Assembly (NCBI GenBank): GCA_001794215.1
Contig: MGJK01000002.1
Coordinates: forward strand, 3,310 to 67,309
Direction of reading: 5' to 3'
Length of the DNA stretch: 64,000 bases
Source: Candidatus Yanofskybacteria bacterium RIFCSPHIGHO2_01_FULL_44_24
GTDB taxonomy: Bacteria; Patescibacteriota; Minisyncoccia; 2-02-FULL-40-12; GWA2-44-9
A program made the position numbers and the translations under genes. Below the pieces are notes generated by a model. The model was given only the letters and a program-made list of their open reading frames with translations, was not told the origin of the DNA and ran no database searches. This document shows positions 1 to 64,000 of the stretch, one piece after another; within the stretch, counting starts at the first letter, position 1; each line of letters begins with the position of its first letter.

Positions 1-860
1 CTTCAGTGGGGAAGGTTAAATCAATGGAAAACTTTTTAGGCAAGCCGGTTTTTGAGTCTGTGCCTTCTGAGCCTGTCTTGATCACGGGCTGGTCATCGGC
101 CCCGGATATAGGCAAGAAATTCATTACGACCGAGTCAAAAGAAGAAGCTCTTAAGATTTCGGCGGCTAACGTAAACCTCGATCCCCTGTTTGTTTTTCTT
201 AAGGGTGAAAAAGAAAATCCTGAAGATCCCAAAAAGAAGATTTTGAATTTAGTAATTAAGTCAGACGTGTCGAGCTCTCTTGAGGCGATCGACACTTCCC
301 TGAAGGCGATTAAGTCAGATGAGGTGGAATTTAGGGTTATTACTTACGACATCGGTAATATTAATGAGGCAGATATCAAAACTGCCATTGGAGCAAAGGC
401 AGAGGTGATCGGTTTCAGGGTTGGCGTAGATGAATCGGTCAAAAAAATGGCGGAACGGGAGGGTGTTAAGATAGCTTCATTTGATATCATCTATCAGCTG
501 ATAGAATTTGTCCGGAAAGAAATGGCCGGGTTGCTTGATCCGGAAATAAAGAAGATTCCGTTGGGAAAACTTAAAATCCTGGCAGTTTTCAAAAAGGATC
601 CAAAGTGGCAAATTGTTGGCGGAAAGGTTGTGTCAGGAAAAATTATGCGAGGAGCGATGGCTGATGCCTTAAGGGGCAACGTCGCGATCGGTAGCGGTAA
701 GATAAGCCAGCTCCAACATAACAAAGAGGACACTCAGGAGGTAAAAGAGGGCTTCGAGTGCGGTATAAGATTTGATACTGCAGGCAAGGAATTCAAAGAG
801 ATTAAGGTCGGCGATATTCTGGATGTATATGAAGAAGAGAAATTAGCTAGGTCATTGTAA
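1..860 (+). CDS. infB: translation initiation factor IF-2, C-terminal part (5' end outside window)
   Basis: ORF 6..860 stays in frame back to the window edge. The C-terminal IF-2 domain pattern is present (…EVIGFRVGVDESV…, …IIYQLIEFVRKEMAGLLDPE…, …GFECGIRFDTAG…). Confidence 0.85.
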   Translation, partial: SVGKVKSMENFLGKPVFESVPSEPVLITGWSSAPDIGKKFITTESKEEALKISAANVNLDPLFVFLKGEKENPEDPKKKILNLVIKSDVSSSLEAIDTSLKAIKSDEVEFRVITYDIGNINEADIKTAIGAKAEVIGFRVGVDESVKKMAEREGVKIASFDIIYQLIEFVRKEMAGLLDPEIKKIPLGKLKILAVFKKDPKWQIVGGKVVSGKIMRGAMADALRGNVAIGSGKISQLQHNKEDTQEVKEGFECGIRFDTAGKEFKEIKVGDILDVYEEEKLARSL

Positions 861-904
861 ATATAAATCTTGCAGTACATATCATTACCACCTATAATTA
901 GTTA

Positions 905-1633
905 ATGGGGATAAGATACAGAGTTAATGAGGCGTTCTTTGATAGGTGGAGCCCGAAAATGGCATATGTTTTAGGGTATTGGTATGCCGACGGTTCAATA
1001 TATCCATCAGCTCGAGGCAGTTATCTAAGCGCAACGAGTATTGATAGGGAGATTATTTATAAGATTAAAGATTGGTTAAAATCAGAACATACGATTAGAG
1101 AAGAAAAGCCCGCCGGGTTAAATAGAAAAACTAGGTTTATTTTAAGAATAGGAAATAAAAGTTTATATAATGCTCTTCGAAAATTGGGTATTTATCCAAG
1201 TAAGTCATTGACAGTAAAGTTTCCGAATATCCCAAGTCATTTTTTAAGTCATTTTGTGAGAGGCTATTTTGATGGAGATGGGTGTATATTTCTAGAAATG
1301 AGGAAAGGTATAACCAGAGATCGGATTATAAAGAGACTGTCGGCAATATTTACCTCGGGTAGCCAGAATTTTCTAGTAGAGTTATGTAAATTGCTTGGAC
1401 GCTCATTAAAACTTAAGCAGAGCAAGATTTACAGAGGCCATCGATCTTATCAGTTAAGGTATTTTACCTCTGATAGTATAGAGTTATTTAAATTTATGTA
1501 TGGAAACTGCAGTAGGGGCGCCTATCTGACAAGAAAATTCGACTATTTTGGAAGATATTTTAAGTTACGTCCGCAAAAGTTAGATGTTAGTATTAAAAAA
1601 ATACTTGATAAACATGGCCACGTGGCGAAGTAG
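905..1633 (+). CDS. LAGLIDADG homing endonuclease (double-motif, single-chain)
   Basis: Two LAGLIDADG-type motifs, LGYWYADGS and VRGYFDGDGC, lie ~100 aa apart. It is a free-standing 242-aa ORF between infB and tRNA-Cys. Confidence 0.8.
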   Translation: MGIRYRVNEAFFDRWSPKMAYVLGYWYADGSIYPSARGSYLSATSIDREIIYKIKDWLKSEHTIREEKPAGLNRKTRFILRIGNKSLYNALRKLGIYPSKSLTVKFPNIPSHFLSHFVRGYFDGDGCIFLEMRKGITRDRIIKRLSAIFTSGSQNFLVELCKLLGRSLKLKQSKIYRGHRSYQLRYFTSDSIELFKFMYGNCSRGAYLTRKFDYFGRYFKLRPQKLDVSIKKILDKHGHVAK

Positions 1634-1688
1634 CAAACGCATCGGTCTGCAAAACCGACATTCGTGGGTGCAAGTCCCATCGTGGCCT
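1616..1688 (+). tRNA. tRNA-Cys (anticodon GCA)
   Basis: Cloverleaf: acceptor GGCCACG/CGTGGCC, anticodon stem TCGGT/ACCGA with loop CTGCAAA, T-arm GTGGG-TGCAAGT-CCCAT. 73 nt. The T-loop is slightly non-canonical. Confidence 0.6.
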
Positions 1689-1763
1689 CAAGTTATGAAA
1701 ATACCACCCCAACCTATTGCCGAAATTTATCCGAATAATTTGTCGACAGGTTATCAAAAGAAT

Positions 1764-2765
1764 ATGATTTATAAAAATATCTTAGTCACCGGCGGATGCG
1801 GGTTTATAGGCAGTCACTTTATACGTTATTTAGTCGATAGATATCCAAACGCTAATATAGTAAACGTTGATTTGCTGACTTACTGCGGGAACCCCGAGAA
1901 TGTTAAAGATGTTTCAACCCATCCCCGTTACAAGTTCTATAGAGCCGATATAGGCGATTTCAAGGCGATGCGGGATATATTAAATCAGCATCAGATTGAG
2001 TGTATAGTTAACTTTGCGGCCGAATCCGATAATAATAAGGCCGTACTATCCCCCGCTGACTTTATCCGTACCAATGCTTTTGGTACGGGCATTCTTCTTG
2101 AAGCGGCTCGCCAGTCCGAGACTATTAAAAGATTTCATCATATTTCAACCTGTGAAGTATTCGGTCAGCTTCCTCTGAAAAGCAAGTCAAAATTCAAGGA
2201 AAATTCTCCATACCAGCCTCGAACTCCCTACAATGCTTCAAAGGCCTCGGGTGATTTGGTAGCTAAGAGCTATTACCACACCTTCGGACTTCCGGTCACG
2301 ATAAGTTATTGTGCAAATAATTACGGGAGTCACCAGTTTCCGGAGAAAGTCATACCGGTTTTTGCCATCAGAGCCCTGAAAAACGAACCTCTCCCGGTCT
2401 TTAAATCCTCAGGCAATAAGAGAGAGTGGATTCACGTTTCTGATCATTGCCGGGCCATAGACTTGATTTTAGAAAAAGGAAAAGTCGGGGAAGCCTATAA
2501 TATCGGAACCGGTTTAGAAAAAACAGTTACTAATATCGCAGACGATATCTTAAAGATATTAAAAAAGCCCCAGACTCTGAAGCGAGTTGTCCCTGATCGT
2601 CCCGGTCACGATTCAAGATATCTTCTGGATTCCTCAAAGATGAAGAAACTTGGCTGGAAGCCTAAGGTTAGCTGGAAGGACGGCTTTGCAGAAACAGTAA
2701 ATTGGTACAAAGATAACTCGTCATGGTGGGAGCCGCTTTTGGCTAAATCTCATTCGTGGAAGTAG
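1764..2765 (+). CDS. rfbB: dTDP-glucose 4,6-dehydratase
   Basis: N-terminal Rossmann motif ILVTGGCGFIGSHF and the SDR catalytic region YNASKASGD. The ATG at 1764 is chosen over the track start at 1584, which would read through tRNA-Cys. Confidence 0.85.
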   Translation: MIYKNILVTGGCGFIGSHFIRYLVDRYPNANIVNVDLLTYCGNPENVKDVSTHPRYKFYRADIGDFKAMRDILNQHQIECIVNFAAESDNNKAVLSPADFIRTNAFGTGILLEAARQSETIKRFHHISTCEVFGQLPLKSKSKFKENSPYQPRTPYNASKASGDLVAKSYYHTFGLPVTISYCANNYGSHQFPEKVIPVFAIRALKNEPLPVFKSSGNKREWIHVSDHCRAIDLILEKGKVGEAYNIGTGLEKTVTNIADDILKILKKPQTLKRVVPDRPGHDSRYLLDSSKMKKLGWKPKVSWKDGFAETVNWYKDNSSWWEPLLAKSHSWK

Positions 2766-2767
2766 CG

Positions 2768-3646
2768 ATGAAATACAAAAGGCCAAAGATATATGTTCTT
2801 GGAGCAAGTGGGTTTTTGGGTTCCAGGTTCGTGGATTATATGAAGGGTAAAGAATTTGAAATTATAACAGAAAAACTTGATATTACTGATTTATCTAATC
2901 TTCGTAAATCATTCAAAAAAATAAAACCCGATGTGGTTATTAACTTTGCAGGAGTAAGGGCTCATCCAAATATTGACTGGTGCGAGGACCATAAGATAGA
3001 GACTGTTCAGGTAAATGTTACGGGTGCGGCCAATGCCATGCTCGCTTCTTTAGAGATTGGTTCATACCCGATCCAGATATCGTCAGGATGTATTTATTCG
3101 GGCGGGATAGAGTCTGAATTTACTGAAGATGATCAGCCTAATTTTTATGGAAGTTTTTATTCGAGAATGCGAATAGTTATGCAGGACTTACTAAAAGAAT
3201 TACCGGTATTGCAAGTCAGGATTAGGATGCCCATTTCATCATTTTTTCACCCTCGAAACACAATCACCAAGCTTATTTCTTATAAAAAGGTAATTTCGAT
3301 TCCTAATTCCGTGACCTTGATTGAGGATCTTTATCCGGCCCTTGAAAGATTAATTGATATTAAACCAACCGGTATTCTTAACTTAACTAATGAAGGCTAC
3401 ATAAGCCATGAGCAAATTCTGAAGGCCTACAAGAGAATTATTGATCCGGGACATAAATATCAACTGATTAGTCTTAATGAGCTGGACGGGCCCGGAGGAA
3501 TATTGAAAGCAAAACGCAGCAATTGTGTCCTATCTGCAAAGAAAGCCAAGGGTCTTGGTGTCGGTATGCCACGATTGACTGATGAGAGAATTGAGGAAAT
3601 AATGAGAAAATATAAAATCAACATAGCCCACAAGGCATCACTATGA
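2768..3646 (+). CDS. rfbD: NAD(P)-dependent sugar epimerase/reductase, probably dTDP-4-dehydrorhamnose reductase
   Basis: N-terminal glycine-rich motif IYVLGASGFLGS. Position is between rfbB and the nucleotidyltransferase gene. Start overlaps the rfbB stop (GTG 2756 or ATG 2768). Confidence 0.5.
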   Translation: MKYKRPKIYVLGASGFLGSRFVDYMKGKEFEIITEKLDITDLSNLRKSFKKIKPDVVINFAGVRAHPNIDWCEDHKIETVQVNVTGAANAMLASLEIGSYPIQISSGCIYSGGIESEFTEDDQPNFYGSFYSRMRIVMQDLLKELPVLQVRIRMPISSFFHPRNTITKLISYKKVISIPNSVTLIEDLYPALERLIDIKPTGILNLTNEGYISHEQILKAYKRIIDPGHKYQLISLNELDGPGGILKAKRSNCVLSAKKAKGLGVGMPRLTDERIEEIMRKYKINIAHKASL

Positions 3647-4389
3647 AAGGAGTCATTCTTGCGGGAGGCCTGGGAACAAGATTGCGGCCTCTTACAAATA
3701 TAACCAATAAACACCTAATTCCGGTTTACAATAAACCGATGATTTTATATCCTCTTGAGACACTGATAAAATCAGGAATTAGAGACATTTTAATCGTTTC
3801 CGGCCGTGAACACGCCGGTCATTTTGTGGAATTTTTAGGATCCGGTAAAGAATACGGAGTCCGGTTAACCTATCGAGTTCAGGATGAGGCCGGCGGTATC
3901 GCTCAGGCGTTGTTACTGGCCGGAGACTTCGCTGATCGAAAACCTGTCATGGTTATTCTCGGGGACAATATCTTTGAAGATAATTTTTCTAAATATGTCA
4001 AAAGCTTTCGTAAAGGTGCCCGCATATTCTTGAAAAAGGTTCCGGATGCTAAACGATTTGGCGTTCCGGTGCTTGAAGGCAAAAACGTGGTTAATATTCT
4101 CGAAAAACCAATGCCACCCCCTAACGACCATGCCGTAACCGGAATATACCAGTACGACGGAGATGTTTTCAAAATCATTAAAAAACTAAGACCCTCTGAT
4201 AGGGGCGAGCTTGAGATTACCGACGTTAATAACGCCTATATAAAAAGAAGAAACCTTAAGGCCGAAATAGTGAGGGGTTTTTGGAGCGATGCCGGAACAT
4301 TTGACTCTTTAGCCCGGGCTACTCAATGGGCCCTTCGACAGTTCGATAAGATCACCGCAGGGAAGCTCAAGGGCAGACCCCTCAGATAA
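3643..4389 (+). CDS. rfbA: sugar-1-phosphate nucleotidyltransferase (glucose-1-phosphate thymidylyltransferase-like, short form)
   Basis: MKGVILAGGLGTRLRPLT signature of the NTP_transferase family. The ATG overlaps the upstream stop. Confidence 0.7.
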   Translation: MKGVILAGGLGTRLRPLTNITNKHLIPVYNKPMILYPLETLIKSGIRDILIVSGREHAGHFVEFLGSGKEYGVRLTYRVQDEAGGIAQALLLAGDFADRKPVMVILGDNIFEDNFSKYVKSFRKGARIFLKKVPDAKRFGVPVLEGKNVVNILEKPMPPPNDHAVTGIYQYDGDVFKIIKKLRPSDRGELEITDVNNAYIKRRNLKAEIVRGFWSDAGTFDSLARATQWALRQFDKITAGKLKGRPLR

Positions 4390-4460
4390 TCCTCTAATGA
4401 GTTTTAGCGGTAAAGTTTTATTGAAAAACAGGAGAAAATAGGCTAATATTAACCAAAATT

Positions 4461-4544
4461 GCCGGCATGGCGGAATTGGCATACGCAACGCACTTAAGAT
4501 GCGTCGCCCGTAAGGGATTGTGGGTCCGACTCCCACTGCCGGCA
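4461..4544 (+). tRNA. tRNA-Leu (anticodon TAA)
   Basis: Acceptor GCCGGCA/TGCCGGC, anticodon stem-loop ACGCA-CTTAAGA-TGCGT, long variable arm (type II), T-arm GTGGGTCCGACTCCCAC. Confidence 0.75.
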
Positions 4545-4625
4545 CACTTCAACAAGCTGGTTCGACTTTCTTTAATTACATTCAGGGCAAGTTATTCACC
4601 ACAAGCTCAGTGTAAACCAAAAAGA

Positions 4626-4652
4626 AAAAGGTCTCTCCGAAGAGGACCTTTT
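4626..4652 (+). terminator. hairpin + T-run after tRNA-Leu (followed by two more short perfect hairpins to ~4690)
   Basis: AAAAGGTC…GACCTTTT 8-bp stem followed by TTTT. Then CCGAAC-TTTC-GTTCGG and GAGAGC-CGAA-GCTCTC hairpins. Confidence 0.4.
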
Positions 4653-4778
4653 CCGAACTTTCGTTCGGTTCGAGAGCCGAAGCTCTCTAATAGGAACTGA
4701 CCTAATAATACCATCTCCATTAATATATGCAACATATTCTTGTGGGTAACTTTTTACGCTTCATCTACGACTCCTTCT

Positions 4779-5333
4779 ATGTCTCTTTTTTACACTCGTA
4801 AAGGCGATAAAGGCAAGAGCTATGTCGGTAAAAGGTTTGTAAAGAAAACCTGTCTTGAGGTTGAAGCTCTTGGCGAACTCGACGAGTTGAATAGCCTTCT
4901 TGGTCTAATCAAGAGCGGAAGGGTAAGTAAAAAATTCCAGGGGCTTATTCATAATATTCAAGAGAATCTTTTTATAATCCAGTCTCGGGTGGCTAATGCA
5001 ATGCTGGGCGGAGCTTTTAAGGTCCCGGAATTTAAAAAAGAAAAAATAGACGAAGCCGAAGACATTATTGACCGCTTTGAGAAGTCCTTAAAACCGGCCA
5101 AGAAGTTTATTGTGTCCGGTATTAATCCCCTTTCCGCCTGGCTGGATCATGCTCGGGCGAAGTCTCGTCGCGTAGAACGCAGTGTTTTGAAGATTATTAA
5201 TCCAAGAAGAAGAGCCATGCTCAATCCGGAAATTCTTGCCTACCTCAATCGCTTGTCGAGCCTCCTCTTTGCTATGGCCAGGATGGCTGTCAAGGAGTCC
5301 GGCAAAAAAGAAATTCACCCTACCTACCGGTAG
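4779..5333 (+). CDS. cob(I)alamin adenosyltransferase, PduO-type (MMAB family)
   Basis: N-terminus MSLFYTRKGDKGKS…EALGELDELNSLLG matches the PduO-type adenosyltransferase N-terminal pattern (IYTKTGDKG…RVEAYGTVDELN). The start is moved to an internal ATG. Confidence 0.65.
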   Translation: MSLFYTRKGDKGKSYVGKRFVKKTCLEVEALGELDELNSLLGLIKSGRVSKKFQGLIHNIQENLFIIQSRVANAMLGGAFKVPEFKKEKIDEAEDIIDRFEKSLKPAKKFIVSGINPLSAWLDHARAKSRRVERSVLKIINPRRRAMLNPEILAYLNRLSSLLFAMARMAVKESGKKEIHPTYR

Positions 5334-5397
5334 GCTTGTTATAAATACCGGTTTTTTATATACTTTTCTCGAGTTCGTTTAAAAATGGAGTTTAACC

Positions 5398-6249
5398 TTG
5401 AAAAAAGCAATCTTGATAACCGTTTTGGCATTAGGGTCTGATATTTCAGTTGCCCAGAACCAGGACTTCAGGGTTCTCAATGATCAACTCATCGTCAAGC
5501 AGGGCCAGGTGCTGATTGTGGATGTTAATAAATATATACTTGCATCCGATATCGGAGTCTATGCTTTCGGCAGCACCTATACTCCAAATAAAAACGGCCG
5601 GACTTTTATAGGCGTTGATTCGGAGAAAGTTAAACCGGGTTTATATGTTGTCTACTTGGTTAATATGAAAGATGGTAGTTGGGTCGGGAGCCAATCTTCT
5701 CAGGTAGAGGTTCTAAGCGGAAGTTTGCCGGTAGTAAGAATTAACAAAAAATCGGCTTCTTCTCAGGTTGATTCGAAAAGAAGAGCAAAAGAATCTCAGC
5801 TGATATCAGGAGCCTATGCTCGCGGCAGTAAGTCGGAAGATTTTACGGATGGCGACTTTATTTATCCGCTGAAAGATCTGTTTATCACGGGGCCATTTGG
5901 TTTTCGGGCCTATTCGAATGCAACTTTTCTGCACAGGGGCGTTGATCTGAGAGCTACCGCAGGAACATCTGTTTTAGCAGTTAATTCAGGCAAGGTTGTT
6001 TTAGCTAAGACTAATTTCTCTTTGGAAGGTAATATGGTAATCCTCGATCACGGATCGGGCGTCTTCTCGATTTATATGCACTTGTCTCGAATTTTAGTCA
6101 AAGAAGGCCAGACCGTTAACAAGGGTCAGATTATTGCTCTATCCGGCAACACGGGATCTTCAACCGGCCCCCACCTCCACTTGGCTTTTAAGGTATCCGG
6201 CACTATAGTTGATCCATTCGGATCCATCGAGGTGATAAACAAATATTAA
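5398..6249 (+). CDS. M23 family metallopeptidase (LytM domain), secreted
   Basis: Signal peptide. The C-terminal block HRGVDL…GSGVFSIYMHLS…GNTGSSTGPHLH matches the M23 HxxxD/HxH motifs. Probable TTG start. Confidence 0.85.
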   Translation: MKKAILITVLALGSDISVAQNQDFRVLNDQLIVKQGQVLIVDVNKYILASDIGVYAFGSTYTPNKNGRTFIGVDSEKVKPGLYVVYLVNMKDGSWVGSQSSQVEVLSGSLPVVRINKKSASSQVDSKRRAKESQLISGAYARGSKSEDFTDGDFIYPLKDLFITGPFGFRAYSNATFLHRGVDLRATAGTSVLAVNSGKVVLAKTNFSLEGNMVILDHGSGVFSIYMHLSRILVKEGQTVNKGQIIALSGNTGSSTGPHLHLAFKVSGTIVDPFGSIEVINKY

Positions 6250-6277
6250 AAAACCGACAGCGTAGTCGGTTTTTTTG
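6250..6277. terminator. bidirectional intrinsic terminator between convergent genes
   Basis: AAAACCGAC-AGCGTA-GTCGGTTTTTTT. Confidence 0.6.
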
Positions 6278-6292
6278 TTTGGGATTAGAGTT

Positions 6293-7195
6293 TTATTTTT
6301 TGTTATGAAAACGCTTATGAACCTCTCTTAACTGTTTATCGGTAACATGGGTATATATTTGGGTCGTAGTGACCGAAGCGTGACCGAGCATTTCTTGAAC
6401 GGAGCGTATATCTGCTCCGTTGCGAAGAAGGTCGGTGGCGTAGGAGTGCCTTATAGTATGGGGTGATATATTCTTTCCCATAATCCCGGCTTTTATCGAG
6501 TATTTTTTTACTATTCTTTGGATGCTTCGGGGCGTCAGGCGAAGATCGGCCTCGGAATTTTTTTTAGAAATCCTTATGAATAGAGCCTCGTCCACGTCGG
6601 TTCTCTTCTTTTCGTATTGATAAATTCTATTTTTGGCATCTTCGGAAAGAAAGACTAATCTTATCTTGCTGCCCTTGCCTATTACCGACAGCTCCCCGCG
6701 CTTTAAATCTATCTTTTCCCGATTCAATGAGCAAAGTTCCGACACCCGCATTCCTGTGCTGAAAAGGACGCTTAGTATTGCCCGATCTCTTAAGGCATCC
6801 AAGTTCTCCCCTTCCGGAGCATTAAGCAATCTTTCGAACTCCTCGTTCTCTAAAAAGGTTACTTCCCGGGCCTCTTGTTTGCCAAGTTCAATTTTTTCGG
6901 CCGGAACAGACTTGATTCCTATTTTTGCCAGGTATTTCAAAAAATTTCTCAGGGAAATGACATGATAATTCTGAGTGATTCTTTTCAGGGTTTTTCCATT
7001 AGTATCCCTTAGGCGGTTAATAAAAAGCCTGTATTGGCGTATCAAGTCCTCGGTTAAATCATCTGCGTTGTTTGTTTTGGCAAAGCTCAAAAAACGGTCG
7101 AGATATCGGCTGTAGTTTTCTATGGTTTTAGCCGAACGTCCTTTTTCTATTTCAAGGTATTCGAGGTATCGATTTTTCAGTTCTTTTAAGTCCAT
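6293..7195 (-). CDS. tyrosine site-specific recombinase, XerC/XerD family
   Basis: N-terminal SAM-like domain (YLEYLEIEKGRSAKTIENY). C-terminal catalytic block HTIRHSYATDLLRNGADIRSVQEMLGHASVTTTQIYTH with the R…HxxR…Y residues. Confidence 0.85.
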   Translation of the reverse strand: MDLKELKNRYLEYLEIEKGRSAKTIENYSRYLDRFLSFAKTNNADDLTEDLIRQYRLFINRLRDTNGKTLKRITQNYHVISLRNFLKYLAKIGIKSVPAEKIELGKQEAREVTFLENEEFERLLNAPEGENLDALRDRAILSVLFSTGMRVSELCSLNREKIDLKRGELSVIGKGSKIRLVFLSEDAKNRIYQYEKKRTDVDEALFIRISKKNSEADLRLTPRSIQRIVKKYSIKAGIMGKNISPHTIRHSYATDLLRNGADIRSVQEMLGHASVTTTQIYTHVTDKQLREVHKRFHNKK

Positions 7196-7269
7196 GGTCG
7201 ATAGTGAAATAAGGCGCTTAAATAATGATGGGTCGCATAATCTAATTATATAGCAGATCCCATCGGGAT

Positions 7270-7297
7270 AAAAGGCCTCCGAATCGGAGGCCTTTTA
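7270..7297. terminator. intrinsic terminator (bidirectional)
   Basis: GGCCTCCG-AAT-CGGAGGCC followed by TTTTAAGTGTTTT, with an A-run upstream. Confidence 0.6.
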
Positions 7298-7348
7298 AGT
7301 GTTTTATAACTGCTCAAACAAAAACCTCGGGCATAAGTCCGCGGGGAT

Positions 7349-7909
7349 TTATAGAATACCCAGTTCTTTTAGCGAGTCTTCGTATAGGTTGATCGCTCTT
7401 TTGGCTTCGGCATACCTTGCGAAGTATTTAGTGTCGTGGACTATAAGATTTCTGAGTTTATGGGCTTCCCAGAGGCCGTCGAGCGACTGAAGCCTAACCT
7501 TGTCTATATTTACCAAACGCTCCCCCATTGTTTCACCGGGATAGCCGGCCGCTTTCAGAATTTCATCAATTAATTTATCGGCTTCTATAACTGCAAATTT
7601 CCATTCCGCTTCTTTTACGGAATTGATATGCCGGACTATCTCTTCCCACCTGGCCGCTACCCCTGATCTGGCCGGGGTAAAAGGCAGGCTTTTTACTATT
7701 GATCCTCGCTTTGAATTCAGGCGCCTTATTCTCATTATCAGGTAGACCAGAAGAGCGAAGCAAATCGCCGATATTAAAAAAGAAAACGGCTTGATCCGGT
7801 CAGGACTCGGTGCGGCGTTAAATATCTGGGCAAAACCCAAATAATCAGCAGTGCCGTATAAAACGTCCCCAAGGTTCGAAAATATATTAGCTAATTCGTT
7901 GGTGTTCAT
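7349..7909 (-). CDS. hypothetical membrane-anchored protein
   Basis: 186-aa ORF with one TM helix ([15 protein letters not shown]). Its stop overlaps the gatA start. No family recognised. Confidence 0.45.
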
Positions 7910-9303
7910 AAAACTTTTTCCAGCTGGTGAGCTGCATTGAGCAGGGTTTGCTCGTCAAAATGTTTTCCGATCATTTGGAACCCGATCGGCAGGCGGCTGT
8001 TTTTACCGAGCCCGGCCGGAATTGATATTCCGGGAAGGCCGGCTAAGTTCACGGGGACAGTATATACGTCCTCAAGATATAAAGAAAGAGGATCGGATGC
8101 CTTCTCCCCTATTTTGAAGGCTGTTGTCGGGGATGTGGGTCCGACTATGACATCGACTTTTCCGAAAGCTTCATCGAAGTCTTTTTTGATGAGCGCCCGT
8201 ACTTTTTGGGCTTTGAGGTAATAAGCGTCGTAATATCCGGATGACAAAGCATAGGCCCCGAGCATTATTCTTCTCTTTGGTTCCGGTCCGAATCCGTGAG
8301 ATCTTGATTCAAGATAAGTATCCGAAAGCGTCGATCCACCATGAGACGAATAGCCATAGCGGATTCCGTCAAAGCGGGCGAGATTAGAGGATACCTCGCT
8401 TGGCACTATGATGTAGTATGAAGCAAGAGCATATTCGAAATTTGGCAGGCTTATATCCGCAATCTCGCATCCTAAATCCTCGAGCTTGGCTATGGCGTAT
8501 CTTATTTTTTCCTCTACTTCCGAGCTCAGTCCTTCTCTGAAAAATTCTTTGGGTACCCCTATCTTCAAACCTTTTATATTTTTGTCGAGGTTTTTGGTAA
8601 AATCAGGCACTTCACGAGGAACGGTGGTTGAATCAAATTTATCGGTTCCGGCAATTATGCCCAGGACCAGAGCGGCATCGTAAACATTTTTTGTCAGCGG
8701 TCCGATCTGATCAAGCGAAGAAGCCATTGCAATCAGGCCATGGCGGGAAACGCGTCCATAGGTGGGCTTAAGCCCCACCACCCCGCACATGCTGGCAGGC
8801 TGTCTAACGGAACCGCCGGTATCGGAACCCAAGGCAAAAACGCACAGATCCGCGGCTACGGCCGCGGCCGAGCCGCCTGAAGATCCGCCGGGAACCCGTT
8901 TTACATCGTGAGGATTCTTCGTTGGTCCGAAAGCGGAGTTTTCAGTGGATGTTCCCATAGCAAATTCGTCTAAGTTTGTTTTTCCGAGAAATTGGACGCC
9001 GGATGACCTAAGCTTGCTAACGGCCGTCGCATCATAGGCGGATATGTAGTTTTCAAGTATTTTTGATCCGGCCGTAGCCGCCGTACCCTCTATCAGCATA
9101 TTATCTTTAATTGCGCACGGTACGGCGGATAGAGGCTGATCGGGTAGGATGTCGGTCCGGTTTTCAAAGACAGACAGGTAAGCATTCAGCTTGTTGTTTT
9201 CTATCTTTATCTTGGCGTTGTAATATTTGAAAATTTCTTCAGCGGAAAATTCACGTGTTTTTAATCCGGCCAAGATATCTTTTATTGTATAGTTTTTAGC
9301 CAT
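7906..9303 (-). CDS. gatA: glutamyl-tRNA(Gln) amidotransferase subunit A
   Basis: Amidase signature [13 protein letters not shown]…[13 protein letters not shown]. Confidence 0.9.
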
Positions 9304-9604
9304 TCTTATTTAAAACAGATTTTACTTTGATAAATCTTTTTTCTGAGCGAGGGGCTTGTCCTATCAGTTTTTCATTCAGTTTGTCGCTCATTTCAAAGTC
9401 AGCTCGATGCTTGTCGGGGCGGCCGGAATTAGTAAGGCCGGTTACTTGGTATAGGGGTTCAACATTTTCAGTATCGAGCTCATTCAGCTTATTGATGTAG
9501 TCAATAATCAAAGAGAGTTCCTTGCGGAACTTATCTTCTTCTGCCCCGGATATCCTGATTCTGGCCAGATTGGCTATATGTTTTATTTCTTTTTCAGAAA
9601 GCAT
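9296..9604 (-). CDS. gatC: glutamyl-tRNA(Gln) amidotransferase subunit C
   Basis: ~100-aa protein immediately upstream of gat[19 protein letters not shown] matches the GatC pattern. Confidence 0.75.
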
Positions 9605-9630
9605 GTCTAAAAATTAGCATAATCAAAGGA

Positions 9631-12128
<2,498 letters not shown>

Positions 12129-12129
12129 A

Positions 12130-12648
12130 TTAGTTTAAAAGCTCCAGCGTTATGTCTCTTGATACGACAGTCGTTTGAAGATCGGCGCTGAAAACGCTAT
12201 TGCCGATTACGTTTCTTACAGATGCTATCATGGTCACTTTCGTTGATTGATTGTCGCCGTTCCCCGATCCCCCGTTTCCGGTTATGCAGAATTTGAAAGT
12301 ATCGAAGGTAACGTCGCTCGAGTTTAATACCGATCCGTTCTTCACGAGATTGCCCCCGCTCAAGCTGTAAGTGATCGAACCGCGGATGGGGTGGTCTATG
12401 CTTAAAGTTGTTGCGGTGCAGGCAGAGTTTGCGCTGGTTACTTCGCTGACTTGGATCTCTTTGATCATGGATTCGAAAACAAATATGATGTTTTCCTGAA
12501 CCTTTTGGGCAGATCTTCCCCCGCGCTCTATCTGTACAGATTTACCGAATATGCCCGTGACGGCCAAAAGAGTAACAGAAAAAACGAAAGCTGCAACAAT
12601 CAACTCTATCACGGTGAAGCCTCTATTGTTCGGGGTAGATTTGATCAT
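12130..12648 (-). CDS. minor pilin / pseudopilin with prepilin-type N-terminal cleavage-methylation motif
   Basis: RGFTVIELIVAAFV class III signal (G-F-T-x-x-E). Confidence 0.75.
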   Translation of the reverse strand: MIKSTPNNRGFTVIELIVAAFVFSVTLLAVTGIFGKSVQIERGGRSAQKVQENIIFVFESMIKEIQVSEVTSANSACTATTLSIDHPIRGSITYSLSGGNLVKNGSVLNSSDVTFDTFKFCITGNGGSGNGDNQSTKVTMIASVRNVIGNSVFSADLQTTVVSRDITLELLN

Positions 12649-13155
12649 TTATCTCCAGTTAAACAAATGAGATTCGACGGTTATAACTTTAGTATCCTTA
12701 CGTTCAGGCCACGAAACTTGGCTTAAAATTTTAATTTCACAATTGCAAGTTCCGACCCTCGATATGCTTATTTTTCGCGTAAAAAGAGAATTACTTCCGG
12801 TTGAGTAGTTATACAGTCCGGTCGTCGAATCTAATTTCAACGGCGGATTTGACCCCAAGGGTATCGGGGCGGCCGAGTCCCACTGGACTACCCAATCGCA
12901 TATTGACTGTCCGCAATCGGCAAGATTTGCGTCAAATAACAAGCCGTTAAACCAGTTGGCATCCCTGATTGATCGGACGACTTCGATCCCTTCGCGGGCT
13001 AAGTTAGAAGCGATCAGATCGTTTTTGATGATACTTGCCAAGTTGTTGGTCACGGTGATCGACATAAAAATCGGAACTAATCCCAAAATCAAAATAAATA
13101 TCGAGATAATTGCTTCAATCAGGGTCATCCCTTTGTTCTTTGGGGTCGTCTTCAT
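12649..13155 (-). CDS. minor pilin / pseudopilin
   Basis: KGMTLIEAIISIFIL prepilin signal. Confidence 0.7.
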   Translation of the reverse strand: MKTTPKNKGMTLIEAIISIFILILGLVPIFMSITVTNNLASIIKNDLIASNLAREGIEVVRSIRDANWFNGLLFDANLADCGQSICDWVVQWDSAAPIPLGSNPPLKLDSTTGLYNYSTGSNSLFTRKISISRVGTCNCEIKILSQVSWPERKDTKVITVESHLFNWR

Positions 13156-13156
13156 T

Positions 13157-13753
13157 TTATGGACAAGATCCGGTTTTGGTTATTTCAACCCTTCCCGAAA
13201 TGTATACGCATATTTTTATGCAGTTTTTGTTGCCGGTATTGCATTGCTGCTTGGTAACGCCGATTTTTCTAATAACAACTTCTTCGGGCTGGGATTGGGT
13301 CTGGGTGTTGCCGATATAGGTTTGGGGGTCCGGCGGTTCATAGTATATGTCCTTAAATCTCGGATTCGTTTCAAATTCTAAGCGCGAATCGAGCACCACC
13401 GTTTTAAATGTCGGGGTGTCCTGGCTGGTCTGCCAGGCTCTCGAACTGCAGTTGGCCGTTGAGGCGGGTCCGGCGTAAATAATATACGTTTGACTGCTGG
13501 ATTGATCCTGGTGGACACCGTATCCGCAGCGGCTGACCGGCTGAGAGTCCAATGGTCCCTGATATTTACGGGCTGATATCGCGTAAGCCTGGGTATTTCT
13601 AAGATCTGACAACACGACGTTTGCGACTCTTTCTATGTTGAGCTGCGTCGTAAAATTTCTGATAAGGGTGATCGTAAGAAAAGAGGTGATGGTGATTACG
13701 ACTAAAAGGTCGACGAGGCTGAATCCGGCCGGCTTTTTAAAAAAAATTAACAT
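13157..13753 (-). CDS. minor pilin / pseudopilin
   Basis: AGFSLVDLLVVITI prepilin signal. Confidence 0.7.
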   Translation of the reverse strand: MLIFFKKPAGFSLVDLLVVITITSFLTITLIRNFTTQLNIERVANVVLSDLRNTQAYAISARKYQGPLDSQPVSRCGYGVHQDQSSSQTYIIYAGPASTANCSSRAWQTSQDTPTFKTVVLDSRLEFETNPRFKDIYYEPPDPQTYIGNTQTQSQPEEVVIRKIGVTKQQCNTGNKNCIKICVYISGRVEITKTGSCP

Positions 13754-13762
13754 ATCCGGATT

Positions 13763-14254
13763 TTATTCTTGGTTAATCTCGATAATATCGCCGACCTGTA
13801 CTTTTATCTTGTTCAGATCTTCGGAATTAATTCTGCCGCGGTTGAGATAAAAGGCCAGGTTTTTGGGTAAGGCGGAGCCATAACCGTTTATTTCGGCTAT
13901 TTCGGTTGTATTATCAGGACGGATATAGTATCGAATATGGATTTGTCCGGCTGCGGCAGAAGCAATCAGGGCATCCAATACGGTCATGTTCTCGGTTACC
14001 TCTCCCTGAAACATTCTGGGTCCGTTTTCTATGGATATTATGAGCGTTGCGGTACCGGCCGATTTAAGATCGGGATAGGCGGTTATTGACCAGATAATAA
14101 ATACGGCCGAAATAGAGAGAGTTAAAATCAAAAGAAACCAAACCAGAGGAGCTTCAGTTCCCCTGAGAATTTTGGACAGCCTAAACTCTATAAGTTTTCG
14201 CAAATTTAAAAATTTAGAAGAATAAGTTGATAAACTGAATTTTTTGTATTTCAT
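13763..14254 (-). CDS. hypothetical membrane protein in pilus operon
   Basis: 163-aa ORF with one TM helix, overlapping the pilD stop. No family recognised. Confidence 0.4.
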   Translation of the reverse strand: MKYKKFSLSTYSSKFLNLRKLIEFRLSKILRGTEAPLVWFLLILTLSISAVFIIWSITAYPDLKSAGTATLIISIENGPRMFQGEVTENMTVLDALIASAAAGQIHIRYYIRPDNTTEIAEINGYGSALPKNLAFYLNRGRINSEDLNKIKVQVGDIIEINQE

Positions 14255-14978
14255 TCTGAAAGATAACGAATAGTATTGTTACTGCCGATAAGAATGATCC
14301 AAACGGCAAGGCGGTTTTTAGATCAGCTTTCTTCAGGGCCATCAGCAGGGTTCCGAACAATGCCGCAACCCAGACCGAAATTATTATTGCGAATAATCCG
14401 AACGGGTAGCCCAGAATCAGTCCGATCGCAAACGACAATTTAGCGTCTCCCAGGCCCATCCACTCCCCTTTCGAGATTATATATATCATAGCAAAAAAGG
14501 TTCCGAAGATAAAAGCAGAAATAAGGCCATTGTAAAAATGAGACCTTCCCGCAAATGATAAGAACAGGAAAGACGAGGCGACCATCAGGAGAGTAACCTT
14601 GTCGGGGATAATCAAATATAGAATGTCAAAAAAAACCAGCATCACCAGCAGCAGTAGGATAAAAAGGCTGTATAGAGATAGGGCGCCCAACCCAAGCCCG
14701 TTCATGAGGAAGTAGAGAGTTATAACGCAGGCGGTGGTCAGTTCCACGATAGGGTATATGGCCGATAACTTTTTCTTGCAGTACCGGCATCGGCCTTTGA
14801 TTTGCAGATAGCTGAACAAGGGAAAAAGATCATACCACTTGAGCCGGGCAAGGCATTTGGTGCATTTGGATCTTCCCAGGAATATTCCACCTTCCCGATC
14901 CAGGCGGAATAAGACGACGTTTATAAAACTTCCGATAACTAAACCCAAAACAAAAGTAAAAACATAGAAGATAGCCAT
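14214..14978 (-). CDS. pilD: prepilin peptidase (A24 family)
   Basis: Polytopic membrane protein with the N-terminal Cys tetrad (CTKC…CRYC) and the Asp-containing block GLGDAKL typical of PilD. Confidence 0.85.
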   Translation of the reverse strand: MAIFYVFTFVLGLVIGSFINVVLFRLDREGGIFLGRSKCTKCLARLKWYDLFPLFSYLQIKGRCRYCKKKLSAIYPIVELTTACVITLYFLMNGLGLGALSLYSLFILLLLVMLVFFDILYLIIPDKVTLLMVASSFLFLSFAGRSHFYNGLISAFIFGTFFAMIYIISKGEWMGLGDAKLSFAIGLILGYPFGLFAIIISVWVAALFGTLLMALKKADLKTALPFGSFLSAVTILFVIFQNEIQKIQFINLFF

Positions 14979-15048
14979 GAGGATATATTAATACAATATG
15001 GCCCTAAACAAAACTCCCCATTCCGGGGAGTTTTGTTTAGTAAAGAGA

Positions 15049-15618
15049 TTAGTTCTGTCCGGTATCGTATACGCAATCTATAGCCGTACCCGATGCGCAA
15101 GTCTCCACACCTCCGTCTTGGTTGTCTGTCGGGTTTCCGATCCAAGCGCCTCCAGCTCCGGCACCACCAGTGGTTGAATTGAGATCAGCATCTGCGGCAA
15201 AGGCGGGAGCGTTTCTTCTCTCAAGTTCAGTCCAAAGATGAAACCTTCGGGGGCTGGCAGGATCCCAGGTATAGCGGTAACCTGCTCCATTCAAAGGATC
15301 GACTGGCAAGTTTGGAGATGAAAGATAGGGACCAAGGTTTCCATTGTTACCGCCAGTACAGTTACCGGTAGCGCCGACATTACACAGCGGTCCGATCGGA
15401 TAGATACCGGCGTTGTCATCAAAGAACAACTCAACAGCCGTTCTCAGCTGGCTTACGTCGGCGATACGCTTGGCGTCTCTTGCCTTTGCTCGGGCAGTAC
15501 CCAACTGCAAAAGGACTAAAGTAGCCAAGACTCCGATTATGGCTATAACGACTAGCAACTCGACCAAGGTGAAACCCTTAGAAAGGTTTGCATTCCTATA
15601 CTTTTTTAGAATCGACAC
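15049..15618 (-). CDS. pilA: type IV major pilin
   Basis: [19 protein letters not shown] canonical type IVa prepilin leader plus hydrophobic helix. A C-terminal Cys pair is present. Confidence 0.85.
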
Positions 15619-15770
15619 TTTTTTGAGCTCCTAACGGCTGTGCCGGTAATCGGTAGATGCTACCAAGAGCCAATCACCGCCCTCAGGGCTTGTTTAAACC
15701 GAATTTTTAACCTAAATACATTATAGTCTTATCGGCGGATACCGCAAAACCAAGATATCCACACGACCGA

Positions 15771-16982
15771 TCAGCCGAAGCCGACTATGTTGTATATCGG
15801 AAGCAGGATGCTGGATACGAGGATAGCGACTCCGAAGCCCAACAGGAGCACCAAGATAGGTTCTATCAGCTGGGAAATGTTTTGAATTGAGTCCTCCGAT
15901 TCCGATTTATAAAACTTGGCGATATGTTCGAGTATGTAATCCAATTTTCCCGTGCGTTCACCCACTGACATCATCGAAGCGAATAAAGAAGGTATTTCTT
16001 TGGGATGCTTAGATATCGCGTCGGATATGTTTCCTCCGCTTCTGACATTTTCGGAGGCCTGGGCGATGATGTCGCGGTAAATAACGTTTCCGACAAGATC
16101 CCCGGTCAGTTTAAGCGAGTCGAGTATCGGGATTCCGGACTTGATAAGCGTAGACAAGCTCTCGGCGATTCGGGCAAGGTAGAGGTTGCGGGCTACCGAT
16201 CCAAGGCTCGGAATGCTTATTTTGAGTTTATCGAGGTAGTTGCGGCCAGCTTCAGTTTTAATATATGAGTATCCGAAGAACCCGGCTCCCACGATAAATA
16301 TGGCAAAGGGTATTTTGTATTTATTGACGTTGTCGGTTACGAATATGAGAATTCTTGTAGTCAACGGCAGTTCTACGGCTCCAAACTCTTCAAAGATAGA
16401 AAGAAGGTTCGGCAACACGTAGACAGTCATTATTATTGCCACTAAAACAAGAGAAAAAAGTACGAAGGCCGGATATGCCAATGCGCCTTTTATTTTTGAG
16501 TTTATTCCCTGAGTTCTCTCAAGATAGTTGGCTAAGTAAAGAAGCGACTGGTGAAGACGGCCGGACACCTCGCCCGACTGGACGAGCATAATATAAAAGC
16601 CGGAGAATAGCTGAGGGTAAAGAGACAGGGCGATAGATAGGGATGAGCCTCCCTCGATAGCTTCAGATACATCGGTGATGACTTTCTTAAAAGAAGTCTT
16701 TTCTTCCTGGGCGGCTAAAGTTCTTAGGCTCTCGTTCAAAGGAACGTCCGCATCAATTAAAACCGACAGCTGGCGCGTAAAAGCGACTATGTCTTTATTT
16801 TTGGGTCTCTGAAGATACTTGCCGATATCAAGATTCAGCCCGCCTTTTTCTACGGGATGGATAGAGACAATGACGTAATCTTTGCCATGAAGCACGTCCA
16901 CGGCGACGTTTTCATTGGGGGCATTGATCGTTCCTTCGATAATTTCTCCCGTTCTGATTTTGGCTTTATATTGAAAAAGCAA
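15771..16982 (-). CDS. pilC: type IV pilus assembly platform protein PilC (GspF family)
   Basis: 403 aa with two repeated GspF-type cytoplasmic domains and 3 TM segments. Lies between pilT and pilA. Confidence 0.85.
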   Translation of the reverse strand: MLFQYKAKIRTGEIIEGTINAPNENVAVDVLHGKDYVIVSIHPVEKGGLNLDIGKYLQRPKNKDIVAFTRQLSVLIDADVPLNESLRTLAAQEEKTSFKKVITDVSEAIEGGSSLSIALSLYPQLFSGFYIMLVQSGEVSGRLHQSLLYLANYLERTQGINSKIKGALAYPAFVLFSLVLVAIIMTVYVLPNLLSIFEEFGAVELPLTTRILIFVTDNVNKYKIPFAIFIVGAGFFGYSYIKTEAGRNYLDKLKISIPSLGSVARNLYLARIAESLSTLIKSGIPILDSLKLTGDLVGNVIYRDIIAQASENVRSGGNISDAISKHPKEIPSLFASMMSVGERTGKLDYILEHIAKFYKSESEDSIQNISQLIEPILVLLLGFGVAILVSSILLPIYNIVGFG

Positions 16983-17034
16983 GAGAATTAGAAAAAGTTA
17001 AAATAAAAATTCAAGGTTAAATTGGAGCTCAAAA

Positions 17035-18102
17035 CTATCGGGCTAATTCCTTAAGCTCGGCCGGGTTAAGGGAATAGAATTCGGCCCGTTCCATATCTAT
17101 CACCTTCTTTCTCACCAAGTCGGCCAAGGATCTGTTGAGAGAAATCATACCGACGTCCTGGCTGGTTTCTATGACTAAGTCGAGCTGGCGAGGCCGGTTG
17201 TCCCTGATCAGCGTCCGGACTGCCGGATTTGCTATCATGACTTCAACCGCCGGAGCAAGGCCGCCTTTTATAGCCGGAACAAGCCTTTGGGATATTATTC
17301 CCGAGATGGTGCTGGCAAGCTGGTTTCTTATCTGCGGCTGTTGATTGGGCGGAAAGCTGTCGATGATCCTTTCTATTGTTTGGGGAGCGCTGTTGGTGTG
17401 CAGAGAGGCGAAAACCAAGTGACCGGTCTCGGCGGCAGTTACGGCGGCGCTCATTGTTTCATAGTCCCTCATTTCGCCGACCATCACTACATTTACATTT
17501 TGTCTAAAGGCAGAACGCAGGGCTTTATGAAAAGAAAATGTATCCTGATAGACTTCTCTCTGGTCAATAACGCTTTTTTCCGGTACAAACATATATTCTA
17601 TGGGGTCTTCAATGGTCAGTATCTTTTCTGCCCGTTCTTTATTGATTAGGTCGATAATAGCCGCCAAGGTTGTCGATTTTCCATGTCCGTTCGGCCCCAC
17701 GACCATTACAAAGCCTTGCGATAATTTCGAGAATACTTTTATAATCTGCGGCAGTCCGAGTTCTTCGATGGTTTTAATGCTGTCGGGAATAAGCCTGAGG
17801 GTGGCGGCTACCCTTCCCCGGGTATAGTAAGCGTTGACCCTGAATCTTGTTCCCTGAGCCGATTCATAAGAAAAGTCCATCTCTTTTTCGGACAGAAATC
17901 TTGACCGCCTTTCTTCTCCCAGCAGTACCGCCACCAATCCCCCGAGGGTTTCGTAGTCCAGGATTTTTTTACTGGACAACGGTATAAGGTGGCCGTCTAT
18001 CCGCATAATCGGGTAGTTTCCGGGGGATAAATGCAAGTCGGAAGCCCCGTTTTGGGCTGTTGCCACCAGTAACTCCTCCATGTATTGCTTGTAGTCGGCC
18101 AT
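17035..18102 (-). CDS. pilT: twitching-motility retraction ATPase PilT
   Basis: Walker A GPNGHGKST, Asp box, Walker B VMVGEMRD and the AIRNLIRE-like motif of PilT (AVRTLIRDN). Confidence 0.85.
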   Translation of the reverse strand: MADYKQYMEELLVATAQNGASDLHLSPGNYPIMRIDGHLIPLSSKKILDYETLGGLVAVLLGEERRSRFLSEKEMDFSYESAQGTRFRVNAYYTRGRVAATLRLIPDSIKTIEELGLPQIIKVFSKLSQGFVMVVGPNGHGKSTTLAAIIDLINKERAEKILTIEDPIEYMFVPEKSVIDQREVYQDTFSFHKALRSAFRQNVNVVMVGEMRDYETMSAAVTAAETGHLVFASLHTNSAPQTIERIIDSFPPNQQPQIRNQLASTISGIISQRLVPAIKGGLAPAVEVMIANPAVRTLIRDNRPRQLDLVIETSQDVGMISLNRSLADLVRKKVIDMERAEFYSLNPAELKELAR

Positions 18103-18223
18103 GTCGTTTCGCTAAGTTAAAAGCTGAAAAGTCAAAGTTAAAAATTATAGAATTTCAAAATTCTGTTGATCAAATTTTGAAAAACTTAATCTTTCATTTT
18201 GTCTTCGTCTTTTGACTATTAAA

Positions 18224-19975
18224 CTAACTGGTTTCTTCTTCCTGAGCCACCTCAAGAAGCTCTTCTAATGATACTACACCCTTTAGGACCTTTAAAATTC
18301 CATCCTGGAACATTGTAATCATTCCTTGCTTTTTAGCTTCTTCGCGCATCGCTGATTCTGAAATGACGGTCAGTATTATCTTCTCAAGCTCGGTTGTCAT
18401 CTCAAGCATCTCGAAGATGGCGATACGGCCGCGGAACGCTTTTCCGCCGCACAGCTTGCACGGATTCTCAAGGTTGGGCTTGGATATCTCATACCCGCTC
18501 TTAGATAGCATATTTTTTCTGTATTGTTCCGGCATTCCTGCAAGGGCGGCGTTGATGATATTCTCCTCGGCATTATTAGCTTTGATTTTGAGCTTGCAGT
18601 CGGAACATAACCGTCTTAAAAGCCTTTGTGCGACCGCCACGTTAAGAGTCGGCGGTATAAGATATTTTTCCACTCCCATGTCAACCAACCGCGGGATTAC
18701 GCCCAGGGCGTCGTTGGTGTGCAGAGTGGATAAAACTATATGGCCGGTTAAAGCCGCCTGGGTAGCTAAGGCAGCCGTTTCCTTGTCTCGGATTTCTCCG
18801 ACCATTATTACATCGGGGTCCTGACGGAGAATGTGCCTTAAGCCGGATGCGAAGGTATAGCCTATTTCTTCATGAATTTGGGACTGATTTACTCCGTCAA
18901 CGAAGTATTCTATCGGATCTTCAAGGGTTACGATGTTAATGTCCTCGTTGTTCATTTTTTTGAGTATACCGGCTAAAGTCGTTGATTTTCCCGAACCGGT
19001 CGGACCGGTTATAAGGATGCTGCCGAACGGTCTATTCATCGCTCTTTCCAAAACCTCCGCTGATCTTCCCTCAACTCCAAGATCGGGCAAGTCAATTTTG
19101 TTGGTCAGGGGATCAAGAATACGCATAACGACCTTCTCTCCATTCTTGGTAGGGAAGGTAGATACGCGAAAATCTATTTTCCTTCGCTTCAGTATCGTCG
19201 AGAATCTTCCGTCCTGGGCAAGCCTGGTCTCGTCTATTTTTAAATTGGATAAAACCTTAATTCTGGTTAAAACGGCGGAATGGATGTTTCTGGGCAGAAC
19301 TAAAGATGAAACCAGAACTCCGTCTATTCTGAATCTGACCCTGACCTTATCCTCAAAAGGCTCAATGTGGATATCTGATGCCCGTGACTCAACGGCGTAC
19401 TTTACCACCGAGGCAACTATTTTAGTAATGGCGCCCTCGGAAGTTATCTGTTCTATTGTTTTCGGGGTGATTTTTTCCTGTTCTTCCAATTCTTCCGACA
19501 GGGATTCAAGCACCTTTCCGACCTCGCCGGTCAAAGAACCGTAGTTGCGGACGATATTTTCGAAATCCTTATTGCTTACGATGTACCGTTCAAGGGTCAA
19601 ACCCCGGTCTTCCGCGATAAACTTAAGGGCCTCAAGGGCGTCAACGTCTTCCGGGTTGACTATTCCGACCCTGAGGACATTCCCCTCTTTTGCGAAGGGC
19701 ACTATTCTGTAGAAGTTAACGACGTCTTCCGATATTTCTTTCAGGGCTTCTTTATCGATGTCTATTCCTTCGAGGCTCATCAAGGGAAGATGATAAAGCC
19801 TGCTCCTGATATTGAGCAAGTCGGTGGCAGATATCATGTTCTTGTCGATCAGTACTTGTCCGAAATCCTTGTCTTCCTCTTTTGCTGTCTGCTCTAAAAC
19901 ATCAACGTCTTCGGCGCTGATAATCTTTAATTTCAGAAGCTCCTGTATCAGGGTAGATGGAATTTTGATGGGCAT
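18224..19975 (-). CDS. pilB: type IV pilus assembly ATPase PilB (GspE family)
   Basis: N-terminal GspII domain, Walker A GPTGSGKST, Walker B IMVGEIRD, and a C-terminal tetracysteine (CSDCK…C…CGG). Confidence 0.9.
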   Translation of the reverse strand: MPIKIPSTLIQELLKLKIISAEDVDVLEQTAKEEDKDFGQVLIDKNMISATDLLNIRSRLYHLPLMSLEGIDIDKEALKEISEDVVNFYRIVPFAKEGNVLRVGIVNPEDVDALEALKFIAEDRGLTLERYIVSNKDFENIVRNYGSLTGEVGKVLESLSEELEEQEKITPKTIEQITSEGAITKIVASVVKYAVESRASDIHIEPFEDKVRVRFRIDGVLVSSLVLPRNIHSAVLTRIKVLSNLKIDETRLAQDGRFSTILKRRKIDFRVSTFPTKNGEKVVMRILDPLTNKIDLPDLGVEGRSAEVLERAMNRPFGSILITGPTGSGKSTTLAGILKKMNNEDINIVTLEDPIEYFVDGVNQSQIHEEIGYTFASGLRHILRQDPDVIMVGEIRDKETAALATQAALTGHIVLSTLHTNDALGVIPRLVDMGVEKYLIPPTLNVAVAQRLLRRLCSDCKLKIKANNAEENIINAALAGMPEQYRKNMLSKSGYEISKPNLENPCKLCGGKAFRGRIAIFEMLEMTTELEKIILTVISESAMREEAKKQGMITMFQDGILKVLKGVVSLEELLEVAQEEETS

Positions 19976-19976
19976 A

Positions 19977-20246
19977 TTATTCTATTGGGGCGAAAACATT
20001 TGTTTTTCCGGTGTTGCCCGGTTTAACCGGCGATTCTCCAAACTGAATCAGGGTTTTGTAGGTCTCATTTTCAAAAACAGAAAAATCCAAGTTTATATTG
20101 GCCGCGCTTTTAAGATCGTCCTTTTCTATGTCAATCGGCAAAGGTATCGGCGGGTCCGGTTCACCGGCGGCTTCAGTATAGTAAAAGTAACCGGCAACAA
20201 GGCCGAGGAGAATGATTATGATTAGTAATATTTTATTTTGTCCCAT
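19977..20246 (-). CDS. small membrane protein in pilus operon (possible PilP-like)
   Basis: 89 aa with one N-terminal TM segment. Tightly packed between pilO and pilB. Confidence 0.4.
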   Translation of the reverse strand: MGQNKILLIIIILLGLVAGYFYYTEAAGEPDPPIPLPIDIEKDDLKSAANINLDFSVFENETYKTLIQFGESPVKPGNTGKTNVFAPIE

Positions 20247-20257
20247 ATCTTTAAACG

Positions 20258-20860
20258 CTACTCCGTTATATTTGTTTTAATTTCTCTTTGAGTCTGGGCC
20301 TTAGCTTTTACGATCTCCTCGATGTTTTTGAGAAAGTAAGAAACGGCTTTAATCTGAAATGTTAGCAGCGAGCTATTCTTGGAGGCATCTTTTGGAGACA
20401 TGGAGATGCTAAGAAGATCGGTCAGGCGGACATTTTTTTCTATACTGCCGATGAAGTTAATCATCCCGTCGTAATCGGTTTCTGTTCCTAATTCCAGCGA
20501 CACCGTGTCATAGTTGTCAATCGAGGCGTTGGTGGCGGCTCCTATGTTGATATCCCCCAATTGTATCCCCGTCTGCGATGATATGTCTTGCAGGCTTGAA
20601 ATAATCTCTGGTATTTCCGGTTTTTTAGGAACCACCAGGTCCAAACGCTTAATATCGGAAGATCTTTCCTGGTATTGACCGTACATATTTTCTATTTTGG
20701 CAACCATTTGTTCTCGAGATGAAAGCAGAGCCTCTCTTTCGCTTATGATTTCCCGAAAAAGAGAGACGGAGTCATAGGTAGGCATAACCCACGCCCAGAA
20801 GGCGAAACATGCGGCTGAAATCAAGCCGGATATAAGCAGGTTTTTAGTTCCCTGATTCAT
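20258..20860 (-). CDS. pilO: type IV pilus assembly protein PilO-like
   Basis: Bitopic protein with an N-terminal TM segment and coiled coil. Position is after the pilN-like gene. Confidence 0.55.
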   Translation of the reverse strand: MNQGTKNLLISGLISAACFAFWAWVMPTYDSVSLFREIISEREALLSSREQMVAKIENMYGQYQERSSDIKRLDLVVPKKPEIPEIISSLQDISSQTGIQLGDINIGAATNASIDNYDTVSLELGTETDYDGMINFIGSIEKNVRLTDLLSISMSPKDASKNSSLLTFQIKAVSYFLKNIEEIVKAKAQTQREIKTNITE

Positions 20861-21413
20861 GGTTGGGTATTATTCTTGATTTATCAAAATCTATCTCTAC
20901 TCCAAATTCCAATTTTCCGTTAGTGCCTAAGGTTATTTTTCCTATAGTCAGCTTTTTTATAAAATCGTCGGAAAGAAAAGAGGCTATTTGGCGGGCAACG
21001 ACCATGTAATTAAGGGCTTCTACCTTCATACTGATTTTTCCCCGAGATATTTCCAAGGAAAAATTAGCCGCTCGAGCCTGTTTATTCAATAGGCTTGCTA
21101 TCTTATCGAAGGCCGTAGTTGCAAGAGCATGATTTTTAACAAGGGTAGAAATTGTTTTTAGCTGGATTTCAGCAATTCTTAGGTCTCTTTCCTGATTCTT
21201 GTCTCTTCGCTGTTCGTTATCGCCGAATCGCTGATTCAGGTCCGTAATCTTATTGTCGAGGCCCATCTTGTAAAAGGTCAAGCCCAAAGCCAAAACTACC
21301 ACAACCGAGAGTATGGCTATCCCGATATACAAAAACTTGTTTTCTCCCGGCCTTTTTAACTTAAGATCTTTCCTTGTTTCCGGAAGTAGTTGTATTCCTC
21401 CTATGTCGGGCAT
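20844..21413 (-). CDS. pilN: type IV pilus assembly protein PilN-like
   Basis: Bitopic with one TM segment, downstream of pilM with overlap. Confidence 0.55.
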   Translation of the reverse strand: MPDIGGIQLLPETRKDLKLKRPGENKFLYIGIAILSVVVVLALGLTFYKMGLDNKITDLNQRFGDNEQRRDKNQERDLRIAEIQLKTISTLVKNHALATTAFDKIASLLNKQARAANFSLEISRGKISMKVEALNYMVVARQIASFLSDDFIKKLTIGKITLGTNGKLEFGVEIDFDKSRIIPNHESGN

Positions 21414-21545
21414 TTATTTTCATCTAAATAGCCGTCTATATTATTGTAGCATTTATAAGGAGCAAGGTAATCAACAAGCAAGCCGTCGAAGGTTTTAACT
21501 TCGGCTCGAGAGTCTCGGCTTTGGGTCGGGTTAAGCAAATACCGG

Positions 21546-22655
21546 TTAAATTTCCCTCATGGCCAATCCTATAGCTACGGAAAGGGTGTTTCCTATGCTC
21601 GGTAAAACCGCAGACAGTTCTTGAGGATAGACTACCCTGGAGAAAGGGTTTCCCGCAACAATGTCTCTTCCCAATTTGCTTTTGAAGTATTCAAGGAAAT
21701 AAGGAATATTAGCCACCCCCCCGACCAAAAGAACCTTGGATAGAGTGAGATTCTTCGCTTCCTCGTAATTGGTCAGTGTCTTTCTGGTTTCAAAAGCCAT
21801 CATATCAATAAGCGATGCGACGGATTCGTTTATCACATTCTCGTCTCCCTCCTTCATTCCGAACTTCATTTTCAGTTCGTCGGCCTTTTCGAGGCTTATA
21901 CTCAGGGATCTGGCTATGGATTTAGTAATTTCAAATCCTCCTATCTCGTAATTATGGCTTATTCTCTCATAGCCCTTGTTCACTATTGTTATAGATGTGC
22001 TGCGGCCTCCTATGTTGACTATAGCTATCGGACTCAAGTCGTTTCCGATTAAGCCCCTTATCAGGGCGGCGTTTTCAAGCTCAAGCGCCCGGAGAGTTAA
22101 TCCGGCGCTTTTCATTATGTTTAGGTATTTTTGAGTTTCTTCTCGGGATACCGCGGCCAAGAATATTTCGACGGTGGACGGCTTCTGCTCTTTGACGATC
22201 CTGTCTTTGCCGGCAGTTATCTGGCCCGGATTAAGCACTTCAATAATTGACCAGTCCAAGACTACGTCCTTGATGGGAATCGGAATGTATTTCTTTGCCT
22301 CAAAGGCAATTGCCTTAGCAAGATCTTCTCCCGACAGGTATGGCATCTCGATTACAGTGCCGAAAGTGGAAACAGCCGGTATGGAGGCTACGGCATCCCG
22401 GGATTTCATATCTGCTTTTTTGATGATTTCCTGTATTCCCCATACTATTTCTTCGTCGGGCAATTTTAGGATGCCCCGGTCCCGAGCCATCTGGTTTTCG
22501 GCAGTACTGTCCGTTCTGACGTTTTTTAATTCAAAAATCCCGTAATTTAATAAGGTAAAACGGCCCCCATCTTTTTCAAGCTCCGCTATCTTTATCGAAG
22601 AAGTTCCGATGTCGATGCCAAGCTTGCTTTTTGCCCTGAAAGGGTTCAGACTCAT
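21546..22655 (-). CDS. pilM: type IV pilus assembly ATPase-like protein PilM (actin/HSP70 fold)
   Basis: LGIDIGTSSIKIAEL N-terminal phosphate-1 motif of actin-like ATPases. It is the first gene of the pilMNO block. Confidence 0.8.
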   Translation of the reverse strand: MSLNPFRAKSKLGIDIGTSSIKIAELEKDGGRFTLLNYGIFELKNVRTDSTAENQMARDRGILKLPDEEIVWGIQEIIKKADMKSRDAVASIPAVSTFGTVIEMPYLSGEDLAKAIAFEAKKYIPIPIKDVVLDWSIIEVLNPGQITAGKDRIVKEQKPSTVEIFLAAVSREETQKYLNIMKSAGLTLRALELENAALIRGLIGNDLSPIAIVNIGGRSTSITIVNKGYERISHNYEIGGFEITKSIARSLSISLEKADELKMKFGMKEGDENVINESVASLIDMMAFETRKTLTNYEEAKNLTLSKVLLVGGVANIPYFLEYFKSKLGRDIVAGNPFSRVVYPQELSAVLPSIGNTLSVAIGLAMREI

Positions 22656-22693
22656 TGTGATAATTATACCATAAGTAAGTTTGACCCATAAAT

Positions 22694-23428
22694 ATGAATT
22701 TTGCCAAGTATTCCATGAAGTGGCTTTCCGATCTTATTTTTCCGGCTAAATGCGTCGGATGCGGTGAATTTCCCGGAGGTAAATTCCGGGGCTATTTGTG
22801 CGGGCGGTGTATGGCTTCGATTAAAATAAAAAACAGCTTCGAGTGCATCGGCTGCAAAAAGAGCGTTCCGCTGGGGAAAACTTGTTATTTCTGCCGAGAC
22901 GGCAACTCGATTGATCAATTGCTTGTTGCGGCGGACTATAAGGATTTCAAGGTCGAGGCGTTGCTGAAGGCGATAAAATATAGATTTATTAAAGATCTGA
23001 TTCTGCCAGCTTTTATTTTAGTCAAAAAATATCTGAAGCATTTTAACTTGAAAAAAGAAGCCGACCTTTTCCAAGGCAGACCGTTGGTCGTCCCTATCCC
23101 CCTTCATCGGGCTCGGTACAATTGGCGCGGATTTAACCAGTCTGAAATTCTTGCCGGACTTTTGGCTGATAATTTTCAGATGCATACGAGGTCGGATATT
23201 ATTGTAAGAATTAAGAAATCGAAACCTCAGGCCGAAATCGAGGATCGTGAAGAAAGAATGAAGAATGTCGAAAGTTTTTTTTGCGTTTTGAGACCCGAAG
23301 CGGTCAGGGGCAGGACGGTACTGTTAGTTGATGACATATGCACTACCGGTGCTACGCTGAATGAAGCGGCAAAAGTACTTAAGGCGTCGGGCGCTAAAAA
23401 AGTTGTTGGTTTAGTCGTTGCCAGGTAG
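22694..23428 (+). CDS. comF: ComF family competence protein (phosphoribosyltransferase domain)
   Basis: N-terminal Cys-x2-Cys pairs and a C-terminal PRTase motif VLLVDDICTTGATL. Confidence 0.8.
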   Translation: MNFAKYSMKWLSDLIFPAKCVGCGEFPGGKFRGYLCGRCMASIKIKNSFECIGCKKSVPLGKTCYFCRDGNSIDQLLVAADYKDFKVEALLKAIKYRFIKDLILPAFILVKKYLKHFNLKKEADLFQGRPLVVPIPLHRARYNWRGFNQSEILAGLLADNFQMHTRSDIIVRIKKSKPQAEIEDREERMKNVESFFCVLRPEAVRGRTVLLVDDICTTGATLNEAAKVLKASGAKKVVGLVVAR

Positions 23429-23514
23429 TAGAAGTTTCAGTTGCGGTTCTACCGCCAAGAATATACTGAAACTTTCACTACCTGGTTGCAAGGGGCTGAT
23501 TTTTGTGTTAAAAT

Positions 23515-23543
23515 TTGACATAACTTGTTGGTCTCTTGAACAT
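23515..23543 (+). promoter_or_regulatory. putative promoter of tRNA-Ser(GCT)
   Basis: Perfect -35 TTGACA at 23515-23520. A weak -10 (GAACAT/CATAGC) lies ~17 nt downstream, just before the tRNA 5' end. Confidence 0.35.
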
Positions 23544-23548
23544 AGCGC

Positions 23549-23637
23549 GGAGGTGTGGCTGAGCGGTCTAAAGCGGCACGGTGCTAACGTGTTGTCCGGG
23601 TTAAACTGGACCGCAGGTTCGAATCCTGCCACCTCCG
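23549..23637 (+). tRNA. tRNA-Ser (anticodon GCT)
   Basis: Acceptor GGAGGTG/CACCTCC, anticodon stem-loop GCACG-GTGCTAA-CGTGT, long variable arm, T-arm GCAGG-TTCGAAT-CCTGC. Confidence 0.75.
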
Positions 23638-23741
23638 CATTGTGTTTTTGCGGTTTCTCGGGAATGGTTAGAAGTTCTGTTGCAAGGCGGCTAATTTATG
23701 TTAGGATAATCTCGCTCAGATTTTTGACAGGGAGAGATTTA

Positions 23742-24131
23742 ATGGCTAATCAAAGAGTTTGGACCAAGGAAGAAATCCTAAAAATGTGGCCCCAGGCCAA
23801 AGGAGAACTTCAGGGATTCCAAAGACATCTTGAAAGAAATGCCGGAATCACGGCATCACAGTTGGGCATGGCTCTGCAGTTAGCCGACGAAGAATTTAGC
23901 AGACTGAAAGGCTCACCAAACCCTTATCAAGACCTTATAGATAAGGTTTGCTCTGCATTAAAAGAAGATTTTGTTAGATTTATTACCACAGGAGAAGGAA
24001 CTAATGTATACCTATCTCATGTTGACCATTGTCCTAAGTGCCAAAGGTCTATAGAAGAAGTAATTAAACGACAAGCAACTGCGTTTGAAAATCTTGCCCG
24101 CTCTTTAAGAGATAAGAGTTCCAGGAAATAA
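23742..24131 (+). CDS. hypothetical protein (129 aa)
   Basis: ATG at 23742 downstream of tRNA-Ser. The longer track ORF (from 23418) would read through the tRNA, so it is trimmed. Confidence 0.45.
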   Translation: MANQRVWTKEEILKMWPQAKGELQGFQRHLERNAGITASQLGMALQLADEEFSRLKGSPNPYQDLIDKVCSALKEDFVRFITTGEGTNVYLSHVDHCPKCQRSIEEVIKRQATAFENLARSLRDKSSRK

Positions 24132-24178
24132 TTCTATGCCGGCCGATAAGCCGGTTTTTGTTATCTTGCTTGGTTAGG

Positions 24179-25234
24179 TTAAAAGTTTTTTACGATTCTT
24201 TCCCAGGGAAGATCGGGTTTTCCGAAATGGCCGTAAATGGCCGTTTTTTGGTAGATAGGTTTCTGCAAGCCGAGAAGATCTATAATTCCTTTCGGTGAAA
24301 AATTGAATGATTTTATAATTTTCTGGCGTATAGAAAAATCATCCCCGGTACCGAATGTCTCCGCCTCTATCATCAAAGGCTCCCGTTTTCCTATGGCGTA
24401 AGCAATACTTACGAGGCATTGCCCCGCGTATTTATTGGCTACTATATTCTTGGCGACGAAGCGAGCCATATAAGCGGCCGAACGGTCTACCTTGGACGGG
24501 TCTTTACCGGAGAAGCATCCTCCGCCGTGGGGGATAAGTCCGCCATATGTATCAACCATAATTTTTCGGCCGGTAAGCCCGGTATCTGCCTGAAATCCGC
24601 CCAATGTAAATATTCCTGTCGGATTTATTAAAATTCTATAATCCCCTCCTCCAAGCGACGGTCTTATTAAATTCTCGGTGACAAGATTTCGTATCTGAGA
24701 AAGATTCATTTCCGGTTTGTGCTGACAGGAAATCAGCACATCGGTAATATCCGAATCTTTCATCGTAACCTGGGTTTTTCCGTCAGGACCCAGCCAGCTG
24801 AACAAGGAGTTATTTCTTCGTAAATTTTCAAGTCCTTGAGCTAAGCGATGCGCGTAAACTACTGTTCTTGGAAGAAATTCCGGAGTTTCGTTGGTGGCGT
24901 AGCCGTACATGATTCCCTGGTCTCCCGCTCCCCCCGTATCGACACCTCGAGCTATATCGGGTGATTGTTCCACCACGTTCGTCACTATCTTAATCTTGTC
25001 GGCATAGCCGATGGAGTCGTACACCTCCTTTACTATTTTTTTGATAGGAACCTTAGTTTTACTTGTTACCTCCCCGCCCACGACCACTAATCCGTGAGAG
25101 CCGAAAGCCTCCACCGCCACCCGGCTTAAGGGATCCTTTTTTAAATACGAATCGAGTATCGCATCCGATATTTGATCACATATCTTATCAGGATGTCCGG
25201 AAGTCACGCTTTCCGCGGTTTTTAATTTTGACAT
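24179..25234 (-). CDS. metK: S-adenosylmethionine synthetase
   Basis: GHPDKICDQISDAILD N-terminal motif and GGGCFSGKDPSKVDRSAAY C-terminal motif. The start is set at ATG 25234, which is preceded by AAAGGAGG and a T-run. Confidence 0.9.
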   Translation of the reverse strand: MSKLKTAESVTSGHPDKICDQISDAILDSYLKKDPLSRVAVEAFGSHGLVVVGGEVTSKTKVPIKKIVKEVYDSIGYADKIKIVTNVVEQSPDIARGVDTGGAGDQGIMYGYATNETPEFLPRTVVYAHRLAQGLENLRRNNSLFSWLGPDGKTQVTMKDSDITDVLISCQHKPEMNLSQIRNLVTENLIRPSLGGGDYRILINPTGIFTLGGFQADTGLTGRKIMVDTYGGLIPHGGGCFSGKDPSKVDRSAAYMARFVAKNIVANKYAGQCLVSIAYAIGKREPLMIEAETFGTGDDFSIRQKIIKSFNFSPKGIIDLLGLQKPIYQKTAIYGHFGKPDLPWERIVKNF

Positions 25235-25711
25235 AAAAAAACCTCCTTTTGGGGAAGTACGGCGTATCTGGTGATCCGGCATATCTCTCCCAATGGTTGG
25301 GCTATAGAGCACCTTGCCCATGGGCAGGTTGCTAGACAGATAATGAGGATATAGATCTCCTATTCTGCGATTAGCAGAACTCTCTGTCTTCTTGATATGT
25401 TTAATTGTTATAACCTCAGTATAGCAATTGTTCATTCGGGGTCAAACGGCCTGGGTGGATTACTCCTGGAGTCGAGGAAACCCGATCGTATAGTTGACGC
25501 CCGAAACAGTCATAAAATATTTTAAATCAAAAATGTCAATGTTGATAGTCAGTGTATAATTAGTGGGTAATTTGACCGAATTTTTATAGTAACCCTCAGT
25601 ATTGGCCCAGTTTTTAAAATTTGACTTTTCTGTAATTTTGATCTATGATTCACCGCTTTGACATGATATATTTTCTTTAGCAGGTAGAATCATTACCTTA
25701 ACATCATCATA

Positions 25712-25760
25712 GAGTTCATTTCAAAATTCTTTTTAGCATATAGAATTTTGAAATGAACTC
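25712..25760. repeat. perfect 19-bp inverted repeat (GAGTTCATTTCAAAATTCT-11 nt-AGAATTTTGAAATGAACTC)
   Basis: Seen directly in the divergent intergenic region between metK and the 25858 ORF. Confidence 0.7.
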
Positions 25761-25810
25761 CGGGCAGCTGAAACGAAAGACCCTGATCGACGGTAGCTGT
25801 TTAAGTGAGT

Positions 25811-25844
25811 TTTCCGCCGTTAGCCTTGCGGTTTAGGGCGGAAA
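25811..25844 (+). promoter_or_regulatory. hairpin 14 nt upstream of start codon of ORF 25858 (possible RBS-sequestering structure)
   Basis: TTTCCGCC-18 nt-GGCGGAAA. Confidence 0.3.
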
Positions 25845-25857
25845 GCTTAATACGACT

Positions 25858-26292
25858 ATGGATAATCATGTTGTAGCAAAGCGCTACAGAACGGAATTAT
25901 CCTCGGTAAAGGATCTTCTTTTTTACTTCCTGCTTATTTGGACTGCGATCCTTCTTGTCTTAAGTTGGCTCGATTTCCTGATACCCAAGCTCGAAGTTTC
26001 CGAAGCTTTAGTCACCAGCTACCTGATACTATTAGGAGTCTACATCGTTCACAAGGAAACATCTCGATGGACCGGCGTTAAACTGAACGTCATGCCGGGC
26101 GAGTTATTCGTATATGTGTGGTGGATCTCTCTTTTAGCGATGCTTCTCATCGGCTTCTTCATACATAACGAAGTCTCATCCCCTATTCGTCACCTCACCT
26201 ATGAAGTTTTAGGAGCTTTTCTGTTGAGCGAACTATCAAAGAGCCTCAACGCCTATAAAAAGGGCGGACGGAACCTCAAAGAAGATAATTAG
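25858..26292 (+). CDS. hypothetical integral membrane protein (144 aa, ~4 TM)
   Basis: ORF with four hydrophobic helices. Confidence 0.5.
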   Translation: MDNHVVAKRYRTELSSVKDLLFYFLLIWTAILLVLSWLDFLIPKLEVSEALVTSYLILLGVYIVHKETSRWTGVKLNVMPGELFVYVWWISLLAMLLIGFFIHNEVSSPIRHLTYEVLGAFLLSELSKSLNAYKKGGRNLKEDN

Positions 26293-26358
26293 GAGGGGCC
26301 TTAAAGCGATTTGAAAACCACGCTGTTTTAAAGTAAAATAAAATGCCAGAGGTGTATT

Positions 26359-26445
26359 GGTGAGGTGGCCGAGTGGTTTAAGGCAGCACACTTGAAATGT
26401 GCCGTACGGGAAACCGTACCGTGAGTTCGAATCTCACCCTCACCG
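26359..26445 (+). tRNA. tRNA-Ser (anticodon TGA)
   Basis: GGTGAGGTGGCCGAGTGGTTTAAGGC D-arm typical of tRNA-Ser. Anticodon stem-loop GCACA-CTTGAAA-TGTGC, long variable arm, T-arm GTGAG-TTCGAAT-CTCAC. Confidence 0.85.
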
Positions 26446-26488
26446 CCGAGGTTTAGCGAATAGTGATTCCCCATTTAAATATAGACAT

Positions 26489-27139
26489 ATGGCTCATTTA
26501 ATAGATTTAAGAAAAAAACCGAAAGAGGCAGTAAAAAAGATTGAAACCGTCAGAAAGATCGGCTATCCTCCTTTGCGTCGCGATAGTAAAAGGCTGAGCC
26601 GGCCGGTTATTAGCAGTGAAAGTGGCGTCAGGGTATCTAATAGCGTCTTAAGGGCGGTAGATAATGAGCACAGACTTGCCAGGCCCGTTATTTCTTGGGA
26701 GGCCCCATCGTTTTACTATAATCCGCAGAAAAAATACTTATCAATGATCATCATGGGTTTGGTAGCTGCCGGAGGCGGACTGTGGATCTTTCAGAAAGAC
26801 AGCTTATCGGCTATTTTTCTGATGATGACATCTTTGATGTTTATTCTTTACGCCAACAAAAAGCCGACCGTATCTCAGATTATCGTTAATGATACCGGAG
26901 TATCCGTTGCTGATACGCACTATCCTTACAGGGATCTGAAATCGTTTTGGATTGATTACAATCCCGGGGGTAACAAGGAGTTGAGCCTTGAGTCAAAGAA
27001 GTGGTATCTCCCCTACGTAAAGGTGTCTATCGCCCAAAAGGATCCTATTGAAATCAGATCCCTGATGTTAAGTTTTATTCCAGAAAAGCAGCATGAAGCC
27101 TCAATAGCCGATTTAATTGCCAGGAAAATCGGCCTTTAA
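26489..27139 (+). CDS. hypothetical membrane protein (216 aa)
   Basis: Internal ATG chosen because the longer ORF overlaps tRNA-Ser(TGA). Two TM helices in the middle. Confidence 0.45.
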   Translation: MAHLIDLRKKPKEAVKKIETVRKIGYPPLRRDSKRLSRPVISSESGVRVSNSVLRAVDNEHRLARPVISWEAPSFYYNPQKKYLSMIIMGLVAAGGGLWIFQKDSLSAIFLMMTSLMFILYANKKPTVSQIIVNDTGVSVADTHYPYRDLKSFWIDYNPGGNKELSLESKKWYLPYVKVSIAQKDPIEIRSLMLSFIPEKQHEASIADLIARKIGL

Positions 27140-27273
27140 TTAACCTCCGCTTTTTGTTAGGCATTTATCCCCTCGTCGTTCAACGGATAGAACAGAAGAT
27201 TGTTCCCGATTTGTCCAAGAGCGAAACGATTGGACACAAATCGCAATCCCGCATAAAATTCAACTAAATCAAT

Positions 27274-27350
27274 GTCCCCGTAGCTCAGCTGGATAGAGCG
27301 TCAGATTGCGGATCTGAAGGCCGGGTGTTCGAATCACCCCGGGGACACCA
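27274..27350 (+). tRNA. tRNA-Arg (anticodon GCG as read; CCA encoded)
   Basis: GTCCCCGTAGCTCAGCTGGATAGAGCG…, anticodon stem-loop TCAGA-TTGCGGA-TCTGA, T-arm GGGTG-TTCGAAT-CACCC, acceptor CGGGGAC-A-CCA. Confidence 0.8.
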
Positions 27351-27357
27351 ATTTTTG

Positions 27358-27404
27358 TGCGGGGCGGATCTTCAAATCGTGGTTCGATTTCACGCGAGGG
27401 GACC
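27358..27404 (+). repeat. degenerate duplicate of the 3' half of tRNA-Arg (att-site-like remnant)
   Basis: GCGGATCT…GTGGTTCGATTTCAC…GGGGACC parallels GCGGATCTGAAGG…GTGTTCGAATCAC…GGGGACA of the tRNA immediately upstream. Confidence 0.5.
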
Positions 27405-27457
27405 GTTTGTTCGAGGGTTCGTAAATAGACGAGCCGTTTCCTCCTTGGGCCGGTTGA

Positions 27458-27466
27458 TGGTATAAT
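27458..27466 (+). promoter_or_regulatory. extended -10 promoter element (TGgTATAAT) 10 nt upstream of recG ATG
   Basis: Sequence TTGATGGTATAATATAGGCCAAATGG. Confidence 0.4.
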
Positions 27467-27475
27467 ATAGGCCAA

Positions 27476-29701
27476 ATGGACCCCTCTCTTTCGATAGAAA
27501 AATTGAAGAACGTCGGGCCGAGGAATCTTTCCCGGCTTTATAACTTGGGGATCAAAACCTTAAAGGATCTTTTATGGCATTTCCCCGTCAGATACGAAGA
27601 TTATACCCAGACCCTCTCAATCTCGAATATTGAGCCGGGACAGAAAGTTAATGTTCAGGGCCAGATTGTCCAAATCAACAGCCGAAGAATATTTCCTCGA
27701 CGGATGTCGGTGACGAATGCAATTGTTCAGGATTCGACCGGCGCCGTAAAAGTTGTCTGGTTTAACCAACCATACATTGAGGAAACCCTACCGGAAGGAA
27801 CTTTCGTGAGCCTTGCCGGCAAGGTCAACTTAGATAAACACGGTCTTTACCTATCCAGTCCGGCCTATGAAAAAATAGTGAATAATGAATCTGGAGCGAT
27901 GAAGCAAGAAAGCGGAATTAAAGATTCACAACCCACAATTCACAATTCAAGCCTCAAGCATACCAGCGGACTCGTTCCGGTTTACCCCGAGACCGAGGGG
28001 GTTACTTCTAAATACTTACGATTTTTGATTAAGCCCCTTCTGAAGACTATAAAGCTCAACGATCCTTTGCCCCCCGCCATTCTTCAAAAGTATAACCTGC
28101 CTCAAATTGATGAGGCCATGAAGACTATCCATTATCCTCTCGATCCGGGCCAGGCGGATTTAGCCAAAGAAAGGTTTGCCTTCGAGGATCTCCTTCTGTT
28201 TCAGCTCAAAGCCCTTCTTGAGAGGCGCAAACTAAATCAGCTAAAATCAATATCCATTAAATTCGATCAGGAGTTTATAAAAGATTTTATTTCTAAACTG
28301 CCGTTTGAGCTTACCAAAGATCAGAAAATAGCTACCCTCGAAATATTGAAAGATATCGAAAAGAGTTATCCGATGAATCGGTTGCTCGAAGGAGATGTGG
28401 GAAGCGGAAAGACCGTGGTGGCATTGATTGCGGCTATGCAAATAGCCAAAGCAGGATTCCAGACTGTTTTCATGGTGCCGACCGAAGTCTTAGCCAACCA
28501 GCATTTTAAAACGGTCAGCTCTCTGGCCGGTCAGGACTTGTTAAGGGTCGGATTGCTTACTTCATCGGCATGCAAGTTGAACGGGTCGGATTTCAAGCGC
28601 TCGGAATTAAAAAAGGAAATAGCGGACGGAGGAGTCGACCTGATAATCGGCACTCACGCAGTTATTCAGAAGGATGTTTCTTTCAAAAATTTAGCCATGG
28701 TTGTGATTGACGAGCAGCATCGGTTCGGAATTCAGCAACGAGCAGCACTGGTAAAAAATTCCAACCCCCAAATCTTAAATGACAAACAAGCGCCAAATTC
28801 CCAAATTGGAAATTCTCAGCAGATAGTTCCTCATCTGCTGAGCATGACCGCCACCCCTATCCCCCGCACATTAGCCCTGACCATATATGGCGACCTAGAC
28901 ATCTCTCTGATAAAAGAAAAACCAAAAAACAGGCAGAAAATTATTACAAAAATAGTTTCTCCGTCCAAAGTTAAGGAAGCTTATCGGTTCGTAAGAGACG
29001 AAGTTGCAAAGGGGCGCCAGGCCTTTGTGGTATGTCCCCGGATAGAAGTGAGCGATCCCAGGAAGGAGATTAAGGTTTCCGGCGAGAGGTCAAAAATGAA
29101 TATACTCTGGGCCGATGTAAAAGCCGTTGAGGAAGAGTACCAAAAATTATCAGGATCAGTCTTTCCGGAGCTTCAGGTGGCGATGCTCCATGGCAAGTTA
29201 AAATCCAAAGAGAAAGATGAAATTATGAAGAAGTTCAAAGATGGAGATTTTGATATCCTTGTTTCCACCTCGGTGATCGAGGTCGGAGTAGATGTTCCTA
29301 ATGCAAGTATTATGATGATCGAGAGCGCAGAAAGATTCGGACTTGCCCAGCTGCATCAGTTCAGAGGAAGAGTCGGCCGAAGCGAGCATCAGTCATATTG
29401 TCTGCTCATTTCCTCTACCAGCGATAAGTCGGTTAATCAAAGGCTTAAGGCCTTGGAGGAATGCGATGACGGATTTGAATTGGCCGAAAAAGATATGTCT
29501 ATCAGGGGGCCGGGCGAATTTTTTGGAGTTAAGCAATCGGGAATCCCCGATTTAGGCATGGCTTCTCTGGCTAATGTTGATCTTATCAAAAAGGCCCGCC
29601 TTGAAGCGCGTCTGCTCCTGAAAGAAAACCCGTCGCTTACTAGCTATCCCCTACTCAAGGATCGTCTGGAGAGTTTTCAGAAGCTGACTCATTTTGAGTA
29701 G
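27476..29701 (+). CDS. recG: ATP-dependent DNA helicase RecG
   Basis: Wedge domain N-terminus, helicase motifs GDVGSGKT, VIDEQHRFG, MTATPIPRT and QLHQFRGRVGR. A low-complexity insertion (NSNPQILNDKQAPNSQIGNSQQ) sits between motifs. Confidence 0.9.
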   Translation: MDPSLSIEKLKNVGPRNLSRLYNLGIKTLKDLLWHFPVRYEDYTQTLSISNIEPGQKVNVQGQIVQINSRRIFPRRMSVTNAIVQDSTGAVKVVWFNQPYIEETLPEGTFVSLAGKVNLDKHGLYLSSPAYEKIVNNESGAMKQESGIKDSQPTIHNSSLKHTSGLVPVYPETEGVTSKYLRFLIKPLLKTIKLNDPLPPAILQKYNLPQIDEAMKTIHYPLDPGQADLAKERFAFEDLLLFQLKALLERRKLNQLKSISIKFDQEFIKDFISKLPFELTKDQKIATLEILKDIEKSYPMNRLLEGDVGSGKTVVALIAAMQIAKAGFQTVFMVPTEVLANQHFKTVSSLAGQDLLRVGLLTSSACKLNGSDFKRSELKKEIADGGVDLIIGTHAVIQKDVSFKNLAMVVIDEQHRFGIQQRAALVKNSNPQILNDKQAPNSQIGNSQQIVPHLLSMTATPIPRTLALTIYGDLDISLIKEKPKNRQKIITKIVSPSKVKEAYRFVRDEVAKGRQAFVVCPRIEVSDPRKEIKVSGERSKMNILWADVKAVEEEYQKLSGSVFPELQVAMLHGKLKSKEKDEIMKKFKDGDFDILVSTSVIEVGVDVPNASIMMIESAERFGLAQLHQFRGRVGRSEHQSYCLLISSTSDKSVNQRLKALEECDDGFELAEKDMSIRGPGEFFGVKQSGIPDLGMASLANVDLIKKARLEARLLLKENPSLTSYPLLKDRLESFQKLTHFE

Positions 29702-29704
29702 GGC

Positions 29705-30049
29705 TTGATCTACCTTCGCGAGATTGGTACATTGGTTGAGCAGAATGCTTCAAGACGGAGCGAGAGAGTGAGAATGAAGGCCGAAGATATGTGTTTACTC
29801 TGGGTAGCGGCCGAATTTCCTGAGCTTCTTAAGGACAAGGAAGAATATCGGCGTTGGTCTCGAGTATTTATAGCCAATGCCTCTACTCAGGGCAGAAAGC
29901 GGGTAGCTAAAGTTCTTAGGGCCATGAAAATGTTAGTTGGCGGTCGGTCTTTACCGAAAGATTTAAAGAAAGAAGGAAGGGTGGCTAAGAGGCTCCTGAA
30001 GTTGGCGGAAGAAAACAGGTATCGAGCTAAAAATCAAAAAACGGCGTAA
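29705..30049 (+). CDS. hypothetical small basic protein
   Basis: 114-aa ORF directly after recG. No family recognised. An internal start (MKAEDM) is possible. Confidence 0.35.
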   Translation: MIYLREIGTLVEQNASRRSERVRMKAEDMCLLWVAAEFPELLKDKEEYRRWSRVFIANASTQGRKRVAKVLRAMKMLVGGRSLPKDLKKEGRVAKRLLKLAEENRYRAKNQKTA

Positions 30050-30062
30050 CGGCCGTTTTAAT
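30036..30062. terminator. short hairpin with flanking A/T runs (weak bidirectional terminator)
   Basis: AAAACGGC-GTAACG-GCCGTTTT. Confidence 0.35.
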
Positions 30063-30370
30063 TTGAGGATTTTCTTTTTCTGGAAACATTGATCCCGGCT
30101 CCGCTGTGGGCGTAAAGGCTTAGTCGAGATAGTTTGACTCCCGGAAATTCCGATCTGACTATTTTTAGAAAATCGGCAATCGTTATATCGTCATTTTGAT
30201 CGACTCCGTCCTCGCCGACAAAGCTCAGATTCAGCGTCCCCCATTCCAAACTGTAGACGAACTTTTTTGTTCGGGCCATTACCGCACCTCCGGCCGAAAG
30301 CTATTTAATTTAATCAGACTGGGTAGCGCTGTCAACAGGCGTGTCCGGTAGGCTTCAGTGTGGGAACCCA

Positions 30371-31945
30371 TCAGGAAGAGATTTGATAGTTTTTTCTAAT
30401 CTTGGGCGTTACCCAGAAGCCCAAGTATTTTCCCAGCATAAGGCGGGTCTGGGCTTCTAATCCCGGAAGAGCCCCAAGACCGATGGTAGTGACTGGGAAC
30501 AGGAGCCATTGGAGAATCATCCATAGGTATTTGAACTTTCCGAATTTCGGAGGACGGGGCGGAAGGAGGATTATCGAAAGAACGGCCGAAGAGACCAATC
30601 CCAGCATGGCCAGGGTCATGATGGTTCTGGTGAGCTGGGGAAGATTGAATGAGAGAACGGTTTGGTTGAACGCCGCCCCGCCGACTATTACCGGCAGCCA
30701 CCCTAAAAGAAAGATTATAACCGCATTGGTAGCCCAAGAATGAAAGCCCTCGATGACCATAAAACCGTAGCGCCATTTTTTGGATAGTGGTATTTTTTTG
30801 TTTTTCATAAATCCAAACAAGAAATAAGGCACGTTTTCCACGCCGTAACCCCAGCGGCGCTGCTGCTTGTAAACGTTTTTGAAAGTTTCCCATGTCGTTG
30901 AAGCCACATTGGCGTCCATCGAGACCGGGTAATACAGGGGAACGACGCGGTAATCGCCGTCGTATCTTAAAAAGCATTGCCAAAAAATACGCGAATCTTC
31001 GGAAACCATGTTTTTTTGCCAGAATCCAACGTCGATAAGGGCCTGAAACGGCATCGAGTGAGAGGAAAAGGTAGTTGCCGTCTCATGCTTCTCTTGCTTG
31101 ATGGTGTGCCAGAAGGTGGCCGAAAAGGCGACGACTCGGGCGAATGACGGTGCTTCCCATATGTTATTTATATAAAGCGGAACCGGTTGGTAGGATGATC
31201 TGAGGGGCTTTTCGGTAGTTAGGTAAGTATATGTCAGAACTCCAAAATACTCAGGGAATATAACCGTATCGACATCGAGATTGGATACTATAATGTTTGC
31301 ATAGGGAATGGCTTGGCGGTCGATGATTTCTCGTTTAACCCGCTCTGCTCCAAAAGAAGTGTTAGATCCTTTTCCGGGTATTTCATTTTGAAGACTTGCA
31401 GGATGCATTACCGACGCCAACCGGAAAAATTTGTCCTTATATTCTACTTCTATGCGCCTTACCGTCTCAGCGGTGGCTTCCCCTCCCCTTTCTTCCCAGC
31501 ATAATATGACGGCCATTTTTGATTTGGGGTAATTGCTTTTTAAAAGCCCGTCCATCGTGGCCGAGACTATCGGATAGCCCTCCTTGTAAATGGGCAGAAA
31601 GATAAAATGATAAATATCTTGCCAGGATTTTACAGACGAGAGCCTATAATCGGTAGTCGGCAGCTTGGTAAGGCGGTCGAGCCAGTCCACTTTTAGGTTT
31701 GTGCGCAAACGATTGTAAGAAACTCTCAGGTGGAAAGACAGATAGATTGTTTTGGTAAGCCAATAGACGTCGAATATTATTATAAAAAGAGCCATCAGGA
31801 CTGGTGCAAAAAAAGAGAGGAGAACGATTAATATTAGTGTCAGCCAAGCTAAAGTCCCCTGCATTGTTTCCAGTAGCCTGTAAAGGAATCTATCCCGAGA
31901 GACTGTAAGGTCCGCAGCCCTGCCTATATGGAGGTATTCCTGCAT
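30371..31945 (-). CDS. family 2 processive glycosyltransferase (cellulose/chitin/hyaluronan-synthase-like), integral membrane
   Basis: QQRRW (QxxRW) motif in YKQQRRWGYG, DxD-like region, N- and C-terminal TM bundles. Confidence 0.7.
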   Translation of the reverse strand: MQEYLHIGRAADLTVSRDRFLYRLLETMQGTLAWLTLILIVLLSFFAPVLMALFIIIFDVYWLTKTIYLSFHLRVSYNRLRTNLKVDWLDRLTKLPTTDYRLSSVKSWQDIYHFIFLPIYKEGYPIVSATMDGLLKSNYPKSKMAVILCWEERGGEATAETVRRIEVEYKDKFFRLASVMHPASLQNEIPGKGSNTSFGAERVKREIIDRQAIPYANIIVSNLDVDTVIFPEYFGVLTYTYLTTEKPLRSSYQPVPLYINNIWEAPSFARVVAFSATFWHTIKQEKHETATTFSSHSMPFQALIDVGFWQKNMVSEDSRIFWQCFLRYDGDYRVVPLYYPVSMDANVASTTWETFKNVYKQQRRWGYGVENVPYFLFGFMKNKKIPLSKKWRYGFMVIEGFHSWATNAVIIFLLGWLPVIVGGAAFNQTVLSFNLPQLTRTIMTLAMLGLVSSAVLSIILLPPRPPKFGKFKYLWMILQWLLFPVTTIGLGALPGLEAQTRLMLGKYLGFWVTPKIRKNYQISS

Positions 31946-31984
31946 CTTTATTATGAAACCACAAAAATCCAATGAAAAAAAGGC

Positions 31985-33451
31985 CTATTCGGCCTTTTCT
32001 GTAAACTCGAACTCCACATTGTCTTTATTCACGGAAGCCCTAATTTTGCCGGAAAATTTCGGACGTCGATAAAGCTCTCTTGCTAACGGCCGTTTCAGTA
32101 TCGATTTGATCTTATGGTTCAGCAGTCTTGCTCCAACCTCCGGCCGATGCGCGCTTTTATCAAGTATATGCTGTTTTACGGCCCCATCTATATCGAGGCT
32201 GATTCCCTTGTCAAGAAGATTTTGACAGAAAAGTTCGACCTGGTCGTTGACTATTTGGAGAAGGACGGCTTTAGACAGTGGTCTGAAAACAACTACATCA
32301 TCCAACCTTCCGCGAAATTCCGGAGGAAATGTTTTTTCAAGCTCCTTCTCGGCTATTCCGAGGATTTTGTTTTCCAAATTCTCTAAGCCATCTTCTGTAC
32401 ATTCGGTTCTATCGGAAGAACTGCCCGATCTGGTCTGACCGAATCCGATCGATCGGCCCTTTAGAATATCACCCATAGTTCTCGCACCGACATTAGAAGT
32501 GAGAATGATGAAGCTGTTCCTAAGGTCGCTCTCTATCCCGTTAGCCAAGGTTACCTTGCCGTCTTCCATGATTTGAAGAAGCAATCTATGGATAGCCGGA
32601 TCAGCTTTTTCAATTTCATCAAAAAGGATTATTGCCATCGGGTCTTCGTTTTCAACGTCTTCATCGGCAGGTGTAAGCAGTTTGGGATTAAGCCGGCTCA
32701 GCTCCATATCGATATCGGATAGTTGCCATATAACCTGAGATTCTTTGATCCGCAACTCAACCGCCATTCTGCTGAATTCGGATAACTCTATTTCGGTCAT
32801 TTTGGTCAGGGCCTCTATGTCCCGCATGTCTATATTGGGCTTATGAGGAGGATCTCTTCGGTCCGCATTCATATTGCGGGAAATGTCAAAATAAAATTCC
32901 AGAGCGTCTCTTATCAAAAGAAGATCATTATTCAGGGTCATAATTTTTTCCTGATTTTTTTGAAATTCTCTTCTCAGGCCTTTTAGCTCTCTGAGCAACT
33001 CCATTTTTAAGCCCAATAACTTCTGAACTCTTGGATCCGGGTTATCAGCTTTCGGATTGACATCTCGTCCGTTCTTAAATATTACCTCGGGAGACAGAAG
33101 CGGTTTGTTGTCGAAGCCGATATAGCTTGGCGGAGCGCCAAGGAGAGTCTGAATAGTGTGGGGCTGGCTTAGCGTTTCACATTCTATTTTCGTTAAAGCA
33201 TCTTCGCTGCCAAAGTAAAACTCTGCCAAAGCGCGAGCTGTCTCCGTCTTCCCGACTCCGCTGGGACCCAAGAACAGTACGACGCCCACCGGTCCTCTTT
33301 TTTTAGTCTCTATTTTTCTGTTAAGCACTTCATTGTCTTGGATCAGGTTTGCAACGGTATAGACAGCCTTGGGTTGACCCCGAACTCTCTTAGATAAGTG
33401 GTCTTTAAGGCGTTCAATCTCGTTTAGAAAGTCATTACCACCCATAGACAC
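31985..33451 (-). CDS. Clp/Hsp100 D2-type AAA+ unfoldase (ClpA/ClpC second-module-only) with ClpP-docking IGF loop and a ~130-aa insertion
   Basis: GPSGVGKTE Walker A, ILFDEIEKA Walker B, LTSNVG sensor-1 and PEFRGRLD; a C-terminal GAR motif is present. KGRSIGFGQ aligns with the IGF/IGL ClpP-binding loop. Collinear with ClpA D2 by eye. Confidence 0.8.
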   Translation of the reverse strand: MSMGGNDFLNEIERLKDHLSKRVRGQPKAVYTVANLIQDNEVLNRKIETKKRGPVGVVLFLGPSGVGKTETARALAEFYFGSEDALTKIECETLSQPHTIQTLLGAPPSYIGFDNKPLLSPEVIFKNGRDVNPKADNPDPRVQKLLGLKMELLRELKGLRREFQKNQEKIMTLNNDLLLIRDALEFYFDISRNMNADRRDPPHKPNIDMRDIEALTKMTEIELSEFSRMAVELRIKESQVIWQLSDIDMELSRLNPKLLTPADEDVENEDPMAIILFDEIEKADPAIHRLLLQIMEDGKVTLANGIESDLRNSFIILTSNVGARTMGDILKGRSIGFGQTRSGSSSDRTECTEDGLENLENKILGIAEKELEKTFPPEFRGRLDDVVVFRPLSKAVLLQIVNDQVELFCQNLLDKGISLDIDGAVKQHILDKSAHRPEVGARLLNHKIKSILKRPLARELYRRPKFSGKIRASVNKDNVEFEFTEKAE

Positions 33452-33489
33452 CCCAGTTTATAAAGGAGCTTATTGCAGTATATCCATGA

Positions 33490-33575
33490 GAAATAAAAAA
33501 TCAACCCCGTTAGAGGTAGCCTCGCCAAGGTTCTTCGGACTCACGCCCCTGGGCGTGAGCGAGACCTCTAACGGG
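33490..33575 (-). terminator. second (nested double-hairpin) terminator downstream of Ubl operon
   Basis: On the minus strand: CCCCGTTAGAGGT…(inner CTCACGCCC/GGGCGTGAG hairpin)…ACCTCTAACGGGG followed by TTGATTTTTT. Confidence 0.5.
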
Positions 33576-33613
33576 GCTAACCCCGCTTTCCATTGGAAGT
33601 ATTCTCATACTTC

Positions 33614-33638
33614 CAAAAAAAGAACCCGTTTTCGGGTT
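33614..33638 (-). terminator. intrinsic terminator immediately after Ubl gene
   Basis: Minus strand: GAACCCG-AAAA-CGGGTTC followed by TTTTTTT. Confidence 0.7.
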
Positions 33639-33649
33639 CATGGGGTCGA

Positions 33650-33931
33650 TTAACCTCCAGAAAGGCGAGGCGCAATCGTTACCGTGGACGGCTGGACCAG
33701 TATAGGATTTTCCTTCAGCTCGCCCTCATGGTGGTTGATCAATCTTGAGTTGAGCAGAATAGAATGTCCGGCCAAGTTCAGACCGGGATGGGTCTTTAGA
33801 AACTTTTTCAGCAGGTCTGATAGCCGAGCGCCCGGCTCCAAGCTGACCTTCTCGGGCTTGCCGCCTATAGTGACGGTGTGTTCAAGCTCTTTTGTGCTTG
33901 GATTTCTATCCTTCGGTTTCTCTGTCTCCAT
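33650..33931 (-). CDS. ubiquitin-like / ThiS-MoaD-like beta-grasp protein ending in Gly-Gly
   Basis: 93 aa. The C-terminus …VTIAPRLSGG-stop is a free diglycine with no pro-sequence. A TVTIGG…beta-grasp-like core is present. Confidence 0.65.
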   Translation of the reverse strand: METEKPKDRNPSTKELEHTVTIGGKPEKVSLEPGARLSDLLKKFLKTHPGLNLAGHSILLNSRLINHHEGELKENPILVQPSTVTIAPRLSGG

Positions 33932-33956
33932 TGATTCTCCTTCTCCCCTCTCGTTT

Positions 33957-34613
33957 TTATATTATCTCTTTTTTATCCGTTTTTACAAGGGGAAGATCTT
34001 CGAAGTTGACGACTACTTCGAGGAATTTATCTCGAAAACTATCGTCCTTTTTGATAAGAATAAGAATTTTAGCCACAGCCGCCGCTACCGCCCAAAGAGC
34101 AGGCACTGTTTCTATTGTGGCACAGGCCGGGTTGAGGACTCTTTTATCGGAATACAGCATCTGTGCGTATTGGCTGATTGAACCTTGCTGGCGGGGGTTA
34201 AAAGCATAAACATAAGCCGTATTTCCACCCGTACGGGCCTCAATATAGTAAGAAACTGAAGCATCGTTTTTACAGGCTTCAAAGATTTCCCTTCTGGCGG
34301 CCATACTGTCCACCATTACGATGACTATTCCTCGCAGACGTAAAATGTCGCTTTGGTTTATTTTCACCGGCTCGGTTTTGATATTTTTTTCAGTCAGCAG
34401 GTAGACAATTTTCTTGAGCGAGTCTGCTTTCAAAGATCCGGCATCGGATAATCTGTAGAGCTGGTTATCGGTGTTATGGGATTCTACCTTGTCGTGGTCG
34501 AATACCTCGATTTCGCAGCCTATGGCATGAGCTATTTTGCTTATTAGAAGAGCCTGGAAGCTTCCCAAGCTTCCCGCGCCTATCAGGGTGATCTTTTCAG
34601 TCATCATCGTCAT
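33957..34613 (-). CDS. E1-like ubiquitin/ThiS-activating enzyme (ThiF/MoeB/HesA family)
   Basis: ITLIGAGSLGS Rossmann motif and FDHDKVESHNTDNQ (the DxDxVExSNLNRQ-type ATP-binding block). The protein is short (218 aa). Confidence 0.75.
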   Translation of the reverse strand: MTMMTEKITLIGAGSLGSFQALLISKIAHAIGCEIEVFDHDKVESHNTDNQLYRLSDAGSLKADSLKKIVYLLTEKNIKTEPVKINQSDILRLRGIVIVMVDSMAARREIFEACKNDASVSYYIEARTGGNTAYVYAFNPRQQGSISQYAQMLYSDKRVLNPACATIETVPALWAVAAAVAKILILIKKDDSFRDKFLEVVVNFEDLPLVKTDKKEII

Positions 34614-35205
34614 TTCCGGAAGTTTTAACTGGTTTTACAATCTTTACTTTTTGCTTGATTATTTCCGACATTCTTTCCTCATTATCTTTCAGCAGTCGCT
34701 CCAGCATCGACGGTGACAATTTTTCTGTAAACTCAAATTCTCTTATCAGTGTTCTTAAAAGAGGTTCCGGCCTGTAACGCCATAGTTCCATGTAGACTTG
34801 GCACCTCTTGTTCACTACCATAGCCAGCCACCAGTCGTAGTCTTGGCCTATAAGCCTCATAGTTGAAAGGTCTTCGTCGCTCAAACCCACCCCGGACCAC
34901 ACATGACTATGCCACCAAAGTCTTGCCTCCTGAATTATATTTTCCTGGCCGGCTAAAACCATTTTTTCCTGCCAGAGAAGATAAGCCGTTTCGTCGAATG
35001 TAGTTTTCACGAGGCTACAGGTCTGATCAAATACGATCGGCTCCCCATGGATTACATAGATCGAATCTCTTTTTTCGATTTTGGCTAAGCCCGAGACTTC
35101 AACTTCGCACACCATGGCGGCAAGCATAATTTCCACAAAAGTTTTAGGTTCGAATACAATTCTTGCGTTCTTGGAATTTCCCAAGTTCATCATAACCCGC
35201 CCCAT
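34597..35205 (-). CDS. JAB/MPN (JAMM) metalloisopeptidase
   Basis: JAMM motif HSHVWSGVGLSDED (HxH-x7-S-xxD) with an upstream Glu in …CEVEVSG. Confidence 0.75.
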   Translation of the reverse strand: MGRVMMNLGNSKNARIVFEPKTFVEIMLAAMVCEVEVSGLAKIEKRDSIYVIHGEPIVFDQTCSLVKTTFDETAYLLWQEKMVLAGQENIIQEARLWWHSHVWSGVGLSDEDLSTMRLIGQDYDWWLAMVVNKRCQVYMELWRYRPEPLLRTLIREFEFTEKLSPSMLERLLKDNEERMSEIIKQKVKIVKPVKTSGNDDDD

Positions 35206-37022
35206 TGCGGCGTATAGCCGGACTTTGGATTTAATATTCCGGATTCGACAATTTTTTTCGCCACCAATAAAATATCGGCCACTTCGCCGGATAACTGAAG
35301 TCTCGCTATTTCTTGTATGGCGTCGCTTAGGGATTTGTTTTCGAAAATCGGCAGTTTAGGATCGGCTCCATCGGCCGAGAGGATCACATGTTTTAAAGTC
35401 GAGCTTAGTGATCCAAAATGTAACTCGGGCGGAGATTCCGGCTGAAGTCTCAAGATATAACCGAGAACTTTTTGGAGCGTTTCTCCGGAAGATTGTTCCG
35501 AATGAAAATATACCTGCAACTCATTTGGGGTTACTTCTATCCCGAAAACACCAGGACCATCTAAAAGCTCGACTACCCCTAACTGGGCCATGTAGCCGAT
35601 CTTATCGAGCTTTTGTTCTAAAATTTTTCCGTTTTCCCAAGTTTCTATTGCCGCATGATGCAAAGAAACTCTTTCTTGCTGAAGAAACGCCATGTCGTCT
35701 TTGAGCTTGTTTATTTTGGCTTTTAATTCGTTGGATCGACGGGCAAAAAGCTGGGTGCGGTATACGTCGATGAAGTGATTTTTTTCCCTTATTTTTTCTT
35801 CCGGACTTGAGTAGGTATCGGTATCTTCTTCTCGATCCCAGTCTGAAGTTTTGCGCTGATTCGGAGTACTGCTTTCTTTGATTAGGAAGGTAATCAGTAC
35901 ATGAACTAAGGCGGCGATATCCAGATCAATCATCAGTTGCTGGATGTCTCTGTTAAGACCATTGGTATTGTCTGTGCCGAAGCAAGTGTTAGCGCCATCT
36001 CTTGCATGGATGTGCTCATAGGGTCCGCGGTAGCGTTTTTGCATAAATCTTATACCATTCAAGTCTTTTGATGCGGGGTCGATCATTATTTCGTATTTAC
36101 CGAGATCATATCTATGAGATTTTACAAGATCATTGTCCGGAACCTGAAATATTCTGCCGGTGCTTATGATTATCTTGGGAAGAGCGGTATCTTCGCCGAT
36201 TATCCTCACCGTTTCCACGGCCTCCATGGCCAATATCTTTTCAAATTCTGCCTCAAGGTTCGTTTCCGCCAATCTGGCTGTGACATTTTTTATGCGCTCT
36301 TCTGCATCGGCAAGCTCCAGAGCCCTTTTATAGTAGTCATATCTCCTTGTCAGGGTTTTAGCCGTCAGTTTTTCAAGTTCTTCGGAGTTCTTGGTTATCC
36401 TTTGGGTCATGAAATTAAGAAAGTATTTTCTCATTTCGGACTCGATATCTTTTCTGCCGTCCCCTTTTCTTATTTTTTGGCAATTCAGTTCTCCGAGCCG
36501 GCGGTACGAATCTTTCCAATCAATCGCTCCATCCATTCGGCCGGCATAAATTATATGGGGGAGGCTCCAGTACAAAATCCAGTTGAGCATTTTATAGTCT
36601 TCCGTATTAGAAACTCCCCCTAATACGCCCGGAAAAACATAAAGATCTCTTTGTAGGATCCAGCCGATCGTATAACCTTCCGGAGAATCGATCGGTATCC
36701 CGAAGTTAGCCTTAGCTTCTTCAAGCGAAGGAGATTCAGGAGACAGTTTCTGGCCAAAAAGCGTTTGCGGACGCCGTCTATTCTTCTGCTTAGACTTTTC
36801 CAGGTAGCTGTTTACGTGAATGTAGACGGTATTGTCGGCCGGATTTGATGTGCCTGAAAACATGCCGTTGGGCATGTCTATAGATAGTTTAATATTCAGC
36901 GCCGCGCCGATACGGTTTAGAAAATGCAGGAATTTTCGAAGACTCAGCGCGTCTTGAGGACTGGCGCAGTTTTCTTCGTTTACCGTAGCATGTTCAAATC
37001 CGCGGGAATCAGTCTCTTTCAT
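35190..37022 (-). CDS. large hypothetical protein (610 aa) co-operonic with JAB/E1/Ubl; possible E2/E3-like or adaptor
   Basis: Overlaps the JAB start. Contains long coiled-coil segments and a His…Cys block YEHIHARDGANTCFGT. No confident family assignment. Confidence 0.5.
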   Translation of the reverse strand: MKETDSRGFEHATVNEENCASPQDALSLRKFLHFLNRIGAALNIKLSIDMPNGMFSGTSNPADNTVYIHVNSYLEKSKQKNRRRPQTLFGQKLSPESPSLEEAKANFGIPIDSPEGYTIGWILQRDLYVFPGVLGGVSNTEDYKMLNWILYWSLPHIIYAGRMDGAIDWKDSYRRLGELNCQKIRKGDGRKDIESEMRKYFLNFMTQRITKNSEELEKLTAKTLTRRYDYYKRALELADAEERIKNVTARLAETNLEAEFEKILAMEAVETVRIIGEDTALPKIIISTGRIFQVPDNDLVKSHRYDLGKYEIMIDPASKDLNGIRFMQKRYRGPYEHIHARDGANTCFGTDNTNGLNRDIQQLMIDLDIAALVHVLITFLIKESSTPNQRKTSDWDREEDTDTYSSPEEKIREKNHFIDVYRTQLFARRSNELKAKINKLKDDMAFLQQERVSLHHAAIETWENGKILEQKLDKIGYMAQLGVVELLDGPGVFGIEVTPNELQVYFHSEQSSGETLQKVLGYILRLQPESPPELHFGSLSSTLKHVILSADGADPKLPIFENKSLSDAIQEIARLQLSGEVADILLVAKKIVESGILNPKSGYTPQWGGL

Positions 37023-37054
37023 TCCACATCCTTTTTAAGGAACGGGCTATAGAG

Positions 37055-37083
37055 CTTATATGATAAAAAAATTGTTTTTGCAA
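37055..37083 (-). promoter_or_regulatory. putative sigma70-type promoter for the 610aa-JAB-E1-Ubl operon
   Basis: Minus strand TTGCAA-17 nt-TATAAG, located ~35 nt upstream of the start codon. Confidence 0.35.
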
Positions 37084-37109
37084 CCTCGCCAAGGCTTTGA
37101 GGCAGCGAT

Positions 37110-37143
37110 TTTAAAAACAAAAAACTCCGCATTTGCGGAGTTT
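37110..37143 (-). terminator. intrinsic terminator after AAA ATPase gene
   Basis: Minus strand CTCCGC-AAAT-GCGGAG followed by TTTTTTGTTTTT. Confidence 0.6.
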
Positions 37144-37151
37144 GAATATGT

Positions 37152-39119
37152 CTAAGATAGCTTGGGCTTGGCGGTATTGCTTTCCGCCCCGATTATTCCA
37201 AGGCTCCTGGCCGCTTTATACCATCTGCCCTCTTTAGGGATAAATCTCAAGCTGTTACAGAATGAAAGGGCGAGTAGGGTCATCTGGTTATGGATTAGCA
37301 TATCTCTTGGCGGGATATAGTCGTTTAGGGCTTCAAGCAGGTGTTTTCCGGAGAGAGCTTCATTCATTCCGGCCGAGTTTGCAATAGCTCTCCTGATTAT
37401 ATTTTCAATCTGGCCGCCGGTGAAATAAATTTCATCTTCTCCGTCCTTGTCCATATCTAATGCCAACGAGTGAAATTCATCCGGGTCGCATTTACGAATT
37501 TCTTGACTAATAAGGTGGCAATGGGACATCCGGGCGAATTCTCTGACTAATTTAAGTTCGACTTCAGAGGTTTTCAGCGGAGAATTTGTCGCATCGGACA
37601 GGACGGCATATTTGTACAAAAGAGCTCCGACGATATCGACCCTCTCTTTGGCTGAAGGAGGGAAGAACGGTATCTTATCATCAAATCTTCCGTCTCTGAG
37701 CAGGGCCGGATCTATGAGGTCGGGCCTATTAGATGCCGCAATCCACATGACTTTCCCGCGCAAATTGGTATCGGACATGAACATGAATAATCTTCCCTGA
37801 AGCCTGTTATTGACCCCGGAGTCCCCCACTGGAGCCTCTGATCTCGTCTGCAGTTCTTGATCAATCTCATCCATAAACACGACCACCGGAGCAAGCACTA
37901 AAATCAATTCGAGGGCGAAGTCTAAGTTTCTTTCCGATTGTCCGACCCATTTTTCCCGGATATTCTTCAGGGTTACGAATGGAACTTCGGCTTCATATGC
38001 CACTGACTGGGCAAAAACAGTTTTGCCCGTTCCGGGAGCTCCGAGCAGAAGTACTCCGGTAGGTATTGAGGAAAGATTGCCCGCCCGCATGTGTTCCACG
38101 ACACGAGCGATATAACGCTTATGCTCGTCGAGGCCGCCTATCGCTTTTATTCCGCAGATCGGCCTGATTACCTCAACTAATCCTCCGGATTGTTCTTCGA
38201 TAAATTTTTTCTTTCTTTCAAACAGAACTCTGTGGGTTATCGGTTCGGATTTGTAAGATGATTCTTTGACCAGGCTCGTGATCGCATTTATGGACATTCC
38301 AGCAGAGTGTTGGGCGAAGGCTCGAACGTCTAAATTTCTCGATGTTTCTCGGCCTTTTAAAAGCCACCCATACAGGAGGGCTCTTTTTGTTTGATCCGGA
38401 AAGTCTATCTTCACCGGGACTATTCCATGTGTCTCCGATTCCAATTGATTCGCTACCGAAGTCAGGCCCTCGGTCAAAAGAAATAAGATATTCCGGGATA
38501 AGCGTATCGACTGATCTTTTGATATAGTCAGCAGGTATACAAGTGCGGATCGGTCGTCGGACGAAGAAGAATGGGCAGAATTCGGCGGTACGATTGTCTC
38601 AAGATATTCGAACACTGCTCCGAAGAACGGCTTATGGGATTTATCGGCCAAGAACTTTTTAAATTCTTCCGGTTCCCGATCTTCGCGTATCAGCTCTGAC
38701 ATCTCGGCTTTTTTATCAATAATTTTGGTGACGTCTTTCCAGCCGATTCTTAGCATGTGGGAGAAGAGCTTAAGAGCGTAGCCAAGAGAATGTCTTTTTG
38801 CATGAAATTCTTCAACGGCCTCGTTTCCCCCGCCTAATGCCGGCGGAAGTTTCTTTGATTTAACGATGGCCAAAAACTTGAGGAATTTTTCCTCCGATTT
38901 TTCACTGGCGAATCGGATACCCTCGCCTATGTTGTAAAAGGCGACGAACTCAGCCTCAGATAGCGGCGAATTATTCAAGATCAGGTCATTAATTGATTCG
39001 AGTCGGGTATTGCTCCCTCTCGATACTAAAAAGGCATCAGACACGTTCAGGTGCAGCAAGAACGTATGAGATGCCCCTGATTTGAATTTATTGTCAATTT
39101 CCTTGAGCCAGCCTTCCAT
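37152..39119 (-). CDS. classical AAA family ATPase (Cdc48/FtsH/PAN-like single AAA module) with ~330-aa N-terminal domain
   Basis: Walker A LLLGAPGTGKT, Walker B VVFMDEID, and second region of homology ASNRPDLIDPALLRDGRFD. Confidence 0.8.
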   Translation of the reverse strand: MEGWLKEIDNKFKSGASHTFLLHLNVSDAFLVSRGSNTRLESINDLILNNSPLSEAEFVAFYNIGEGIRFASEKSEEKFLKFLAIVKSKKLPPALGGGNEAVEEFHAKRHSLGYALKLFSHMLRIGWKDVTKIIDKKAEMSELIREDREPEEFKKFLADKSHKPFFGAVFEYLETIVPPNSAHSSSSDDRSALVYLLTISKDQSIRLSRNILFLLTEGLTSVANQLESETHGIVPVKIDFPDQTKRALLYGWLLKGRETSRNLDVRAFAQHSAGMSINAITSLVKESSYKSEPITHRVLFERKKKFIEEQSGGLVEVIRPICGIKAIGGLDEHKRYIARVVEHMRAGNLSSIPTGVLLLGAPGTGKTVFAQSVAYEAEVPFVTLKNIREKWVGQSERNLDFALELILVLAPVVVFMDEIDQELQTRSEAPVGDSGVNNRLQGRLFMFMSDTNLRGKVMWIAASNRPDLIDPALLRDGRFDDKIPFFPPSAKERVDIVGALLYKYAVLSDATNSPLKTSEVELKLVREFARMSHCHLISQEIRKCDPDEFHSLALDMDKDGEDEIYFTGGQIENIIRRAIANSAGMNEALSGKHLLEALNDYIPPRDMLIHNQMTLLALSFCNSLRFIPKEGRWYKAARSLGIIGAESNTAKPKLS

Positions 39120-39928
39120 TAGCGGATCCCTTTTTGATATATGGCGTCGATAATCGGATCGCCGGGGAGAAGCACTTTATCTATCATCCCCGCTTCAAGG
39201 GCCTCTTCGGGTGCCATCAGCGTCTCGTTGTCGATGAAAGCCTTAACTAATTTGACCCTCTCTTTCTTATTTTTTAATAGATTCTTATCGTAACCCGCAA
39301 GATCCATTCTTTTAACCTGGAGCTCCGGTATTTTAGAATTGTCAGAAATCATTTCATAAATAGTCTGATTAAGCCGCGATTGGTATTTATGGACTTCTTC
39401 TATATCGTGTTCTCTTGCTCCGCCGGCGCCTCTTAGTCCGAAGTGGGTATGGGTTAATGTATTTTCAAGCGCATAGCGCCTTCTCGGAGTACCCATCATC
39501 AGGATTATTCCTCCCATACTCATGCTCTGGCACAGGTTTACTGTCCAGACCTCGATACCCTTTGCCTTAAGGTGATTCATGGCTTGGATGATTGTGAACC
39601 CGGCCTGAATATCGCCTCCCGGACTGTTGATGACGATTTTCACGGGGTCTTTGCTCTCTGTTCCCAAGATCATCAAAGATCCGTAAACTTCTTCGGCTAC
39701 GCTTGGAAAACTGCTTGGTGAAGAAATCTGCTGACTCGATATGATCTGGCTGAAGATCGGTATTGTTCGAGCTTCGCGAGCCAAGAATACCCAAGGATCA
39801 ACAAGGGTTACGGGTTTTTCGCTCCAGGGCTTAACAAGCATGACTCGTCTCCTTTCGATAATGTAAAAGATCGGAATACCAAGCATAATTTCATATAATT
39901 TATTAAGGGTCAATAGGTGTTTAGGCAA
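39119..39928 (-). CDS. ClpP-like serine protease (S14 family) with ~70-aa N-terminal extension
   Basis: INSPGGDIQAGFTIIQAM resembles the ClpP YINSPGG block. A catalytic-Ser block CQSMSMGG and a downstream His region are present. The start overlaps the holA stop. Confidence 0.7.
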   Translation of the reverse strand: MPKHLLTLNKLYEIMLGIPIFYIIERRRVMLVKPWSEKPVTLVDPWVFLAREARTIPIFSQIISSQQISSPSSFPSVAEEVYGSLMILGTESKDPVKIVINSPGGDIQAGFTIIQAMNHLKAKGIEVWTVNLCQSMSMGGIILMMGTPRRRYALENTLTHTHFGLRGAGGAREHDIEEVHKYQSRLNQTIYEMISDNSKIPELQVKRMDLAGYDKNLLKNKKERVKLVKAFIDNETLMAPEEALEAGMIDKVLLPGDPIIDAIYQKGIR

Positions 39929-40886
39929 TAGTAAGAATGAATTTCGACAGAGAGTCCTCTAAGTTGACGGTTCCCTGCTTAGACCGGGTATCCATCTCCA
40001 AAAGTTTGCCATAAATTTTGACTAATTCCTGCGTATCGAATTTGGATATATTTTTCTTTATTTTGTTGGCTACATAGGGGTGTACGCCGGATTTTGATAT
40101 TAGGCTGTTAAGGGGAACATTTCTGGAGGCGATGTCTTTGACGGTGATTATATTTCTGAACTGGTATACAATCATCGACAAAATGTAGTAGGGGTCTCGC
40201 CCGGTCCATAGTTCTTTGTAAAGAAGTCCAAGGGCAAGGACTTTGTCTCTGGCCGCTATGGCATCGATCAGATCAAAGATGTTCATGTCAATCTTGGGAA
40301 CAATCAGGTTCGTTACGTCTTTTTCCCCGACCTCTTCTTGCTTTGTGTAATTAGCCAATTTTTCCACCTCATTCATCAGTTGCCAGCTGTCGTTACCGGT
40401 CAGCTCTATCAGTTTGTTCTTCCCTTCGGGGCTGATATGCTTGCCCCTTGTCTGAAATTCGTTCTCGATCCAGTCATGCAATTTTGAACCGGTCAGCGGT
40501 TCGAATGATTTGACCGTATTCTCCTTATTTAAAAGAAGGTCGAATAATTTACTGTTTTTTTCCGATAAATCTTTGCCGGACATGTTTTCTGAAATTAACA
40601 AAACTATATCCTTAGAATCGGCGATTTCATGTTTTCTCAAGATTCCTAATAATTCGGCCGACAGGTTTTTATTGGCAAAAAACCCTGATCCGGTTATAAG
40701 TTTCAGCTCGTTGAAGAAAGAGACGCTTTTGAGGGCATCCTCGAGAACGCTTGTATTTTCTTTATCTGAAAAGTCAAAATTAAAAATATTCAGACCGCTC
40801 TGGTATTTTTTTCTGTAACTGTCCTCCACTCTATCCCTATTCTGTTTTAGCCGGTACCCGTCGGAACCGTATAGGAAAATGATCAA
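39921..40886 (-). CDS. holA: DNA polymerase III subunit delta
   Basis: MIIFLYGSDGYRL N-terminus and the overall HolA architecture (~320 aa). Confidence 0.7.
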   Translation of the reverse strand: MIIFLYGSDGYRLKQNRDRVEDSYRKKYQSGLNIFNFDFSDKENTSVLEDALKSVSFFNELKLITGSGFFANKNLSAELLGILRKHEIADSKDIVLLISENMSGKDLSEKNSKLFDLLLNKENTVKSFEPLTGSKLHDWIENEFQTRGKHISPEGKNKLIELTGNDSWQLMNEVEKLANYTKQEEVGEKDVTNLIVPKIDMNIFDLIDAIAARDKVLALGLLYKELWTGRDPYYILSMIVYQFRNIITVKDIASRNVPLNSLISKSGVHPYVANKIKKNISKFDTQELVKIYGKLLEMDTRSKQGTVNLEDSLSKFILTIA

Positions 40887-40891
40887 CCGGA

Positions 40892-40919
40892 ATTTCTAAT
40901 TTCTAATTTCTAATTTCTA
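40892..40919. repeat. 7-bp tandem repeat (ATTTCTA x4)
   Basis: aatttctaatttctaatttctaatttctaa in the holA upstream intergenic region. Confidence 0.8.
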
Positions 40920-40973
40920 AACAAATTACTCACCTCCCTCTTTAGACCCATTAGATTAATTAGATCAATTAGG

Positions 40974-41996
40974 TCAATTTTCTGTAGTTATTTCTATCCA
41001 TTTTTTGCCGGGCAGGAATTCTATTTCCCGTCCGTCCCCGTCGTAAAAGTAAAGCTTGCCGGTTAAATCTTTGGAATTCTTTTGCCATCTTCCCGTCATG
41101 AGAATTCCATTCTGGTATATTTTCGCCACCCCTTCTCCGGCAACATCAACCGATATGTATAGTTCATTAATTACCCTTGACTTTGTTTCCAGAACAATAA
41201 TGGTCCGGGCCTCTATCGGTTTTCCTGAAAGCCTGTCAATTTCGGGGATATTTTTCCTGGTCCTTGCGTAGGTATTCGTATCCTTATTATACACCCATTT
41301 AACATTGAACGGCGGCCGGTAAAGATTTATTTCAGAGACAATATTTGAAAGGCTTCTCTCGCGCCGGTTTTTATCCGAGTGGATGTAGCCGGTAAATTCA
41401 TTTTGAAGATCGTAGCCAAGATTTTCGGACTTCTCTATGATGCTGAGGAGATTCGCAAATCCGTTATGAGGAGCTTTTACGCCCTTTTTTCTATAAAACA
41501 CCGTTCCCTCGTATTTCAACGCATCCACATTGTCTATTATTCCGCCATCAAGTCTGACGAGCGCTTCGCGTTCGCCTCCCCAATGAGCCAGTATAGCCCC
41601 CACTCCGGCGGCTAAGGGTATGAACTCATTTCGGGCCGATCTTATCGAACCTATTTCTGTCGGGCTTTTGCACTGAAAAACGGCCATCATCCGGGTTATT
41701 CCATTTGGAGCCACCGGCATTTCAAAAACCAGGTCAGCCTCTCCTATACCGGATAAAGGCTGGGCTATCAGGTCGCCGGCCATCATTACGGCTACCGGGC
41801 GCTTAGATCGGTTCGGACATTCTAAGCCTGATAAGTTTGAAATTTCTTTTTGCAAGCCGAGAAAGCCGGAAGATGCCGTTGGAAAATCATTGGATATTTC
41901 AAATTTGGTATTCCACCATATAAAAAATGCCCCGACTAAAACGGCTATCATGACTCCCGCTATTATCAGAATTTTATTTATGTTTGATTCGGGCAT
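40974..41996 (-). CDS. membrane-anchored DUF3048-like protein
   Basis: N-terminal TM segment. Motifs …ADLVFEMPVAPNGITRMMAVFQ… recall DUF3048/YerB-type lipoproteins. Confidence 0.45.
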   Translation of the reverse strand: MPESNINKILIIAGVMIAVLVGAFFIWWNTKFEISNDFPTASSGFLGLQKEISNLSGLECPNRSKRPVAVMMAGDLIAQPLSGIGEADLVFEMPVAPNGITRMMAVFQCKSPTEIGSIRSARNEFIPLAAGVGAILAHWGGEREALVRLDGGIIDNVDALKYEGTVFYRKKGVKAPHNGFANLLSIIEKSENLGYDLQNEFTGYIHSDKNRRERSLSNIVSEINLYRPPFNVKWVYNKDTNTYARTRKNIPEIDRLSGKPIEARTIIVLETKSRVINELYISVDVAGEGVAKIYQNGILMTGRWQKNSKDLTGKLYFYDGDGREIEFLPGKKWIEITTEN

Positions 41997-41998
41997 GA

Positions 41999-42964
41999 TT
42001 ATTTTAATTTTTGATGCTTGGGGCAGAAGTGTGCCGAACGTCCTCCGACTCTGATCCTCTTTATGGTTCCTCCGTCATTTTTCCCGCATTTTTTACCGGT
42101 TTGCTGATAGGCGCATTGCACTTCTTGATAACCGCCTTTTTCTCCCGAGGGCAGGCGGTAATCATCCATACTGTCACCCTTGTAATTTATCGCCTTTCGG
42201 AGGATTTTAACAGTCGATTTGCGTATTTTTTCGATGTCTCGGGGCTTTAAATTTTCAACGCGGCTGAGCGGATGGCACCCAGAGTCCCAAAGTATTTCAT
42301 CGCTATAAATATTGCCTATGCCGGCGATGAATTTCGGGTCCATCAATACCGGCTTTAGGCGTCCTCTTTTTGAAATGAATAAAGACAGGAATTTTTTAGC
42401 GTCTATTTCAAGGGGTTCCGGCCCCAGTTCTTTTATTTCTTTAAGATTCGGCAGATCGGCGTCTTTAACCAGCATAACCTTGCTGAATCTTCTCAGGTCA
42501 GACATAGCCATCTGGCCGCCGTTTCCGAAGGTCCATAGGTAGCGGATGTATTGATTTTCTCGGTCTTTCTTAAGGGGTCCGGAAATTGCCGAGATCCATC
42601 TTCGTTTTGAATTGTGCATTTTGCCCGCCCGCCGAAGCCTTGGCGAAGGAGGGAATCTTGAATTTGTTTCGAGTTTGGGATTTAGGATTTCGGATTTCAT
42701 TTTCCAGCGCCCGTACATCAGGTGGCCGGATATTTTTTGGTGGATAAATATGGTCTTATCCCCTTCTATGTCTATGACGATATATTTCGCTCTTCGATTG
42801 ATGCTTAATACCTTCTTATTTCTTATTTCTTTAAGAAAAGCTCTAGATCCGCCGGCCTGTTTCAGGGGTTTTTCTCTGTCAGTCCAAAAATCGGTTATTT
42901 TCAAACCGACTATCTTCTTACGCAGTTCTCTGACTATTGTTTCAACTTCGGGCAATTCCGGCAT
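41999..42964 (-). CDS. mutM: formamidopyrimidine-DNA glycosylase
   Basis: N-terminal MPELPEVE (catalytic Pro2/Glu3), H2TH region, and a C-terminal zinc finger C…C…C…HFC. A ~50-aa basic insertion makes it 321 aa. Confidence 0.85.
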   Translation of the reverse strand: MPELPEVETIVRELRKKIVGLKITDFWTDREKPLKQAGGSRAFLKEIRNKKVLSINRRAKYIVIDIEGDKTIFIHQKISGHLMYGRWKMKSEILNPKLETNSRFPPSPRLRRAGKMHNSKRRWISAISGPLKKDRENQYIRYLWTFGNGGQMAMSDLRRFSKVMLVKDADLPNLKEIKELGPEPLEIDAKKFLSLFISKRGRLKPVLMDPKFIAGIGNIYSDEILWDSGCHPLSRVENLKPRDIEKIRKSTVKILRKAINYKGDSMDDYRLPSGEKGGYQEVQCAYQQTGKKCGKNDGGTIKRIRVGGRSAHFCPKHQKLK

Positions 42965-43000
42965 AGGTATTTGTCCTCCATCATATCCGACGGCCGTTAA

Positions 43001-43254
43001 AATGATTCTCCCCGGCTACCCGCCTCGCTCGCCTTGGCGTAGCCACGCTACAGCGAAGCCAGGCCGAAGACGTCGAGTCGAGGTAAGCAGGCCCGGGGTA
43101 TCCTATCGGATACCATGAGTCGCATAGCCATTCGGCTATATTTGATTGCGACTCGGAGATACTGTTAGCCCCTCCGTCCCGTTAAGGCGGGACTACGGGC
43201 TTAGCTTCATCCGCGGGCTTACGCCCGCGGTATTCGCCTAAGGGCTAATAAAAA
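43001..43254. other. GC-rich (~58% GC) hairpin-dense non-coding element, candidate structured ncRNA or small inserted element
   Basis: Multiple perfect hairpins (CCGCGGGC-TTAC-GCCCGCGG, GGTATCC-TATC-GGATACC, GTCCCG-TTAAGG-CGGGAC, ATAGCC-ATTC-GGCTAT). Its end blocks recur at 52524-52576. Confidence 0.45.
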
Positions 43255-43255
43255 T

Positions 43256-43271
43256 CCGGTAATATTACCGG
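43256..43271. terminator. 16-bp perfect palindrome CCGGTAATATTACCGG just after stop of ORF 43284..43565
   Basis: Seen directly. Confidence 0.4.
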
Positions 43272-43283
43272 AACTTCAGAGCT

Positions 43284-43565
43284 TCAATGAATGGTAGGAG
43301 GTTCTAACTTAACTACGTCAATTTCGATTAGCGGCTTTGGAACAATTACCAAGCCTTGTTTGCCGAATTCCTCTATTATTTCCGAGAGTTCCTGCTTTTC
43401 TTCTGCGGTAGCGCCGTCAAGAATTATTTCCCAGGCGTTTCGATAAGCATTGTCCATCTTTTTCAGCAGGATTCTATGGATGATATCCCAGAAACGTTCG
43501 AAATCTTCCCGCTCCTCTGTCGTGAGGCTGTCGGGGTCTACTTTGCGCGTCGGTCCTAAAATCAT
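43284..43565 (-). CDS. hypothetical acidic protein (93 aa)
   Basis: ORF only. Lies 10 nt downstream of polA. Confidence 0.4.
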   Translation of the reverse strand: MILGPTRKVDPDSLTTEEREDFERFWDIIHRILLKKMDNAYRNAWEIILDGATAEEKQELSEIIEEFGKQGLVIVPKPLIEIDVVKLEPPTIH

Positions 43566-43575
43566 TGCTAAGCCT

Positions 43576-46308
43576 CTATAAAGGAGCCATGTCTACCCAA
43601 TTATACCCGCATTTTAGGTCGACCGTCAATGGCACGTTCAGCTTATATATGTTCTCCATAATATTTTTTATTTTGAATCCGGCTTTTTCGGCTAAATTAT
43701 CTTTGATTTCAAATAAAAGTTCGTCGTGGATTTGAAGGAGCATCTTAACGTCTCCCGGCTGATAGTCGGAGTTGATAAGCTTTTCTATTTTTATCATGGC
43801 TAACTTAAGAAGATCGGCTTCGGTGCCCTGGACGGGCATATTGATCGCCATGCGCTCGGCCTGGCTCATTAGCTGGGGAATTCCCGATCTGATCTCCGGC
43901 AAATACCTTTTACGTCCGAATATCGTTTCCACGTAGCCGTCTTTTCTTGCTTTAGTTCTCATCGATTCCATATATTGAGCTACGCCGTCGAATTCGGTCA
44001 TATACCGGTCTATAAATTCTCGAGCCCTGTCCTTTGAGACTCCCGAAGCTCGCTGGAAACCGGTTATTCCCATTCCATAAAGTAGGCCGAAATTCATGGC
44101 TTTCGCCTCCCGGCGCATACTTGGGGTTACTTTATCCGGGTCAACTTCAAAAATCTCCGCTGCTGTCCGGGTATGTATGTCCTCTCCTCTCTTAAACGCC
44201 GCCGTCATTTTTTTATCTCCGGAAATATGAGCGGCGATTCGGAGTTCAAGCTGTGAATAATCCAAAGAAACGAGCTTGTATTTCGGCGAAGCGATAAAGG
44301 ACCGGCGGAACTCCTGTCCCAATTCTGTTTTAACGGGTATATTTTGAAGATTCGGATCCTGACTCGACAAACGGCCGGTAACTGTCCCCGTCTGGTTCAG
44401 GGTGGTATGAATCCTTTCAGTCTTGGGATCGATAAGTTCCGGAAAAGGATCTATGTATGTAGTTTTCAGTTTTTGAAGCTCTCGGTATTTTAGGATTAGA
44501 TCTATTATTGGATGCTGTTCAGAAAGCTTCTCGAGTTCGCCGGCCGCCGTTGATAAAGCTCCTCCGGCAGTTTTCCTTATCTTCCCGCTCATCTTAAGCT
44601 TTTCAAATATTATTTCTTTCAGCTGTTGGGGGGAGTTGATGTTAAATTTCGTGCCAGCGTATCTATATATTTTACTCTCTAATTTTGAAAGTTCTTTATT
44701 TGTCGATTGGGACAGCTTTTTAAGCATTTTTACATCTATTCTTATCCCGAAAAGCTCCATCTCGGCCAATATGGATACCAGGGGCATTTCTATAGTTTCA
44801 AACACCTCGACGAGACTCTCGGCCTTCATTTTTTCCTCGAAAACCTTTTTCAGTCGCCAGATAGCCGATATTCGGTTTGATCTATCCGGTCTTAGATCTT
44901 CGTTGAATTGATTCAGATAGACTAAGCCCAGGTCATAATCTTTTCGATCCGGTTTTAAGAGGTAGGCGGCTATTTTGGTATCAAAAAATAACCCTTTTGC
45001 GCTAACCCCTATCTTTAAAAATTTTTTGATGGGAAGCTTGAGGTCGTGCCCTACTTTAGCCGTTGAAGGATTTTCTATCAGGGAGCTAAAAGTCTGGCGG
45101 AGTTTTAAGACCTCAGATCCGGTTCCAGTCAGGTTATTTAAATCAAAGCCAAAACACTCCTTATTTTCCCCTCCAAAAATGAAATAATCATCCTGGATAT
45201 CAAGCGCAAATTCTTTCAATCCCCCCATTGAGACAAGGGCGTTTTTGATATCTTCTTTCTTGGAGCAGTGCCGGAAAGAGGAACTTTCCGTTTCTGGCGG
45301 GGCGATCAGCGAGGCTTGGTAGGTTTCTTCTTGGCCGATAACGCCGGATTCCCCGAGGCGCTTGATAAGACTGAAAAATCCCAATTCCTTGAATAATTTC
45401 TCTATCCCTTGGTAGTCTAAATTGGCTTTCCAGTCTGTTTTTTCGAGGCTGAAATCAATTTCGACATTACGGATAATTGTCGCTAATTTTTTTGAAAAAA
45501 ACGCCTGGTCTTTATTTTCTTGGAGCTTTTGTATCAGTTTTTCCGATAAAGGTTTTATTATGCCCTCTCTTTGTTTTTTGGAAATTGGAAATTGGAAATT
45601 GGAAATTGCCTTATACAAACCCTCAATATTCCCAAAAGTTTGTATAAGGGCGGAGGCGGTCTTCTCCCCTATCCCCGGTACCCCCGGTATGTTATCGGAA
45701 GGATCGCCCTTAAGGCCCTTGTAATCCGTGACTTGGTCGGGATTCAGTCCGTATCTTTCCCTAACCCCCTTTTCGTCGTAAATGATTGTATCGGTCAGGC
45801 CTTTGCGTAAAGTGAAAACGACAACTCGGTCCTTATCAACTAATTGAAGAGTATCCAGGTCGCCGGTTACGATAATGACCTGAAGTCCGCCGGCCGGAGG
45901 GGTCTTTTTGGCTACCTCGGCCAAAGTGCCTATCAAGTCGTCAGCTTCAAAGCCCGGTTTCTCATAGATCGGTATGCCGAATTTTTCCAAGATGTTCTTG
46001 GTCATCGGTATCTGATTGTAGAGTTCGTCCGGAGCTTTTTCCCTGTGGGCTTTGTATTCTTCGAATTCTTCATGACGAAAAGTGGGTCCGGCCAAGTCAT
46101 AGGTTGCGGCTATATAATCGGGCTTGAGATCTTTCAGCATTTTCAGAAGAACAGAAGTAAAACCGTAAACAGCATTAGTTAAGACTCCTTTAGGCGAGGT
46201 AAGGCTTGGAGGAAGGGCGTGGAATGCCCTATGGACGAGGGCGTTTGAGTCTATTAGGATAAGCTTTTTCACTTCTTCGCTCCTTGATGAGCTTCGAAGT
46301 GCGGGCAT
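43576..46308 (-). CDS. polA: DNA polymerase I
   Basis: 5'-3' exonuclease N-terminus (LILIDSNALVHRAFHAL) and the polymerase palm motifs (…RRSAKAxNFGxxYG-like REAKAMNFGLLYGM; QIHDELLFE). Confidence 0.9.
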   Translation of the reverse strand: MPALRSSSRSEEVKKLILIDSNALVHRAFHALPPSLTSPKGVLTNAVYGFTSVLLKMLKDLKPDYIAATYDLAGPTFRHEEFEEYKAHREKAPDELYNQIPMTKNILEKFGIPIYEKPGFEADDLIGTLAEVAKKTPPAGGLQVIIVTGDLDTLQLVDKDRVVVFTLRKGLTDTIIYDEKGVRERYGLNPDQVTDYKGLKGDPSDNIPGVPGIGEKTASALIQTFGNIEGLYKAISNFQFPISKKQREGIIKPLSEKLIQKLQENKDQAFFSKKLATIIRNVEIDFSLEKTDWKANLDYQGIEKLFKELGFFSLIKRLGESGVIGQEETYQASLIAPPETESSSFRHCSKKEDIKNALVSMGGLKEFALDIQDDYFIFGGENKECFGFDLNNLTGTGSEVLKLRQTFSSLIENPSTAKVGHDLKLPIKKFLKIGVSAKGLFFDTKIAAYLLKPDRKDYDLGLVYLNQFNEDLRPDRSNRISAIWRLKKVFEEKMKAESLVEVFETIEMPLVSILAEMELFGIRIDVKMLKKLSQSTNKELSKLESKIYRYAGTKFNINSPQQLKEIIFEKLKMSGKIRKTAGGALSTAAGELEKLSEQHPIIDLILKYRELQKLKTTYIDPFPELIDPKTERIHTTLNQTGTVTGRLSSQDPNLQNIPVKTELGQEFRRSFIASPKYKLVSLDYSQLELRIAAHISGDKKMTAAFKRGEDIHTRTAAEIFEVDPDKVTPSMRREAKAMNFGLLYGMGITGFQRASGVSKDRAREFIDRYMTEFDGVAQYMESMRTKARKDGYVETIFGRKRYLPEIRSGIPQLMSQAERMAINMPVQGTEADLLKLAMIKIEKLINSDYQPGDVKMLLQIHDELLFEIKDNLAEKAGFKIKNIMENIYKLNVPLTVDLKCGYNWVDMAPL
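45580..45607. repeat. 7-bp tandem repeat (GGAAATT x4) inside polA coding sequence
   Basis: ggaaattggaaattggaaattggaaatt. Encodes …NFQFPIS… on the minus strand. Confidence 0.8.
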
Positions 46309-46395
46309 TTCTACTTGGAGCGCTCGTGCTGCGTAGCAATTGCTATTTCGCAGAGCAGTGAAGAAGTGCCCTTCCGAAGCTTTAGCGCAGGAGGG

Positions 46396-46842
46396 TTAAT
46401 AAAAATTAATCGATAATTTACGTTCGTTTTGGGAAATGTGGTCGATATGTATTTTGATAAGTTTTTTAGGAAGGATGGGTCTTATCCGGTCCGACCACTC
46501 TATGAGTATTATATTTTCGGGCGAGGCTAAAATGTCTTTTACGCCCAAGACAGCGAGATCCCTATGGTCTTTTAAGCGGTAGCAGTCAATATGGTATAAA
46601 ATTTTGAAATTCTTTGATTGGGGAATCTCATAATGTTTTATGAGAGAAAATGTCGGACTCTTTAGTTTCGTTCTTATTTTGAAGGCCCGAGCCAATCCCT
46701 GAACAAAGGTGGTTTTACCGGCGCCTAACTCCCCTTCCAGGGCAACTACTAACCCTTTTTTAGGATTTGGCCGATCAATTTTATTAAGTATTTTCTTGGC
46801 TAAATCTTTTGTTTCTTTGGCCCCTTTAGTTCTATAAATCAT
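46396..46842 (-). CDS. tsaE: tRNA threonylcarbamoyladenosine biosynthesis protein TsaE
   Basis: P-loop LEGELGAGKTTFVQG and a size of ~148 aa. Confidence 0.75.
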   Translation of the reverse strand: MIYRTKGAKETKDLAKKILNKIDRPNPKKGLVVALEGELGAGKTTFVQGLARAFKIRTKLKSPTFSLIKHYEIPQSKNFKILYHIDCYRLKDHRDLAVLGVKDILASPENIILIEWSDRIRPILPKKLIKIHIDHISQNERKLSINFY

Positions 46843-46893
46843 AGCTAATCTTAACATATATAAGGGACTGCTGCCGAATAGCATTTCTACTCC

Positions 46894-47035
46894 AACTTTC
46901 AGATTTCGGCTATGCCCTTGCAGAAATTGCTCGACAGATACACTGTATATGCCTCACAATTTCTGCTTCGGCTCGCTTCAAGGCGAAGGTTCACGGGAGG
47001 AACTTCCCGGGAATCGCCTCCGAAATCTGAAAGTT
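46894..47035. repeat. 142-bp element bounded by perfect 16-bp inverted repeats (AACTTTCAGATTTCGG … CCGAAATCTGAAAGTT) with nested internal IRs
   Basis: Seen directly. Internal GCAGAAATTG…CAATTTCTGC and TCCCGGGA palindromes. Confidence 0.6.
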
Positions 47036-47137
47036 TCGCTGCGAAAGCCTATTCGGCAGCAGTCCCTTTAAGACACGAAAAAAGTCGTGTCCGCGACGGC
47101 CAAGCTGGAGCTTGGTTGCAGACACGACTTGCAGATC

Positions 47138-47956
47138 TCACCGAAACTCGAGAGTCGAGCCCCGGGGCACGTTGCGCGCCCACTTCCGCTCGACTTTACC
47201 CGCGCTGGTGAACACGGTGTAGACGGCGCGGTATCCTTCTTTCGGCAGGCCGACGCGGATCCCCTCGCCTGGAGCGATGACGATATCGGTGGCCGTTTGG
47301 CCATCGAACACCTCCATCGTTTCCGACTTCATGTTGACGAGGGTCAACGGTCCGTCACCGGTGATTTGGATATCGACCGGTGGCGTCTGATTCGCAGATG
47401 CAGATCTGGGTCCTATGGCGGGGCCGAACTGGTCGCGGTATCCGTATCCGGGCTGGCCCGAGTAGAACTCACAGGCTTCGTCGGGATTCGAATAGTACTT
47501 TGAATCCTGAAGAACCGCGATTGCCGCTCCTCCGGCCGCCCCATACGCTGCACCCTTCTTGCCGCCGAGGATGGCGCCGAGAACGGTCGTTCCGATGACG
47601 GTTCCGATCCCTCTCTCCACGCGTTGCGTTTTGGTCTTTAGTTCCCGACCGCACGCGTCGAGCATGGGGTTGAACTGCCGGCCGCTGTACCGGCCGTAAT
47701 ACCCTCCCTGCGGGTTCCAATCAAGGTACCCATAGTTCGGGAAAGAACGGCGGTATTGCTGATACTGTCGGTAGTCGTTGTACCCGCCGGGCATCGGCTG
47801 GGGCAGCGGATACCCGCCATATGACATTCCGGGGTTTTGACCCCAGACCATGCAGGTTCCTGACGTTGCCATGACGAGGCACTGGGCCTCAGCCTTGGCC
47901 GGCACGACGCCGATCAGGGCGATCGCGACAACGATTGCGAACACGATCTTCTTCAT
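47138..47956 (-). CDS. secreted Gly/Tyr/Pro-rich protein encoded by a ~60% GC gene (compositionally foreign)
   Basis: Signal peptide MKKIVFAIVVAIALIGVVPAKA, low-complexity GYxxY repeats, and a C-terminal globular part. GC content is far above the surrounding DNA. Confidence 0.55.
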   Translation of the reverse strand: MKKIVFAIVVAIALIGVVPAKAEAQCLVMATSGTCMVWGQNPGMSYGGYPLPQPMPGGYNDYRQYQQYRRSFPNYGYLDWNPQGGYYGRYSGRQFNPMLDACGRELKTKTQRVERGIGTVIGTTVLGAILGGKKGAAYGAAGGAAIAVLQDSKYYSNPDEACEFYSGQPGYGYRDQFGPAIGPRSASANQTPPVDIQITGDGPLTLVNMKSETMEVFDGQTATDIVIAPGEGIRVGLPKEGYRAVYTVFTSAGKVERKWARNVPRGSTLEFR

Positions 47957-48013
47957 CTTCTCTTCTCCTCGGCCATTTCTGGCCAGTTTTCAAGGGTCTT
48001 ACTCCTTGCTTAT

Positions 48014-48042
48014 ATTATATCAAATTTCAACCTATTTGTAAA
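48014..48042 (-). promoter_or_regulatory. sigma70-type promoter for the GC-rich gene (TTTACA-17-TATAAT on minus strand)
   Basis: Minus strand reads cccTTTACAaataggttgaaatttgaTATAATataagc, ~60 nt upstream of the start codon. Confidence 0.5.
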
Positions 48043-48082
48043 GGGCTAAAAATGAGCCAAAATAGCTGTTTACAAAGCACTA

Positions 48083-48098
48083 TGTTCCGCGCGAAACT
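48083..48098. promoter_or_regulatory. palindromic motif copy 1 (TGTTCCGCGCGAAACT, imperfect)
   Basis: Lies ~40 nt upstream of the -35 of the promoter above. Confidence 0.4.
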
Positions 48099-48420
48099 AT
48101 CATAAAATTATGTCAATTGAGGGGCGGAGACCTTAGCATCTGAAGGGGGATTTCCCGGGCCGATTATTTAAACACTAAGCGAAGCCTTAACCCGATGAAC
48201 GGATTTATAAAAAACCAAGGCGAAGCCCCCTTGTCATTCTGAAGCATTTGAGACTTCCGAAACAACAGCCCAAGCGAGGCCGTAATCCATGAAGGGATTT
48301 ACGGAAATCGACCGGATTGAGTAAAAGGAGAAATTTCAGTAGAAATTTACTCCGTGCCCTTTATGGATTATGGCCAAGCGTTTTTATGGTGTACCTCGAA
48401 TAAGCCAAGGCTGAGTGTCT

Positions 48421-48789
48421 CTATATCTCGACATTCTTAAAATGTTTAATCTTTGCCACTCCCCTATTCTTATCAAAGACAAGAGAAATAATATCGACTT
48501 GCCATTCCTGGTTGGAGCCGATTTTTTTATCGGTCAGGTAAGTTTGGGCCGTACGAACAACTTTTTTCATTTTTTCTCTGTCAGCTCTTGTTTCAGGTTC
48601 GAACCCTGCGATATCGGCCGTGTTTGCTTTTACTTCAACAAAAACCAATACCTCATCTTTTTCGACGATCAAATCTATCTCGCCCCAAGGTTTTTTATAG
48701 TTTTGAGCTAATATTCGGTAGCCTTTAGATGCAAGATATTGTGCGACATAGCCCTCGGCTATAAATCCAATTTCAGATATTTTTGTCAT
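48421..48789 (-). CDS. yraN: YraN/UPF0102 family endonuclease
   Basis: …WGEIDLIVEKDEVLVFVEVKA… core of the UPF0102 family. 122 aa. Confidence 0.75.
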   Translation of the reverse strand: MTKISEIGFIAEGYVAQYLASKGYRILAQNYKKPWGEIDLIVEKDEVLVFVEVKANTADIAGFEPETRADREKMKKVVRTAQTYLTDKKIGSNQEWQVDIISLVFDKNRGVAKIKHFKNVEI

Positions 48790-48971
48790 TACAATAATCT
48801 ACATTTTTATACCCCCAATATCAACAAAGATTGATTGACATTGGAGGGTAAATAATGGTAGATTTACAGCGTAATTCTCATGCGGAGAATTTTTCTATTT
48901 TAGGGAGTTTTTAAGAGTTTGCGGCTTAAAAAACTACTATTGATACTAAATTCAACAAAATAAAGTCTTTT

Positions 48972-50072
48972 TTGGGGCAAGCGATCTCAAGACTTTCCAT
49001 ACATAGGCGCAGAACCAGAAACCTCGTCAAGAGTGAAGCTTTCGGAGTCTTTTCTTTCATAGTGATTATATTTGTCTTGTTTGCTTTTAAAATGGATAAC
49101 GGCGACAACAAAGCGAGTTTATTCAGTAATCTCTTGAAGGGCTATATAGAAGAAACATCGGCTTACATAGAAACAAACGGAAACCAACTTGCCGATATAG
49201 GAAGCCTTCTTGCTTTTAATTCGCAGGCTCCTTATGAAGAAGACTATGGAAGCGATATATTAGATTACAATATTGGCGATCAGTCGTTAAGCGCTTATAA
49301 TCCTGCCGAGGCTAACTACATCGAAGTGGGAAGATTCATAAGCAATCGAGTCTCTGAATACGCAGTTCAGCAGGGCGATTTACTGTCCTTTATAGCTTCC
49401 GACTATGGAGTCAGTATTAATTCCATTATCTGGGCTAATAACCTTAGAAATTCCGACAGTATCTCTCCCGGTCAGGTGCTTAAAATACCCCCGGTTTCAG
49501 GGGTAATTCATCAGATAAAATCAGGCGATACCATTGCTTCAATTGCTAAAAAATATAATGCTAACGAGGGGAGGATCATAGAATTTAACGGCTTATCCAA
49601 AAATGCTGAAATTAGCATAGGGGAACAGATTATCGTTCCTGACGGCGAGATCAAGTCAATGATTAAGGCTGGTACGACTATTGCTTCAGCCAACAAACCC
49701 TTTGCTTATTTAGCGAATCTCGGTGACTACTTTATGCTTCCGACCAACGGATACAACTGGGGAAGGATACATGGAAGAAACGGCGTGGATATTGCCAATT
49801 CTCGCGGTACTCCGATATATGCAGCAGCCGAAGGTTCCGTGGCAATTTCAGACGGGGTTGGTTATAACGGCGGTTTCGGACAATACATTAAGATAATTCA
49901 TCCAAATGGCACGGAGACCCTGTACGCCCATGGTTCGAAACTCTTAGTTTCAGCTGGTGATTATGTTCAGAGGGGCCAGCTGATAATGCTGATGGGCTCT
50001 ACCGGTCGGTCTACCGGGAACCATCTCCACTTTGAAGTCCATGGAGCCCGCAATCCATTAGCTAAGTACTAA
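48972..50072 (+). CDS. LysM-LysM-M23 peptidoglycan hydrolase, membrane-anchored
   Basis: TM anchor, two LysM repeats (…QQGDLLSFIASDYGVSINSIIWANNL…; …IKSGDTIASIAKKYNAN…), and a C-terminal M23 domain (GVDIANSRGTPIYAAAEG…GNHLHFEV). The start is uncertain (TTG at 48972). Confidence 0.8.
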   Translation: MGQAISRLSIHRRRTRNLVKSEAFGVFSFIVIIFVLFAFKMDNGDNKASLFSNLLKGYIEETSAYIETNGNQLADIGSLLAFNSQAPYEEDYGSDILDYNIGDQSLSAYNPAEANYIEVGRFISNRVSEYAVQQGDLLSFIASDYGVSINSIIWANNLRNSDSISPGQVLKIPPVSGVIHQIKSGDTIASIAKKYNANEGRIIEFNGLSKNAEISIGEQIIVPDGEIKSMIKAGTTIASANKPFAYLANLGDYFMLPTNGYNWGRIHGRNGVDIANSRGTPIYAAAEGSVAISDGVGYNGGFGQYIKIIHPNGTETLYAHGSKLLVSAGDYVQRGQLIMLMGSTGRSTGNHLHFEVHGARNPLAKY

Positions 50073-50097
50073 AAAACAGCCAAAAAGGCTGTTTTTT
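50072..50097. terminator. intrinsic terminator after LysM-M23 gene
   Basis: AAAAAACAGCC-AAAAA-GGCTGTTTTTT. Confidence 0.65.
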
Positions 50098-50108
50098 AGT
50101 TAATCTGC

Positions 50109-50128
50109 ATTGTTCCGCGCGGAACAAT
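50109..50128. promoter_or_regulatory. palindromic motif copy 2, perfect 20-bp palindrome ATTGTTCCGCGCGGAACAAT abutting a promoter
   Basis: Ends 2 nt before -35 TTGACT (50131-50136). 17-nt spacer, then -10 TAATTT (50154-50159). Followed by SD GGAGAAGGAGG and a TTG start at 50201. Confidence 0.5.
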
Positions 50129-50200
50129 CGTTGACTCAACTTCGAAAACCATCTAATTTAAGAAGGGCAAATTATACCACTGAGGAGAAGGAGGCTTCAG

Positions 50201-50512
50201 TTGAAGCAGGGGCGGAATTGGTTTGAGAGACAGGTTGAGGCCGTAGAAAAGGAGATCGATTCTATGCCTTCTTTTATGTTGAGGGGCGAGTTGCTATCAG
50301 AAAGAGCTGATAAAAATAGAGTAGAACGCATACAGGCTCTAATCACGTTCTTCGTCTCTTCTTACATGGAGGGCAGGGGTTGCATGACTGATTTTGATCG
50401 GGATCTTATCGAAACCCTGAACAATCTTAAGGCAAAATATAGGCAGAAACCGGCTGTTTGCCGGTTTTTGTTATCAAAATGTTCCGCGCGGAACATTAGG
50501 CCAAGTCACTGA
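50201..50512 (+). CDS. hypothetical protein (103 aa), TTG start with strong SD
   Basis: GGAGAAGGAGG lies 7 nt upstream of TTG. No family recognised. Confidence 0.5.
   Translation: MKQGRNWFERQVEAVEKEIDSMPSFMLRGELLSERADKNRVERIQALITFFVSSYMEGRGCMTDFDRDLIETLNNLKAKYRQKPAVCRFLLSKCSARNIRPSH
50478..50497. promoter_or_regulatory. palindromic motif copy 3, perfect 20-bp palindrome AATGTTCCGCGCGGAACATT at the convergent gene junction
   Basis: Overlaps the last codons of ORF 50201..50512 and the comM stop. Confidence 0.4.
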
Positions 50513-52040
50513 ACATCTTCTCGTTCAGCCGAAGACTTAGGGCTTCAGCAATATGGGTTTCATCGATCAGCTCAGACCGTTCAAGATCCGCTACGGTGCG
50601 GGCTAATTTTTTAATCTTATGGTAGGTTCTGAGCGATAACCCCTTGTTGTTTACGGCGGTTTTTAAAAGATTTTCTGCCGTTTTAGTAAGAAAACAGAAG
50701 GTATCTATGTTTTTGAAGTTTATCTCAGAATTAGTATAGATGTCACGGCCCTTAAATCGGGTCAACTGGACTTCCCTTGCTTTATCGATATTTTTTCTAA
50801 TTTCAGCCATTTTTTCCGGTTTTTGAGGCTCTGTCTTGGTTTCCATATCAATTGTTTCGCGCGGAACATTTACCTGTATGTCTATCCTGTCGAGCAGAGG
50901 TCCGGATATTTTTTTCCTGTATTTCAAGATGTTGAATGGGGGACACACACAAGCTGCCTTTTCGTTGCCAAAGTTTCCGCATGGGCATGGGTTCATTGCG
51001 GCTATTAGCATAAATTTGGCCGGTAGGACGGTTGATCCGGAGGCTCTTGAGATAGTTACCGTCCCGTCTTCCAGTGGCTGTCTGAGGCTTTCTAAGACGT
51101 CTCTCCTGAATTCAGGCAATTCATCAAGAAATAAAACTCCGCGATGAGCCAAGCTTATTTCTCCAGCCTTGGGGTAGCTTCCACCTCCGACAATAGCAAC
51201 GGACGATGTGGTATGGTGAGGGTTCCTGAAAGGCCTCTGGGCGGATAGGGGAGAGTTATTTATCAAGCCCACCGAACTGTATATCTTAGCCGTCTCTATT
51301 GCCTCATCAATAGACATATCTGGCATCAGGTCGATGGCGGCTTTTGCCAATATAGTCTTGCCGGAACCGGGCGGACCATACATGAGAATATTATGGAATC
51401 CGGCGGCGGCTATCGAGAGAGCTCTTTTAGCGAATTCTTGACCTTTTATGAGGGAAAAAACGTCAGCTTGGCGGCTGTTCGGCGAGTTTTCTAAGCTTAC
51501 TTTTTCTATCGGATCAATTATCGAAGTGCGGTTCAGGTGGCCTATTACTTCGCTTATATTCTGGGCTCCGATGACTTCGATACCTTGGATTATCGACGCT
51601 TCTTTTACATTGGAGGAGGGGAGTATTATCTCCTTTAACCCTAATTTATCGGCCAAAATAGCCATTGCTAAAGCTCCGTTTATTGGCTTCAAAGATCCAT
51701 CAAGAGACAGTTCACCGGCTAATAAAACTTTCGAAGAATCAAATTTAAGCTGGCCGGTTTCATAGAGATAACCTATCGCTACCGGCAAATCGTAGGACGG
51801 CCCCTCTTTTTTTAGATCAGCAGGTGCGAGGTTTATAATCAACCTCCTATTCTTAGAGTTCGGCGCCAATAAGCCGGCATTTTTTATAGCCGATCCGATA
51901 CGGTCTTTAGATTCTTGGACAGCCTTGTCGGGCAAACCGACAATGGTAAAAGAGTGAAGGCCGGGAGTCGAATCAACCTCAACTTCAATAAGCTGGGCGT
52001 CTATTCCGGTTATGGCTGCGGATAGGATTCTGACTGACAA
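50496..52040 (-). CDS. comM: Mg-chelatase-like AAA+ protein ComM/YifB
   Basis: N-terminal Lon-like domain, Walker A MYGPPGSGKT, Walker B VLFLDELPE, and a C-terminal Mg-chelatase ChlI-like region. Confidence 0.85.
   Translation of the reverse strand: MSVRILSAAITGIDAQLIEVEVDSTPGLHSFTIVGLPDKAVQESKDRIGSAIKNAGLLAPNSKNRRLIINLAPADLKKEGPSYDLPVAIGYLYETGQLKFDSSKVLLAGELSLDGSLKPINGALAMAILADKLGLKEIILPSSNVKEASIIQGIEVIGAQNISEVIGHLNRTSIIDPIEKVSLENSPNSRQADVFSLIKGQEFAKRALSIAAAGFHNILMYGPPGSGKTILAKAAIDLMPDMSIDEAIETAKIYSSVGLINNSPLSAQRPFRNPHHTTSSVAIVGGGSYPKAGEISLAHRGVLFLDELPEFRRDVLESLRQPLEDGTVTISRASGSTVLPAKFMLIAAMNPCPCGNFGNEKAACVCPPFNILKYRKKISGPLLDRIDIQVNVPRETIDMETKTEPQKPEKMAEIRKNIDKAREVQLTRFKGRDIYTNSEINFKNIDTFCFLTKTAENLLKTAVNNKGLSLRTYHKIKKLARTVADLERSELIDETHIAEALSLRLNEKMFSDLA
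50851..50870. repeat. palindromic motif copy 4 (ATTGTTTCGCGCGGAACATT, 2 mismatches) inside comM coding region
   Basis: Seen directly. Confidence 0.4.
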
Positions 52041-52079
52041 TTTTGGGCATCTCCCTCAAGATGCGTTTATTCAATATGA

Positions 52080-52442
52080 TTACCTTGGTTTTTGAGCACA
52101 ACTTATGCATAAAGATGCGACAGGCATTGCTTTCAGGCGGGCAACAGATATTTCTGAAGCGCAATTATCGCATTTTCCGTATTTTCCTGACTTTATTTTC
52201 TGCCTTGTGCTTGTTATTTCCTTTAATCTCCTTTCAAGGGCGTCAACAAGAGCTTGATCTCTATCCAAATCACCGGCCTCCTGGGCCGCATCTTCCTGAG
52301 ATTTTCCAAGGTCCTCAACTACCACGTCGAAATCACCCTTTACGAGGGGGTTTTCTTTGGCTATGCTCGATAGCTGATTTCTTATCACCTTTTCTTCTTG
52401 GGCAAGATCATCGTCGAGCTTTTTTAGTTCATCTTTGGTCAT
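52080..52442 (-). CDS. DksA/TraR-family C4 zinc-finger protein
   Basis: Coiled-coil N-terminus plus the C-terminal motif GKYGKCDNCASEI…ASLCISC. Confidence 0.7.
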   Translation of the reverse strand: MTKDELKKLDDDLAQEEKVIRNQLSSIAKENPLVKGDFDVVVEDLGKSQEDAAQEAGDLDRDQALVDALERRLKEITSTRQKIKSGKYGKCDNCASEISVARLKAMPVASLCISCAQKPR

Positions 52443-52523
52443 AATCTTTGGTAGAATTATTGCTCATTTAAAAGGAATAAGCAAGTATAGCACAAGGTAA
52501 TAAGGAGAAGCAAAAATCGGATT

Positions 52524-52576
52524 AATGATTCTCCCCGGCCTTATGACCGCGGTATTCGCTTAGGGGCTAATAAAAA
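52524..52576. other. short paralog of the 43.0 kb element (end blocks adjacent, no GC-rich insert)
   Basis: aatgattctccccggc + cttatga + ccgcggtattcgcttaggggctaataaaaa versus the 43001-43254 element. Confidence 0.5.
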
Positions 52577-52896
52577 GAAAAAAAGAAGGCCCGGATGCCC
52601 CTAAAACGCAAGTGCGTGATGTGTGGGCCCAGGCCTCAAGTGAAAAACTGTTCGCCAGCAGGTATAAGATTTTTATAACCGCTAGCCAAAGAGCTAACTT
52701 AATAATAGCGCGACCAGAAAATATGAGCAATCCATGTTCTGTTGATAAGTTGTCACCATGATTTCCGGATGTCACCAATGTTTGTCACCACCAAAAAATG
52801 GCTTAAAATCTGGGTTATTTCTGATTATAAAGCAAAAGAGCCGCTTCGGCTCGATACGGTAGTGACAGAAGATAACAGGTTGTTAACACTGTTATC

Positions 52897-54216
52897 TTAT
52901 TTCAATTTATCGATTATTGCATAAATTGCTTCTTTGGAGTTCGAAATGACAAGGTAGATTTTCTGGTTATTCGCCGCCATCATTGCATAGTCTATTGTTT
53001 TATCAGGAAACTGAAAATTTCTGTATCGAATATTGACTTCGCGATAAGTATTATTCATAAAGTTAGGACTGCTGGCCGATTTAGGATCGAGATTAAGAAG
53101 GTTGCCCATACCCTCGACCATTGTTGGTTCCCAAGATAAAAGAGCTGATGCGGCTTTAGTTTGGTCTTTTATTTCAGACAGGATAATAAGTTTTTTACCG
53201 GCCGGGCCGATTGTAGTTGGCTTACCGTCTGATCCAAAAGTTTCTTCCTGTCCGTACAGGAGAACGGCTGATTCTGCTCCGAGGGCTTCCTTGAAATTGG
53301 CGGGATAGTTTATGAAAAATCTGTCAAAAAGGCCTAAGACGCTATACCTTTGGCCACTGTCCATTTCTACTGCGGTTATTTTCTTAAACTGCCTCTTGTC
53401 TACATTCTGGCCTTGAATTGCGGCTGATAGCAAATCGCCCGGATTTCCGGTTTTAGGGAAATTGACGGTAATATCGGCCATACTGCCGAGAATATCATTC
53501 AGTCTTTTTATGGTCGTAGGGACGGGGCTTTGGCTGATTGTTGGACCGGGGGTCGGTTCGGGGGCGTATAAGTATAAGAAATAATAGCCGACCCCCCCCA
53601 TTGCTATCACGACAACCATAGCAATGCTGAGGATCATTTTATGAGCCGATCCCCAAGATATCATATTTCCAAGCAGGTTGCCTTTTTGAACGGGCGGCGC
53701 TTCTTTTTCAGGCAGTTTTGGTTCGGTAATCCCTCTTTCTGAAGGCTTTGGCGGGAGAGGAACATTCGAAAGAGAGTCCGGCGTTATTTTTGGCGGAACC
53801 GGCAGTTTTTCTATATTCAGGATTCTTCTTTCAATATCTGTGCCGTTGAGTTTCTGGCCGGTTTTAATACGCTCTAAATCGCCGGATAAAGTCCTGATAG
53901 TTGATTGATATTCTTGTATTTTCGGCCTTTCGAGGGTCTGTTTTTTCGGAAGGGGTGAAAGGGGAGGGAGCGTAACGCTTCTTGCCTCCGGGGGCACTCC
54001 CCTTGAAGTCAGCGGGGGCAGGTTGGTTTGGGGGAGTGGGGTGGGTGAAGGTGGCTGTTCCGGACGGGGTTTTGAGACCGGCAAGTTACCAAACGCAAGA
54101 GGCGGCAGTGGACCGACAGATCTCCCTTGGCCTTGAGCCGGAGCGGGAGTTTTTGATTCGATAAGATCCTTTACGAGATCGTCAAAGGTGGTGATTTTTG
54201 AATTCGAGTCTGGCAT
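52897..54216 (-). CDS. proline-rich membrane protein (439 aa)
   Basis: Pro-rich low-complexity N-terminal half, a single TM segment (ILSIAMVVVIAMGGVGYYFLYLY), and a C-terminal globular domain. Confidence 0.5.
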   Translation of the reverse strand: MPDSNSKITTFDDLVKDLIESKTPAPAQGQGRSVGPLPPLAFGNLPVSKPRPEQPPSPTPLPQTNLPPLTSRGVPPEARSVTLPPLSPLPKKQTLERPKIQEYQSTIRTLSGDLERIKTGQKLNGTDIERRILNIEKLPVPPKITPDSLSNVPLPPKPSERGITEPKLPEKEAPPVQKGNLLGNMISWGSAHKMILSIAMVVVIAMGGVGYYFLYLYAPEPTPGPTISQSPVPTTIKRLNDILGSMADITVNFPKTGNPGDLLSAAIQGQNVDKRQFKKITAVEMDSGQRYSVLGLFDRFFINYPANFKEALGAESAVLLYGQEETFGSDGKPTTIGPAGKKLIILSEIKDQTKAASALLSWEPTMVEGMGNLLNLDPKSASSPNFMNNTYREVNIRYRNFQFPDKTIDYAMMAANNQKIYLVISNSKEAIYAIIDKLK

Positions 54217-54282
54217 TAATTAGCTACCGGTGATCGGAGCCATAGTAACTAAGTTTATATGATAGAGACTAATCGTCGATCA

Positions 54283-56382
54283 CTATTTCTTCATTGTCAG
54301 GTTAATTCTACCATATTCATCGATGTTTTTCACTCTTATGTGAACGCTTTGGCCGAGCTTTAGAACGTCAGACGGGCGGCGGATTCTTTCACTGGAAATT
54401 TCTGAAACATGGACTAAACCTTCTCTTCCGGGGAGGTACTCAACCATTGCTCCGAACTCAAGAAGTCTGCTTACTTTTCCGTCGAATTCATCGCCGGGGT
54501 TTGCTTCATAAGTTAATTCCTCGATCATTTTGATAGCCTTGTCCATGCCGTCGGCCGAAACGCAGGTTATAAAGACTGATCCATCGTCTTCAATATCGAT
54601 TTGAGCTCCCGTTTCGTCAATAATTTTATTGATTGTTTCTCCGCCTTTTCCTATGACGGCCCCGATCTTCTCAGGATTTATTTTAAGAGTTTTAACCCGG
54701 GGAGCGAGAGGGGAGAGGTCGGGTCTTGGTTCGGATATCTTGGCGTCCATAGTTTCTAATATCTGAAGACGAGCCTGTTTTGCCTGAAGAAGCGCTTTTT
54801 CAAGAACTTCTTCGGTTATTCCCTCGACTTTCACATCCATTTGCATGGCGGTTATTCCGTCTTTCGTTCCGGCAACCTTGAAGTCCATATCTCCATGATG
54901 GTCTTCCGGTCCCTGTATGTCTGTCAGAATTTTGTATTTTTCTCCTTTTTGATCAAACATGACCCCCATTGCAATACCGGCCACCGCCGACTTTATGGGT
55001 ACCCCGCCATCCATCATTGCTAAACTCGAACCGCATACCGAAGCCATCGATGAAGATCCGTTCGAAGCCAATGTTTCAGAGACCATTCTTATCGTATAAG
55101 GAAATTCGTCTTTAGAAGGAATTACCGGCAGCAAAGCTCTTTCAGCTAAGGCACCATGACCGATATCTCTTCGGCCCGCACCGCCCATTCTCCCGGTCTC
55201 CCCGACGCTATAAGGCGGGAAAGAATAATGATGCATAAATCTCTTTTTAGTCAGATTGATCTCCATAGTCTCTATCCACTGTTCCATGCCCGGAGCGGCT
55301 AAAGTTAAGATCGACAAAACTTGAGTGGTTCCTCTTTGAAATAGCCCCGAACCGTGAGAGTGGGGGAGGACGTTTGTGTCTGCCGACAGATCCCGAAGTT
55401 CGTCAATTTTTCTGAAATCAGGCCTTTTCTCGGAGGCTAAAACGTTGCGATGAACTATGTCATTTATCTCCTCCTCGAATAAATGCTCAGCCTCCTTTAG
55501 TTTCTTATCCAAGCCGTCGGAATCTTTATATGCTTCTTTCAGGTGTTCCATCATTTCTTTCCGGGCTTTGGCTACGCCCTCTACGTATTCTTGCTTGATC
55601 TTGGTGTATATTGCTTTCTCGAGCCGAGGTTCGAGGAAGGTATCAACTGCTTTTTTCAAATCTTTATCTTCTTCGGCAAAAACCAATTGTCTTTTTACCG
55701 GTTTCATTTCGTTGACAATCTTTTTCTGAAGGTTGATTAATTTTTGAAATTCGTTAAATCCGGCAGCTATCGCCTCGGTGACATCCCTTTCCGGAGTGAT
55801 GGATGCGCCAGCTTCGATCATGTTGATTCTGTTCGATGTTCCGGCTACGACAATATCAAAATCTCCGGCCCCTCTCTCCTCGTAGGTCGGGTTGAATATT
55901 AATTTTCCATTGACTCGAGTGACTCTTGTGCTGGCTACGGGGCCGTTAAAAGGTATATCAGAGGTCATCAGTGCTAAGGAGGCTCCGAAAAGTGCCGGCA
56001 TATCTGGGTCGTTCTGGCCGTCAAAAGAAAGGACGGTTGCTACGATTTGCATGTCGTTTCTGATGCGATGGTCGAATCTCGGCCGGAGAGATCGATCGAT
56101 CAATCTGCCGCTCAAAATAGCTTCGTCCGACGGACGGCCTTCGCGCTTGATCCACTTGGAGCCTTTTATTTTCCCGGCGGCATAATATCTTTCCTCATAG
56201 TCAACAGAGAGGGGCATATAATCTATCCCGGCCCGGACAGAAGAGGACATTACGGCGGTAACTAAAACGGCAGTGTTTCCGTACTGCACATAGACTGATC
56301 CATTAGCCAGGTTGGCTAATCGGCCAAACTCAATAACTAACGGTTTTCCCGCGAATTCTTCGGTGTATCTTTTGATACCCAT
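54283..56382 (-). CDS. pnp: polyribonucleotide nucleotidyltransferase (PNPase)
   Basis: Two RNase PH domains, KH (…IGAVIGKGGETINKIID…) and S1 (…GDEFDGKVSRLLEFGAMVE…) domains. The start is set at the internal ATG giving a typical N-terminus. Confidence 0.9.
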   Translation of the reverse strand: MGIKRYTEEFAGKPLVIEFGRLANLANGSVYVQYGNTAVLVTAVMSSSVRAGIDYMPLSVDYEERYYAAGKIKGSKWIKREGRPSDEAILSGRLIDRSLRPRFDHRIRNDMQIVATVLSFDGQNDPDMPALFGASLALMTSDIPFNGPVASTRVTRVNGKLIFNPTYEERGAGDFDIVVAGTSNRINMIEAGASITPERDVTEAIAAGFNEFQKLINLQKKIVNEMKPVKRQLVFAEEDKDLKKAVDTFLEPRLEKAIYTKIKQEYVEGVAKARKEMMEHLKEAYKDSDGLDKKLKEAEHLFEEEINDIVHRNVLASEKRPDFRKIDELRDLSADTNVLPHSHGSGLFQRGTTQVLSILTLAAPGMEQWIETMEINLTKKRFMHHYSFPPYSVGETGRMGGAGRRDIGHGALAERALLPVIPSKDEFPYTIRMVSETLASNGSSSMASVCGSSLAMMDGGVPIKSAVAGIAMGVMFDQKGEKYKILTDIQGPEDHHGDMDFKVAGTKDGITAMQMDVKVEGITEEVLEKALLQAKQARLQILETMDAKISEPRPDLSPLAPRVKTLKINPEKIGAVIGKGGETINKIIDETGAQIDIEDDGSVFITCVSADGMDKAIKMIEELTYEANPGDEFDGKVSRLLEFGAMVEYLPGREGLVHVSEISSERIRRPSDVLKLGQSVHIRVKNIDEYGRINLTMKK

Positions 56383-56575
56383 TTGATGAGAACTAACAAA
56401 AGAGTGAGTGCAACGCTGGCCGCTTAACTCAATTACCGATTGAATCAAATGGCCAATATAGCCCCATTCTGCTTTGCCTGCCCGCCTAAATTTTTTCAAA
56501 TTTCGGAGGGTTCCCCGCCACTTTTGTTGTTAATTAGCTTGTATTTACTGACTATACAATATTATATAAAAAAGT

Positions 56576-57088
56576 CTACTTCAATAGCACCTTATCTTTT
56601 ACTTCCTCAAGGTCGGTAAAATTATGAGCGGCTTCGATGAGTCGGGCGCTGGTTGAACGGCCGAATCCGGCCACCTCCACCACTAATCCGTTGAATTTCA
56701 GATACTCAACCAATGGTTCGTAATCTCCGTCACCGGAAACCATTACTACGACATCGACAAGCTTGGAAAGAGTGATGGCGTCTATGGCGATAGCCACGTC
56801 CCAGTCACCCTTTTTCATGCCTCCCGGGAAAATTTGAAGATCTTTTGATTTCAGTTCGAATCCGGCTTTTTCTAAGGCTTCAAAAAAAGCCTTTTCTTCT
56901 TTGGTGTCGGACTTTATGACGTAGGCGATGGCTCTGACCAATTCCCGGTTGGCCGTGACTATCTTTAGCAATTCGCGGAAGTTCACCCGCGATTTATAAA
57001 GGTTTTTAGCCGAATGGTACATGTTCGAGACATCAACAAAAACACCTATTCGGTGGTTTTTTCTTTGAGGAACCGTGGATTTATTCAT
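56576..57088 (-). CDS. NYN-domain (LabA-like) protein
   Basis: IGVFVDVSNMYHS and VVMVSGDGDYEPL blocks of the NYN/LabA fold. Confidence 0.7.
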   Translation of the reverse strand: MNKSTVPQRKNHRIGVFVDVSNMYHSAKNLYKSRVNFRELLKIVTANRELVRAIAYVIKSDTKEEKAFFEALEKAGFELKSKDLQIFPGGMKKGDWDVAIAIDAITLSKLVDVVVMVSGDGDYEPLVEYLKFNGLVVEVAGFGRSTSARLIEAAHNFTDLEEVKDKVLLK

Positions 57089-57091
57089 AGA

Positions 57092-57358
57092 TTATTTATC
57101 CAAACCTAATTTCTTAACCAAAGAAGCATGCCTTTTGGGAGCTTCTCTTTTGAGGTAATCCAAGAGTCTTTTTCTCTTTGCAACCATCTTTAAAAGACCG
57201 ACTCTTGAACTGTTGTCTTTGCCGTGTTTCTTGAGGTGTTTTGCGAGCTTTTCTATCTCTTCGCTGAACAAGGCTATCTGAACCTCGGGAGATCCCGTGT
57301 CCTTGTCGTGGACGCGATGACCCTCCAATATCTTGAGTTTTTGCTGAGTGGTCAACAT
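57092..57358 (-). CDS. rpsO: 30S ribosomal protein S15
   Basis: MLTTQQKLKILEGHRVHDKDTGSPEVQIALFSEEIEKL… is highly conserved S15 sequence. 88 aa from the internal ATG. Confidence 0.9.
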   Translation of the reverse strand: MLTTQQKLKILEGHRVHDKDTGSPEVQIALFSEEIEKLAKHLKKHGKDNSSRVGLLKMVAKRKRLLDYLKREAPKRHASLVKKLGLDK

Positions 57359-57416
57359 AACTTTAGTATTGTAATACGAAATCAAAATTTTAGCAATAAA
57401 CCTGAGGAGGAGCGGG

Positions 57417-57450
57417 GAAAACAAAAAGCGGCCGAATTTGTCGCGCCGCT
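57417..57450 (-). terminator. intrinsic terminator upstream of rpsO (minus strand)
   Basis: Minus strand AGCGGC-12 nt-GCCGCT followed by TTTTTGTTTT. Confidence 0.45.
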
Positions 57451-57451
57451 G

Positions 57452-57646
57452 TTATGCTTGATAGCCGAACAATCTCCAAGTAGTTTCACTGTCGGGATGG
57501 CATTTTATCTGGTGTTCTTGGATCGATGTCCTCTTTACGTTCCGGTAACATGTAGGACATCTCAAGCAGCAAGATTTTTTGACCCTAAAACTATTTGTAT
57601 CGTTGTTCCCACACTTGCATTGATGGGTGCATCTCTTGTTCGGCAT
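57452..57646 (-). CDS. possible small Cys-rich protein (64 aa)
   Basis: ORF with 9 Cys (CTHQCKC…CCLRCPTC) sitting between two terminators. No family recognised. Low confidence. Confidence 0.2.
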   Translation of the reverse strand: MPNKRCTHQCKCGNNDTNSFRVKKSCCLRCPTCYRNVKRTSIQEHQIKCHPDSETTWRLFGYQA

Positions 57647-57676
57647 TTGCCACCCCTCCTCCCGAAAAGATAAACA

Positions 57677-57715
57677 AGACAATACACCATCTCTGGTGTA
57701 TTGTCAATCTTTTTT
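57677..57715. terminator. 12-bp perfect hairpin GACAATACACCA-TCTC-TGGTGTATTGTC with T-runs, downstream of the large surface protein gene
   Basis: Seen directly. Confidence 0.55.
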
Positions 57716-57752
57716 CCCGGCCATTAAGTCAAGGATCCTTATAATCTTATCC

Positions 57753-60407
57753 TTATGGATTAGATATCAAGGCCCTGAGCGTTCTGCGGGTGATTTCACC
57801 AAAGTAGCCGTACGCCGGTTTAATGCCGTACTTTCCTTGTAACCTTTTCACTGCATCACGGGTAATGCGTCCGAAGTATCCGGTAAGCAAGTCAGACGAA
57901 TAGCCAACCTCGTTCACTAAAAGGGCTTGGAGCTGTTTTACGTCGTTACCGGTGAGTCCAAAGTATAGATCTCTGGTAAACGTGTTGGAGGCAAAAGAAG
58001 AATTAGGATTAGCCATAGCTGTTTCTCCCGGCGGACTCCATGAGAATTGACCGCCCTCAGTACTCGTGAAGTTTAAGGTAACCTGACTGCAGTGTTGACT
58101 TGAAGAATATTTTATATAAGGAGAAGTATATTGTTTTCCAGATTGATCCGTGAGAATGATGCTGGTCCCAGTATTTATTGGGTAGAGGGTGCTAAATCCA
58201 TGGCTTGTTTTATAAAGACTATTTCCGCCTCCCCCACTGCCATTTGCAAACTGGGAAGTAAATTTTACAGGAATATCTGACACCAAATTGAAGCCCGTGA
58301 CGGGCCAAACCAAGAAATCTCCGATATCAGCCACATTATTTATGGGCTGAACGGTTCTTGTAGAAATACCCGAGTAATTACCACCGGGTCCTTGTACTCT
58401 TACGTAGTCAACGCCGCCGGTCGACGTTTTTTGGATTGAAAACTGCGACTGGTCATAGCAGGCTTGGTTGTCGATGTGAACATTATTGACATACGTAGCC
58501 GAGGCATTAGCAATATCATCTTCGGTAAGCTGTATTTCAAACGTGCCGTCGGATTTTAAGTAAAAATCTCTTCTTGTGGTGCCTTTCCAATTCCAGATTA
58601 ACATACTTGTGCTGGTTACAGGCTGGTTGGTTAGGGCATTAACCATTCTTCCTCGTATTGTCAGTGTCATAGGAGCTGGCGTAGGCGTCGGAGTAGGAGT
58701 AGGTGTCGGGGTCGGAGCCGCCAAAAGTAGTGCGCCTACATTTGTTGTCTGTCCTGCGTAAAGATAGATAAGACTTGTCCAGTCATAATATCCGGCTTTT
58801 GAAATTTTAATATTCACAGAATTTGGAGGAACGGTAGCTTGGACGTTACATGGGGTCGACTGACAGTAGACATATCCGGTATTGATATTAGTGGCCACAG
58901 CACCCGAAGGAGTTGAGTTTATAGATAAATTAGCCTGCTGGGTTGGCGTTGGAGTAGGAGTAGGTGCCGGGGTTGGGGTTGGAACAGAAGTTCCTGCGGT
59001 GGCAATAATTTTAACTTCAGACGAGTAACCGTATTGGTTTCCGGAACGAACCTTGAATTCATAAGTAGTGCCAGACTGAAGACCTTGATACTCTATGCCG
59101 GTTCCTGAAACATATATAGGGTTATCCCATGTACCGGTACCCTGAATTCTTTTAGACGTTGCGAAACCAAGCTCGTTATTGGAATTATCTGTCCAATTCA
59201 AGACAATAGACTGTACGCCGTTGCTGTAGGTTTTGGGTGCGGCCGTAAGATTGGTGGGTGCGACGGGAATCGAACCTCCCGGACATGTCGGACGAACCGA
59301 AAAGACTCTGTCTGAAGTATCGGAACCAAGCAAGGTACCTCCAGGAAATGTGGGGCTGTAGGCCTGGACCCTCATTATTACATTACCGCTATCCATATCG
59401 CTTCGCGTATTGACGTCCCCGGAAGCCCAATTATATGATCTGGCGGCGAAATTATGAACATACATCACGTACCACCACGTCGAGCCATTATCAAGGGAGT
59501 AGTTTAACCTCCAATTAGCGACCTCACTGCCAAGAGAAGATGACCAGGTTATTGGAAAAATGCCGGCCATGCACTCACCGCCATTCGGAGAAGCAAGGGT
59601 AACAGTTGAGAGTATGGTTTCGACAGGAACTGAAGTTGGTGTCGGCGTAGGAGTGGGTGAATACTGAATAACGGGCGTTGGAGTCGGCGTAGGAGTATAA
59701 ATTGGAGTATTACTTGGGATTGGTGTTGGAGTGGGCGTTGGAGTTAGTGTCGGTGTTGGGGTTGATATGGAAACTGCCGGACAAGCCCCCTTGGTGTCCC
59801 CGTGCTGGAAGTGGGTATCAAGGGATTCTGGCGCAACTCTTATTGTTTGAAATGTTTGGGGGTCCTCAGACGGATGATGACAGATAACGGGATTATCGGC
59901 TTCTACGCTTCGATTGTATTGGGGAATCTCTTTTAAGGCCCTAAATTCTTCTCCCCTTGGATACCAGTTAAACTCTCTTCGGTTAATACAGAAAACTTTT
60001 TTGAAGAAATCCGGGTCTTCCTGAACGGCCTGATCGCCGGACTTATTTATCCAATGAAGCCGGCCCGCATCTTCACTATCTACACTTGTACCATATACCC
60101 TCTGATCATTGTCTTCGCAGTTTCGGAAAAAACCGGAGGTCGGGAAAGAATCCCTGATTTCCGGAGTAACAAGTTTAACGTTTGCAAATCCGCCGAGATG
60201 ACCGTAGAACTTAAATATTTCCGGGTTGAGAAAAAGCCGCTTATAGCCCTGTTCGTTGATAATATATACGTCGGGATCATCTGAGAAGATGGCGCTTATC
60301 AAGTCCCCATCCTTTAGACCGAAATCAGACGGCTTAGAGGCAAAAACCAACTTCGACCCGACAATAAACGCTAACAGCAGAAGCAGGGGTAGATAGTATC
60401 TCTTCAT
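57753..60407 (-). CDS. large secreted surface protein with Pro/Thr-linker repeats and C-terminal peptidoglycan-binding domain
   Basis: Signal peptide, multiple (PT)n linkers (PTPTLTPTPTPTPIPS…), and the C-terminus LTGYFGRITRDAVKRLQGKYGIKPAYGYFGEITRRTL (PG_binding_1-like). Confidence 0.6.
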   Translation of the reverse strand: MKRYYLPLLLLLAFIVGSKLVFASKPSDFGLKDGDLISAIFSDDPDVYIINEQGYKRLFLNPEIFKFYGHLGGFANVKLVTPEIRDSFPTSGFFRNCEDNDQRVYGTSVDSEDAGRLHWINKSGDQAVQEDPDFFKKVFCINRREFNWYPRGEEFRALKEIPQYNRSVEADNPVICHHPSEDPQTFQTIRVAPESLDTHFQHGDTKGACPAVSISTPTPTLTPTPTPTPIPSNTPIYTPTPTPTPVIQYSPTPTPTPTSVPVETILSTVTLASPNGGECMAGIFPITWSSSLGSEVANWRLNYSLDNGSTWWYVMYVHNFAARSYNWASGDVNTRSDMDSGNVIMRVQAYSPTFPGGTLLGSDTSDRVFSVRPTCPGGSIPVAPTNLTAAPKTYSNGVQSIVLNWTDNSNNELGFATSKRIQGTGTWDNPIYVSGTGIEYQGLQSGTTYEFKVRSGNQYGYSSEVKIIATAGTSVPTPTPAPTPTPTPTQQANLSINSTPSGAVATNINTGYVYCQSTPCNVQATVPPNSVNIKISKAGYYDWTSLIYLYAGQTTNVGALLLAAPTPTPTPTPTPTPAPMTLTIRGRMVNALTNQPVTSTSMLIWNWKGTTRRDFYLKSDGTFEIQLTEDDIANASATYVNNVHIDNQACYDQSQFSIQKTSTGGVDYVRVQGPGGNYSGISTRTVQPINNVADIGDFLVWPVTGFNLVSDIPVKFTSQFANGSGGGGNSLYKTSHGFSTLYPINTGTSIILTDQSGKQYTSPYIKYSSSQHCSQVTLNFTSTEGGQFSWSPPGETAMANPNSSFASNTFTRDLYFGLTGNDVKQLQALLVNEVGYSSDLLTGYFGRITRDAVKRLQGKYGIKPAYGYFGEITRRTLRALISNP

Positions 60408-60484
60408 TCTGTTAAGATTAGTTCCCTTGAGGTCTTGCCCGTAACAAGGTTACGAACAAGACTTGCGACGGAACTAATAAAATA

Positions 60485-62071
60485 TTAATACATAGAAGTT
60501 GGCGTAGGGGTGGCATAGATGGGGATTTTGACAAAAGTATATTTGGAACCGCCGGGAAATGTTATCACAAGCTTACTGCCCTGGAAGTAAAAATAATAAG
60601 TTAGTGTCGCATATCCGGTTCCTCCTCCGCCTAACTCGCCTGCCTGGATTGGCTCCTTAATGACTATGGCATTGCCCTCAACGGTGTAGGTCCAGTAATC
60701 AGCTTTCCCGAGTGCGCACAAATTACTGACACTGCAGAACTTATTTCCGTTAAACTCCATATCATTAATACCCATATTCCTATCTGCAGAGTTTTCCGTA
60801 GTCCATAGTCCTTGCAGGTTTTGAACTGCCGTAGACTGAACGGGGGATGGCGTGGGAGTCGGCTTAATGCTTGGTATAGGTGTAGGAGTGGGAGTTTTTA
60901 TCGGCGCAATAACCGGCGTACTGGTTGCCTTTGGTGTTGCCGATGCCTGAGGCTGGTTGGATGCGGGATAATCAGGGACATTCTTATGCAATCTTGATAA
61001 AATTATTTTCTGCTTTTGCGGCGAGTTGGGAGTGGTTGGACCGGTTTTTGGTTCTAAGGATAATTCAAGCTTATCTCCCGACAGTTTAAAGTGAATAGAG
61101 TATGCGGTAACACTGGGCATGATTATCTGATCCTTCGAAATAGTAAACGTCTCATAACGAGGACAGGGTTGGGGCATATCGTTGGGACCTAAAACACCAT
61201 TAATGCATACCTGATTGCCCTTGTATTGGGTATAATTTCCCCCGGCTTGGGTCGGGCGGAAATCTTTAATGAGCGGGTCATACATTAAAATTTGCTCAAC
61301 TTTCCATACACCTTCTAATTTATTGTCAGAAGAACCAGTAGGATCTTGACTATTGGTAGGTGTCGAAGCTGGCGGCGAAGAACTTTTACGTCCAAATAAT
61401 TTTCCGAAGAAAGATTTTACGGAACCGAAAACGCGAGAGAAAAATCCCTTGGACTCCATAACTGGAGGCGTTGATGTAATATATGGAGTTGGTGTCGCTG
61501 GTGATAGGGTTGGCCCAACAGTTTCGTTGGGCTGTTGTCTTGGCTGGTATGATTGGGACGGTGCCGGAGAAGGTGAAGGAGAAGATGTAGTCGATAAAAG
61601 TTTTTTTAAGGTGCATGTCCAGTCGGAATTTACAGAAGCAATCCCCGCTGGCAGGGGACTAACGGCTGGATAGTTATAGGTATAGTCTGAATAGTTAGGT
61701 AGCGTACATTTGATCTTGATCGGCACATTTTCTGGAAGTTTGACTTTGACCGGTGCTTTACCCATGAGCGAGCCGTTGATATAGACCGAAGCAGAGGGTG
61801 GATTTGAACCGATAGTCATATAGCGGCCGCTTGGTGATGATGGAACCGGAGTGGGTGTAGGAGTTGGAACCGGAGTGGGGGTAGGAGCATTGCTAATGCT
61901 TTGATAATTTCCGGTGAAAGCTACCGAGCCTTGAGTATTGGTTGATTTTGTTTCTGATGCCGGAGTTCCACATTCGGAGACACCATTCCAGGTAATCGTA
62001 TAGGTACCGACCGGGATTCCTTGCTGGACCCAATAATAACCGTTGCCATGATAAGTTGCCGGGCCGGTCAC
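60485..62071 (-). CDS. secreted Pro/Thr-rich surface protein
   Basis: (TP)n linkers TPTPVPTPTPTPVPSS and PTPTPIPSIKPTPTPSP with beta-rich domains between them. The start is uncertain. Confidence 0.5.
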   Translation of the reverse strand: MTGPATYHGNGYYWVQQGIPVGTYTITWNGVSECGTPASETKSTNTQGSVAFTGNYQSISNAPTPTPVPTPTPTPVPSSPSGRYMTIGSNPPSASVYINGSLMGKAPVKVKLPENVPIKIKCTLPNYSDYTYNYPAVSPLPAGIASVNSDWTCTLKKLLSTTSSPSPSPAPSQSYQPRQQPNETVGPTLSPATPTPYITSTPPVMESKGFFSRVFGSVKSFFGKLFGRKSSSPPASTPTNSQDPTGSSDNKLEGVWKVEQILMYDPLIKDFRPTQAGGNYTQYKGNQVCINGVLGPNDMPQPCPRYETFTISKDQIIMPSVTAYSIHFKLSGDKLELSLEPKTGPTTPNSPQKQKIILSRLHKNVPDYPASNQPQASATPKATSTPVIAPIKTPTPTPIPSIKPTPTPSPVQSTAVQNLQGLWTTENSADRNMGINDMEFNGNKFCSVSNLCALGKADYWTYTVEGNAIVIKEPIQAGELGGGGTGYATLTYYFYFQGSKLVITFPGGSKYTFVKIPIYATPTPTSMY

Positions 62072-62398
62072 GGTAAAAGATGCCTGGGCTGAATTTGAAA
62101 CAACCGCTAATACTCCGGGCTGGGCTTGAGTGGCGTCTGTGATAGTAACACTTCCGGAACAGGGTAGCTGTGTTTGGGCGAAAGCTAAAAGAGGAACAAA
62201 TAGTAATGCCGATAAAAACAGAAAAACAGAGCAAAGAGAGATTTTAATAGTACCGGTGTTCGTATATTGACTTAAAAATTTATTACCTTAATTATACTCT
62301 TTCCTTGCAAGCTCCGCATTTCCGTTGTCAACAAGTGAAAACCCGGCCGTTAACCAGTTTTCAATTATCATCTCCGCCATCTAACATCTTAAATAAAC

Positions 62399-62425
62399 GA
62401 AAACGAGACGGTTTACGCCTCGTTT
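62399..62425. terminator. hairpin AAAACGAG-11 nt-CTCGTTTT (bidirectional terminator-like)
   Basis: Seen directly. Confidence 0.4.
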
Positions 62426-62502
62426 TCATATTTGGTTGCGGGGGTTGGAGGACATGAGAACCTATCTCGGGGGATTGAGGGAGTATTCTGGGTTTGGGCT
62501 TG

Positions 62503-62524
62503 TGAGGGGGGGTGGGGGGGGGGG
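62503..62524. repeat. homopolymeric G tract (G7-T-G11) within a G-rich 120-bp stretch
   Basis: gagggggggtgggggggggggtaaaat. Confidence 0.8.
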
Positions 62525-62649
62525 TAAAATACCATAGTAGTAAATGTAGAGGAATCGTGCGTAATTATAGTTAGGTTTACTTGCAGCAAAACTAACTATA
62601 TGCTATATTAGTGCGTATTAGAGCTATTAATACTAACTAACTAAAACTA

Positions 62650-63807
62650 ATGAAGATAGGAAAATATATATATCATAAGGATGCCCAGTGGGGTACATAT
62701 AAGTCCTTTTTTCCAAATCCATTTCCTCCCGTGGACGGGTTTAATCTACTTCCAGAATTAATTAAAATGGATTCTCGAGCTCAGCATTTTGTTAGTAAAT
62801 TAGACGGGATTACTCAGCTATTACCTGACGTAGACTTTTTTATTTTTATGTATATTTTAAAAGATGCAACTTCTTCTAGTCAGATTGAAGGGACGGGCGC
62901 AACTATGATGGATGCACTTGAAGCAGAGGCAAAAATCGATGCAAATTTACCGGACGATGTCGACGACATTACTCATTATATTAAGGCATTAAATCGCGGT
63001 ATTAAATTACTAGAAAAAATACCAATTAGCACCAGGCTAATAAAGTTAATGCATAAAGAGTTAATGGAGGGTGGGCGCATGACCCATGATGCACGTGCGG
63101 GTGAATTTAGACACGATCAGAACTGGATAAATGGTACAAGTCCTCATGACGCAAAGTATGTTCCACCGCCAGTGGATGTGATGCAACGTTGTCTAAGTGA
63201 TTGGGAAAAGTTTGTCCATGTAGAAAGTAATGACTTATTGCCGCTTACTAAAGCCGCACTTCTGCATGGTCAATTTGAGACAATCCACCCCTTTAGAGAT
63301 GGTAATGGACGAACAGGACGTATGCTTACTACCCTTTATCTTAGAGAAACAGGCTTACTGTCGAAGCCAGTGTTGTTCTTGTCATCATATTTTAAAAAAC
63401 ATCAAAAAGTTTATTATGATCGACTCCATGGATATCATGAGGGGGCAATTGATAAATGGGTGCAATTCTTTCTTGCTGGTATTTCTGAAACCGCACAAGA
63501 AGCCATAGAAACGGTGCATAAAATAACTAAAATAAGAGAGCGTGATATATTAAAGATTCAGAGTATGGATAAGCGCTCCTCTAAAAGTGCAATTGAGGTA
63601 TTACCACGGCTTTTTGCACAACCAATTGTAGATGTAACCACCATATCCGAATGGACTGATTTTACAGGTAATGGTGCTCAAAAATTAATTGATAGGTTCA
63701 TCGAATTAGAAATATTAAAATTGAGAAATCCAGAAAAAAAATATGGCCGCTCTTATATCTATAAAGATTATGTAGATATATTTTATGACGCTCATAAGGA
63801 TAAATAA
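62650..63807 (+). CDS. Fic family protein (AMPylator-type)
   Basis: Fic motif HPFRDGNGRTGR (HxFx[DE]GNGRxxR). Gene and flanks are markedly AT-rich (~33% GC). Confidence 0.85.
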   Translation: MKIGKYIYHKDAQWGTYKSFFPNPFPPVDGFNLLPELIKMDSRAQHFVSKLDGITQLLPDVDFFIFMYILKDATSSSQIEGTGATMMDALEAEAKIDANLPDDVDDITHYIKALNRGIKLLEKIPISTRLIKLMHKELMEGGRMTHDARAGEFRHDQNWINGTSPHDAKYVPPPVDVMQRCLSDWEKFVHVESNDLLPLTKAALLHGQFETIHPFRDGNGRTGRMLTTLYLRETGLLSKPVLFLSSYFKKHQKVYYDRLHGYHEGAIDKWVQFFLAGISETAQEAIETVHKITKIRERDILKIQSMDKRSSKSAIEVLPRLFAQPIVDVTTISEWTDFTGNGAQKLIDRFIELEILKLRNPEKKYGRSYIYKDYVDIFYDAHKDK

Positions 63808-63841
63808 TGCCCATGATTAATTTAGAATTATCTCAACAAAA

Positions 63842-63868
63842 CTGGCCGCAATAGCCAGTTTTGTTTTC
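63842..63868 (+). terminator. intrinsic terminator after Fic gene
   Basis: ACTGGC-CGCAATA-GCCAGT followed by TTTTGTTTT. Confidence 0.55.
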
Positions 63869-64000
63869 GGAAGCTTCATCGTTCGTACGTTACCAAGAGT
63901 CATATTCATAGTAATCTCCACCACCATAATTTTCATCGTATAGGTTGGGTGATCTTTCTTTCATGCATTGCTTCTCGGAGCCAGCAAAGAGCATATACGC

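Follow-up and report, generated by a model that had tools for sequence, protein, structure and literature searches.

A conserved six-gene block in a Candidatus Yanofskybacteria genome resembling a bacterial counterpart of the ubiquitin-proteasome system

Gene content of the locus

The window, by which is meant the whole 64,000-nucleotide stretch of DNA analysed here, comes from a Candidatus Yanofskybacteria (CPR) genome. Seven open reading frames had been placed on the minus strand of this region by the initial annotation, and all seven were confirmed at their positions. Six of them form a conserved block encoding a ClpP-like protein, an AAA ATPase, an E2-like protein of 610 aa, a JAB peptidase, an E1-like enzyme and a ubiquitin-like protein (Ubl). 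The features of the region are as follows.

39119–39841, minus strand: ClpP-like serine protease, about 240 aa (Pfam CLP_protease; start from orthologues, Shine-Dalgarno and promoter-like site)
37152–39119, minus strand: Cdc48/VAT-like AAA ATPase, 655 aa (PDB matches, N-half profile, motifs)
37122–37143, minus strand: intrinsic-terminator-like hairpin 3' of the AAA gene (9-bp stem, five G-C pairs, then a T-run)
37055–37083, minus strand: promoter-like site of the four-gene operon (TTGCAA, 17 nt, TATAAG; by eye)
35190–37022, minus strand: E2-like protein, 610 aa (UBC-like fold, invariant Cys)
34597–35205, minus strand: JAMM/MPN+ metallopeptidase, Rpn11/CSN5-like, about 198–202 aa (motif and profile)
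33957–34613, minus strand: minimal ThiF-type E1-like adenylating enzyme, 218 aa (Pfam ThiF)
33650–33931, minus strand: ubiquitin-like protein, 93 aa (beta-grasp core, C-terminal GG)
33622–33639, minus strand: intrinsic-terminator-like hairpin 3' of the Ubl gene (7-bp stem, five G-C pairs, then TTTTTTT)
31985–33451, minus strand: accessory ClpA/ClpB-D2-type AAA+ ATPase, 488 aa (AAA_2 and ClpB_D2-small)

The longest ClpP-like reading frame (39119–39928) opens with TTG at 39928, and the overlap with holA reported earlier is an artefact of that longest-frame call. All orthologues begin at the residue matching M30 of this frame, and upstream of the ATG at 39841 lie a GGAG Shine-Dalgarno sequence and a promoter-like TTGACC-17-AATTAT, making 39841 the probable start. 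The overlapping starts and stops described previously are real: a TAATG joins the ClpP-like gene to the AAA gene, and an ATGA joins the 610-aa gene to the JAB gene, both in the manner of translational coupling. Transcription of the AAA–protease pair is separate from that of the E2-JAB-E1-Ubl operon, with a terminator and a gap of about 100–170 nt between the AAA gene and the operon in every locus. Terminator-like hairpins follow the AAA and Ubl genes. For the promoter attributed to the operon before, TTGCAA-17-TATAAG is a weak candidate that goes unlisted by the promoter scan because the last base of its -10 element is G.

Components of the block

The ClpP-like protein is a clear member of Pfam CLP_protease (3e-27; 96 bits against a cut-off of 20), and the PDB sequences that it matches best, at about 1e-15, are those of canonical ClpPs, yet it scores far under every NCBIfam ClpP equivalog cut-off. 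Across the six lineages compared, the catalytic Ser and His are invariant and the triad Asp is not conserved, the position of Asp171 being occupied by N, H or Q. Its partner, the AAA protein (Pfam AAA, 2e-27), was first described as a classical single-ring ATPase, a description that has to be revised. Its top PDB matches are VAT, Cdc48 and the D2 domain of p97. The N-terminal half (about residues 1–320) is D1-like and degenerate, with no P-loop, and its profile aligns with residues 291–431 of Cdc48/p97 D1 (E 6e-7). The D2-like half is of the active type, with Walker A GAPGTGKT, pore loop KWVG, Walker B DEID and the arginines of the SRH; the Walker motifs, pore loop and arginine fingers are kept in 12 lineages. 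These features assign the protein, by homology, to a Cdc48/VAT-like type with a degenerate D1 and a presumably active D2. Motif comparison across the 12 lineages revealed no recognisable IGF-loop or HbYX docking motif.

The 610-aa protein matched no family in profile searches. The initial annotation had proposed that it be examined for an E2 fold, and a UBC-like fold with an invariant Cys was indeed found at residues 245–405 (window 35808–36290). This domain follows an N-terminal alpha/beta domain and a coiled coil, and is itself followed by a second long helix and a C-terminal beta domain. Cys347 and His337, which are kept across lineages, are the candidate catalytic residues. The protein is the fastest-evolving component, at 33–38% identity against 54–68% for its neighbours, and falls to about 17–25% among the 13 cellular loci surveyed below; its gene is duplicated in some lineages and triplicated in one (L013).

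The JAB protein has no Pfam match, but carries the motif E36...H99-S-H101-x7-S109-x2-D112; in 13 lineages E36, H99, H101 and D112 never vary, and S109 is at least 90% conserved. A profile built from these lineages finds as its top PDB matches a Caldiarchaeum Rpn11-like protein, Rpn11 and CSN5 (1e-5 to 1e-4). The E1-like enzyme is a single Rossmann domain (Pfam ThiF, 1e-17) whose best NCBIfam match, PRTRC_ThiF, reaches 52.6 bits against a cut-off of 144.75. Its invariant features are GxGxxG, DxD, a Lys, an Asp and the Cys that corresponds to C184 of ThiF. The activity of this enzyme is uncertain because it is unusually minimal: the 'RQ' arginine is replaced by Asn in every member, the alignment of members contains neither an N-terminal Arg-finger segment nor a Zn CxxC, and there is no PDB sequence match below 0.01.

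From N to C terminus, the Ubl has a charged tail, a beta-grasp core and the GG pair, and its reading frame ends PRLSGG-TAA, with the stop directly after GG. The GG is invariant in 13 lineages, and orthologues add tails of 0–23 residues past it, which by analogy is the pattern of processed Ubl precursors. The top PDB matches of the Ubl profile are ubiquitin, and hhalign comparisons give P values of 3.8e-4 for ubiquitin and 5.3e-4 for SAMP2, versus 0.13 for ThiS and 0.09 for MoaD. To judge from these profiles, the nearest relatives of the JAB, Ubl and AAA proteins all belong to ubiquitin-dependent unfolding or degradation.

These results bear on whether the operon could instead be a sulfur-carrier pathway of the ThiS/MoaD/CysO type, in which the E1 adenylates the carrier, the JAB unmasks its GG as Mec+ or QbsD do, and the protease genes are mere neighbours. 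Sulfur pathways with JAB-trimmed GG carriers are reportedly known, the E1 is of the ThiF family, and the Ubl has a weak Pfam ThiS match (E 0.024) that lies under the cut-off. However, ThiS, MoaD and Urm1 fit the Ubl profile far less well than ubiquitin and SAMP2 do, no ThiG, MoaE, CysM or rhodanese gene occurs in or near any surveyed locus, the module never lacks an E2-like protein with its invariant Cys and the AAA linkage is invariant, leaving a sulfur-carrier role very improbable. The identification of a JAMM isopeptidase, a ThiF-type E1 and a beta-grasp tag in the initial annotation holds, as does its preference for conjugation over sulfur transfer, and the evidence supports a genuine conjugation-type module.

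Conservation of the neighbourhood

All 13 cellular loci in which the upstream side is visible share the order AAA, E2-like, JAB, E1, Ubl, with the AAA gene directly upstream of the E2-like gene in each. The ClpP-like gene lies directly upstream of the AAA gene in eight of the 11 loci showing that side. Linkage of the Ubl-E1-JAB genes to ClpP-like and AAA genes in relatives, which had been suggested as a check, is thus positive across many lineages and contexts. The genes are all intact, and their divergence resembles that of the flanking housekeeping genes (48–66% versus 54–68% identity). The 13 loci cover at least six unrelated genomic contexts, with flanks of holA/polA/fpg, ruvA/femAB, PMT glycosyltransferases, S1/gyrA, thrS or FtsH/proteasome genes. 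An upstream holA is common to five loci (the window, L001, L005, L019 and L020), which could therefore reflect one ancestral arrangement, and on this ground the association might be historical, two unrelated operons standing side by side through chance or shared ancestry. The linkage also holds in no fewer than five further, unrelated contexts where sequence identity is very low, so that the survey largely refutes this reading, the least probable of those weighed here.

In distant relatives, the protease is swapped in place. One locus (L016) carries genes for an alpha-like and a beta subunit of a 20S proteasome (G|TT Thr1, D17, K33) at the protease position upstream of the AAA gene, with a LonC-like protease gene also downstream, and another (L017) has a LonC-like protease at the same position. 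No protease gene adjoins the AAA gene in L013. A phage-like contig (L023) encodes the E2-like, JAB, E1 and Ubl proteins without AAA or protease, from which it follows that the conjugation module can work alone.

The neighbourhood would fit equally well if the Ubl modified the protease machinery or a few fixed partners non-degradatively, for example controlling AAA/ClpP-like assembly or activity, rather than marking diverse substrates. Archaeal SAMP1 and HvJAMM1 offer a precedent, as they are reported to regulate an enzyme, MPT synthase, reversibly (PMC4443979), and none of the genes is recognisable as a separate E3 or substrate receptor. On the other hand, the rapid evolution, several domains and paralogue expansion of the E2-like protein point to variable targets, the AAA protein retains a full translocating pore loop, and the fact that the AAA and Ubl module stay when the type of protease changes argues that the protease is an exchangeable downstream sink. 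Purely regulatory modification is accordingly judged improbable.

The downstream D2-only ATPase (AAA_2, 1e-36; ClpB_D2-small, 5e-11) contains a coiled-coil insertion some 150 aa long, and its gene has a promoter-like site of its own. The IGF loop noted previously is of the form [IM]GF: SIGF stands at the position of the ClpA IGL loop, where SIGF or PMGF aligns in four lineages. The gene is present only in the window, L001 to L005 and L018, all Yanofskybacteria-like lineages, and is absent from L006, L011, L013, L016, L017, L019 and L020, every other locus lacking it or having it replaced. Given this restricted distribution, it stands outside the conserved unit, and the picture of a module embedded between two ClpP-type machines does not hold.

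The bacterial operons already known to combine E1, E2, JAB and Ubl genes (Bil, type II CBASS, Bub) either function in antiphage immunity or have been linked to it (PMC11601596). By that precedent, the block could be a Bil-type conflict system that puts the Ubl on invader proteins, such as phage structural proteins, with the AAA and protease as an independent or effector module instead of a receptor for tagged proteins. The family is rare (about 100 clusters at 50% identity), a related module sits on the phage-like contig, and rapid divergence and triplication of the E2-like gene would suit such a role. In PADLOC, the E1 matches CBASS E1-E2 models (2e-8), the AAA protein matches IetA (7e-18) and the D2 ATPase matches DolB/PDC-M37B. 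However, these matches span only generic AAA or ThiF cores, and in NCBIfam, IteA scores 56 bits where the cut-off is 510. The block lies amid housekeeping genes with conserved synteny. No integrase, transposase or defence-island neighbours were seen at the surveyed loci, and profile searches of the window found no CD-NTase, CapW/CapH/CapP regulator or DUF6527 gene. Furthermore, the E1 lacks the IAD-AAD-CYS architecture of BilD, and a protease with no connection to the tag would leave the in-place 20S or LonC swap difficult to account for. An antiphage system of this kind is therefore unlikely, though a serious contender; it concerns role more than mechanism, as defence could still use tag-directed degradation.

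A possible tagging and degradation pathway

With moderate confidence, we read the six genes as one system in which Ubl tagging is coupled to ATP-dependent proteolysis, a coupling supported by gene context and homology only. The newly made Ubl would carry a flexible, charged tail at its N terminus and GG at its other end; most relatives have a short tail capping the GG, which the JAMM peptidase would trim, and in the window the GG is predicted to be already exposed. The minimal E1 would adenylate the GG end, possibly forming a thioester on its invariant Cys, and the Ubl would be handed to Cys347 in the UBC-like domain. If the coiled coils and flanking domains of the 610-aa protein choose the targets, it would act as an E2/E3 hybrid. 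The AAA protein, through its D2 ring and KWVG pore loop, would then engage tagged proteins, unfold them and, presumably by physical docking, feed them into the ClpP-like chamber, while the Rpn11-like JAB would take off and recycle the Ubl.

No description of a comparable bacterial system was found in the literature searched. The role set is that of the eukaryotic ubiquitin-proteasome/Cdc48 pathway (Ub, E1, E2, Rpn11, Rpt/Cdc48 AAA, 20S), as the block has a GG tag closest to ubiquitin, an E1, a UBC-fold E2 with His-x9-Cys, an Rpn11/CSN5-like JAMM protein, a Cdc48/VAT-like AAA and a chambered protease. Unlike its eukaryotic counterpart, the 218-aa E1 has neither UFD nor Cys domain, the E2-like domain sits inside a coiled-coil protein, no RING or HECT E3 is present, the protease in the window is a ClpP-like serine enzyme instead of 20S, the AAA has a degenerate D1 ring and no Cdc48 N domain, and the host is a CPR bacterium. 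Prokaryotic Ubl tags are also tied to proteolysis in the SAMP/UbaA/HvJAMM system of Haloferax, with its proteasome and Cdc48, and in the Ub-E1-E2-RING-Rpn11 operon of Caldiarchaeum. The Ubl profile scores SAMP2 about equal to ubiquitin, and the Caldiarchaeum Rpn11-like protein is the best PDB match of the JAB. However, SAMPylation proceeds without an E2, which is invariant in the block, the operon of Caldiarchaeum includes a RING E3, encodes a larger E1 and is unlinked to AAA or protease genes, and neither system uses ClpP.

Among bacterial systems, BilABCD shares the set of Ubl, E2, JAB peptidase and E1, a thioester-type Cys and the absence of an E3 (PMC11601596), but differs in its multi-domain E1, in gene order and in lacking the large coiled-coil E2, the obligately adjacent AAA and protease genes and the chromosomal housekeeping setting in CPR genomes. 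The Pup-proteasome system of Actinobacteria (Pup, PafA, Dop, Mpa/ARC, 20S) likewise directs a small-protein tag to an AAA unfoldase and a chambered protease, and the tag has a disordered segment at which threading could begin (PMC8755798). Yet Pup is not a beta-grasp protein, and its ligase and depupylase are glutamine-synthetase-like rather than E1, E2 or JAB, so the two systems are non-homologous. In ClpAP/ClpXP and Iet (IetA-IetS), too, a serine protease gene accompanies an AAA+ ATPase gene, the Clp likeness extending to the CLP_protease family and to the ClpA-type loop of the accessory ATPase; the core AAA, in contrast, is of the classical Cdc48/VAT clade, not Clp/HSP100, and its likeness to IetA is confined to the generic AAA core. 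Overall, the six-gene block has the appearance of a bacterial version of the ubiquitin-proteasome system, which may serve proteostasis or regulation, or else defence.

Gene layout and transcription units

Every open reading frame named in the initial annotation was found on the minus strand of the window, in the arrangement listed here.

Genes of the six-gene block and its immediate neighbours (window coordinates)
40886-39921, minus strand: holA (Pfam DNA_pol3_delta and DNA_pol3_delta_C)
39928-39119, minus strand, longest open reading frame: ClpP-like protease (Pfam CLP_protease, 3e-27)
39119-37152, minus strand: AAA ATPase (Pfam AAA, 2e-27)
37022-35190, minus strand: 610-aa protein, referred to here as E2-like; no family match
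35205-34597, minus strand: JAB protein; motif present, no Pfam match
34613-33957, minus strand: ThiF-family E1 (Pfam ThiF, 1e-17)
33931-33650, minus strand: ubiquitin-like protein (Ubl), 93 aa; C-terminus SGG followed by the stop codon
33451-31985, minus strand: ClpA/B D2-only ATPase (AAA_2, ClpB_D2-small)

Stops and starts overlap as TAATG between the ClpP-like and AAA genes and, within the four-gene operon for which such overlaps were described earlier, as ATGA between the 610-aa gene and JAB. The overlap of the ClpP-like gene with holA is an artefact, as the ClpP-like orthologues begin at the residue equivalent to M30; the probable start is the ATG at 39841, which is preceded by a GGAG Shine-Dalgarno sequence and a promoter-like site. 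A terminator-like hairpin lies 3' of the AAA gene, in agreement with the earlier prediction, and another lies 3' of the Ubl gene. The AAA/protease half and the E2-JAB-E1-Ubl half are separate transcription units, with a terminator and 100-170 nt of intervening sequence between them at every locus.

Elsewhere in the window, Rfam identifies five plus-strand tRNA genes (1616-1688, 4461-4544, 23549-23637, 26359-26445 and 27274-27347). The tRNAs at 1616-1688 and 26359-26445 fall inside the long mechanical open reading frames 1584-2765 and 26399-27139, suggesting that the starts of these frames are over-extended. The fpg orthologue (41999-42964) encodes 321 aa, compared with 292 aa at the related loci L001 and L005, and so has an insertion of about 29 residues.

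The ClpP-like protease and the two ATPases

The ClpP-like protein scores 96.1 bits against a cut-off of 20.2 (Pfam PF00574 / MEROPS S14) and matches ClpP proteins in the PDB at about 1e-15, while falling well below every NCBIfam ClpP equivalog cut-off (best 75 bits vs 228-361). Judged by sequence, it is a true but divergent member of the ClpP family. Across six lineages the catalytic Ser and His are invariant; the position of Escherichia coli Asp171 is occupied by N, H or Q, and the residue that follows is mostly Glu.

The C-terminal half of the AAA protein has its best matches in VAT, Cdc48 and p97 D2, and its Walker A and B motifs, KWVG-type pore loop and SRH arginines are kept in all 12 lineages compared. 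A profile of the N-terminal 320 residues from 11 lineages matches the D1 domain of Cdc48/p97 (residues 291-431, E 6e-7). This D1-like half stands at the very start of the protein, with no N-terminal double-psi-barrel substrate/cofactor domain before it, and has no P-loop and a degenerate Walker B (EYLE). Because of these D1 and D2 profile matches and the missing P-loop, the protein is read as a Cdc48/VAT-like tandem ATPase of the classical clade in which D2 is active, D1 is degenerate and the N domain is missing. Neither an HbYX nor an IGF docking motif was found in the core AAA protein. Within its C-terminal 60 or so residues (window 37152-37330), a segment NSxRF[IV]PKEGRW is conserved in the ClpP-linked loci and in L013; it has diverged in L015, where the protease side is not visible, in the proteasome-linked L016 and in the LonC-linked L017. 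This segment might be a protease-docking element.

The downstream D2 ATPase had been credited with a ClpP-docking IGF loop and counted as one of two ClpP-type machines enclosing the conjugation module. In four lineages an [IM]GF tripeptide does line up with ClpA's IGL loop; the gene itself is confined to the window, L001-L005 and L018, and its position is taken by LonA in L020 and by unrelated genes at other loci. It also has a promoter-like site of its own, and is treated here as a lineage-specific accessory. As the window of 64 kb contains a sole ClpP homologue, the D2 ATPase may serve that ClpP-like ring as an additional unfoldase. Also conserved in four lineages is an insertion of about 150 aa in this ATPase (window 32650-33110), a coiled coil that separates the GAPPSYIG pore-loop motif from Walker B; it recalls the ClpB M-domain but differs from it in position.

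Components of the conjugation module

The GG terminus reported for the Ubl, whose frame in the window ends SGG-stop, is invariant across 13 lineages. The number of residues that follow it varies (0, 0, 1, 2, 2, 3, 4, 4, 4, 4, 5, 14 and 23), and these tails are unrelated in sequence, a pattern characteristic of a processed precursor. The Ubl profile aligns with ubiquitin from end to end, in keeping with a predicted beta-grasp domain that ends in the GG. In pairwise hhalign comparisons, P is 3.8e-4 for ubiquitin and 5.3e-4 for SAMP2, compared with 0.13 for ThiS, 0.09 for MoaD and 0.10 for Urm1. A highly charged N-terminal tail, M-E-x-E-R-x-K/R (window 33870-33931, the first 20 or so codons), occurs in 13 of 13 lineages. 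This extension is probably disordered and, by analogy with the disordered part of Pup, could provide an initiation segment for an unfoldase.

A role of the Ubl as a sulfur carrier of the ThiS/MoaD/CysO type is unlikely. As the initial annotation had noted, the window region holds no ThiG, MoaE or CysM partner, nor does it hold a rhodanese domain, and the same absence extends to the surroundings of about 15 related loci. The tag, moreover, is ubiquitin/SAMP2-like, and the E2-like protein is an invariant companion.

The JAB protein matches no Pfam model at threshold, yet its E36, H99, H101 and D112 do not vary across 13 lineages, in which S109 is conserved at 90% or more; together they form the JAMM zinc motif E...HxHx7Sx2D. 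The closest solved relatives of its profile are the Rpn11-like protein of Caldiarchaeum, Rpn11 and CSN5 (1e-5 to 1e-4). The E1 contains a ThiF-fold domain (Pfam ThiF, 64.3 bits vs a cut-off of 28.1) and in all lineages consists of this minimal single domain (211-229 aa). Invariant features are the GxGxxG and DxD motifs, the Lys, the Asp and a Cys that corresponds to C184 of ThiF. All members have Asn in place of the 'RQ' arginine, the N-terminal Arg-finger segment and the Zn motif are missing, and no PDB sequence matches below 0.01. On these features the E1 is atypical, and its competence plausible but uncertain. The apparent loss of the E1 gene in L005 is explained by an assembly gap of Ns.

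Scans with Pfam, NCBIfam, PHROGs and PADLOC models returned nothing usable for the 610-aa protein, JAB or the Ubl. A hypothetical protein encoded by a metagenome-assembled genome of Candidatus Yanofskybacteria (Parcubacteria, in the candidate phyla radiation, CPR) is identical in sequence to the 610-aa protein. For this protein, word-indexed homologue searches gave just 3-5 close relatives, leaving the rest of the family undetected, and repeating such a search with a 62-sequence profile gave the same three proteins and none new. About 100 family members emerged from a profile search over 1.84 billion representatives; they are either long (about 600 aa) or short (about 410 aa). Alignment of 62 members shows no variation at G308, G333 and C347 and conservation of 90% or more at H337, G349 and N357. 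H337 and C347 stand 10 residues apart, about the spacing of the HPN-type His and the catalytic Cys in the UBC/E2 superfamily, and the local pattern YDIGxFxIxI ... IxFxQ ... H-x9-CFG ... GLN ... LVHLxLxFL resembles the UBC beta-meander, HPN-Cys loop and alpha2 at the level of sequence.

The full-length AlphaFold model of the 610-aa protein, built from three sequences, was poor (pLDDT 64) and was left out of the fold search. The model of residues 245-405, built from the 62-sequence alignment, reached pLDDT 90.2 and pTM 0.85, and the domain is predicted to have a UBC fold comprising alpha1, a four-stranded meander, the active-site loop and alpha2-4. The possibility of an E2 fold raised by the initial annotation is supported. 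In its favour, below threshold in both hmmsearch and hhalign, the HPN His and catalytic Cys of UBE2L3 and UBE2D2 align with H337 and C347; the hmmsearch matches to UBE2L3 stop at its catalytic Cys86, and the hhalign comparison, made with four human E2s, gives this placement of both residues with P 0.0024 and a probability of 12%. On the other side, Foldseek found no significant match of the domain model in the PDB, and the protein is matched by neither Pfam UBC nor Prok-E2 models.

Conservation of the block and the proposed pathway

Contigs that encode a relative of the E2-like protein or of JAB were collected and scanned with family HMMs; pattern scans supplied one locus from genome contigs and three from metagenome contigs. 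The expectation that the neighbourhood would be conserved in related genomes is upheld: the order AAA, E2-like, JAB, E1, Ubl recurs in all 13 cellular loci in which the upstream side is visible (the window, L001, L005, L006, L010, L011, L013, L015, L016, L017, L019, L020 and L022), among which the identity of the E2-like protein to that of the window drops to about 17-25%. The flanking genes differ.

Genes flanking the block
Window, L001, L005, L019 and L020: holA/polA/fpg
L006: ruvA/femAB and a Mur ligase
L010: RRF and PMT glycosyltransferases
L011: S1, gyrA and IF-2
L013: thrS and gatB
L016: FtsH and proteasome genes

Mere adjacency of the six genes is largely refuted by this diversity of genomic contexts, and the six very probably form one functional system. 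Within the Yanofskybacteria-like clade, the genes of the system diverge at the pace of their housekeeping neighbours (54-68% identity), with identities of 64-66% for the ClpP-like protein, 60% for AAA, 53-60% for JAB, 54% for E1, 54-63% for the Ubl and 48% for the D2 ATPase. Only the E2-like protein departs from this, with 33-38%, a fast divergence that fits a specificity-determining component. At L013:6345-13666, and also in L014, there are three E2-like paralogues, one before JAB and two after the Ubl gene, which suggests diversification of the component that selects targets.

The protease is the part that changes. The ClpP-like gene lies directly upstream of AAA in 8 of the 11 loci showing that side. 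At L016, two proteasome-family genes (3338-4881) stand beside AAA and divergent from it, one of them a beta subunit with G|TTILAL, Asp17 and Lys33, and a LonC-like protease (10693-13074) follows the Ubl gene. At L017, AAA is directly preceded by a LonC-like protease, and at L013 no protease gene lies beside it. Nothing argues more strongly for tagging and proteolysis being parts of one pathway than the invariance of the AAA/E2/JAB/E1/Ubl core, combined with the exchange of one chambered protease for another in place; from these comparative data, the coupling of tagging to degradation appears somewhat favoured. Two further observations concern these contigs: that of L016 also codes for a bacterial-type FtsH, and L010:6145-6840 encodes, directly upstream of the ClpP-like gene, a 231-aa protein consisting of a LON_substr_bdg domain alone, which may be an adaptor.

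From gene content, motif conservation, fold and neighbourhood, we infer every step of the following mechanism. JAB would cut off any tail beyond GG, and the E1 would adenylate the Ubl, which would then move to C347 of the E2-like protein, whose variable domains would pick the targets. The Cdc48-like AAA would grip the conjugates, perhaps via the disordered N-terminal tail of the Ubl, and thread them into the ClpP-like chamber, while the Rpn11-like JAB would recycle the Ubl.

A Bil-like role of the same genes in antiphage defence or other conflict is rather improbable. It would accord with the rarity of the E2-like family, with the fast evolution and duplication of that component, and with generic PADLOC matches to CBASS E1-E2, IetA and DolB. 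A phage-like contig, L023, also carries E2-like, JAB, E1 and Ubl genes without AAA or protease. However, the PADLOC matches span generic cores only (those of the E1 to CBASS E1-E2 cover the ThiF core), and the loci show conserved housekeeping synteny with no mobile-element or defence-island genes in their context. In addition, Bil, Bub, CBASS, PRTRC and Iet are each defined by features that the loci lack. The E1 of Bil (BilABCD) is defined by an IAD-AAD-CYS architecture (PMC11601596), whereas the E1 here is a single ThiF domain in all lineages. Bub (6E/DUF6527) combines an E1 and an E2 that lack the catalytic Cys, using oxyester chemistry, with the DUF6527 serine protease BubE; here the Cys is invariant in both proteins and there is no DUF6527 match. 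Type II CBASS (Cap2/Cap3) includes a CD-NTase gene and the E1-E2 fusion Cap2, while here there is no CD-NTase and the E1 and E2-like proteins are separate. The PRTRC cassette comprises proteins A-F and ParB with its ThiF; here the E1 alone matches, at 52.6 bits vs 144.75 for PRTRC_ThiF, and no other PRTRC model does. Iet pairs IetA/IteA with the subtilisin-type IetS, in contrast to an IteA score of 56 bits against a cut-off of 510 and a ClpP-like protease here.

The phage-like module lies at L023:10001-14610 (Logan SRR32233573, 69 kb), on a contig with HNH, Thg1, RNA ligase, TROVE, PTH2 and aaRS genes on one strand. It comprises two E2-like paralogues, a 321-aa JAB with intact HxHx7SxxD, a ThiF E1 and a Ubl of 78 aa whose last residues are KGA instead of GG, with no adjoining AAA or protease. 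At the sensitivity available, INPHARED and IMG/VR contained no relative of the E2-like protein.

A pathway that links ubiquitin-type tagging, an unfoldase and a chambered protease counts as a hallmark of eukaryotes and archaea. To our knowledge, Pup is the sole tag-and-degrade system of bacteria and is not homologous to ubiquitin-type tagging, and we know of no characterised bacterial E1/E2/JAB/Ubl operon (CBASS, Bil, Bub) that feeds a protease. In the literature, of which coverage was incomplete so that absence is no proof, we found no account that links a Ubl/E1/E2/JAB operon with both a ClpP-like protease and a Cdc48-like AAA, and none of such a system in CPR bacteria; a 2006 survey of prokaryotic antecedents of ubiquitin leaves ClpP, AAA+ and Lon unmentioned. 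All parts are of known kinds, and their combination appears to be new. Tentatively, with the balance tilted slightly against it, some CPR bacteria may possess a self-contained analogue of the ubiquitin-proteasome system, with a ubiquitin-like GG tag, a minimal E1, a large E2/E3-hybrid, a Cdc48/VAT-like reader, an Rpn11-like JAMM and a freely swapped protease (ClpP-like, 20S or LonC). The parts are all small and look soluble, which makes the hypothesis accessible to direct tests in vitro.

If true, such a system would be the first example of Ubl-directed degradation by ClpP and would show that bacteria, too, couple Ubl, Rpn11 and Cdc48 with a protease. The conserved block (ubiquitin-like tag, E1, E2-like protein, Rpn11-like JAMM and Cdc48-like AAA, with an interchangeable protease) would be a minimal, genetically compact model of coupled tag recognition, deubiquitination and unfolding. 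It would also inform the origin of the connection between ubiquitin and the proteasome, and would reveal new regulated proteolysis via ClpP in the poorly understood CPR bacteria.

What the first reader, a model, noticed from the sequence alone, without database searches (positions are those of the whole stretch)
31985..33451. D2-only ClpA/ClpC-type unfoldase with IGF loop and a ~130-aa coiled-coil-like insertion
The protein matches the second AAA+ module of ClpA/ClpC by eye: GQxKAV, GPSGVGKTE, IGAPPSYIGFD, DEIEKA, TSNVG, PEFRGRLD, and a C-terminal GAR motif. It has no N-domain and no D1 module. It retains SIGFG where ClpA has the IGL and ClpX the IGF ClpP-binding loop. A long insertion (DNPDPRVQKLL…EDPMA) lies between the Walker A region and Walker B, where ClpB/ClpC carry no such element in D2. 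A single-ring Clp ATPase predicted to dock on ClpP and sitting next to a Ubl system would be an unusual, possibly substrate-dedicated unfoldase.
Basis: partly seen in the sequence, partly recalled or inferred. Interest (0 to 1): 0.6.

Follow-up and report, generated by a model that had tools for sequence, protein, structure and literature searches.

The report
Single-ring Clp unfoldase with coiled-coil insert
This gene encodes a stripped-down, one-ring relative of the ClpC/ClpA protein-unfolding motors that carries a long two-helix arm and a protease-docking loop; it is a conserved, uncharacterised housekeeping gene of tiny "candidate phyla radiation" bacteria, not a dedicated part of the ubiquitin-like system beside it.

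Summary
ORF 31985..33451 (-) encodes an intact 488-aa protein made of a single ClpA/B/C D2-type AAA+ module. All catalytic motifs are present, and there is no N-domain and no D1.

A 147-aa insertion (res 122-268) lies between pore loop 1 and Walker B. AlphaFold models it as an antiparallel two-helix hairpin. This is the same topological site as the HslU I-domain, but I found no sequence homology to it.

SIGFG aligns with the ClpP-docking loop of ClpC. A hydrophobic-Gly-Phe/Tyr motif is present in 30/30 close relatives and about 96% of 157 more distant insertion-bearing relatives. The architecture is widespread in Parcubacteria/Patescibacteria and is annotated only generically.

The proposed link to the Ubl system is not supported:
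- The gene occupies a fixed backbone position (holA | slot | this gene - GT2 - RecG).
- It has its own conserved promoter and leader, preceded by a terminator.
- In relatives the upstream slot is empty, or holds a PrkA cassette, a Pup-proteasome cassette or the Ubl cassette.
- The Ubl cassette has its own AAA+ ATPase, whose gene overlaps that of the ClpP-like protease.
- In one relative the cassette lies next to LonA instead of this gene.

Most likely function: a stand-alone ClpP-docking unfoldase whose hairpin replaces the missing N- and M-domains. The ClpP partner was not identified.

The parts
31985..33451 (-). Complete CDS of the single-module Clp/Hsp100 ATPase (488 aa, GTG start; an ATG two codons downstream gives the 486-aa database form)
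33089..33424 (-). N-terminal half of the large AAA+ subdomain (res 10-121), including Walker A and pore loop 1
   Evidence: Aligns to ClpC 500-604; mean pairwise identity within the family 59%
33242..33268 (-). Walker A motif, GPSGVGKTE (res 62-70)
   Evidence: Almost entirely invariant in A1 (Gly65 at least 90%); translation checked
33113..33139 (-). Pore loop 1, GAPPSYIGF (res 105-113); aromatic Tyr110 at least 90% conserved
32648..33088 (-). Family-specific 147-aa insertion (res 122-268) between pore loop 1/alpha2 and the Walker B strand. This is the same topological site as the HslU I-domain.
   Evidence: Gap in the ClpC alignment. Within the family only 20% mean identity, but length is conserved at 147-175 aa in 27 of the 30 members (105 aa in P0042/43/47). 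HslU comparison.
32861..33034 (-). Hairpin helix 1 (res 140-197)
   Evidence: AF2 helix, pLDDT about 82-88. Hydrophobic periodicity of 3.45-3.5 residues; 0.2% of shuffles reach it.
32690..32827 (-). Hairpin helix 2 (res 209-254)
   Evidence: AF2 helix, pLDDT about 84-90. The heptad signal is weaker; 8% of shuffles reach it.
32609..32632 (-). Walker B strand, IILFDEIE (res 274-281)
   Evidence: LFDEIE is invariant
32525..32557 (-). Pre-sensor-1 beta-hairpin (res 299-309), the hallmark of the HCLR clade
   Evidence: AF2 strands E299-301 and E307-309; clade definition from PMC7973254
32492..32500 (-). Sensor-1, TSN (res 318-320)
   Evidence: Thr318 and Asn320 invariant
32396..32452 (-). Flexible loop (res 334-352) that begins with SIGFG. 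This is the predicted ClpP-docking (IGF-type) loop.
   Evidence: Aligns with the ClpC docking loop. Gly336 invariant, Phe337 at least 90% conserved, motif present in 30/30. pLDDT below 50, i.e. predicted disordered.
32300..32323 (-). PEFRGRLD (res 377-384), the arginine-finger region; Arg382 invariant
32066..32278 (-). Small AAA+ subdomain (ClpB_D2-small, res 392-462) with the sensor-2 motif GAR (res 440-442; nt 32126-32134)
   Evidence: Pfam PF10431, E=5.5e-11
33477..33504 (-). Promoter-like site TTGATT-N16-TATACT, 53 nt upstream of the start. It is conserved, together with a leader motif AAGYTCNTT, across loci whatever lies upstream.
33622..33639 (-). Terminator-like hairpin GAACCCGAAAACGGGTTC followed by T7, directly after the Ubl stop codon. 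It separates the Ubl cassette from this gene.
   Evidence: Equivalent hairpins in L086, L001 and L173.
30371..31972 (-). Downstream family-2 glycosyltransferase (533 aa), 12 nt after the Clp stop codon. It is a constant neighbour and probably co-transcribed. It is context, with no shown functional link.
33650..39928 (-). Neighbouring but separate Ubl cassette: ClpP-like, AAA (655 aa), 610-aa E2-like candidate, JAB/MPN+, E1 (ThiF) and a Ubl ending in GG. It occupies the variable slot between holA and this gene.

Best explanation
The gene encodes a stand-alone, single-ring Clp/Hsp100-type AAA+ protein unfoldase. It belongs to a family that is widespread in Parcubacteria/Patescibacteria (the candidate phyla radiation, CPR).

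Shown:
- It has one ClpA/B/C-D2-type module with intact Walker A and B, sensor-1, arginine-finger region, sensor-2 and an aromatic pore loop 1.
- It has a conserved hydrophobic-Gly-Phe loop at the position where ClpC, ClpA and ClpX carry their ClpP-docking loop.
- It has a 105-175-aa insertion, predicted to be an antiparallel two-helix hairpin, emerging just after pore loop 1.
- It has its own conserved promoter and leader, and a fixed chromosomal position.

Inferred:
- It forms a hexamer that threads substrates through the Tyr110 pore loops.
- It hands them to a ClpP-type peptidase docked through the IGF-type loops.
- The six hairpins crown the substrate-entry face. There they serve as the substrate-recognition, adaptor-recognition or autoregulatory element, replacing the N-domain, D1 and M-domain this protein lacks. 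This would be analogous to the HslU I-domain, which is inserted at the same site.

Its position beside the Ubl cassette reflects insertion of that cassette into a variable slot upstream, not shared function.
For: Module identity:
- Pfam, NCBIfam and PDB sequence matches.
- The top Foldseek hits are ClpC1 chains from ClpC1:ClpP1P2 complexes and ClpB NBD2.

Motif and loop conservation:
- Catalytic motifs are invariant across the 30 aligned relatives.
- The hydrophobic-Gly-[FY] motif is present in 30/30 close relatives and 150/157 insertion-bearing single-module relatives.
- The loop is predicted disordered, as docking loops are. The flexibility of IGF loops is described in PMC9035409.

The hairpin:
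- Two independent AF2 models, built on proteins about 40% identical, give the same two long helices.
- Helix 1 shows heptad-like periodicity.
- The spacing from pore-loop Tyr to Walker B Asp is 168 aa, against 24 in two-ring ClpB/C.
- In HslU the I-domain (res 110-243) occupies the same gap.

Independence from the cassette:
- The context census covers 12 loci from distinct contigs, including the window.
- A terminator follows the Ubl gene in four loci, and the promoter and leader are conserved in all contexts.
- The ClpP-like and AAA genes overlap.

Distribution: Harrisonbacteria, Yanofskybacteria, Parcubacteria group and Patescibacteria group.
Against: - No canonical clpP (or clpX, clpS, mecA) was found in the 64-kb window or in any related locus fetched. 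I could not search whole genomes, so the ClpP partner is unproven.
- The best-scoring curated family is ClpB, a ClpP-independent disaggregase.
- The role of the hairpin rests only on topology and analogy. Its orientation in a hexamer was not modelled.
- Every cassette seen in the upstream slot concerns protein tagging or degradation, and LonA can take this gene's place. Some functional coupling with the neighbours therefore cannot be ruled out.
Confidence: 0.6

Rival explanations
1. The protein is the dedicated unfoldase of the adjacent Ubl (E1/E2-like/JAB) system. It recognises Ubl-tagged proteins, perhaps through its coiled coil, and feeds them to the cassette's ClpP-like protease through its IGF loops.
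For: - It lies on the same strand immediately downstream of the Ubl gene in three lineages: the window, L001/L002 and L086.
- The cassette-bearing lineages form their own ClpD2 subclade with a shorter insertion.
- The cassette encodes a ClpP-like protein that keeps the catalytic Ser and His.
- Coiled coils of Mpa bind the Pup tag (my knowledge; topic of PMC8755798).
Against: - The gene, its IGF loop and its hairpin persist where the slot is empty or holds PrkA or Pup-proteasome cassettes.
- The cassette occurs with LonA instead of this gene (L173) and in a different backbone (L172).
- A terminator-like hairpin follows the Ubl gene in four loci, and this gene's promoter and leader are conserved in all contexts.
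- The ClpP-like gene always overlaps the start of its own AAA ATPase gene.
- In L086 the E1 is truncated to about 70 residues while this gene is intact.
Confidence: 0.12
2. It is a ClpP-independent remodeller or disaggregase, in the manner of ClpB or human CLPB/Skd3. The single ring extracts or unfolds proteins and releases them. The coiled coil acts like the ClpB M-domain as a regulatory or Hsp70-coupling arm, and the conserved Gly-Phe loop has another role.
For: - The top curated-family match is ClpB (E=9.4e-56).
- D2-only disaggregases exist: CLPB/Skd3 chains appear among the PDB hits.
- No canonical ClpP was seen in any fetched sequence.
- The coiled-coil element recalls the ClpB/ClpC M-domain (PMC4023160).
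Against: - The hydrophobic-Gly-Phe tripeptide aligns with the ClpC docking loop and is conserved in about 96% of insertion-bearing relatives.
- From my own knowledge, ClpB and Skd3 lack this loop.
- The best structural matches are ClpC1 chains in ClpP complexes.
- The insertion lies in the large AAA+ subdomain after pore loop 1, not in a D1 small subdomain as the M-domain does.
Confidence: 0.2
3. It is a remnant or pseudogene of a disrupted two-ring clpC, or a mis-called ORF.
For: Only the D2 half of ClpC/ClpA is present.
Against: - The reading frame is intact and the catalytic residues are invariant.
- The same 470-536-aa plan is found in about 45 clusters of close relatives and in 157 insertion-bearing single-module relatives overall.
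- There is no D1-like sequence upstream; the upstream neighbour is the Ubl gene, only 198 nt away.
- The gene has its own conserved promoter.
Confidence: 0.02

Closest known systems
ClpC / ClpA / ClpE D2 ring (ClpABC-CTD family, HCLR clade; Pfam AAA_2 + ClpB_D2-small)
   Same: - Closest in sequence (E about 1e-46; about 36-39% identity over the core) and in fold.
- Same Walker A and B, sensor-1, arginine-finger region, GAR sensor-2 and GYVG-type pore loop.
- The ClpP-docking loop is at the same alignment position.
   Different: - No N-domain, D1 ring or M-domain.
- A 147-aa hairpin is inserted after pore loop 1, where ClpB/C have a 24-residue spacing.
- Scores lie far below the ClpA and ClpB equivalog cut-offs.
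HslU (ClpY)
   Same: - A single-ring HCLR unfoldase of similar size (443 aa).
- It carries a large auxiliary domain (I-domain, res 110-243) between the GYVG pore loop and Walker B.
- The spacing from pore-loop Tyr to Walker B is about 165 aa, against 168 aa here.
- The I-domain recognises substrates and controls the ATPase (PMC4703411, PMC7468587).
   Different: - Homology is detectable only around Walker A; the insertion itself shows none.
- From my own knowledge, HslU docks on HslV through its C-terminal tail, not through an IGF loop.
- The core here is ClpC-like, and no HslU family hit was returned.
ClpX
   Same: A single-ring unfoldase that binds ClpP through IGF loops (PMC9035409). There is a weak family match over the C-terminal part (E=8.6e-8).
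   Different: - From my own knowledge, ClpX uses an N-terminal zinc-binding domain and RKH loops for recognition and has no post-pore-loop insertion.
- The score is far below the ClpX cut-off (31 against 359 bits).
Human CLPB/Skd3 and the D2-only ATPases of candidate defence systems (PADLOC PDC-M37B, DolB)
   Same: They have a stand-alone ClpB-D2-type module.
   Different: - From my own knowledge, Skd3 has N-terminal ankyrin repeats and no ClpP loop.
- The PADLOC profiles match only partially, at E values from 4e-31 to 7e-18.
ClpB/ClpC M-domain and Mpa/ARC coiled coils
   Same: These are long coiled-coil arms on Hsp100 or proteasomal ATPases. They bind partners (Hsp70, MecA, Pup) or mediate resting states (PMC4023160; ClpC resting-state entries).
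   Different: They are inserted elsewhere: in the D1 small subdomain, or at the N-terminus. No sequence similarity was tested beyond the family profile.

Membership tests
Clp/Hsp100 D2-type AAA+ module (Pfam AAA_2 PF07724 + ClpB_D2-small PF10431; HCLR clade) | Scores above the curated Pfam thresholds for both domains | tested here: met
   AAA_2 scores 126.6 bits (cutoff 27). ClpB_D2-small scores 42.8 bits (cutoff 21.9).
Clp/Hsp100 D2-type AAA+ module (Pfam AAA_2 PF07724 + ClpB_D2-small PF10431; HCLR clade) | Walker A, Walker B, sensor-1, arginine finger and sensor-2 (GAR) intact | tested here: met
   GPSGVGKTE, LFDEIE, Thr318/Asn320, Arg382 and G440-A441-R442 are present and conserved in A1. 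Sensor-2 Arg is Ser in seven relatives.
Clp/Hsp100 D2-type AAA+ module (Pfam AAA_2 PF07724 + ClpB_D2-small PF10431; HCLR clade) | Pre-sensor-1 beta-hairpin (PS1 insert) | tested here: met
   AF2 strands at 299-301 and 307-309 precede sensor-1. The clade definition comes from PMC7973254. This rests on a model only.
ClpA, ClpB, ClpX and ClpV equivalogs (NCBIfam) | Whole-protein score above the curated equivalog cut-off, i.e. full architecture | tested here: not met
   ClpB 189.7 against 1232; ClpA 179.3 against 993; TssH/ClpV 167.6 against 885; ClpX 31.4 against 359. There is no D1, N-domain or zinc-binding domain.
ClpP-partner unfoldases (ClpX/ClpA/ClpC/ClpE) | Hydrophobic-Gly-Phe/Leu tripeptide in the flexible loop after sensor-1 | tested here: met
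   SIGFG aligns with the ClpC and ClpC1 loops. The motif is in 30/30 close relatives and 150/157 distant ones. The loop is predicted disordered.
ClpP-partner unfoldases (ClpX/ClpA/ClpC/ClpE) | A ClpP peptidase encoded in the same genome | tested here: inconclusive
   Only the divergent cassette ClpP-like protein is in the window. No canonical ClpP appears in the window or in any fetched locus. Whole genomes could not be searched, and the name look-up of canonical ClpP hits returned nothing.
ClpP-partner unfoldases (ClpX/ClpA/ClpC/ClpE) | Physical docking on ClpP and ATP-dependent stimulation of proteolysis | not testable with these tools
   This needs biochemistry or multimer modelling. Only single-chain prediction was available.
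HslU (ClpY) | I-domain inserted between the pore-1 loop and Walker B | tested here: inconclusive
HslU (ClpY) | HslU-type sequence, with C-terminal tail docking on HslV | tested here: not met
   hhalign aligns only residues 16-96. No HslU family appears in the NCBIfam output. The core is ClpC-like.
ClpB-type disaggregase | Two AAA+ rings with an M-domain coiled coil in D1 and no ClpP loop | tested here: not met
   There is a single module, the coiled coil lies in the D2-type large subdomain, and an IGF-type loop is present.
Component of the adjacent Ubl conjugation/proteolysis cassette | Co-occurrence and co-transcription with the cassette genes | tested here: not met
   The gene is present without the cassette in 7 of the 10 distinct loci that carry it (window included; L090 duplicates L003). 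The cassette is present without the gene in L173, with L172 undetermined. A terminator and the gene's own promoter lie between them.

The most novel reading that the evidence does not exclude
The stretch between holA and the GT2 gene may be a 'proteolysis island' in these reduced genomes. A constant executor, either this hairpin-bearing Clp ATPase or LonA in its place, sits downstream of interchangeable protein-tagging and degradation modules. Three such modules were seen: Ubl-E1-E2-like-JAB with AAA and ClpP-like; PafA with 20S proteasome and Mpa-like ATPase; and PrkA-YeaH-SpoVR. On this reading the fast-evolving coiled-coil hairpin is a tag or adaptor reader that couples the ATPase to whichever module is present. 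CPR bacteria would then run modular, swappable tagged-proteolysis pathways, including a ubiquitin-like one ending in a ClpP-type chamber.
Probability: 0.12. Interest if true: 0.8.

Novelty: new variant of a known kind. Interest (0 to 1): 0.45.

Why it matters
Bacterial ClpP partners are usually described as ClpX (one ring with a zinc-binding domain) or ClpA/C/E (two rings with an N-domain). This family would be a third design: the ClpC D2 ring alone, with a recognition or regulatory arm inserted where HslU has its I-domain. That would be convergence between two branches of the HCLR clade.

It appears to be a standard proteostasis component of a very large, uncultured and genome-reduced bacterial radiation, where it is currently annotated only as "AAA family ATPase" or "Clp ATP-binding subunit". 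Knowing its partner and the role of its hairpin would show how minimal cells select proteins for degradation, and would provide a compact model unfoldase.

The work also corrects a tempting guilt-by-association call. The neighbouring Ubl cassette has its own ATPase and protease and deserves separate study.

Tried and rejected
Searches that gave nothing useful:
- Genome-contig scan with the full-family alignment. The tool chose generic patterns (GPSGVGKTE, LFDEIEK), so it returned only ordinary ClpB/C loci and no family members.
- Metagenome-contig scan with a C-terminal segment alignment. It yielded one real family locus, L090, which duplicates L003. The rest were generic, as tblastn confirmed.
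- Viral-contig scan. Only weak generic Clp matches came back, so the family is not evidently viral.
- Search for a canonical ClpP. phmmer and tblastn over the window and all loci found none. Cluster look-ups of canonical ClpP hits carried no organism names.
- Rfam scan of the window found only five tRNAs and nothing in the structured intergenic region upstream of the gene.
- Literature searches on Yanofskybacteria, Patescibacteria or Parcubacteria combined with Clp, ClpP, unfoldase or proteasome found no description of this family or of the cassette.

Ideas considered and rejected:
- A clpC fragment or pseudogene. Family-wide conservation of length and motifs rules this out.
- Homology of the insertion to the HslU I-domain. 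No signal was found.
- Membership of PADLOC defence families. The matches are only partial.
- An IGF-like docking motif in the cassette's own AAA ATPase. I looked and found nothing obvious.
Full report
**Observation.** ORF 31985..33451 on the minus strand encodes 488 aa from a GTG start. A 100%-identical 486-aa protein from Candidatus Yanofskybacteria is in public collections. Pfam places one AAA_2 domain, split into two stretches (about 10-120 and 268-385; E=1.3e-36), plus ClpB_D2-small (392-462; E=5.5e-11). NCBIfam's best matches are ClpB, ClpA and TssH, but only over their C-terminal third and far below the equivalog cut-offs. Against solved structures the best relatives are ClpC, ClpC1 and ClpB D2 (E about 1e-46). 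Query residues 12-120 align with ClpC 500-604 and residues 269-483 with ClpC 608-803, so about 147 residues are extra. Upstream there are only 198 nt before the Ubl gene, which leaves no room for a D1 remnant.

**Anatomy.** In an alignment of 30 relatives (A1) the following are invariant or nearly so: Walker A, Walker B (LFDEIE), sensor-1 (Thr318/Asn320), Arg382 and Gly440-Ala441 of the GAR sensor-2. The pore-loop aromatic Tyr110 is at least 90% conserved. SIGFG aligns with 'FAGFG' of S. aureus ClpC and 'NLGFA' of Streptomyces ClpC1, which is the ClpP-docking loop. Gly336 is invariant and Phe337 at least 90% conserved. All 30 sequences carry hydrophobic-Gly-Phe/Tyr (IGF, MGF, FGF, LGF or IGY). 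AlphaFold2 (mean pLDDT 81.5) models the insertion as two long helices, 140-197 and 209-254, with pLDDT about 82-90. These are joined by a variable tip to form an antiparallel hairpin. It leaves the IGF loop (334-352) disordered, as expected for a flexible docking loop (loop flexibility in PMC9035409). A second model, built on a relative about 40% identical (P0020), gives the same hairpin with a small three-helix knob at the tip. Helix 1 has a clear 3.5-residue hydrophobic periodicity, reached by 0.2% of shuffles; helix 2 is weaker. Foldseek's best hits are ClpC1 chains from ClpC1:ClpP1P2 complexes, S. aureus ClpC/ClpP and ClpB NBD2.

**Where the insertion sits.** In two-ring ClpB/C proteins the pore-loop aromatic and the Walker B aspartate are 24 residues apart; here they are 168 apart. 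E. coli HslU, whose sequence I checked against PDB entry 1g4a, carries its I-domain (res 110-243; PMC4703411) in the same gap, with about 165 residues between Tyr91 and Walker B. S. aureus HslU has an I-domain at 117-273 (PMC7468587). The site and size therefore match HslU. BLASTP and profile comparison, however, align only the Walker A region. I read this as analogy, not detectable homology.

**Family and distribution.** The word-indexed search found about 45 clusters of 470-536 aa that cover more than 90% of the protein. The AAA+ core is about 60% identical within the family. The insertion is only about 20% identical, yet its length is conserved at 147-175 aa in 27 of the 30 aligned members (105 aa in the P0042/P0043/P0047 subgroup). 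An exhaustive profile search of 1.84 billion representatives showed that this is one branch of a much larger group. The top 150 hits are mostly single-module proteins of 350-530 aa. Many match the whole profile in one stretch, and they share the same plan. Across all sequences fetched, 157 single-module proteins have an insertion (spacing of 60 or more), and 150 of them carry a hydrophobic-Gly-hydrophobic loop after sensor-1, dominated by IGF, MGF and LGF. A further 79 single-module relatives lack the insertion but keep the loop. Source names place the group in Harrisonbacteria, Yanofskybacteria, Parcubacteria group and Patescibacteria group, under generic annotations. I found no paper describing it.

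**Relation to the Ubl cassette.** The minus-strand neighbours upstream of the gene, in order of increasing distance, are:
- a 93-aa Ubl ending in GG;
- a 218-aa ThiF-type E1;
- a 202-aa protein with a JAMM motif;
- a 610-aa protein;
- a 655-aa classic-clade AAA ATPase;
- a ClpP-like protein.

Beyond these lie holA, DUF3048 and fpg. Downstream of the gene are a GT2 glycosyltransferase and recG.

The backbone fpg-DUF3048-holA | slot | ClpD2 gene-GT2-recG recurs in relatives, but the slot varies:
- empty in L003 (duplicated as L090) and L087;
- the Ubl cassette in the window, L086 and L001/L002;
- PrkA-DUF444-SpoVR in L004, L089, L170 and L171;
- PafA with two 20S proteasome subunits and an Mpa-like ATPase in L088.

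Searching from the cassette side gave two further loci. In L173 the same backbone and cassette are followed by a full-length LonA (828 aa) exactly where the ClpD2 gene normally sits. In L172 the cassette lies in a different backbone.

The ClpP-like gene overlaps the start of its own AAA ATPase gene in all four loci where both are seen. A terminator-like hairpin directly follows the Ubl stop codon in the window, L086, L001 and L173. A promoter-like TTGATTTT-N16-TATA[AC]T, together with a conserved leader motif AAGYTCNTT, precedes the ClpD2 gene in all ten loci aligned, whatever lies upstream. In L086 the E1 is reduced to about 70 residues while the ClpD2 gene is intact.

Taken together, the ClpD2 gene is an independent transcription unit and a backbone gene. 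It is not a cassette component.

**Mechanism.** I propose a hexameric unfoldase that translocates substrates with its Tyr110 pore loops and docks through six IGF-type loops on a ClpP-family peptidase. The six hairpins would sit on the entry face, acting as the recognition, adaptor or autoinhibitory element that N-, D1- and M-domains provide elsewhere, and doing so in the way the HslU I-domain does. The motifs, the loop position, the hairpin and the independent regulation are shown. Hexamer formation, ClpP docking and the hairpin's role are inferred.

The main gap is the partner. No canonical clpP lies in the window or in any fetched locus, and whole genomes could not be searched. The cassette ClpP-like protein is a poor candidate for three reasons:
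- It belongs to a small divergent family of 22 clusters, with a large gap to canonical ClpP.
- Most members have lost the catalytic Asp.
- It is absent from most genomes that carry the ATPase.

**Rivals.**
- A ClpP-independent remodeller like ClpB or Skd3 (confidence 0.2). It is favoured by the missing ClpP but disfavoured by the conserved docking tripeptide.
It is contradicted by the comparative context and the transcription signals.
- A clpC fragment (0.02). It is excluded by family-wide conservation.

One observation keeps a more adventurous reading alive. Everything seen in the slot concerns protein tagging or degradation, and LonA can substitute for this gene. The region may therefore be a modular proteolysis island.

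**Novelty and score.** This is a new variant of a known kind: a one-ring ClpC-D2-type unfoldase with an IGF loop and a coiled-coil arm at the HslU I-domain site. It is widespread in CPR bacteria but undescribed. It would interest AAA+ and CPR specialists moderately. The specific excitement of a Ubl-linked Clp machine does not survive testing. Interest 0.45.

Noticed in passing
window 33650-39928 (-): This looks like a complete ubiquitin-like conjugation-plus-proteolysis cassette. It holds a Ubl ending in GG (33650-33931), a short ThiF-type E1 (33957-34613) and a 202-aa protein with a perfect JAMM motif HSHVWSGVGLSDED (34597-35205). It also holds a 610-aa protein (35190-37022), a classic-clade AAA ATPase (37152-39119) and a ClpP-like protease whose gene overlaps the ATPase start (39119-39928). 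In the 610-aa protein H-x-H-x7-C-F-G is invariant in five homologues, and its spacing matches the E2 HPN-x7-C motif. No paper linking a Ubl system to a ClpP-type chamber was found; the Bub/Bil papers never mention ClpP.
   Followed up: partly
L088 2774-7709: A Pup-proteasome cassette sits in the same holA|ClpD2 slot of a related Parcubacteria-like contig. It comprises a Pup ligase (PafA), two 20S proteasome subunits and an Mpa/ARC-like ATPase with OB domains. Pupylation is usually described as actinobacterial.
   Followed up: no
L173 16331-18817: A full-length LonA (828 aa, with Walker A/B and the protease Ser) occupies exactly the position of the ClpD2 gene, between the Ubl cassette and GT2. 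This is an apparent in-situ displacement between two ATP-dependent proteolysis genes.
   Followed up: partly
L004 2474-9856; L089 4406-9916; L170 4138-9795; L171 2632-9889: A PrkA-DUF444(YeaH)-SpoVR cassette, sometimes with a second PrkA or a ~200-aa unknown, is the commonest occupant of the slot. It is spread over several ClpD2 subclades, so it may be the ancestral state.
   Followed up: no
window 39119-39928 (-) and relatives P0121-P0142: The cassette ClpP-like family keeps the catalytic Ser and His, but the Asp171-equivalent is present only in the window protein. The family has three specific insertions and an altered N-terminal (axial loop) region. The TTG-start ORF is probably over-extended, since the database form is 240 aa.
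   Followed up: partly
L086 9181-9384: The E1 of the Ubl cassette is truncated to about 70 residues in this relative, while all other cassette genes are intact. This suggests the cassette is decaying in some lineages.
   Followed up: no
alignment A1, position of window res 442 (nt 32126-32128): The sensor-2 arginine (GAR) is replaced by serine (GAS) in seven family members (P0008, P0014, P0016, P0020, P0029, P0031, P0033), although the rest of the ATPase site is intact.
   Followed up: no
window 33452-33649 (-) and the equivalent regions of ten loci: A leader motif AAGYTCNTT(T/A)A lies between the -10 box and the ribosome-binding site of the ClpD2 gene. It is conserved in all contexts and may be an operator or RNA element. 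There is no Rfam match, and I saw no CtsR or CIRCE consensus when reading the upstream sequence by eye.
   Followed up: partly
P0248 (not in window): A second, distinct insertion-bearing D2-only ATPase type (509 aa, loop KKIGF) is also annotated from Candidatus Yanofskybacteria. Some of these genomes may therefore carry two paralogues.
   Followed up: no
L172 9173-9868: A stand-alone 231-aa protein consisting only of a Lon substrate-binding N-domain lies directly upstream of the ClpP-like/AAA pair in a different genomic backbone.
   Followed up: no
window 31985-33451 vs neighbours: The ClpD2 protein evolves much faster than its neighbours. It is 37-49% identical between loci, against 57-77% for GT2, 64-77% for RecG and 57-68% for Fpg. 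The difference is concentrated in the hairpin.
   Followed up: partly
window 27269-27475 (-): A 68-aa ORF overlaps tRNA-Arg (27274-27350, + strand) and is almost certainly spurious. Five tRNAs are present in the window.
   Followed up: no

Follow-up and report, generated by a model that had tools for sequence, protein, structure and literature searches.

A six-gene cassette of Candidate Phyla Radiation bacteria that looks like a bacterial counterpart of the ubiquitin–proteasome system

The window, by which we mean the whole 64,000-nucleotide stretch of DNA that was analysed, carries six genes on one strand in the order ClpP-like protease, AAA ATPase, p610, JAMM peptidase, E1 and Ubl-GG. Its source organism is a tiny uncultured groundwater bacterium. 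All evidence presented here is computational and was drawn from metagenome-assembled sequence. A preliminary description had reported a ClpP-like open reading frame adjoining the gene for an AAA ATPase, and this pair is real: on the minus strand, the reading frame 39928..39119 matches Pfam CLP_protease (PF00574; 3.1e-27, 96.1 bits; gathering score 20.2), and the reading frame 39119..37152, of 655 aa, matches Pfam AAA (PF00004) over residues 356-485 (1.9e-27). The motifs listed at the time (GAPGTGKT, VVFMDEID, NRPDLIDPALLRDGRFD and LTHTHFG) were all located in the sequence. That description was right about the pair; as to the extent of the unit, it stopped at 37152, saw a third of it and missed four downstream genes, which probably give the pair its meaning. 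The features of the locus are as follows.

39885..39913, minus strand: promoter-like TTGACC-17-AATTAT, with TG, in the gap between holA and the ClpP-like gene (from a scan; a consensus match only)
39119..39841, minus strand: ClpP-like serine protease, 240 aa (Pfam CLP_protease, PDB ClpP matches, orthologue alignments, Shine-Dalgarno sequence and start)
37152..39119, minus strand: Cdc48/VAT-like tandem AAA ATPase, 655 aa (Pfam AAA, D1 and D2 profile matches, 31-sequence alignment)
38166-39119, minus strand: degenerate D1 of the ATPase, residues 1 to ~318, without P-loop (N-domain profile against p97/Cdc48 D1)
37122..37143, minus strand: intrinsic-terminator-like hairpin, 9-bp stem and T-run, directly after the AAA stop
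37055..37083, minus strand: promoter-like TTGCAA-N17-TATAAG upstream of p610 (read by eye from gap sequences)
35190..37022, minus strand: p610, 610 aa, probably E2-like and possibly an E2/E3 hybrid (conservation, PDB profile, hhalign, AF2 model)
35853-36275, minus strand: central Cys domain of p610, residues 250-390
34597..35205, minus strand: JAMM/MPN+ metallopeptidase, 202 aa (8-sequence alignment, PDB profile)
33957..34613, minus strand: minimal E1-like adenylating enzyme, ThiF fold, 218 aa (Pfam ThiF, PDB, alignment)
33650..33931, minus strand: ubiquitin-like protein (Ubl), 93 aa (alignment, sub-threshold PDB matches)
33622..33639, minus strand: terminator-like hairpin after the Ubl stop, at the end of the tagging unit
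31985..33451, minus strand: ClpB-D2-like single-ring AAA+ protein with a ~150-aa coiled-coil insert (Pfam AAA_2 and ClpB_D2-small; synteny)

We place the start of the ClpP-like gene at ATG 39841 and not at TTG 39928, because both the starts of its orthologues and a Shine-Dalgarno sequence put it there. The pattern 'ML.[KR].W' opens all ten orthologues and corresponds to residue 30 of the window reading frame when taken from TTG 39928, and AAAGGAG lies upstream of the ATG at a 7-nt spacing. The ~70-aa N-terminal extension previously ascribed to the protein was an artefact of calling the longest reading frame from the TTG; alignment to PDB ClpP leaves a true extension beyond canonical ClpP of roughly 10 aa. 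The same artefact produced the supposed overlap with holA, which ends at 39921, about 79 nt before the ATG. With a gap, a promoter-like site and a Shine-Dalgarno sequence between them, and an adjacency seen in one lineage only, holA is unrelated to the pair. Downstream, the ClpP-like and AAA genes are translationally coupled, but not through an ATGA overlap: the junction reads CGC-TAA-TGG, and the TAA stop and the ATG start share a single base (TAATG).

PDB ClpP chains match the ClpP-like protein at ~1e-15 with the catalytic Ser and His aligned. Two residues, Ser137 and the second H of THTH, His162, do not vary within the family; with E. coli ClpP as the reference they fall on its catalytic Ser and His. 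The position of the triad Asp is held by Glu in ten of 11 orthologues and by Gln in one. A loss of catalytic residues had been named as an objection to a working protease; of the three positions the Asp alone is replaced, and because Ser and His are invariant the protein does not appear to be an obvious pseudo-enzyme. Comparison with ClpXP, ClpAP and ClpCP shows the same arrangement of a ClpP-fold gene adjoining, and translationally coupled to, its presumed ATPase, with Ser and His conserved and an N-terminal segment that resembles the ClpP axial loop. The cassette protease nevertheless differs from those enzymes in the Glu that replaces Asp, in a 30-45-aa insert ahead of this Glu and in a conserved C-terminal PGDPIIDxI[FY] motif. 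Its scores fall below the cut-offs of all the NCBIfam ClpP models, and far below those for housekeeping ClpP (TIGR00493, 62.1 bits against 308.6; PRK00277, 75.8 against 249), so that it is not an orthologue of the housekeeping enzyme by this measure.

The ATPase encoded beside this protease belongs to the classical AAA clade and not to the Clp/Hsp100 or ClpX proteins, as had been recognised. Bit scores of the active domain decide the point: 179 against VAT D2, 175 against Cdc48 D2 and 167 against p97 D2, but only 92 against FtsH, with E values for the VAT, Cdc48 and p97 D2 domains of 1e-51 to 4e-48 and with VAT and Cdc48 D2 closest. This active D2 (residues ~319-655) has Walker A GAPGTGKT, Walker B DEID, a KWVG pore loop, sensor-1 N464 and Arg 475/478, and thus the Walker motifs, sensor-1, aromatic pore loop and second region of homology with Arg fingers of classical AAA proteins. 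In the 31-sequence alignment K366, D417/E418, N464, R478 and G393 are invariant, and W391 and R475 nearly so. The preceding ~330 aa had been taken for a novel N-domain; their profile instead aligns to residues 287-421 of p97, the D1 AAA domain (E = 4e-8), which gives the ATPase the tandem D1-D2 architecture of Cdc48, p97 and VAT. The latter three are unfoldases, working on ubiquitinated proteins or supplying 20S proteasomes. The ATPase begins directly with the degenerate D1, a Pfam search returning no N-terminal double-psi barrel (CDC48_N, CDC48_2), and it scores 104 bits against a cut-off of 803 for the NCBIfam CDC48 subfamily TIGR01243. Docking of the ATPase on the ClpP-like protein is left unsupported by motifs, because neither a ClpX-type IGF loop nor a conserved HbYX C-terminus is visible in the 31-sequence alignment, where the C-termini vary (..KPKLS, ..RTPV, ..TIKV, ..GQYL) and the penultimate position shows no conserved Tyr. 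Here too the cassette departs from ClpXP, ClpAP and ClpCP, whose ATPases are of the HCLR clade and carry the IGF/LGF loop.

One account of these two genes, in line with the preliminary description, would be a new stand-alone chaperone-protease pair, made of a classical AAA protein and an N-extended ClpP, co-transcribed with holA and followed by chance neighbours. The tight coupling of the pair agrees with it, and so do the signals between AAA and p610. A terminator-like hairpin equivalent to that of the window occupies the same place in all seven other loci examined, and sites similar to the promoter-like element of p610 were found in L001, L005 and L006 (the consensus scanner passed over the window site, whose -10 hexamer ends in G). 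Since a strong terminator-like hairpin and a promoter-like site separate them in all loci examined, the AAA and p610 halves are probably separate transcripts, linked by position and not by co-transcription. The holA overlap and the N-extension on which the stand-alone account draws are, however, artefacts, and holA lies next to the pair in a single lineage (window, L005, L085 and L166), FemAB, MiaA or an S1 protein preceding it elsewhere. Comparison of loci from Candidate Phyla Radiation metagenome-assembled genomes also speaks against it. The order AAA-p610-JAMM-E1-Ubl recurs in every locus where the contig extends far enough (window, L001, L003, L005, L006, L087, L162, L164, L165 and L166; L007 and L008 end at contig edges and were left out of this count), at AAA identities to the window of 31% to 100%. 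At least five upstream contexts are represented: PolA-Fpg-DUF3048-holA, RuvA-FemAB, rpoBC-S6-SSB-S18-PAP2, DnaE-aaRS-MiaA and an S1 protein. Because the linkage holds across these contexts and down to 31% identity, the four genes trailing the ATPase are not chance neighbours, and we regard a self-contained pair as very improbable. The identities of the six proteins drop together from locus to locus, as expected of a co-inherited unit. The pairing itself proved tight and recurrent among relatives: the ClpP-like gene lies immediately upstream of AAA in 11 of 14 loci and is absent from the remaining three, and the junctions are mostly 1-4-nt overlaps, with a 2-nt gap in L001. The ClpB-D2-like neighbour, on the other hand, occurs in the window and L005 only, Lon taking its slot in L166; it is lineage-specific and probably outside the cassette core.

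The first of the trailing genes, p610, yielded no match in Pfam, NCBIfam or PADLOC and represents a small unannotated family. The protein is laid out as an alpha/beta N-domain, a long helix, the central Cys domain, a second long helix and an alpha/beta C-domain. Cys347 is near-invariant (69 of 70 sequences), and His337, which lies ten residues upstream, is kept in 62 of 68; this spacing equals that from HPN to Cys in UbcH5-type E2s. When the p610 profile was searched against the PDB with hmmsearch, an E2, UBE2L3, was the sole match that was not an artefact (E 0.05). Alignment by hhalign to human E2 sequences (P 3.6e-4, probability 37%) set the p610 His and Cys on the HPN His and catalytic Cys of the E2s. 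In an AF2 model of the Cys domain (pLDDT 92) the structural elements follow one another as in the UBC fold, alpha-beta4-loop(Cys)-alpha-alpha; a Foldseek search of the PDB with this model gave nothing significant, the best TM scores being 0.37-0.40 for UEV domains and 0.28 for UBE2S. Taken together, these data give moderate support to p610 as probably an E2-like conjugating enzyme.

The assignments of the other three genes rest on motifs and profiles. The JAMM peptidase has the exact motif E..HxHx7Sx2D, with E36, H99, H101, S109 and D112 invariant in eight sequences; it had no Pfam match at 0.01, and its profile found Caldiarchaeum Rpn11-like (4.8e-5), CSN5 (1e-3) and Rpn11 (0.025) in the PDB. 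It is a probable Ubl-processing and deconjugating enzyme. The E1-like protein matches Pfam ThiF at 1.2e-17 (64 bits against 28) and, below the cut-off, NCBIfam PRTRC_ThiF (3.7e-14). G12-A-G14..G17 (GAGSLG), D102, R107 and C164 are invariant in its alignment and cover the Rossmann ATP site, the conserved Asp/Arg and the crossover-loop Cys of such enzymes; its PDB matches run from ThiF (2.8e-9, E. coli ThiF best) to UBA5, UBA3 and UBA1. It carries neither a rhodanese nor a UFD domain. The window Ubl terminates exactly in Gly-Gly, which is invariant among orthologues ending in GG, GGN, GGA or GGKSLR; at its N-terminus is a charged tail of ~20-25 aa, and its sub-threshold PDB matches to the ubiquitin family (E 0.03-0.3) are in register with the ubiquitin C-terminus.

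Such a set of genes could also belong to a sulfur-carrier or cofactor pathway of the ThiS/MoaD-ThiF(-JAB) type, for example CysO-Mec+, with the GG protein bearing a thiocarboxylate and not serving as a tag. Trios of JAB, E1 and ThiS/MoaD are present in sulfur pathways (PMC1779556), and the cassette E1 is a minimal ThiF-like protein closest to E. coli ThiF. We give this scarcely any credence. No sulfur-metabolism gene, rhodanese domain or cysteine synthase was found at any locus; a reading of the E1 sequence found no CxxC zinc site; the Ubl scores ubiquitin-family domains above MoaD; and the cassette further encodes a Cdc48-like ATPase, a protease and an E2-like protein with a conserved Cys.

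With moderate confidence, we instead read p610-JAMM-E1-Ubl as a ubiquitin-like conjugation module. An evenly balanced case can be made for regarding the ClpP-like/AAA pair as the half responsible for degradation within a cassette of six genes and two units that bacteria of the Candidate Phyla Radiation (Parcubacteria-type) carry. Ubl tagging that feeds the Cdc48-like unfoldase and the ClpP-like protease is to us the best reading of the gene content, and one we would put midway between doubt and conviction. According to this proposal the minimal E1 would adenylate the C-terminal Gly-Gly of the 93-aa Ubl, might hold it on Cys164, and would hand it to Cys347 in the E2-like domain of p610, whose flanking coiled coils and terminal domains would choose the target. 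The Rpn11-like JAMM enzyme would trim Ubl precursors with residues after the GG and strip Ubl from conjugates. The ATPase, with a dead D1 ring and an active D2 ring bearing the KWVG pore loop, would engage and unfold tagged proteins, perhaps beginning with the charged N-terminal tail of Ubl, and would pass them into the chamber of the Ser-His-Glu protease. At loci that lack the ClpP-like gene, unfolding or segregation would be all that the ATPase does. The sequences show which genes and motifs are there, the families to which the AAA, ClpP-like, JAMM and E1 proteins belong, and the conserved linkage; that p610 works as an E2, that Ubl is joined to targets, that the ATPase recognises the tag and docks on the ClpP-like protein, and that degradation follows, are inferences.

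In a different explanation the ATPase regulates or recycles the conjugation module and does not feed a protease. It would disassemble E1-E2-Ubl or Ubl-target complexes, compare TRIP13 on HORMA proteins or the Cdc48 segregase, and the ClpP-like protein would serve a restricted purpose of its own, for instance to process or remove one specific component. The constancy of the ATPase beside a ClpP-like protein that is dispensable in three of 14 loci is consistent with this, as are the missing docking motif, weak PADLOC TRIP13 matches to the ATPase (9e-4) and the dead D1, a feature of several remodelling AAA proteins. Translational coupling of ClpP-like and AAA genes at most of the loci that share them, however, usually marks subunits of one complex, and the D2 pore loop and motor motifs are of the processive translocase type. 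Other members of the ClpP family, to our knowledge, are all either chamber proteases that depend on an ATPase or prohead proteases of phages. A purely regulatory ATPase therefore seems improbable to us.

A more serious competitor, though still unlikely in our view, holds that the same machinery is an anti-phage or conflict system of the Bil, Bub or CBASS type II kind. Infection would lead to the attachment of Ubl to proteins of the phage or the host, and the AAA and ClpP-like proteins would be effectors or regulators and not agents of housekeeping proteolysis. All bacterial Ubl-E1-E2-JAB operons studied experimentally so far are immune systems (PMC10557695, PMC11601596, PMC10097602). The p610 family is rare and patchy, with ~100 cluster representatives in a set of 1.84e9 proteins, which suits an accessory role, in defence for instance, better than core proteostasis. 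The position of the cassette differs between lineages, distant relatives of the ATPase adjoin nSTAND, DO-GTPase2 and radical-SAM genes typical of conflict systems, and the E1 weakly matches the Cap2 'E1-E2' models of PADLOC (1.9e-8). Against this, PADLOC-DB 2023, which may lack Bil/Bub models, gave no match to p610, JAMM, Ubl or the ClpP-like protein; the flanks are housekeeping genes, and neither integrases nor restriction or other defence genes were seen at the examined loci; synteny is stable within one clade down to 41% AAA identity (window against L166); and tblastn of p610 against phage and plasmid collections found no copy. BilABCD (types I and II), Bub and CBASS type II Cap2/Cap3 do resemble the cassette as bacterial operons of Ubl (or cGAS tail), E1, E2 (in the cassette a probable one) and JAB/JAMM. 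In those systems the peptidase first trims the Ubl tail that follows the conserved Gly (PMC10557695); the cassette tails GGN, GGA and GGKSLR match this. Unlike the cassette, none of these systems has an AAA ATPase or ClpP-like protease, and the cassette differs further in an E1 that lacks the inactive adenylation and CYS domains and in a context that is housekeeping and not a defence island.

The preferred reading, tagging for degradation, finds parallels in the eukaryotic ubiquitin/Cdc48(p97)/26S system and the archaeal SAMP/Ub-like systems, the archaeal comparators being Cdc48/VAT/PAN with the 20S proteasome and including the Caldiarchaeum Ub-E1-E2-RING-Rpn11 operon. Common to all are a tag ending in GG (in the cassette a putative beta-grasp protein), an E1, an E2 (in the cassette a probable E2-like protein), an Rpn11-type JAMM, a Cdc48-type D1-D2 unfoldase and a protease that forms, or in the cassette may form, its own chamber. 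Among solved structures, the JAMM enzyme is nearest to Caldiarchaeum Rpn11-like and CSN5, and the ATPase to VAT, Cdc48 and p97. The cassette departs from them in a protease of the ClpP family (serine, S14) in place of the 20S Ntn-threonine proteasome; in an ATPase with a dead D1 and without double-psi barrel or HbYX tail; in the lack of a RING E3; in a 218-aa minimal ThiF as E1; in a probable E2-like domain embedded in a 610-aa coiled-coil protein; and in its host, a CPR bacterium. The actinobacterial Pup-Mpa/ARC-20S system is a bacterial route, as the cassette would be, along which a tag leads proteins to an AAA unfoldase of the classical clade and on to a chamber protease. The tag may supply a disordered end for engagement, and the cassette Ubl has its charged N-terminal tail. 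Pup, however, is disordered and not a beta-grasp protein, is ligated by the glutamine-synthetase-like PafA and not by E1/E2, and is removed by Dop and not by a JAMM enzyme; the protease is again the 20S, and NCBIfam pup_AAA scores the cassette ATPase at 70 bits against a cut-off of 505.

The literature we searched contained no description of a partnership between a classical-clade AAA ATPase and a divergent ClpP-like protease, nor of a six-gene Ubl-unfoldase-protease cassette; the cassette has the look of a ubiquitin–proteasome counterpart in bacteria that has so far gone undescribed. We suggest, somewhat tentatively, that CPR bacteria may own a true analogue of that system, in which Ubl, E1/E2-like and JAMM proteins would operate with a Cdc48-like unfoldase docked on a ClpP-family protease. 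If so, no earlier case of ClpP working with an AAA protein of the classical clade would precede this ATPase, and the cassette would be the first bacterial Ubl-directed degradation pathway outside pupylation.

The pairing of a ClpP-like protease with an AAA ATPase (37152-39928), which a preliminary description of this DNA had presented as co-transcribed with holA, was confirmed in part, and the interpretation placed on it was supported in part. The actual feature is bigger and more interesting than this pair. Directly 3' of the ATPase gene and on the same strand lie four genes that had been overlooked, encoding a 610-aa protein (p610), a JAMM peptidase, a ThiF/E1-like enzyme and a putative ubiquitin-like protein (Ubl).

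Genes and hairpin of the cassette and its 3' flank
39841-39119, minus strand: ClpP-like protease
39119-37152, minus strand: Cdc48/VAT-like AAA ATPase, 655 aa
37022-35190, minus strand: p610, without a match in Pfam, NCBIfam or PADLOC
35205-34597, minus strand: JAMM protein, 202 aa, with the exact motif E36, H99-x-H101-x7-S109-x2-D112, invariant in 8 sequences
34613-33957, minus strand: ThiF/E1-like enzyme, 218 aa, with GAGSLG and an invariant Cys164
33931-33650, minus strand: Ubl, 93 aa, its C-terminus exactly Gly-Gly
33639-33622, minus strand: second hairpin, 3' of the Ubl gene
31985-33451, minus strand: single-ring ClpB-D2-like AAA+ protein (Pfam AAA_2 and ClpB_D2-small)

Loci for comparison were fetched through homologues of the ATPase, and their ORFs were scored against the proteins of the window. 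The gene order AAA-p610-JAMM-E1-Ubl was found in every locus with a continuing contig (the window, L001, L003, L005, L006, L087, L162, L164, L165 and L166); L007 and L008 end at contig edges. Identity of the ATPase to that of the window ranged from 31% to 100% across the loci, at least five distinct upstream contexts were found for the cassette, and the identities of all six cassette proteins dropped in parallel from locus to locus. In 11 of 14 loci the ClpP-like gene directly preceded that of the ATPase, the two usually overlapping by 1-4 nt (in L001 they are 2 nt apart), and it was absent from L003, L087 and L162. Synteny in relatives upheld the ClpP-like/AAA pairing but not the association with holA, which adjoins the pair in one lineage only (window, L005, L085 and L166); outside this lineage the pair is preceded by a FemAB, MiaA or S1-domain gene. 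Which genes are present, their motifs, the families to which they were assigned and their linkage are shown here, and we place high confidence in the anatomy and linkage of the cassette. One variant cassette (L091, 2530-7188) encodes a JAMM-like protein of 376 aa in total, with a ~200-aa Pro/Ala-rich C-terminal tail, and has additional ORF space between the p610-like and JAMM genes. In L005 the E1-like ORF (9600-10010) looks short, at 124 aa, but 100 consecutive N interrupt the deposited sequence there, so that a masking or assembly gap, and not decay of the gene, accounts for it.

Both ORFs of the pair exist and matched their families (CLP_protease 3.1e-27; AAA 1.9e-27 at residues 356-485), and the sequence motifs quoted for the two proteins were all found in them. 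The gene boundaries had to be redrawn. The earlier call for the ClpP-like gene began at the first possible start, TTG 39928, and came with an overlap with holA and an N-terminal extension of ~70 aa. All ten ClpP-like orthologues (10/10) begin with 'ML.[KR].W', corresponding to residue 30 of the longest window ORF, and ATG 39841 has a Shine-Dalgarno sequence, AAAGGAG, seven bases 5'. With this start a gap of 79 nt follows the holA stop (39921), and a consensus scan found a promoter-like site within it, TTGACC-17-AATTAT. Given the orthologue starts, the Shine-Dalgarno sequence and the promoter-like site in the gap, the holA overlap and the greater part of the N-terminal extension vanish, and a functional link of holA to the pair is rejected on the same evidence. 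The ATGA overlap reported between the two ORFs is also incorrect, as the junction reads ...CGC TAA TGG..., with one base common to stop and start (TAATG).

The preliminary description had raised the possibility of catalytic loss in the ClpP-like protein. There is none at Ser137 and His162, which are invariant and line up with their catalytic counterparts in human and S. aureus ClpP, but where the triad has Asp, 10 of the 11 orthologues have Glu and the remaining one has Gln. This register was read against E. coli ClpP, and HMMER alignment to ClpP in the PDB gives the same register. The protein has an insert of 30-45 aa, and its orthologues conserve a C-terminal motif, L.PGDPIIDxI[FY] (39119-39200, minus strand), which is not found in canonical ClpP and is a candidate docking or gating element. 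The housekeeping ClpP model TIGR00493 gave 62 bits versus a cut-off of 309, and within the 64-kb window we found neither a second ClpP nor a paralogue of any cassette protein. By its TIGR00493 score the protein is distinct from housekeeping ClpP; it is a divergent member of the ClpP family and is probably active. ClpP is not so far known to work with ATPases other than those of the ClpX/A/C/E type.

The N-terminal domain of the ATPase, ~330 aa that had been taken as novel, proved to resemble the D1 AAA domain of p97/Cdc48, since in a PDB search, which replaced a weak hhalign comparison of the N-half with the C-half (P 0.0026), a 14-sequence profile aligned the N-terminal 320 residues with p97 residues 287-421 (E = 4e-8). 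No P-loop is left in the sequence of this D1. The C-terminal domain was nearest to D2 of VAT (1e-51, 179 bits), Cdc48 and p97, and the FtsH match was much lower at 92 bits. From the D1 and D2 matches we take the ATPase to be Cdc48/VAT-like, with a dead D1 and a live D2 and with the usual N-terminal barrel domain of Cdc48/VAT missing. It fell under every cut-off in NCBIfam. Over its 655 aa it is 100% identical to a hypothetical protein from a MAG of Candidatus Yanofskybacteria, a member of the Candidate Phyla Radiation (CPR)/Parcubacteria. Among 31 sequences, Walker A Lys366, Walker B D417/E418, sensor-1 N464, Arg475, Arg478 and the pore loop K-W-V-G are invariant or nearly so, and these are the hallmarks expected of an active translocase. 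Neither an IGF loop nor an HbYX tail was visible in the same alignment. Distant relatives of the ATPase (Chloroflexi and others) share the dead-D1/live-D2 build. Two of them, in L161 (Chloroflexi, 8001-10124) and L163 (8001-10115), are 27-33% identical and have an extra N-terminal segment of ~90 aa. Their neighbours are nSTAND1, radical-SAM, DO-GTPase2, a second AAA/NACHT-like gene and unknown proteins of >1000 aa, a neighbourhood that looks like a conflict system, and no Ubl gene was found beside either.

In the window, the stop codon of the ATPase gene is followed by a strong terminator-like hairpin (37143-37122), and the same holds for 7 of 7 other loci examined. The AAA gene and p610 are separated by ~85-365 nt (window 37023-37151, minus strand), with a GC-rich hairpin and T-run immediately after the AAA stop in all eight loci compared (window, L001, L003, L005, L006, L007, L087 and L162). 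A promoter-like site, TTGCAA-N17-TATAAG, is found 3' of the hairpin in the window, and such a site occurs in several loci. The hairpins and the promoter-like site suggest that the cassette is probably two transcription units, ClpP-like-AAA and p610-JAMM-E1-Ubl, joined by position. The gap itself forms a conserved terminator/promoter module within the cassette. The ClpB-D2-like gene was rejected as a core part because it occurs in two loci only (window and L005) and lies behind a terminator, and because L166 has Lon in the corresponding slot. A coiled-coil insert of ~150 aa (residues ~116-267) interrupts its ATPase domain, and the protein matches PADLOC PDC-M37B (4e-31) and DolB (7e-18).

The genes around the cassette are housekeeping genes (PolA, Fpg, DUF3048, holA, RecG, MetK, TsaE, ComM and PNPase), and these flanks bear on its role, for which the evidence points both ways. 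Phage defence rather than proteostasis would fit the rare and patchy occurrence of the cassette and has precedent in Bil, Bub and CBASS, whereas a cellular role is favoured by the housekeeping neighbours, the absence of PADLOC matches and the stable vertical synteny within one clade. An Rfam search of the whole window found five tRNAs and no other RNA families. The tRNA genes at 26359-26445 and 1616-1688 (plus strand) overlap two mechanically called ORFs (26399-27139 and 1584-2765), both of which are probably non-coding towards their 5' ends.

The JAMM profile matched a Caldiarchaeum Rpn11-like protein (4.8e-5), CSN5 (1e-3) and Rpn11 in the PDB. PDB matches of the Ubl were weak, to ubiquitin-family domains, with the alignment reaching the Ub C-terminus. 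Orthologues of the Ubl end in GG, GGN, GGA or GGKSLR; in the Bil system, a JAB peptidase strips tails behind the conserved Gly (PMC10557695). The ubiquitin alignment with the Ubl profile begins at position 26, and in all orthologues the ~20-25 aa ahead of the predicted beta-grasp (residues 1-~25; 33857-33931, minus strand) make up an N-terminal tail that is charged and of low complexity. It is tempting to speculate that this tail may offer the unfoldase an unstructured place to start, as Pup does.

The p610 family is small. Among 1.84 billion proteins it has ~100 cluster representatives, of which 68 lie at E <= 1e-10, and the clusters of its relatives are all 'hypothetical' or nameless. A word-index protein search returned 3 proteins for the p610 alignment and 0 for the central domain, the index being defeated by coiled-coil composition in both cases, and tblastn found no copies in phage and plasmid collections. 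In the central domain (residues 250-390), Cys347 is conserved in 69 of 70 sequences and His337 in 62 of 68, ten residues apart and with F-G next, the same spacing as that of HPN...Cys in UbcH5-type E2s. A full-length p610 profile had no match in the PDB. The central-domain profile (33 sequences) matched UBE2L3 chains (E ~0.05; profile positions 14-93 versus E2 residues 10-88), the sole match besides spurious designed armadillo repeats. When hhalign compared the domain with four human E2s (P = 3.6e-4, probability 37%), His337 fell over the HPN His and Cys347 over the E2 catalytic Cys. AF2 modelled the domain from a 61-sequence alignment (pLDDT 92, pTM 0.86) as a helix, four strands, a long His/Cys loop and two helices, and this predicted order of elements is that of the UBC fold. 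Foldseek of the model against the PDB gave nothing significant, and a full-length AF2 model from 3 sequences (pLDDT 59) gave coiled-coil noise only. We consider it rather probable that p610 is E2-like. Conjugation without an E2 exists in SAMP/UbaA; by that analogy, conjugation could still occur here if p610 is not an E2. In BFVD, the central-domain model (35853-36275, minus strand) matched unannotated viral proteins of 420-590 aa (A0A516LAI7, A0A516ML27, A0A516KZW4 and A0A1B0WLX5; E ~6e-3, probability 0.98-1.0, TMq 0.46-0.53), with scores above any PDB match.

The parsimonious reading of the cassette joins a module for ubiquitin-like conjugation with a Cdc48-like unfoldase and a ClpP-like protease, and we give the full mechanism an even chance. 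In this mechanism p610 would carry out the E2 chemistry, targets would be conjugated, the ATPase would recognize the tag and dock to the protease, and degradation would follow. Functionally, the proposed system would be analogous to Ub/SAMP-Cdc48/PAN-20S and to Pup-Mpa-20S. In the literature searched, which gave partial coverage and included Iyer et al. 2006 (PMC1779556), Chambers et al. 2023 (PMC10557695) and the Bub preprint (PMC11601596), we found no bacterial Ubl/E1/E2/JAB operon tied to an AAA ATPase or ClpP and no report of a Ubl system in CPR bacteria. Iyer et al. called ClpS-mediated links to protein stability 'tantalizing, but uncertain' and went no further (PMC1779556).

If this reading is correct, the principle of joining a tag, an unfoldase and a chamber protease would have arisen or been put together in bacteria for a third time. 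The parts would be of ubiquitin type (beta-grasp-GG, E1, E2-like, Rpn11-like JAMM and Cdc48-like ATPase), with ClpP replacing the 20S proteasome. With six small proteins, reconstitution in E. coli should be feasible, which makes the idea directly testable, and the cassette would provide a compact orthogonal module for tag-directed degradation in synthetic biology. The finding bears on the origin of the ubiquitin-proteasome system, namely on which couplings of Ub tagging, Cdc48 and proteolysis are older than eukaryotes, and on the partner rules of ClpP. It bears equally on the biology of CPR bacteria, which are ultra-small and mostly uncultured and whose proteostasis is barely known.
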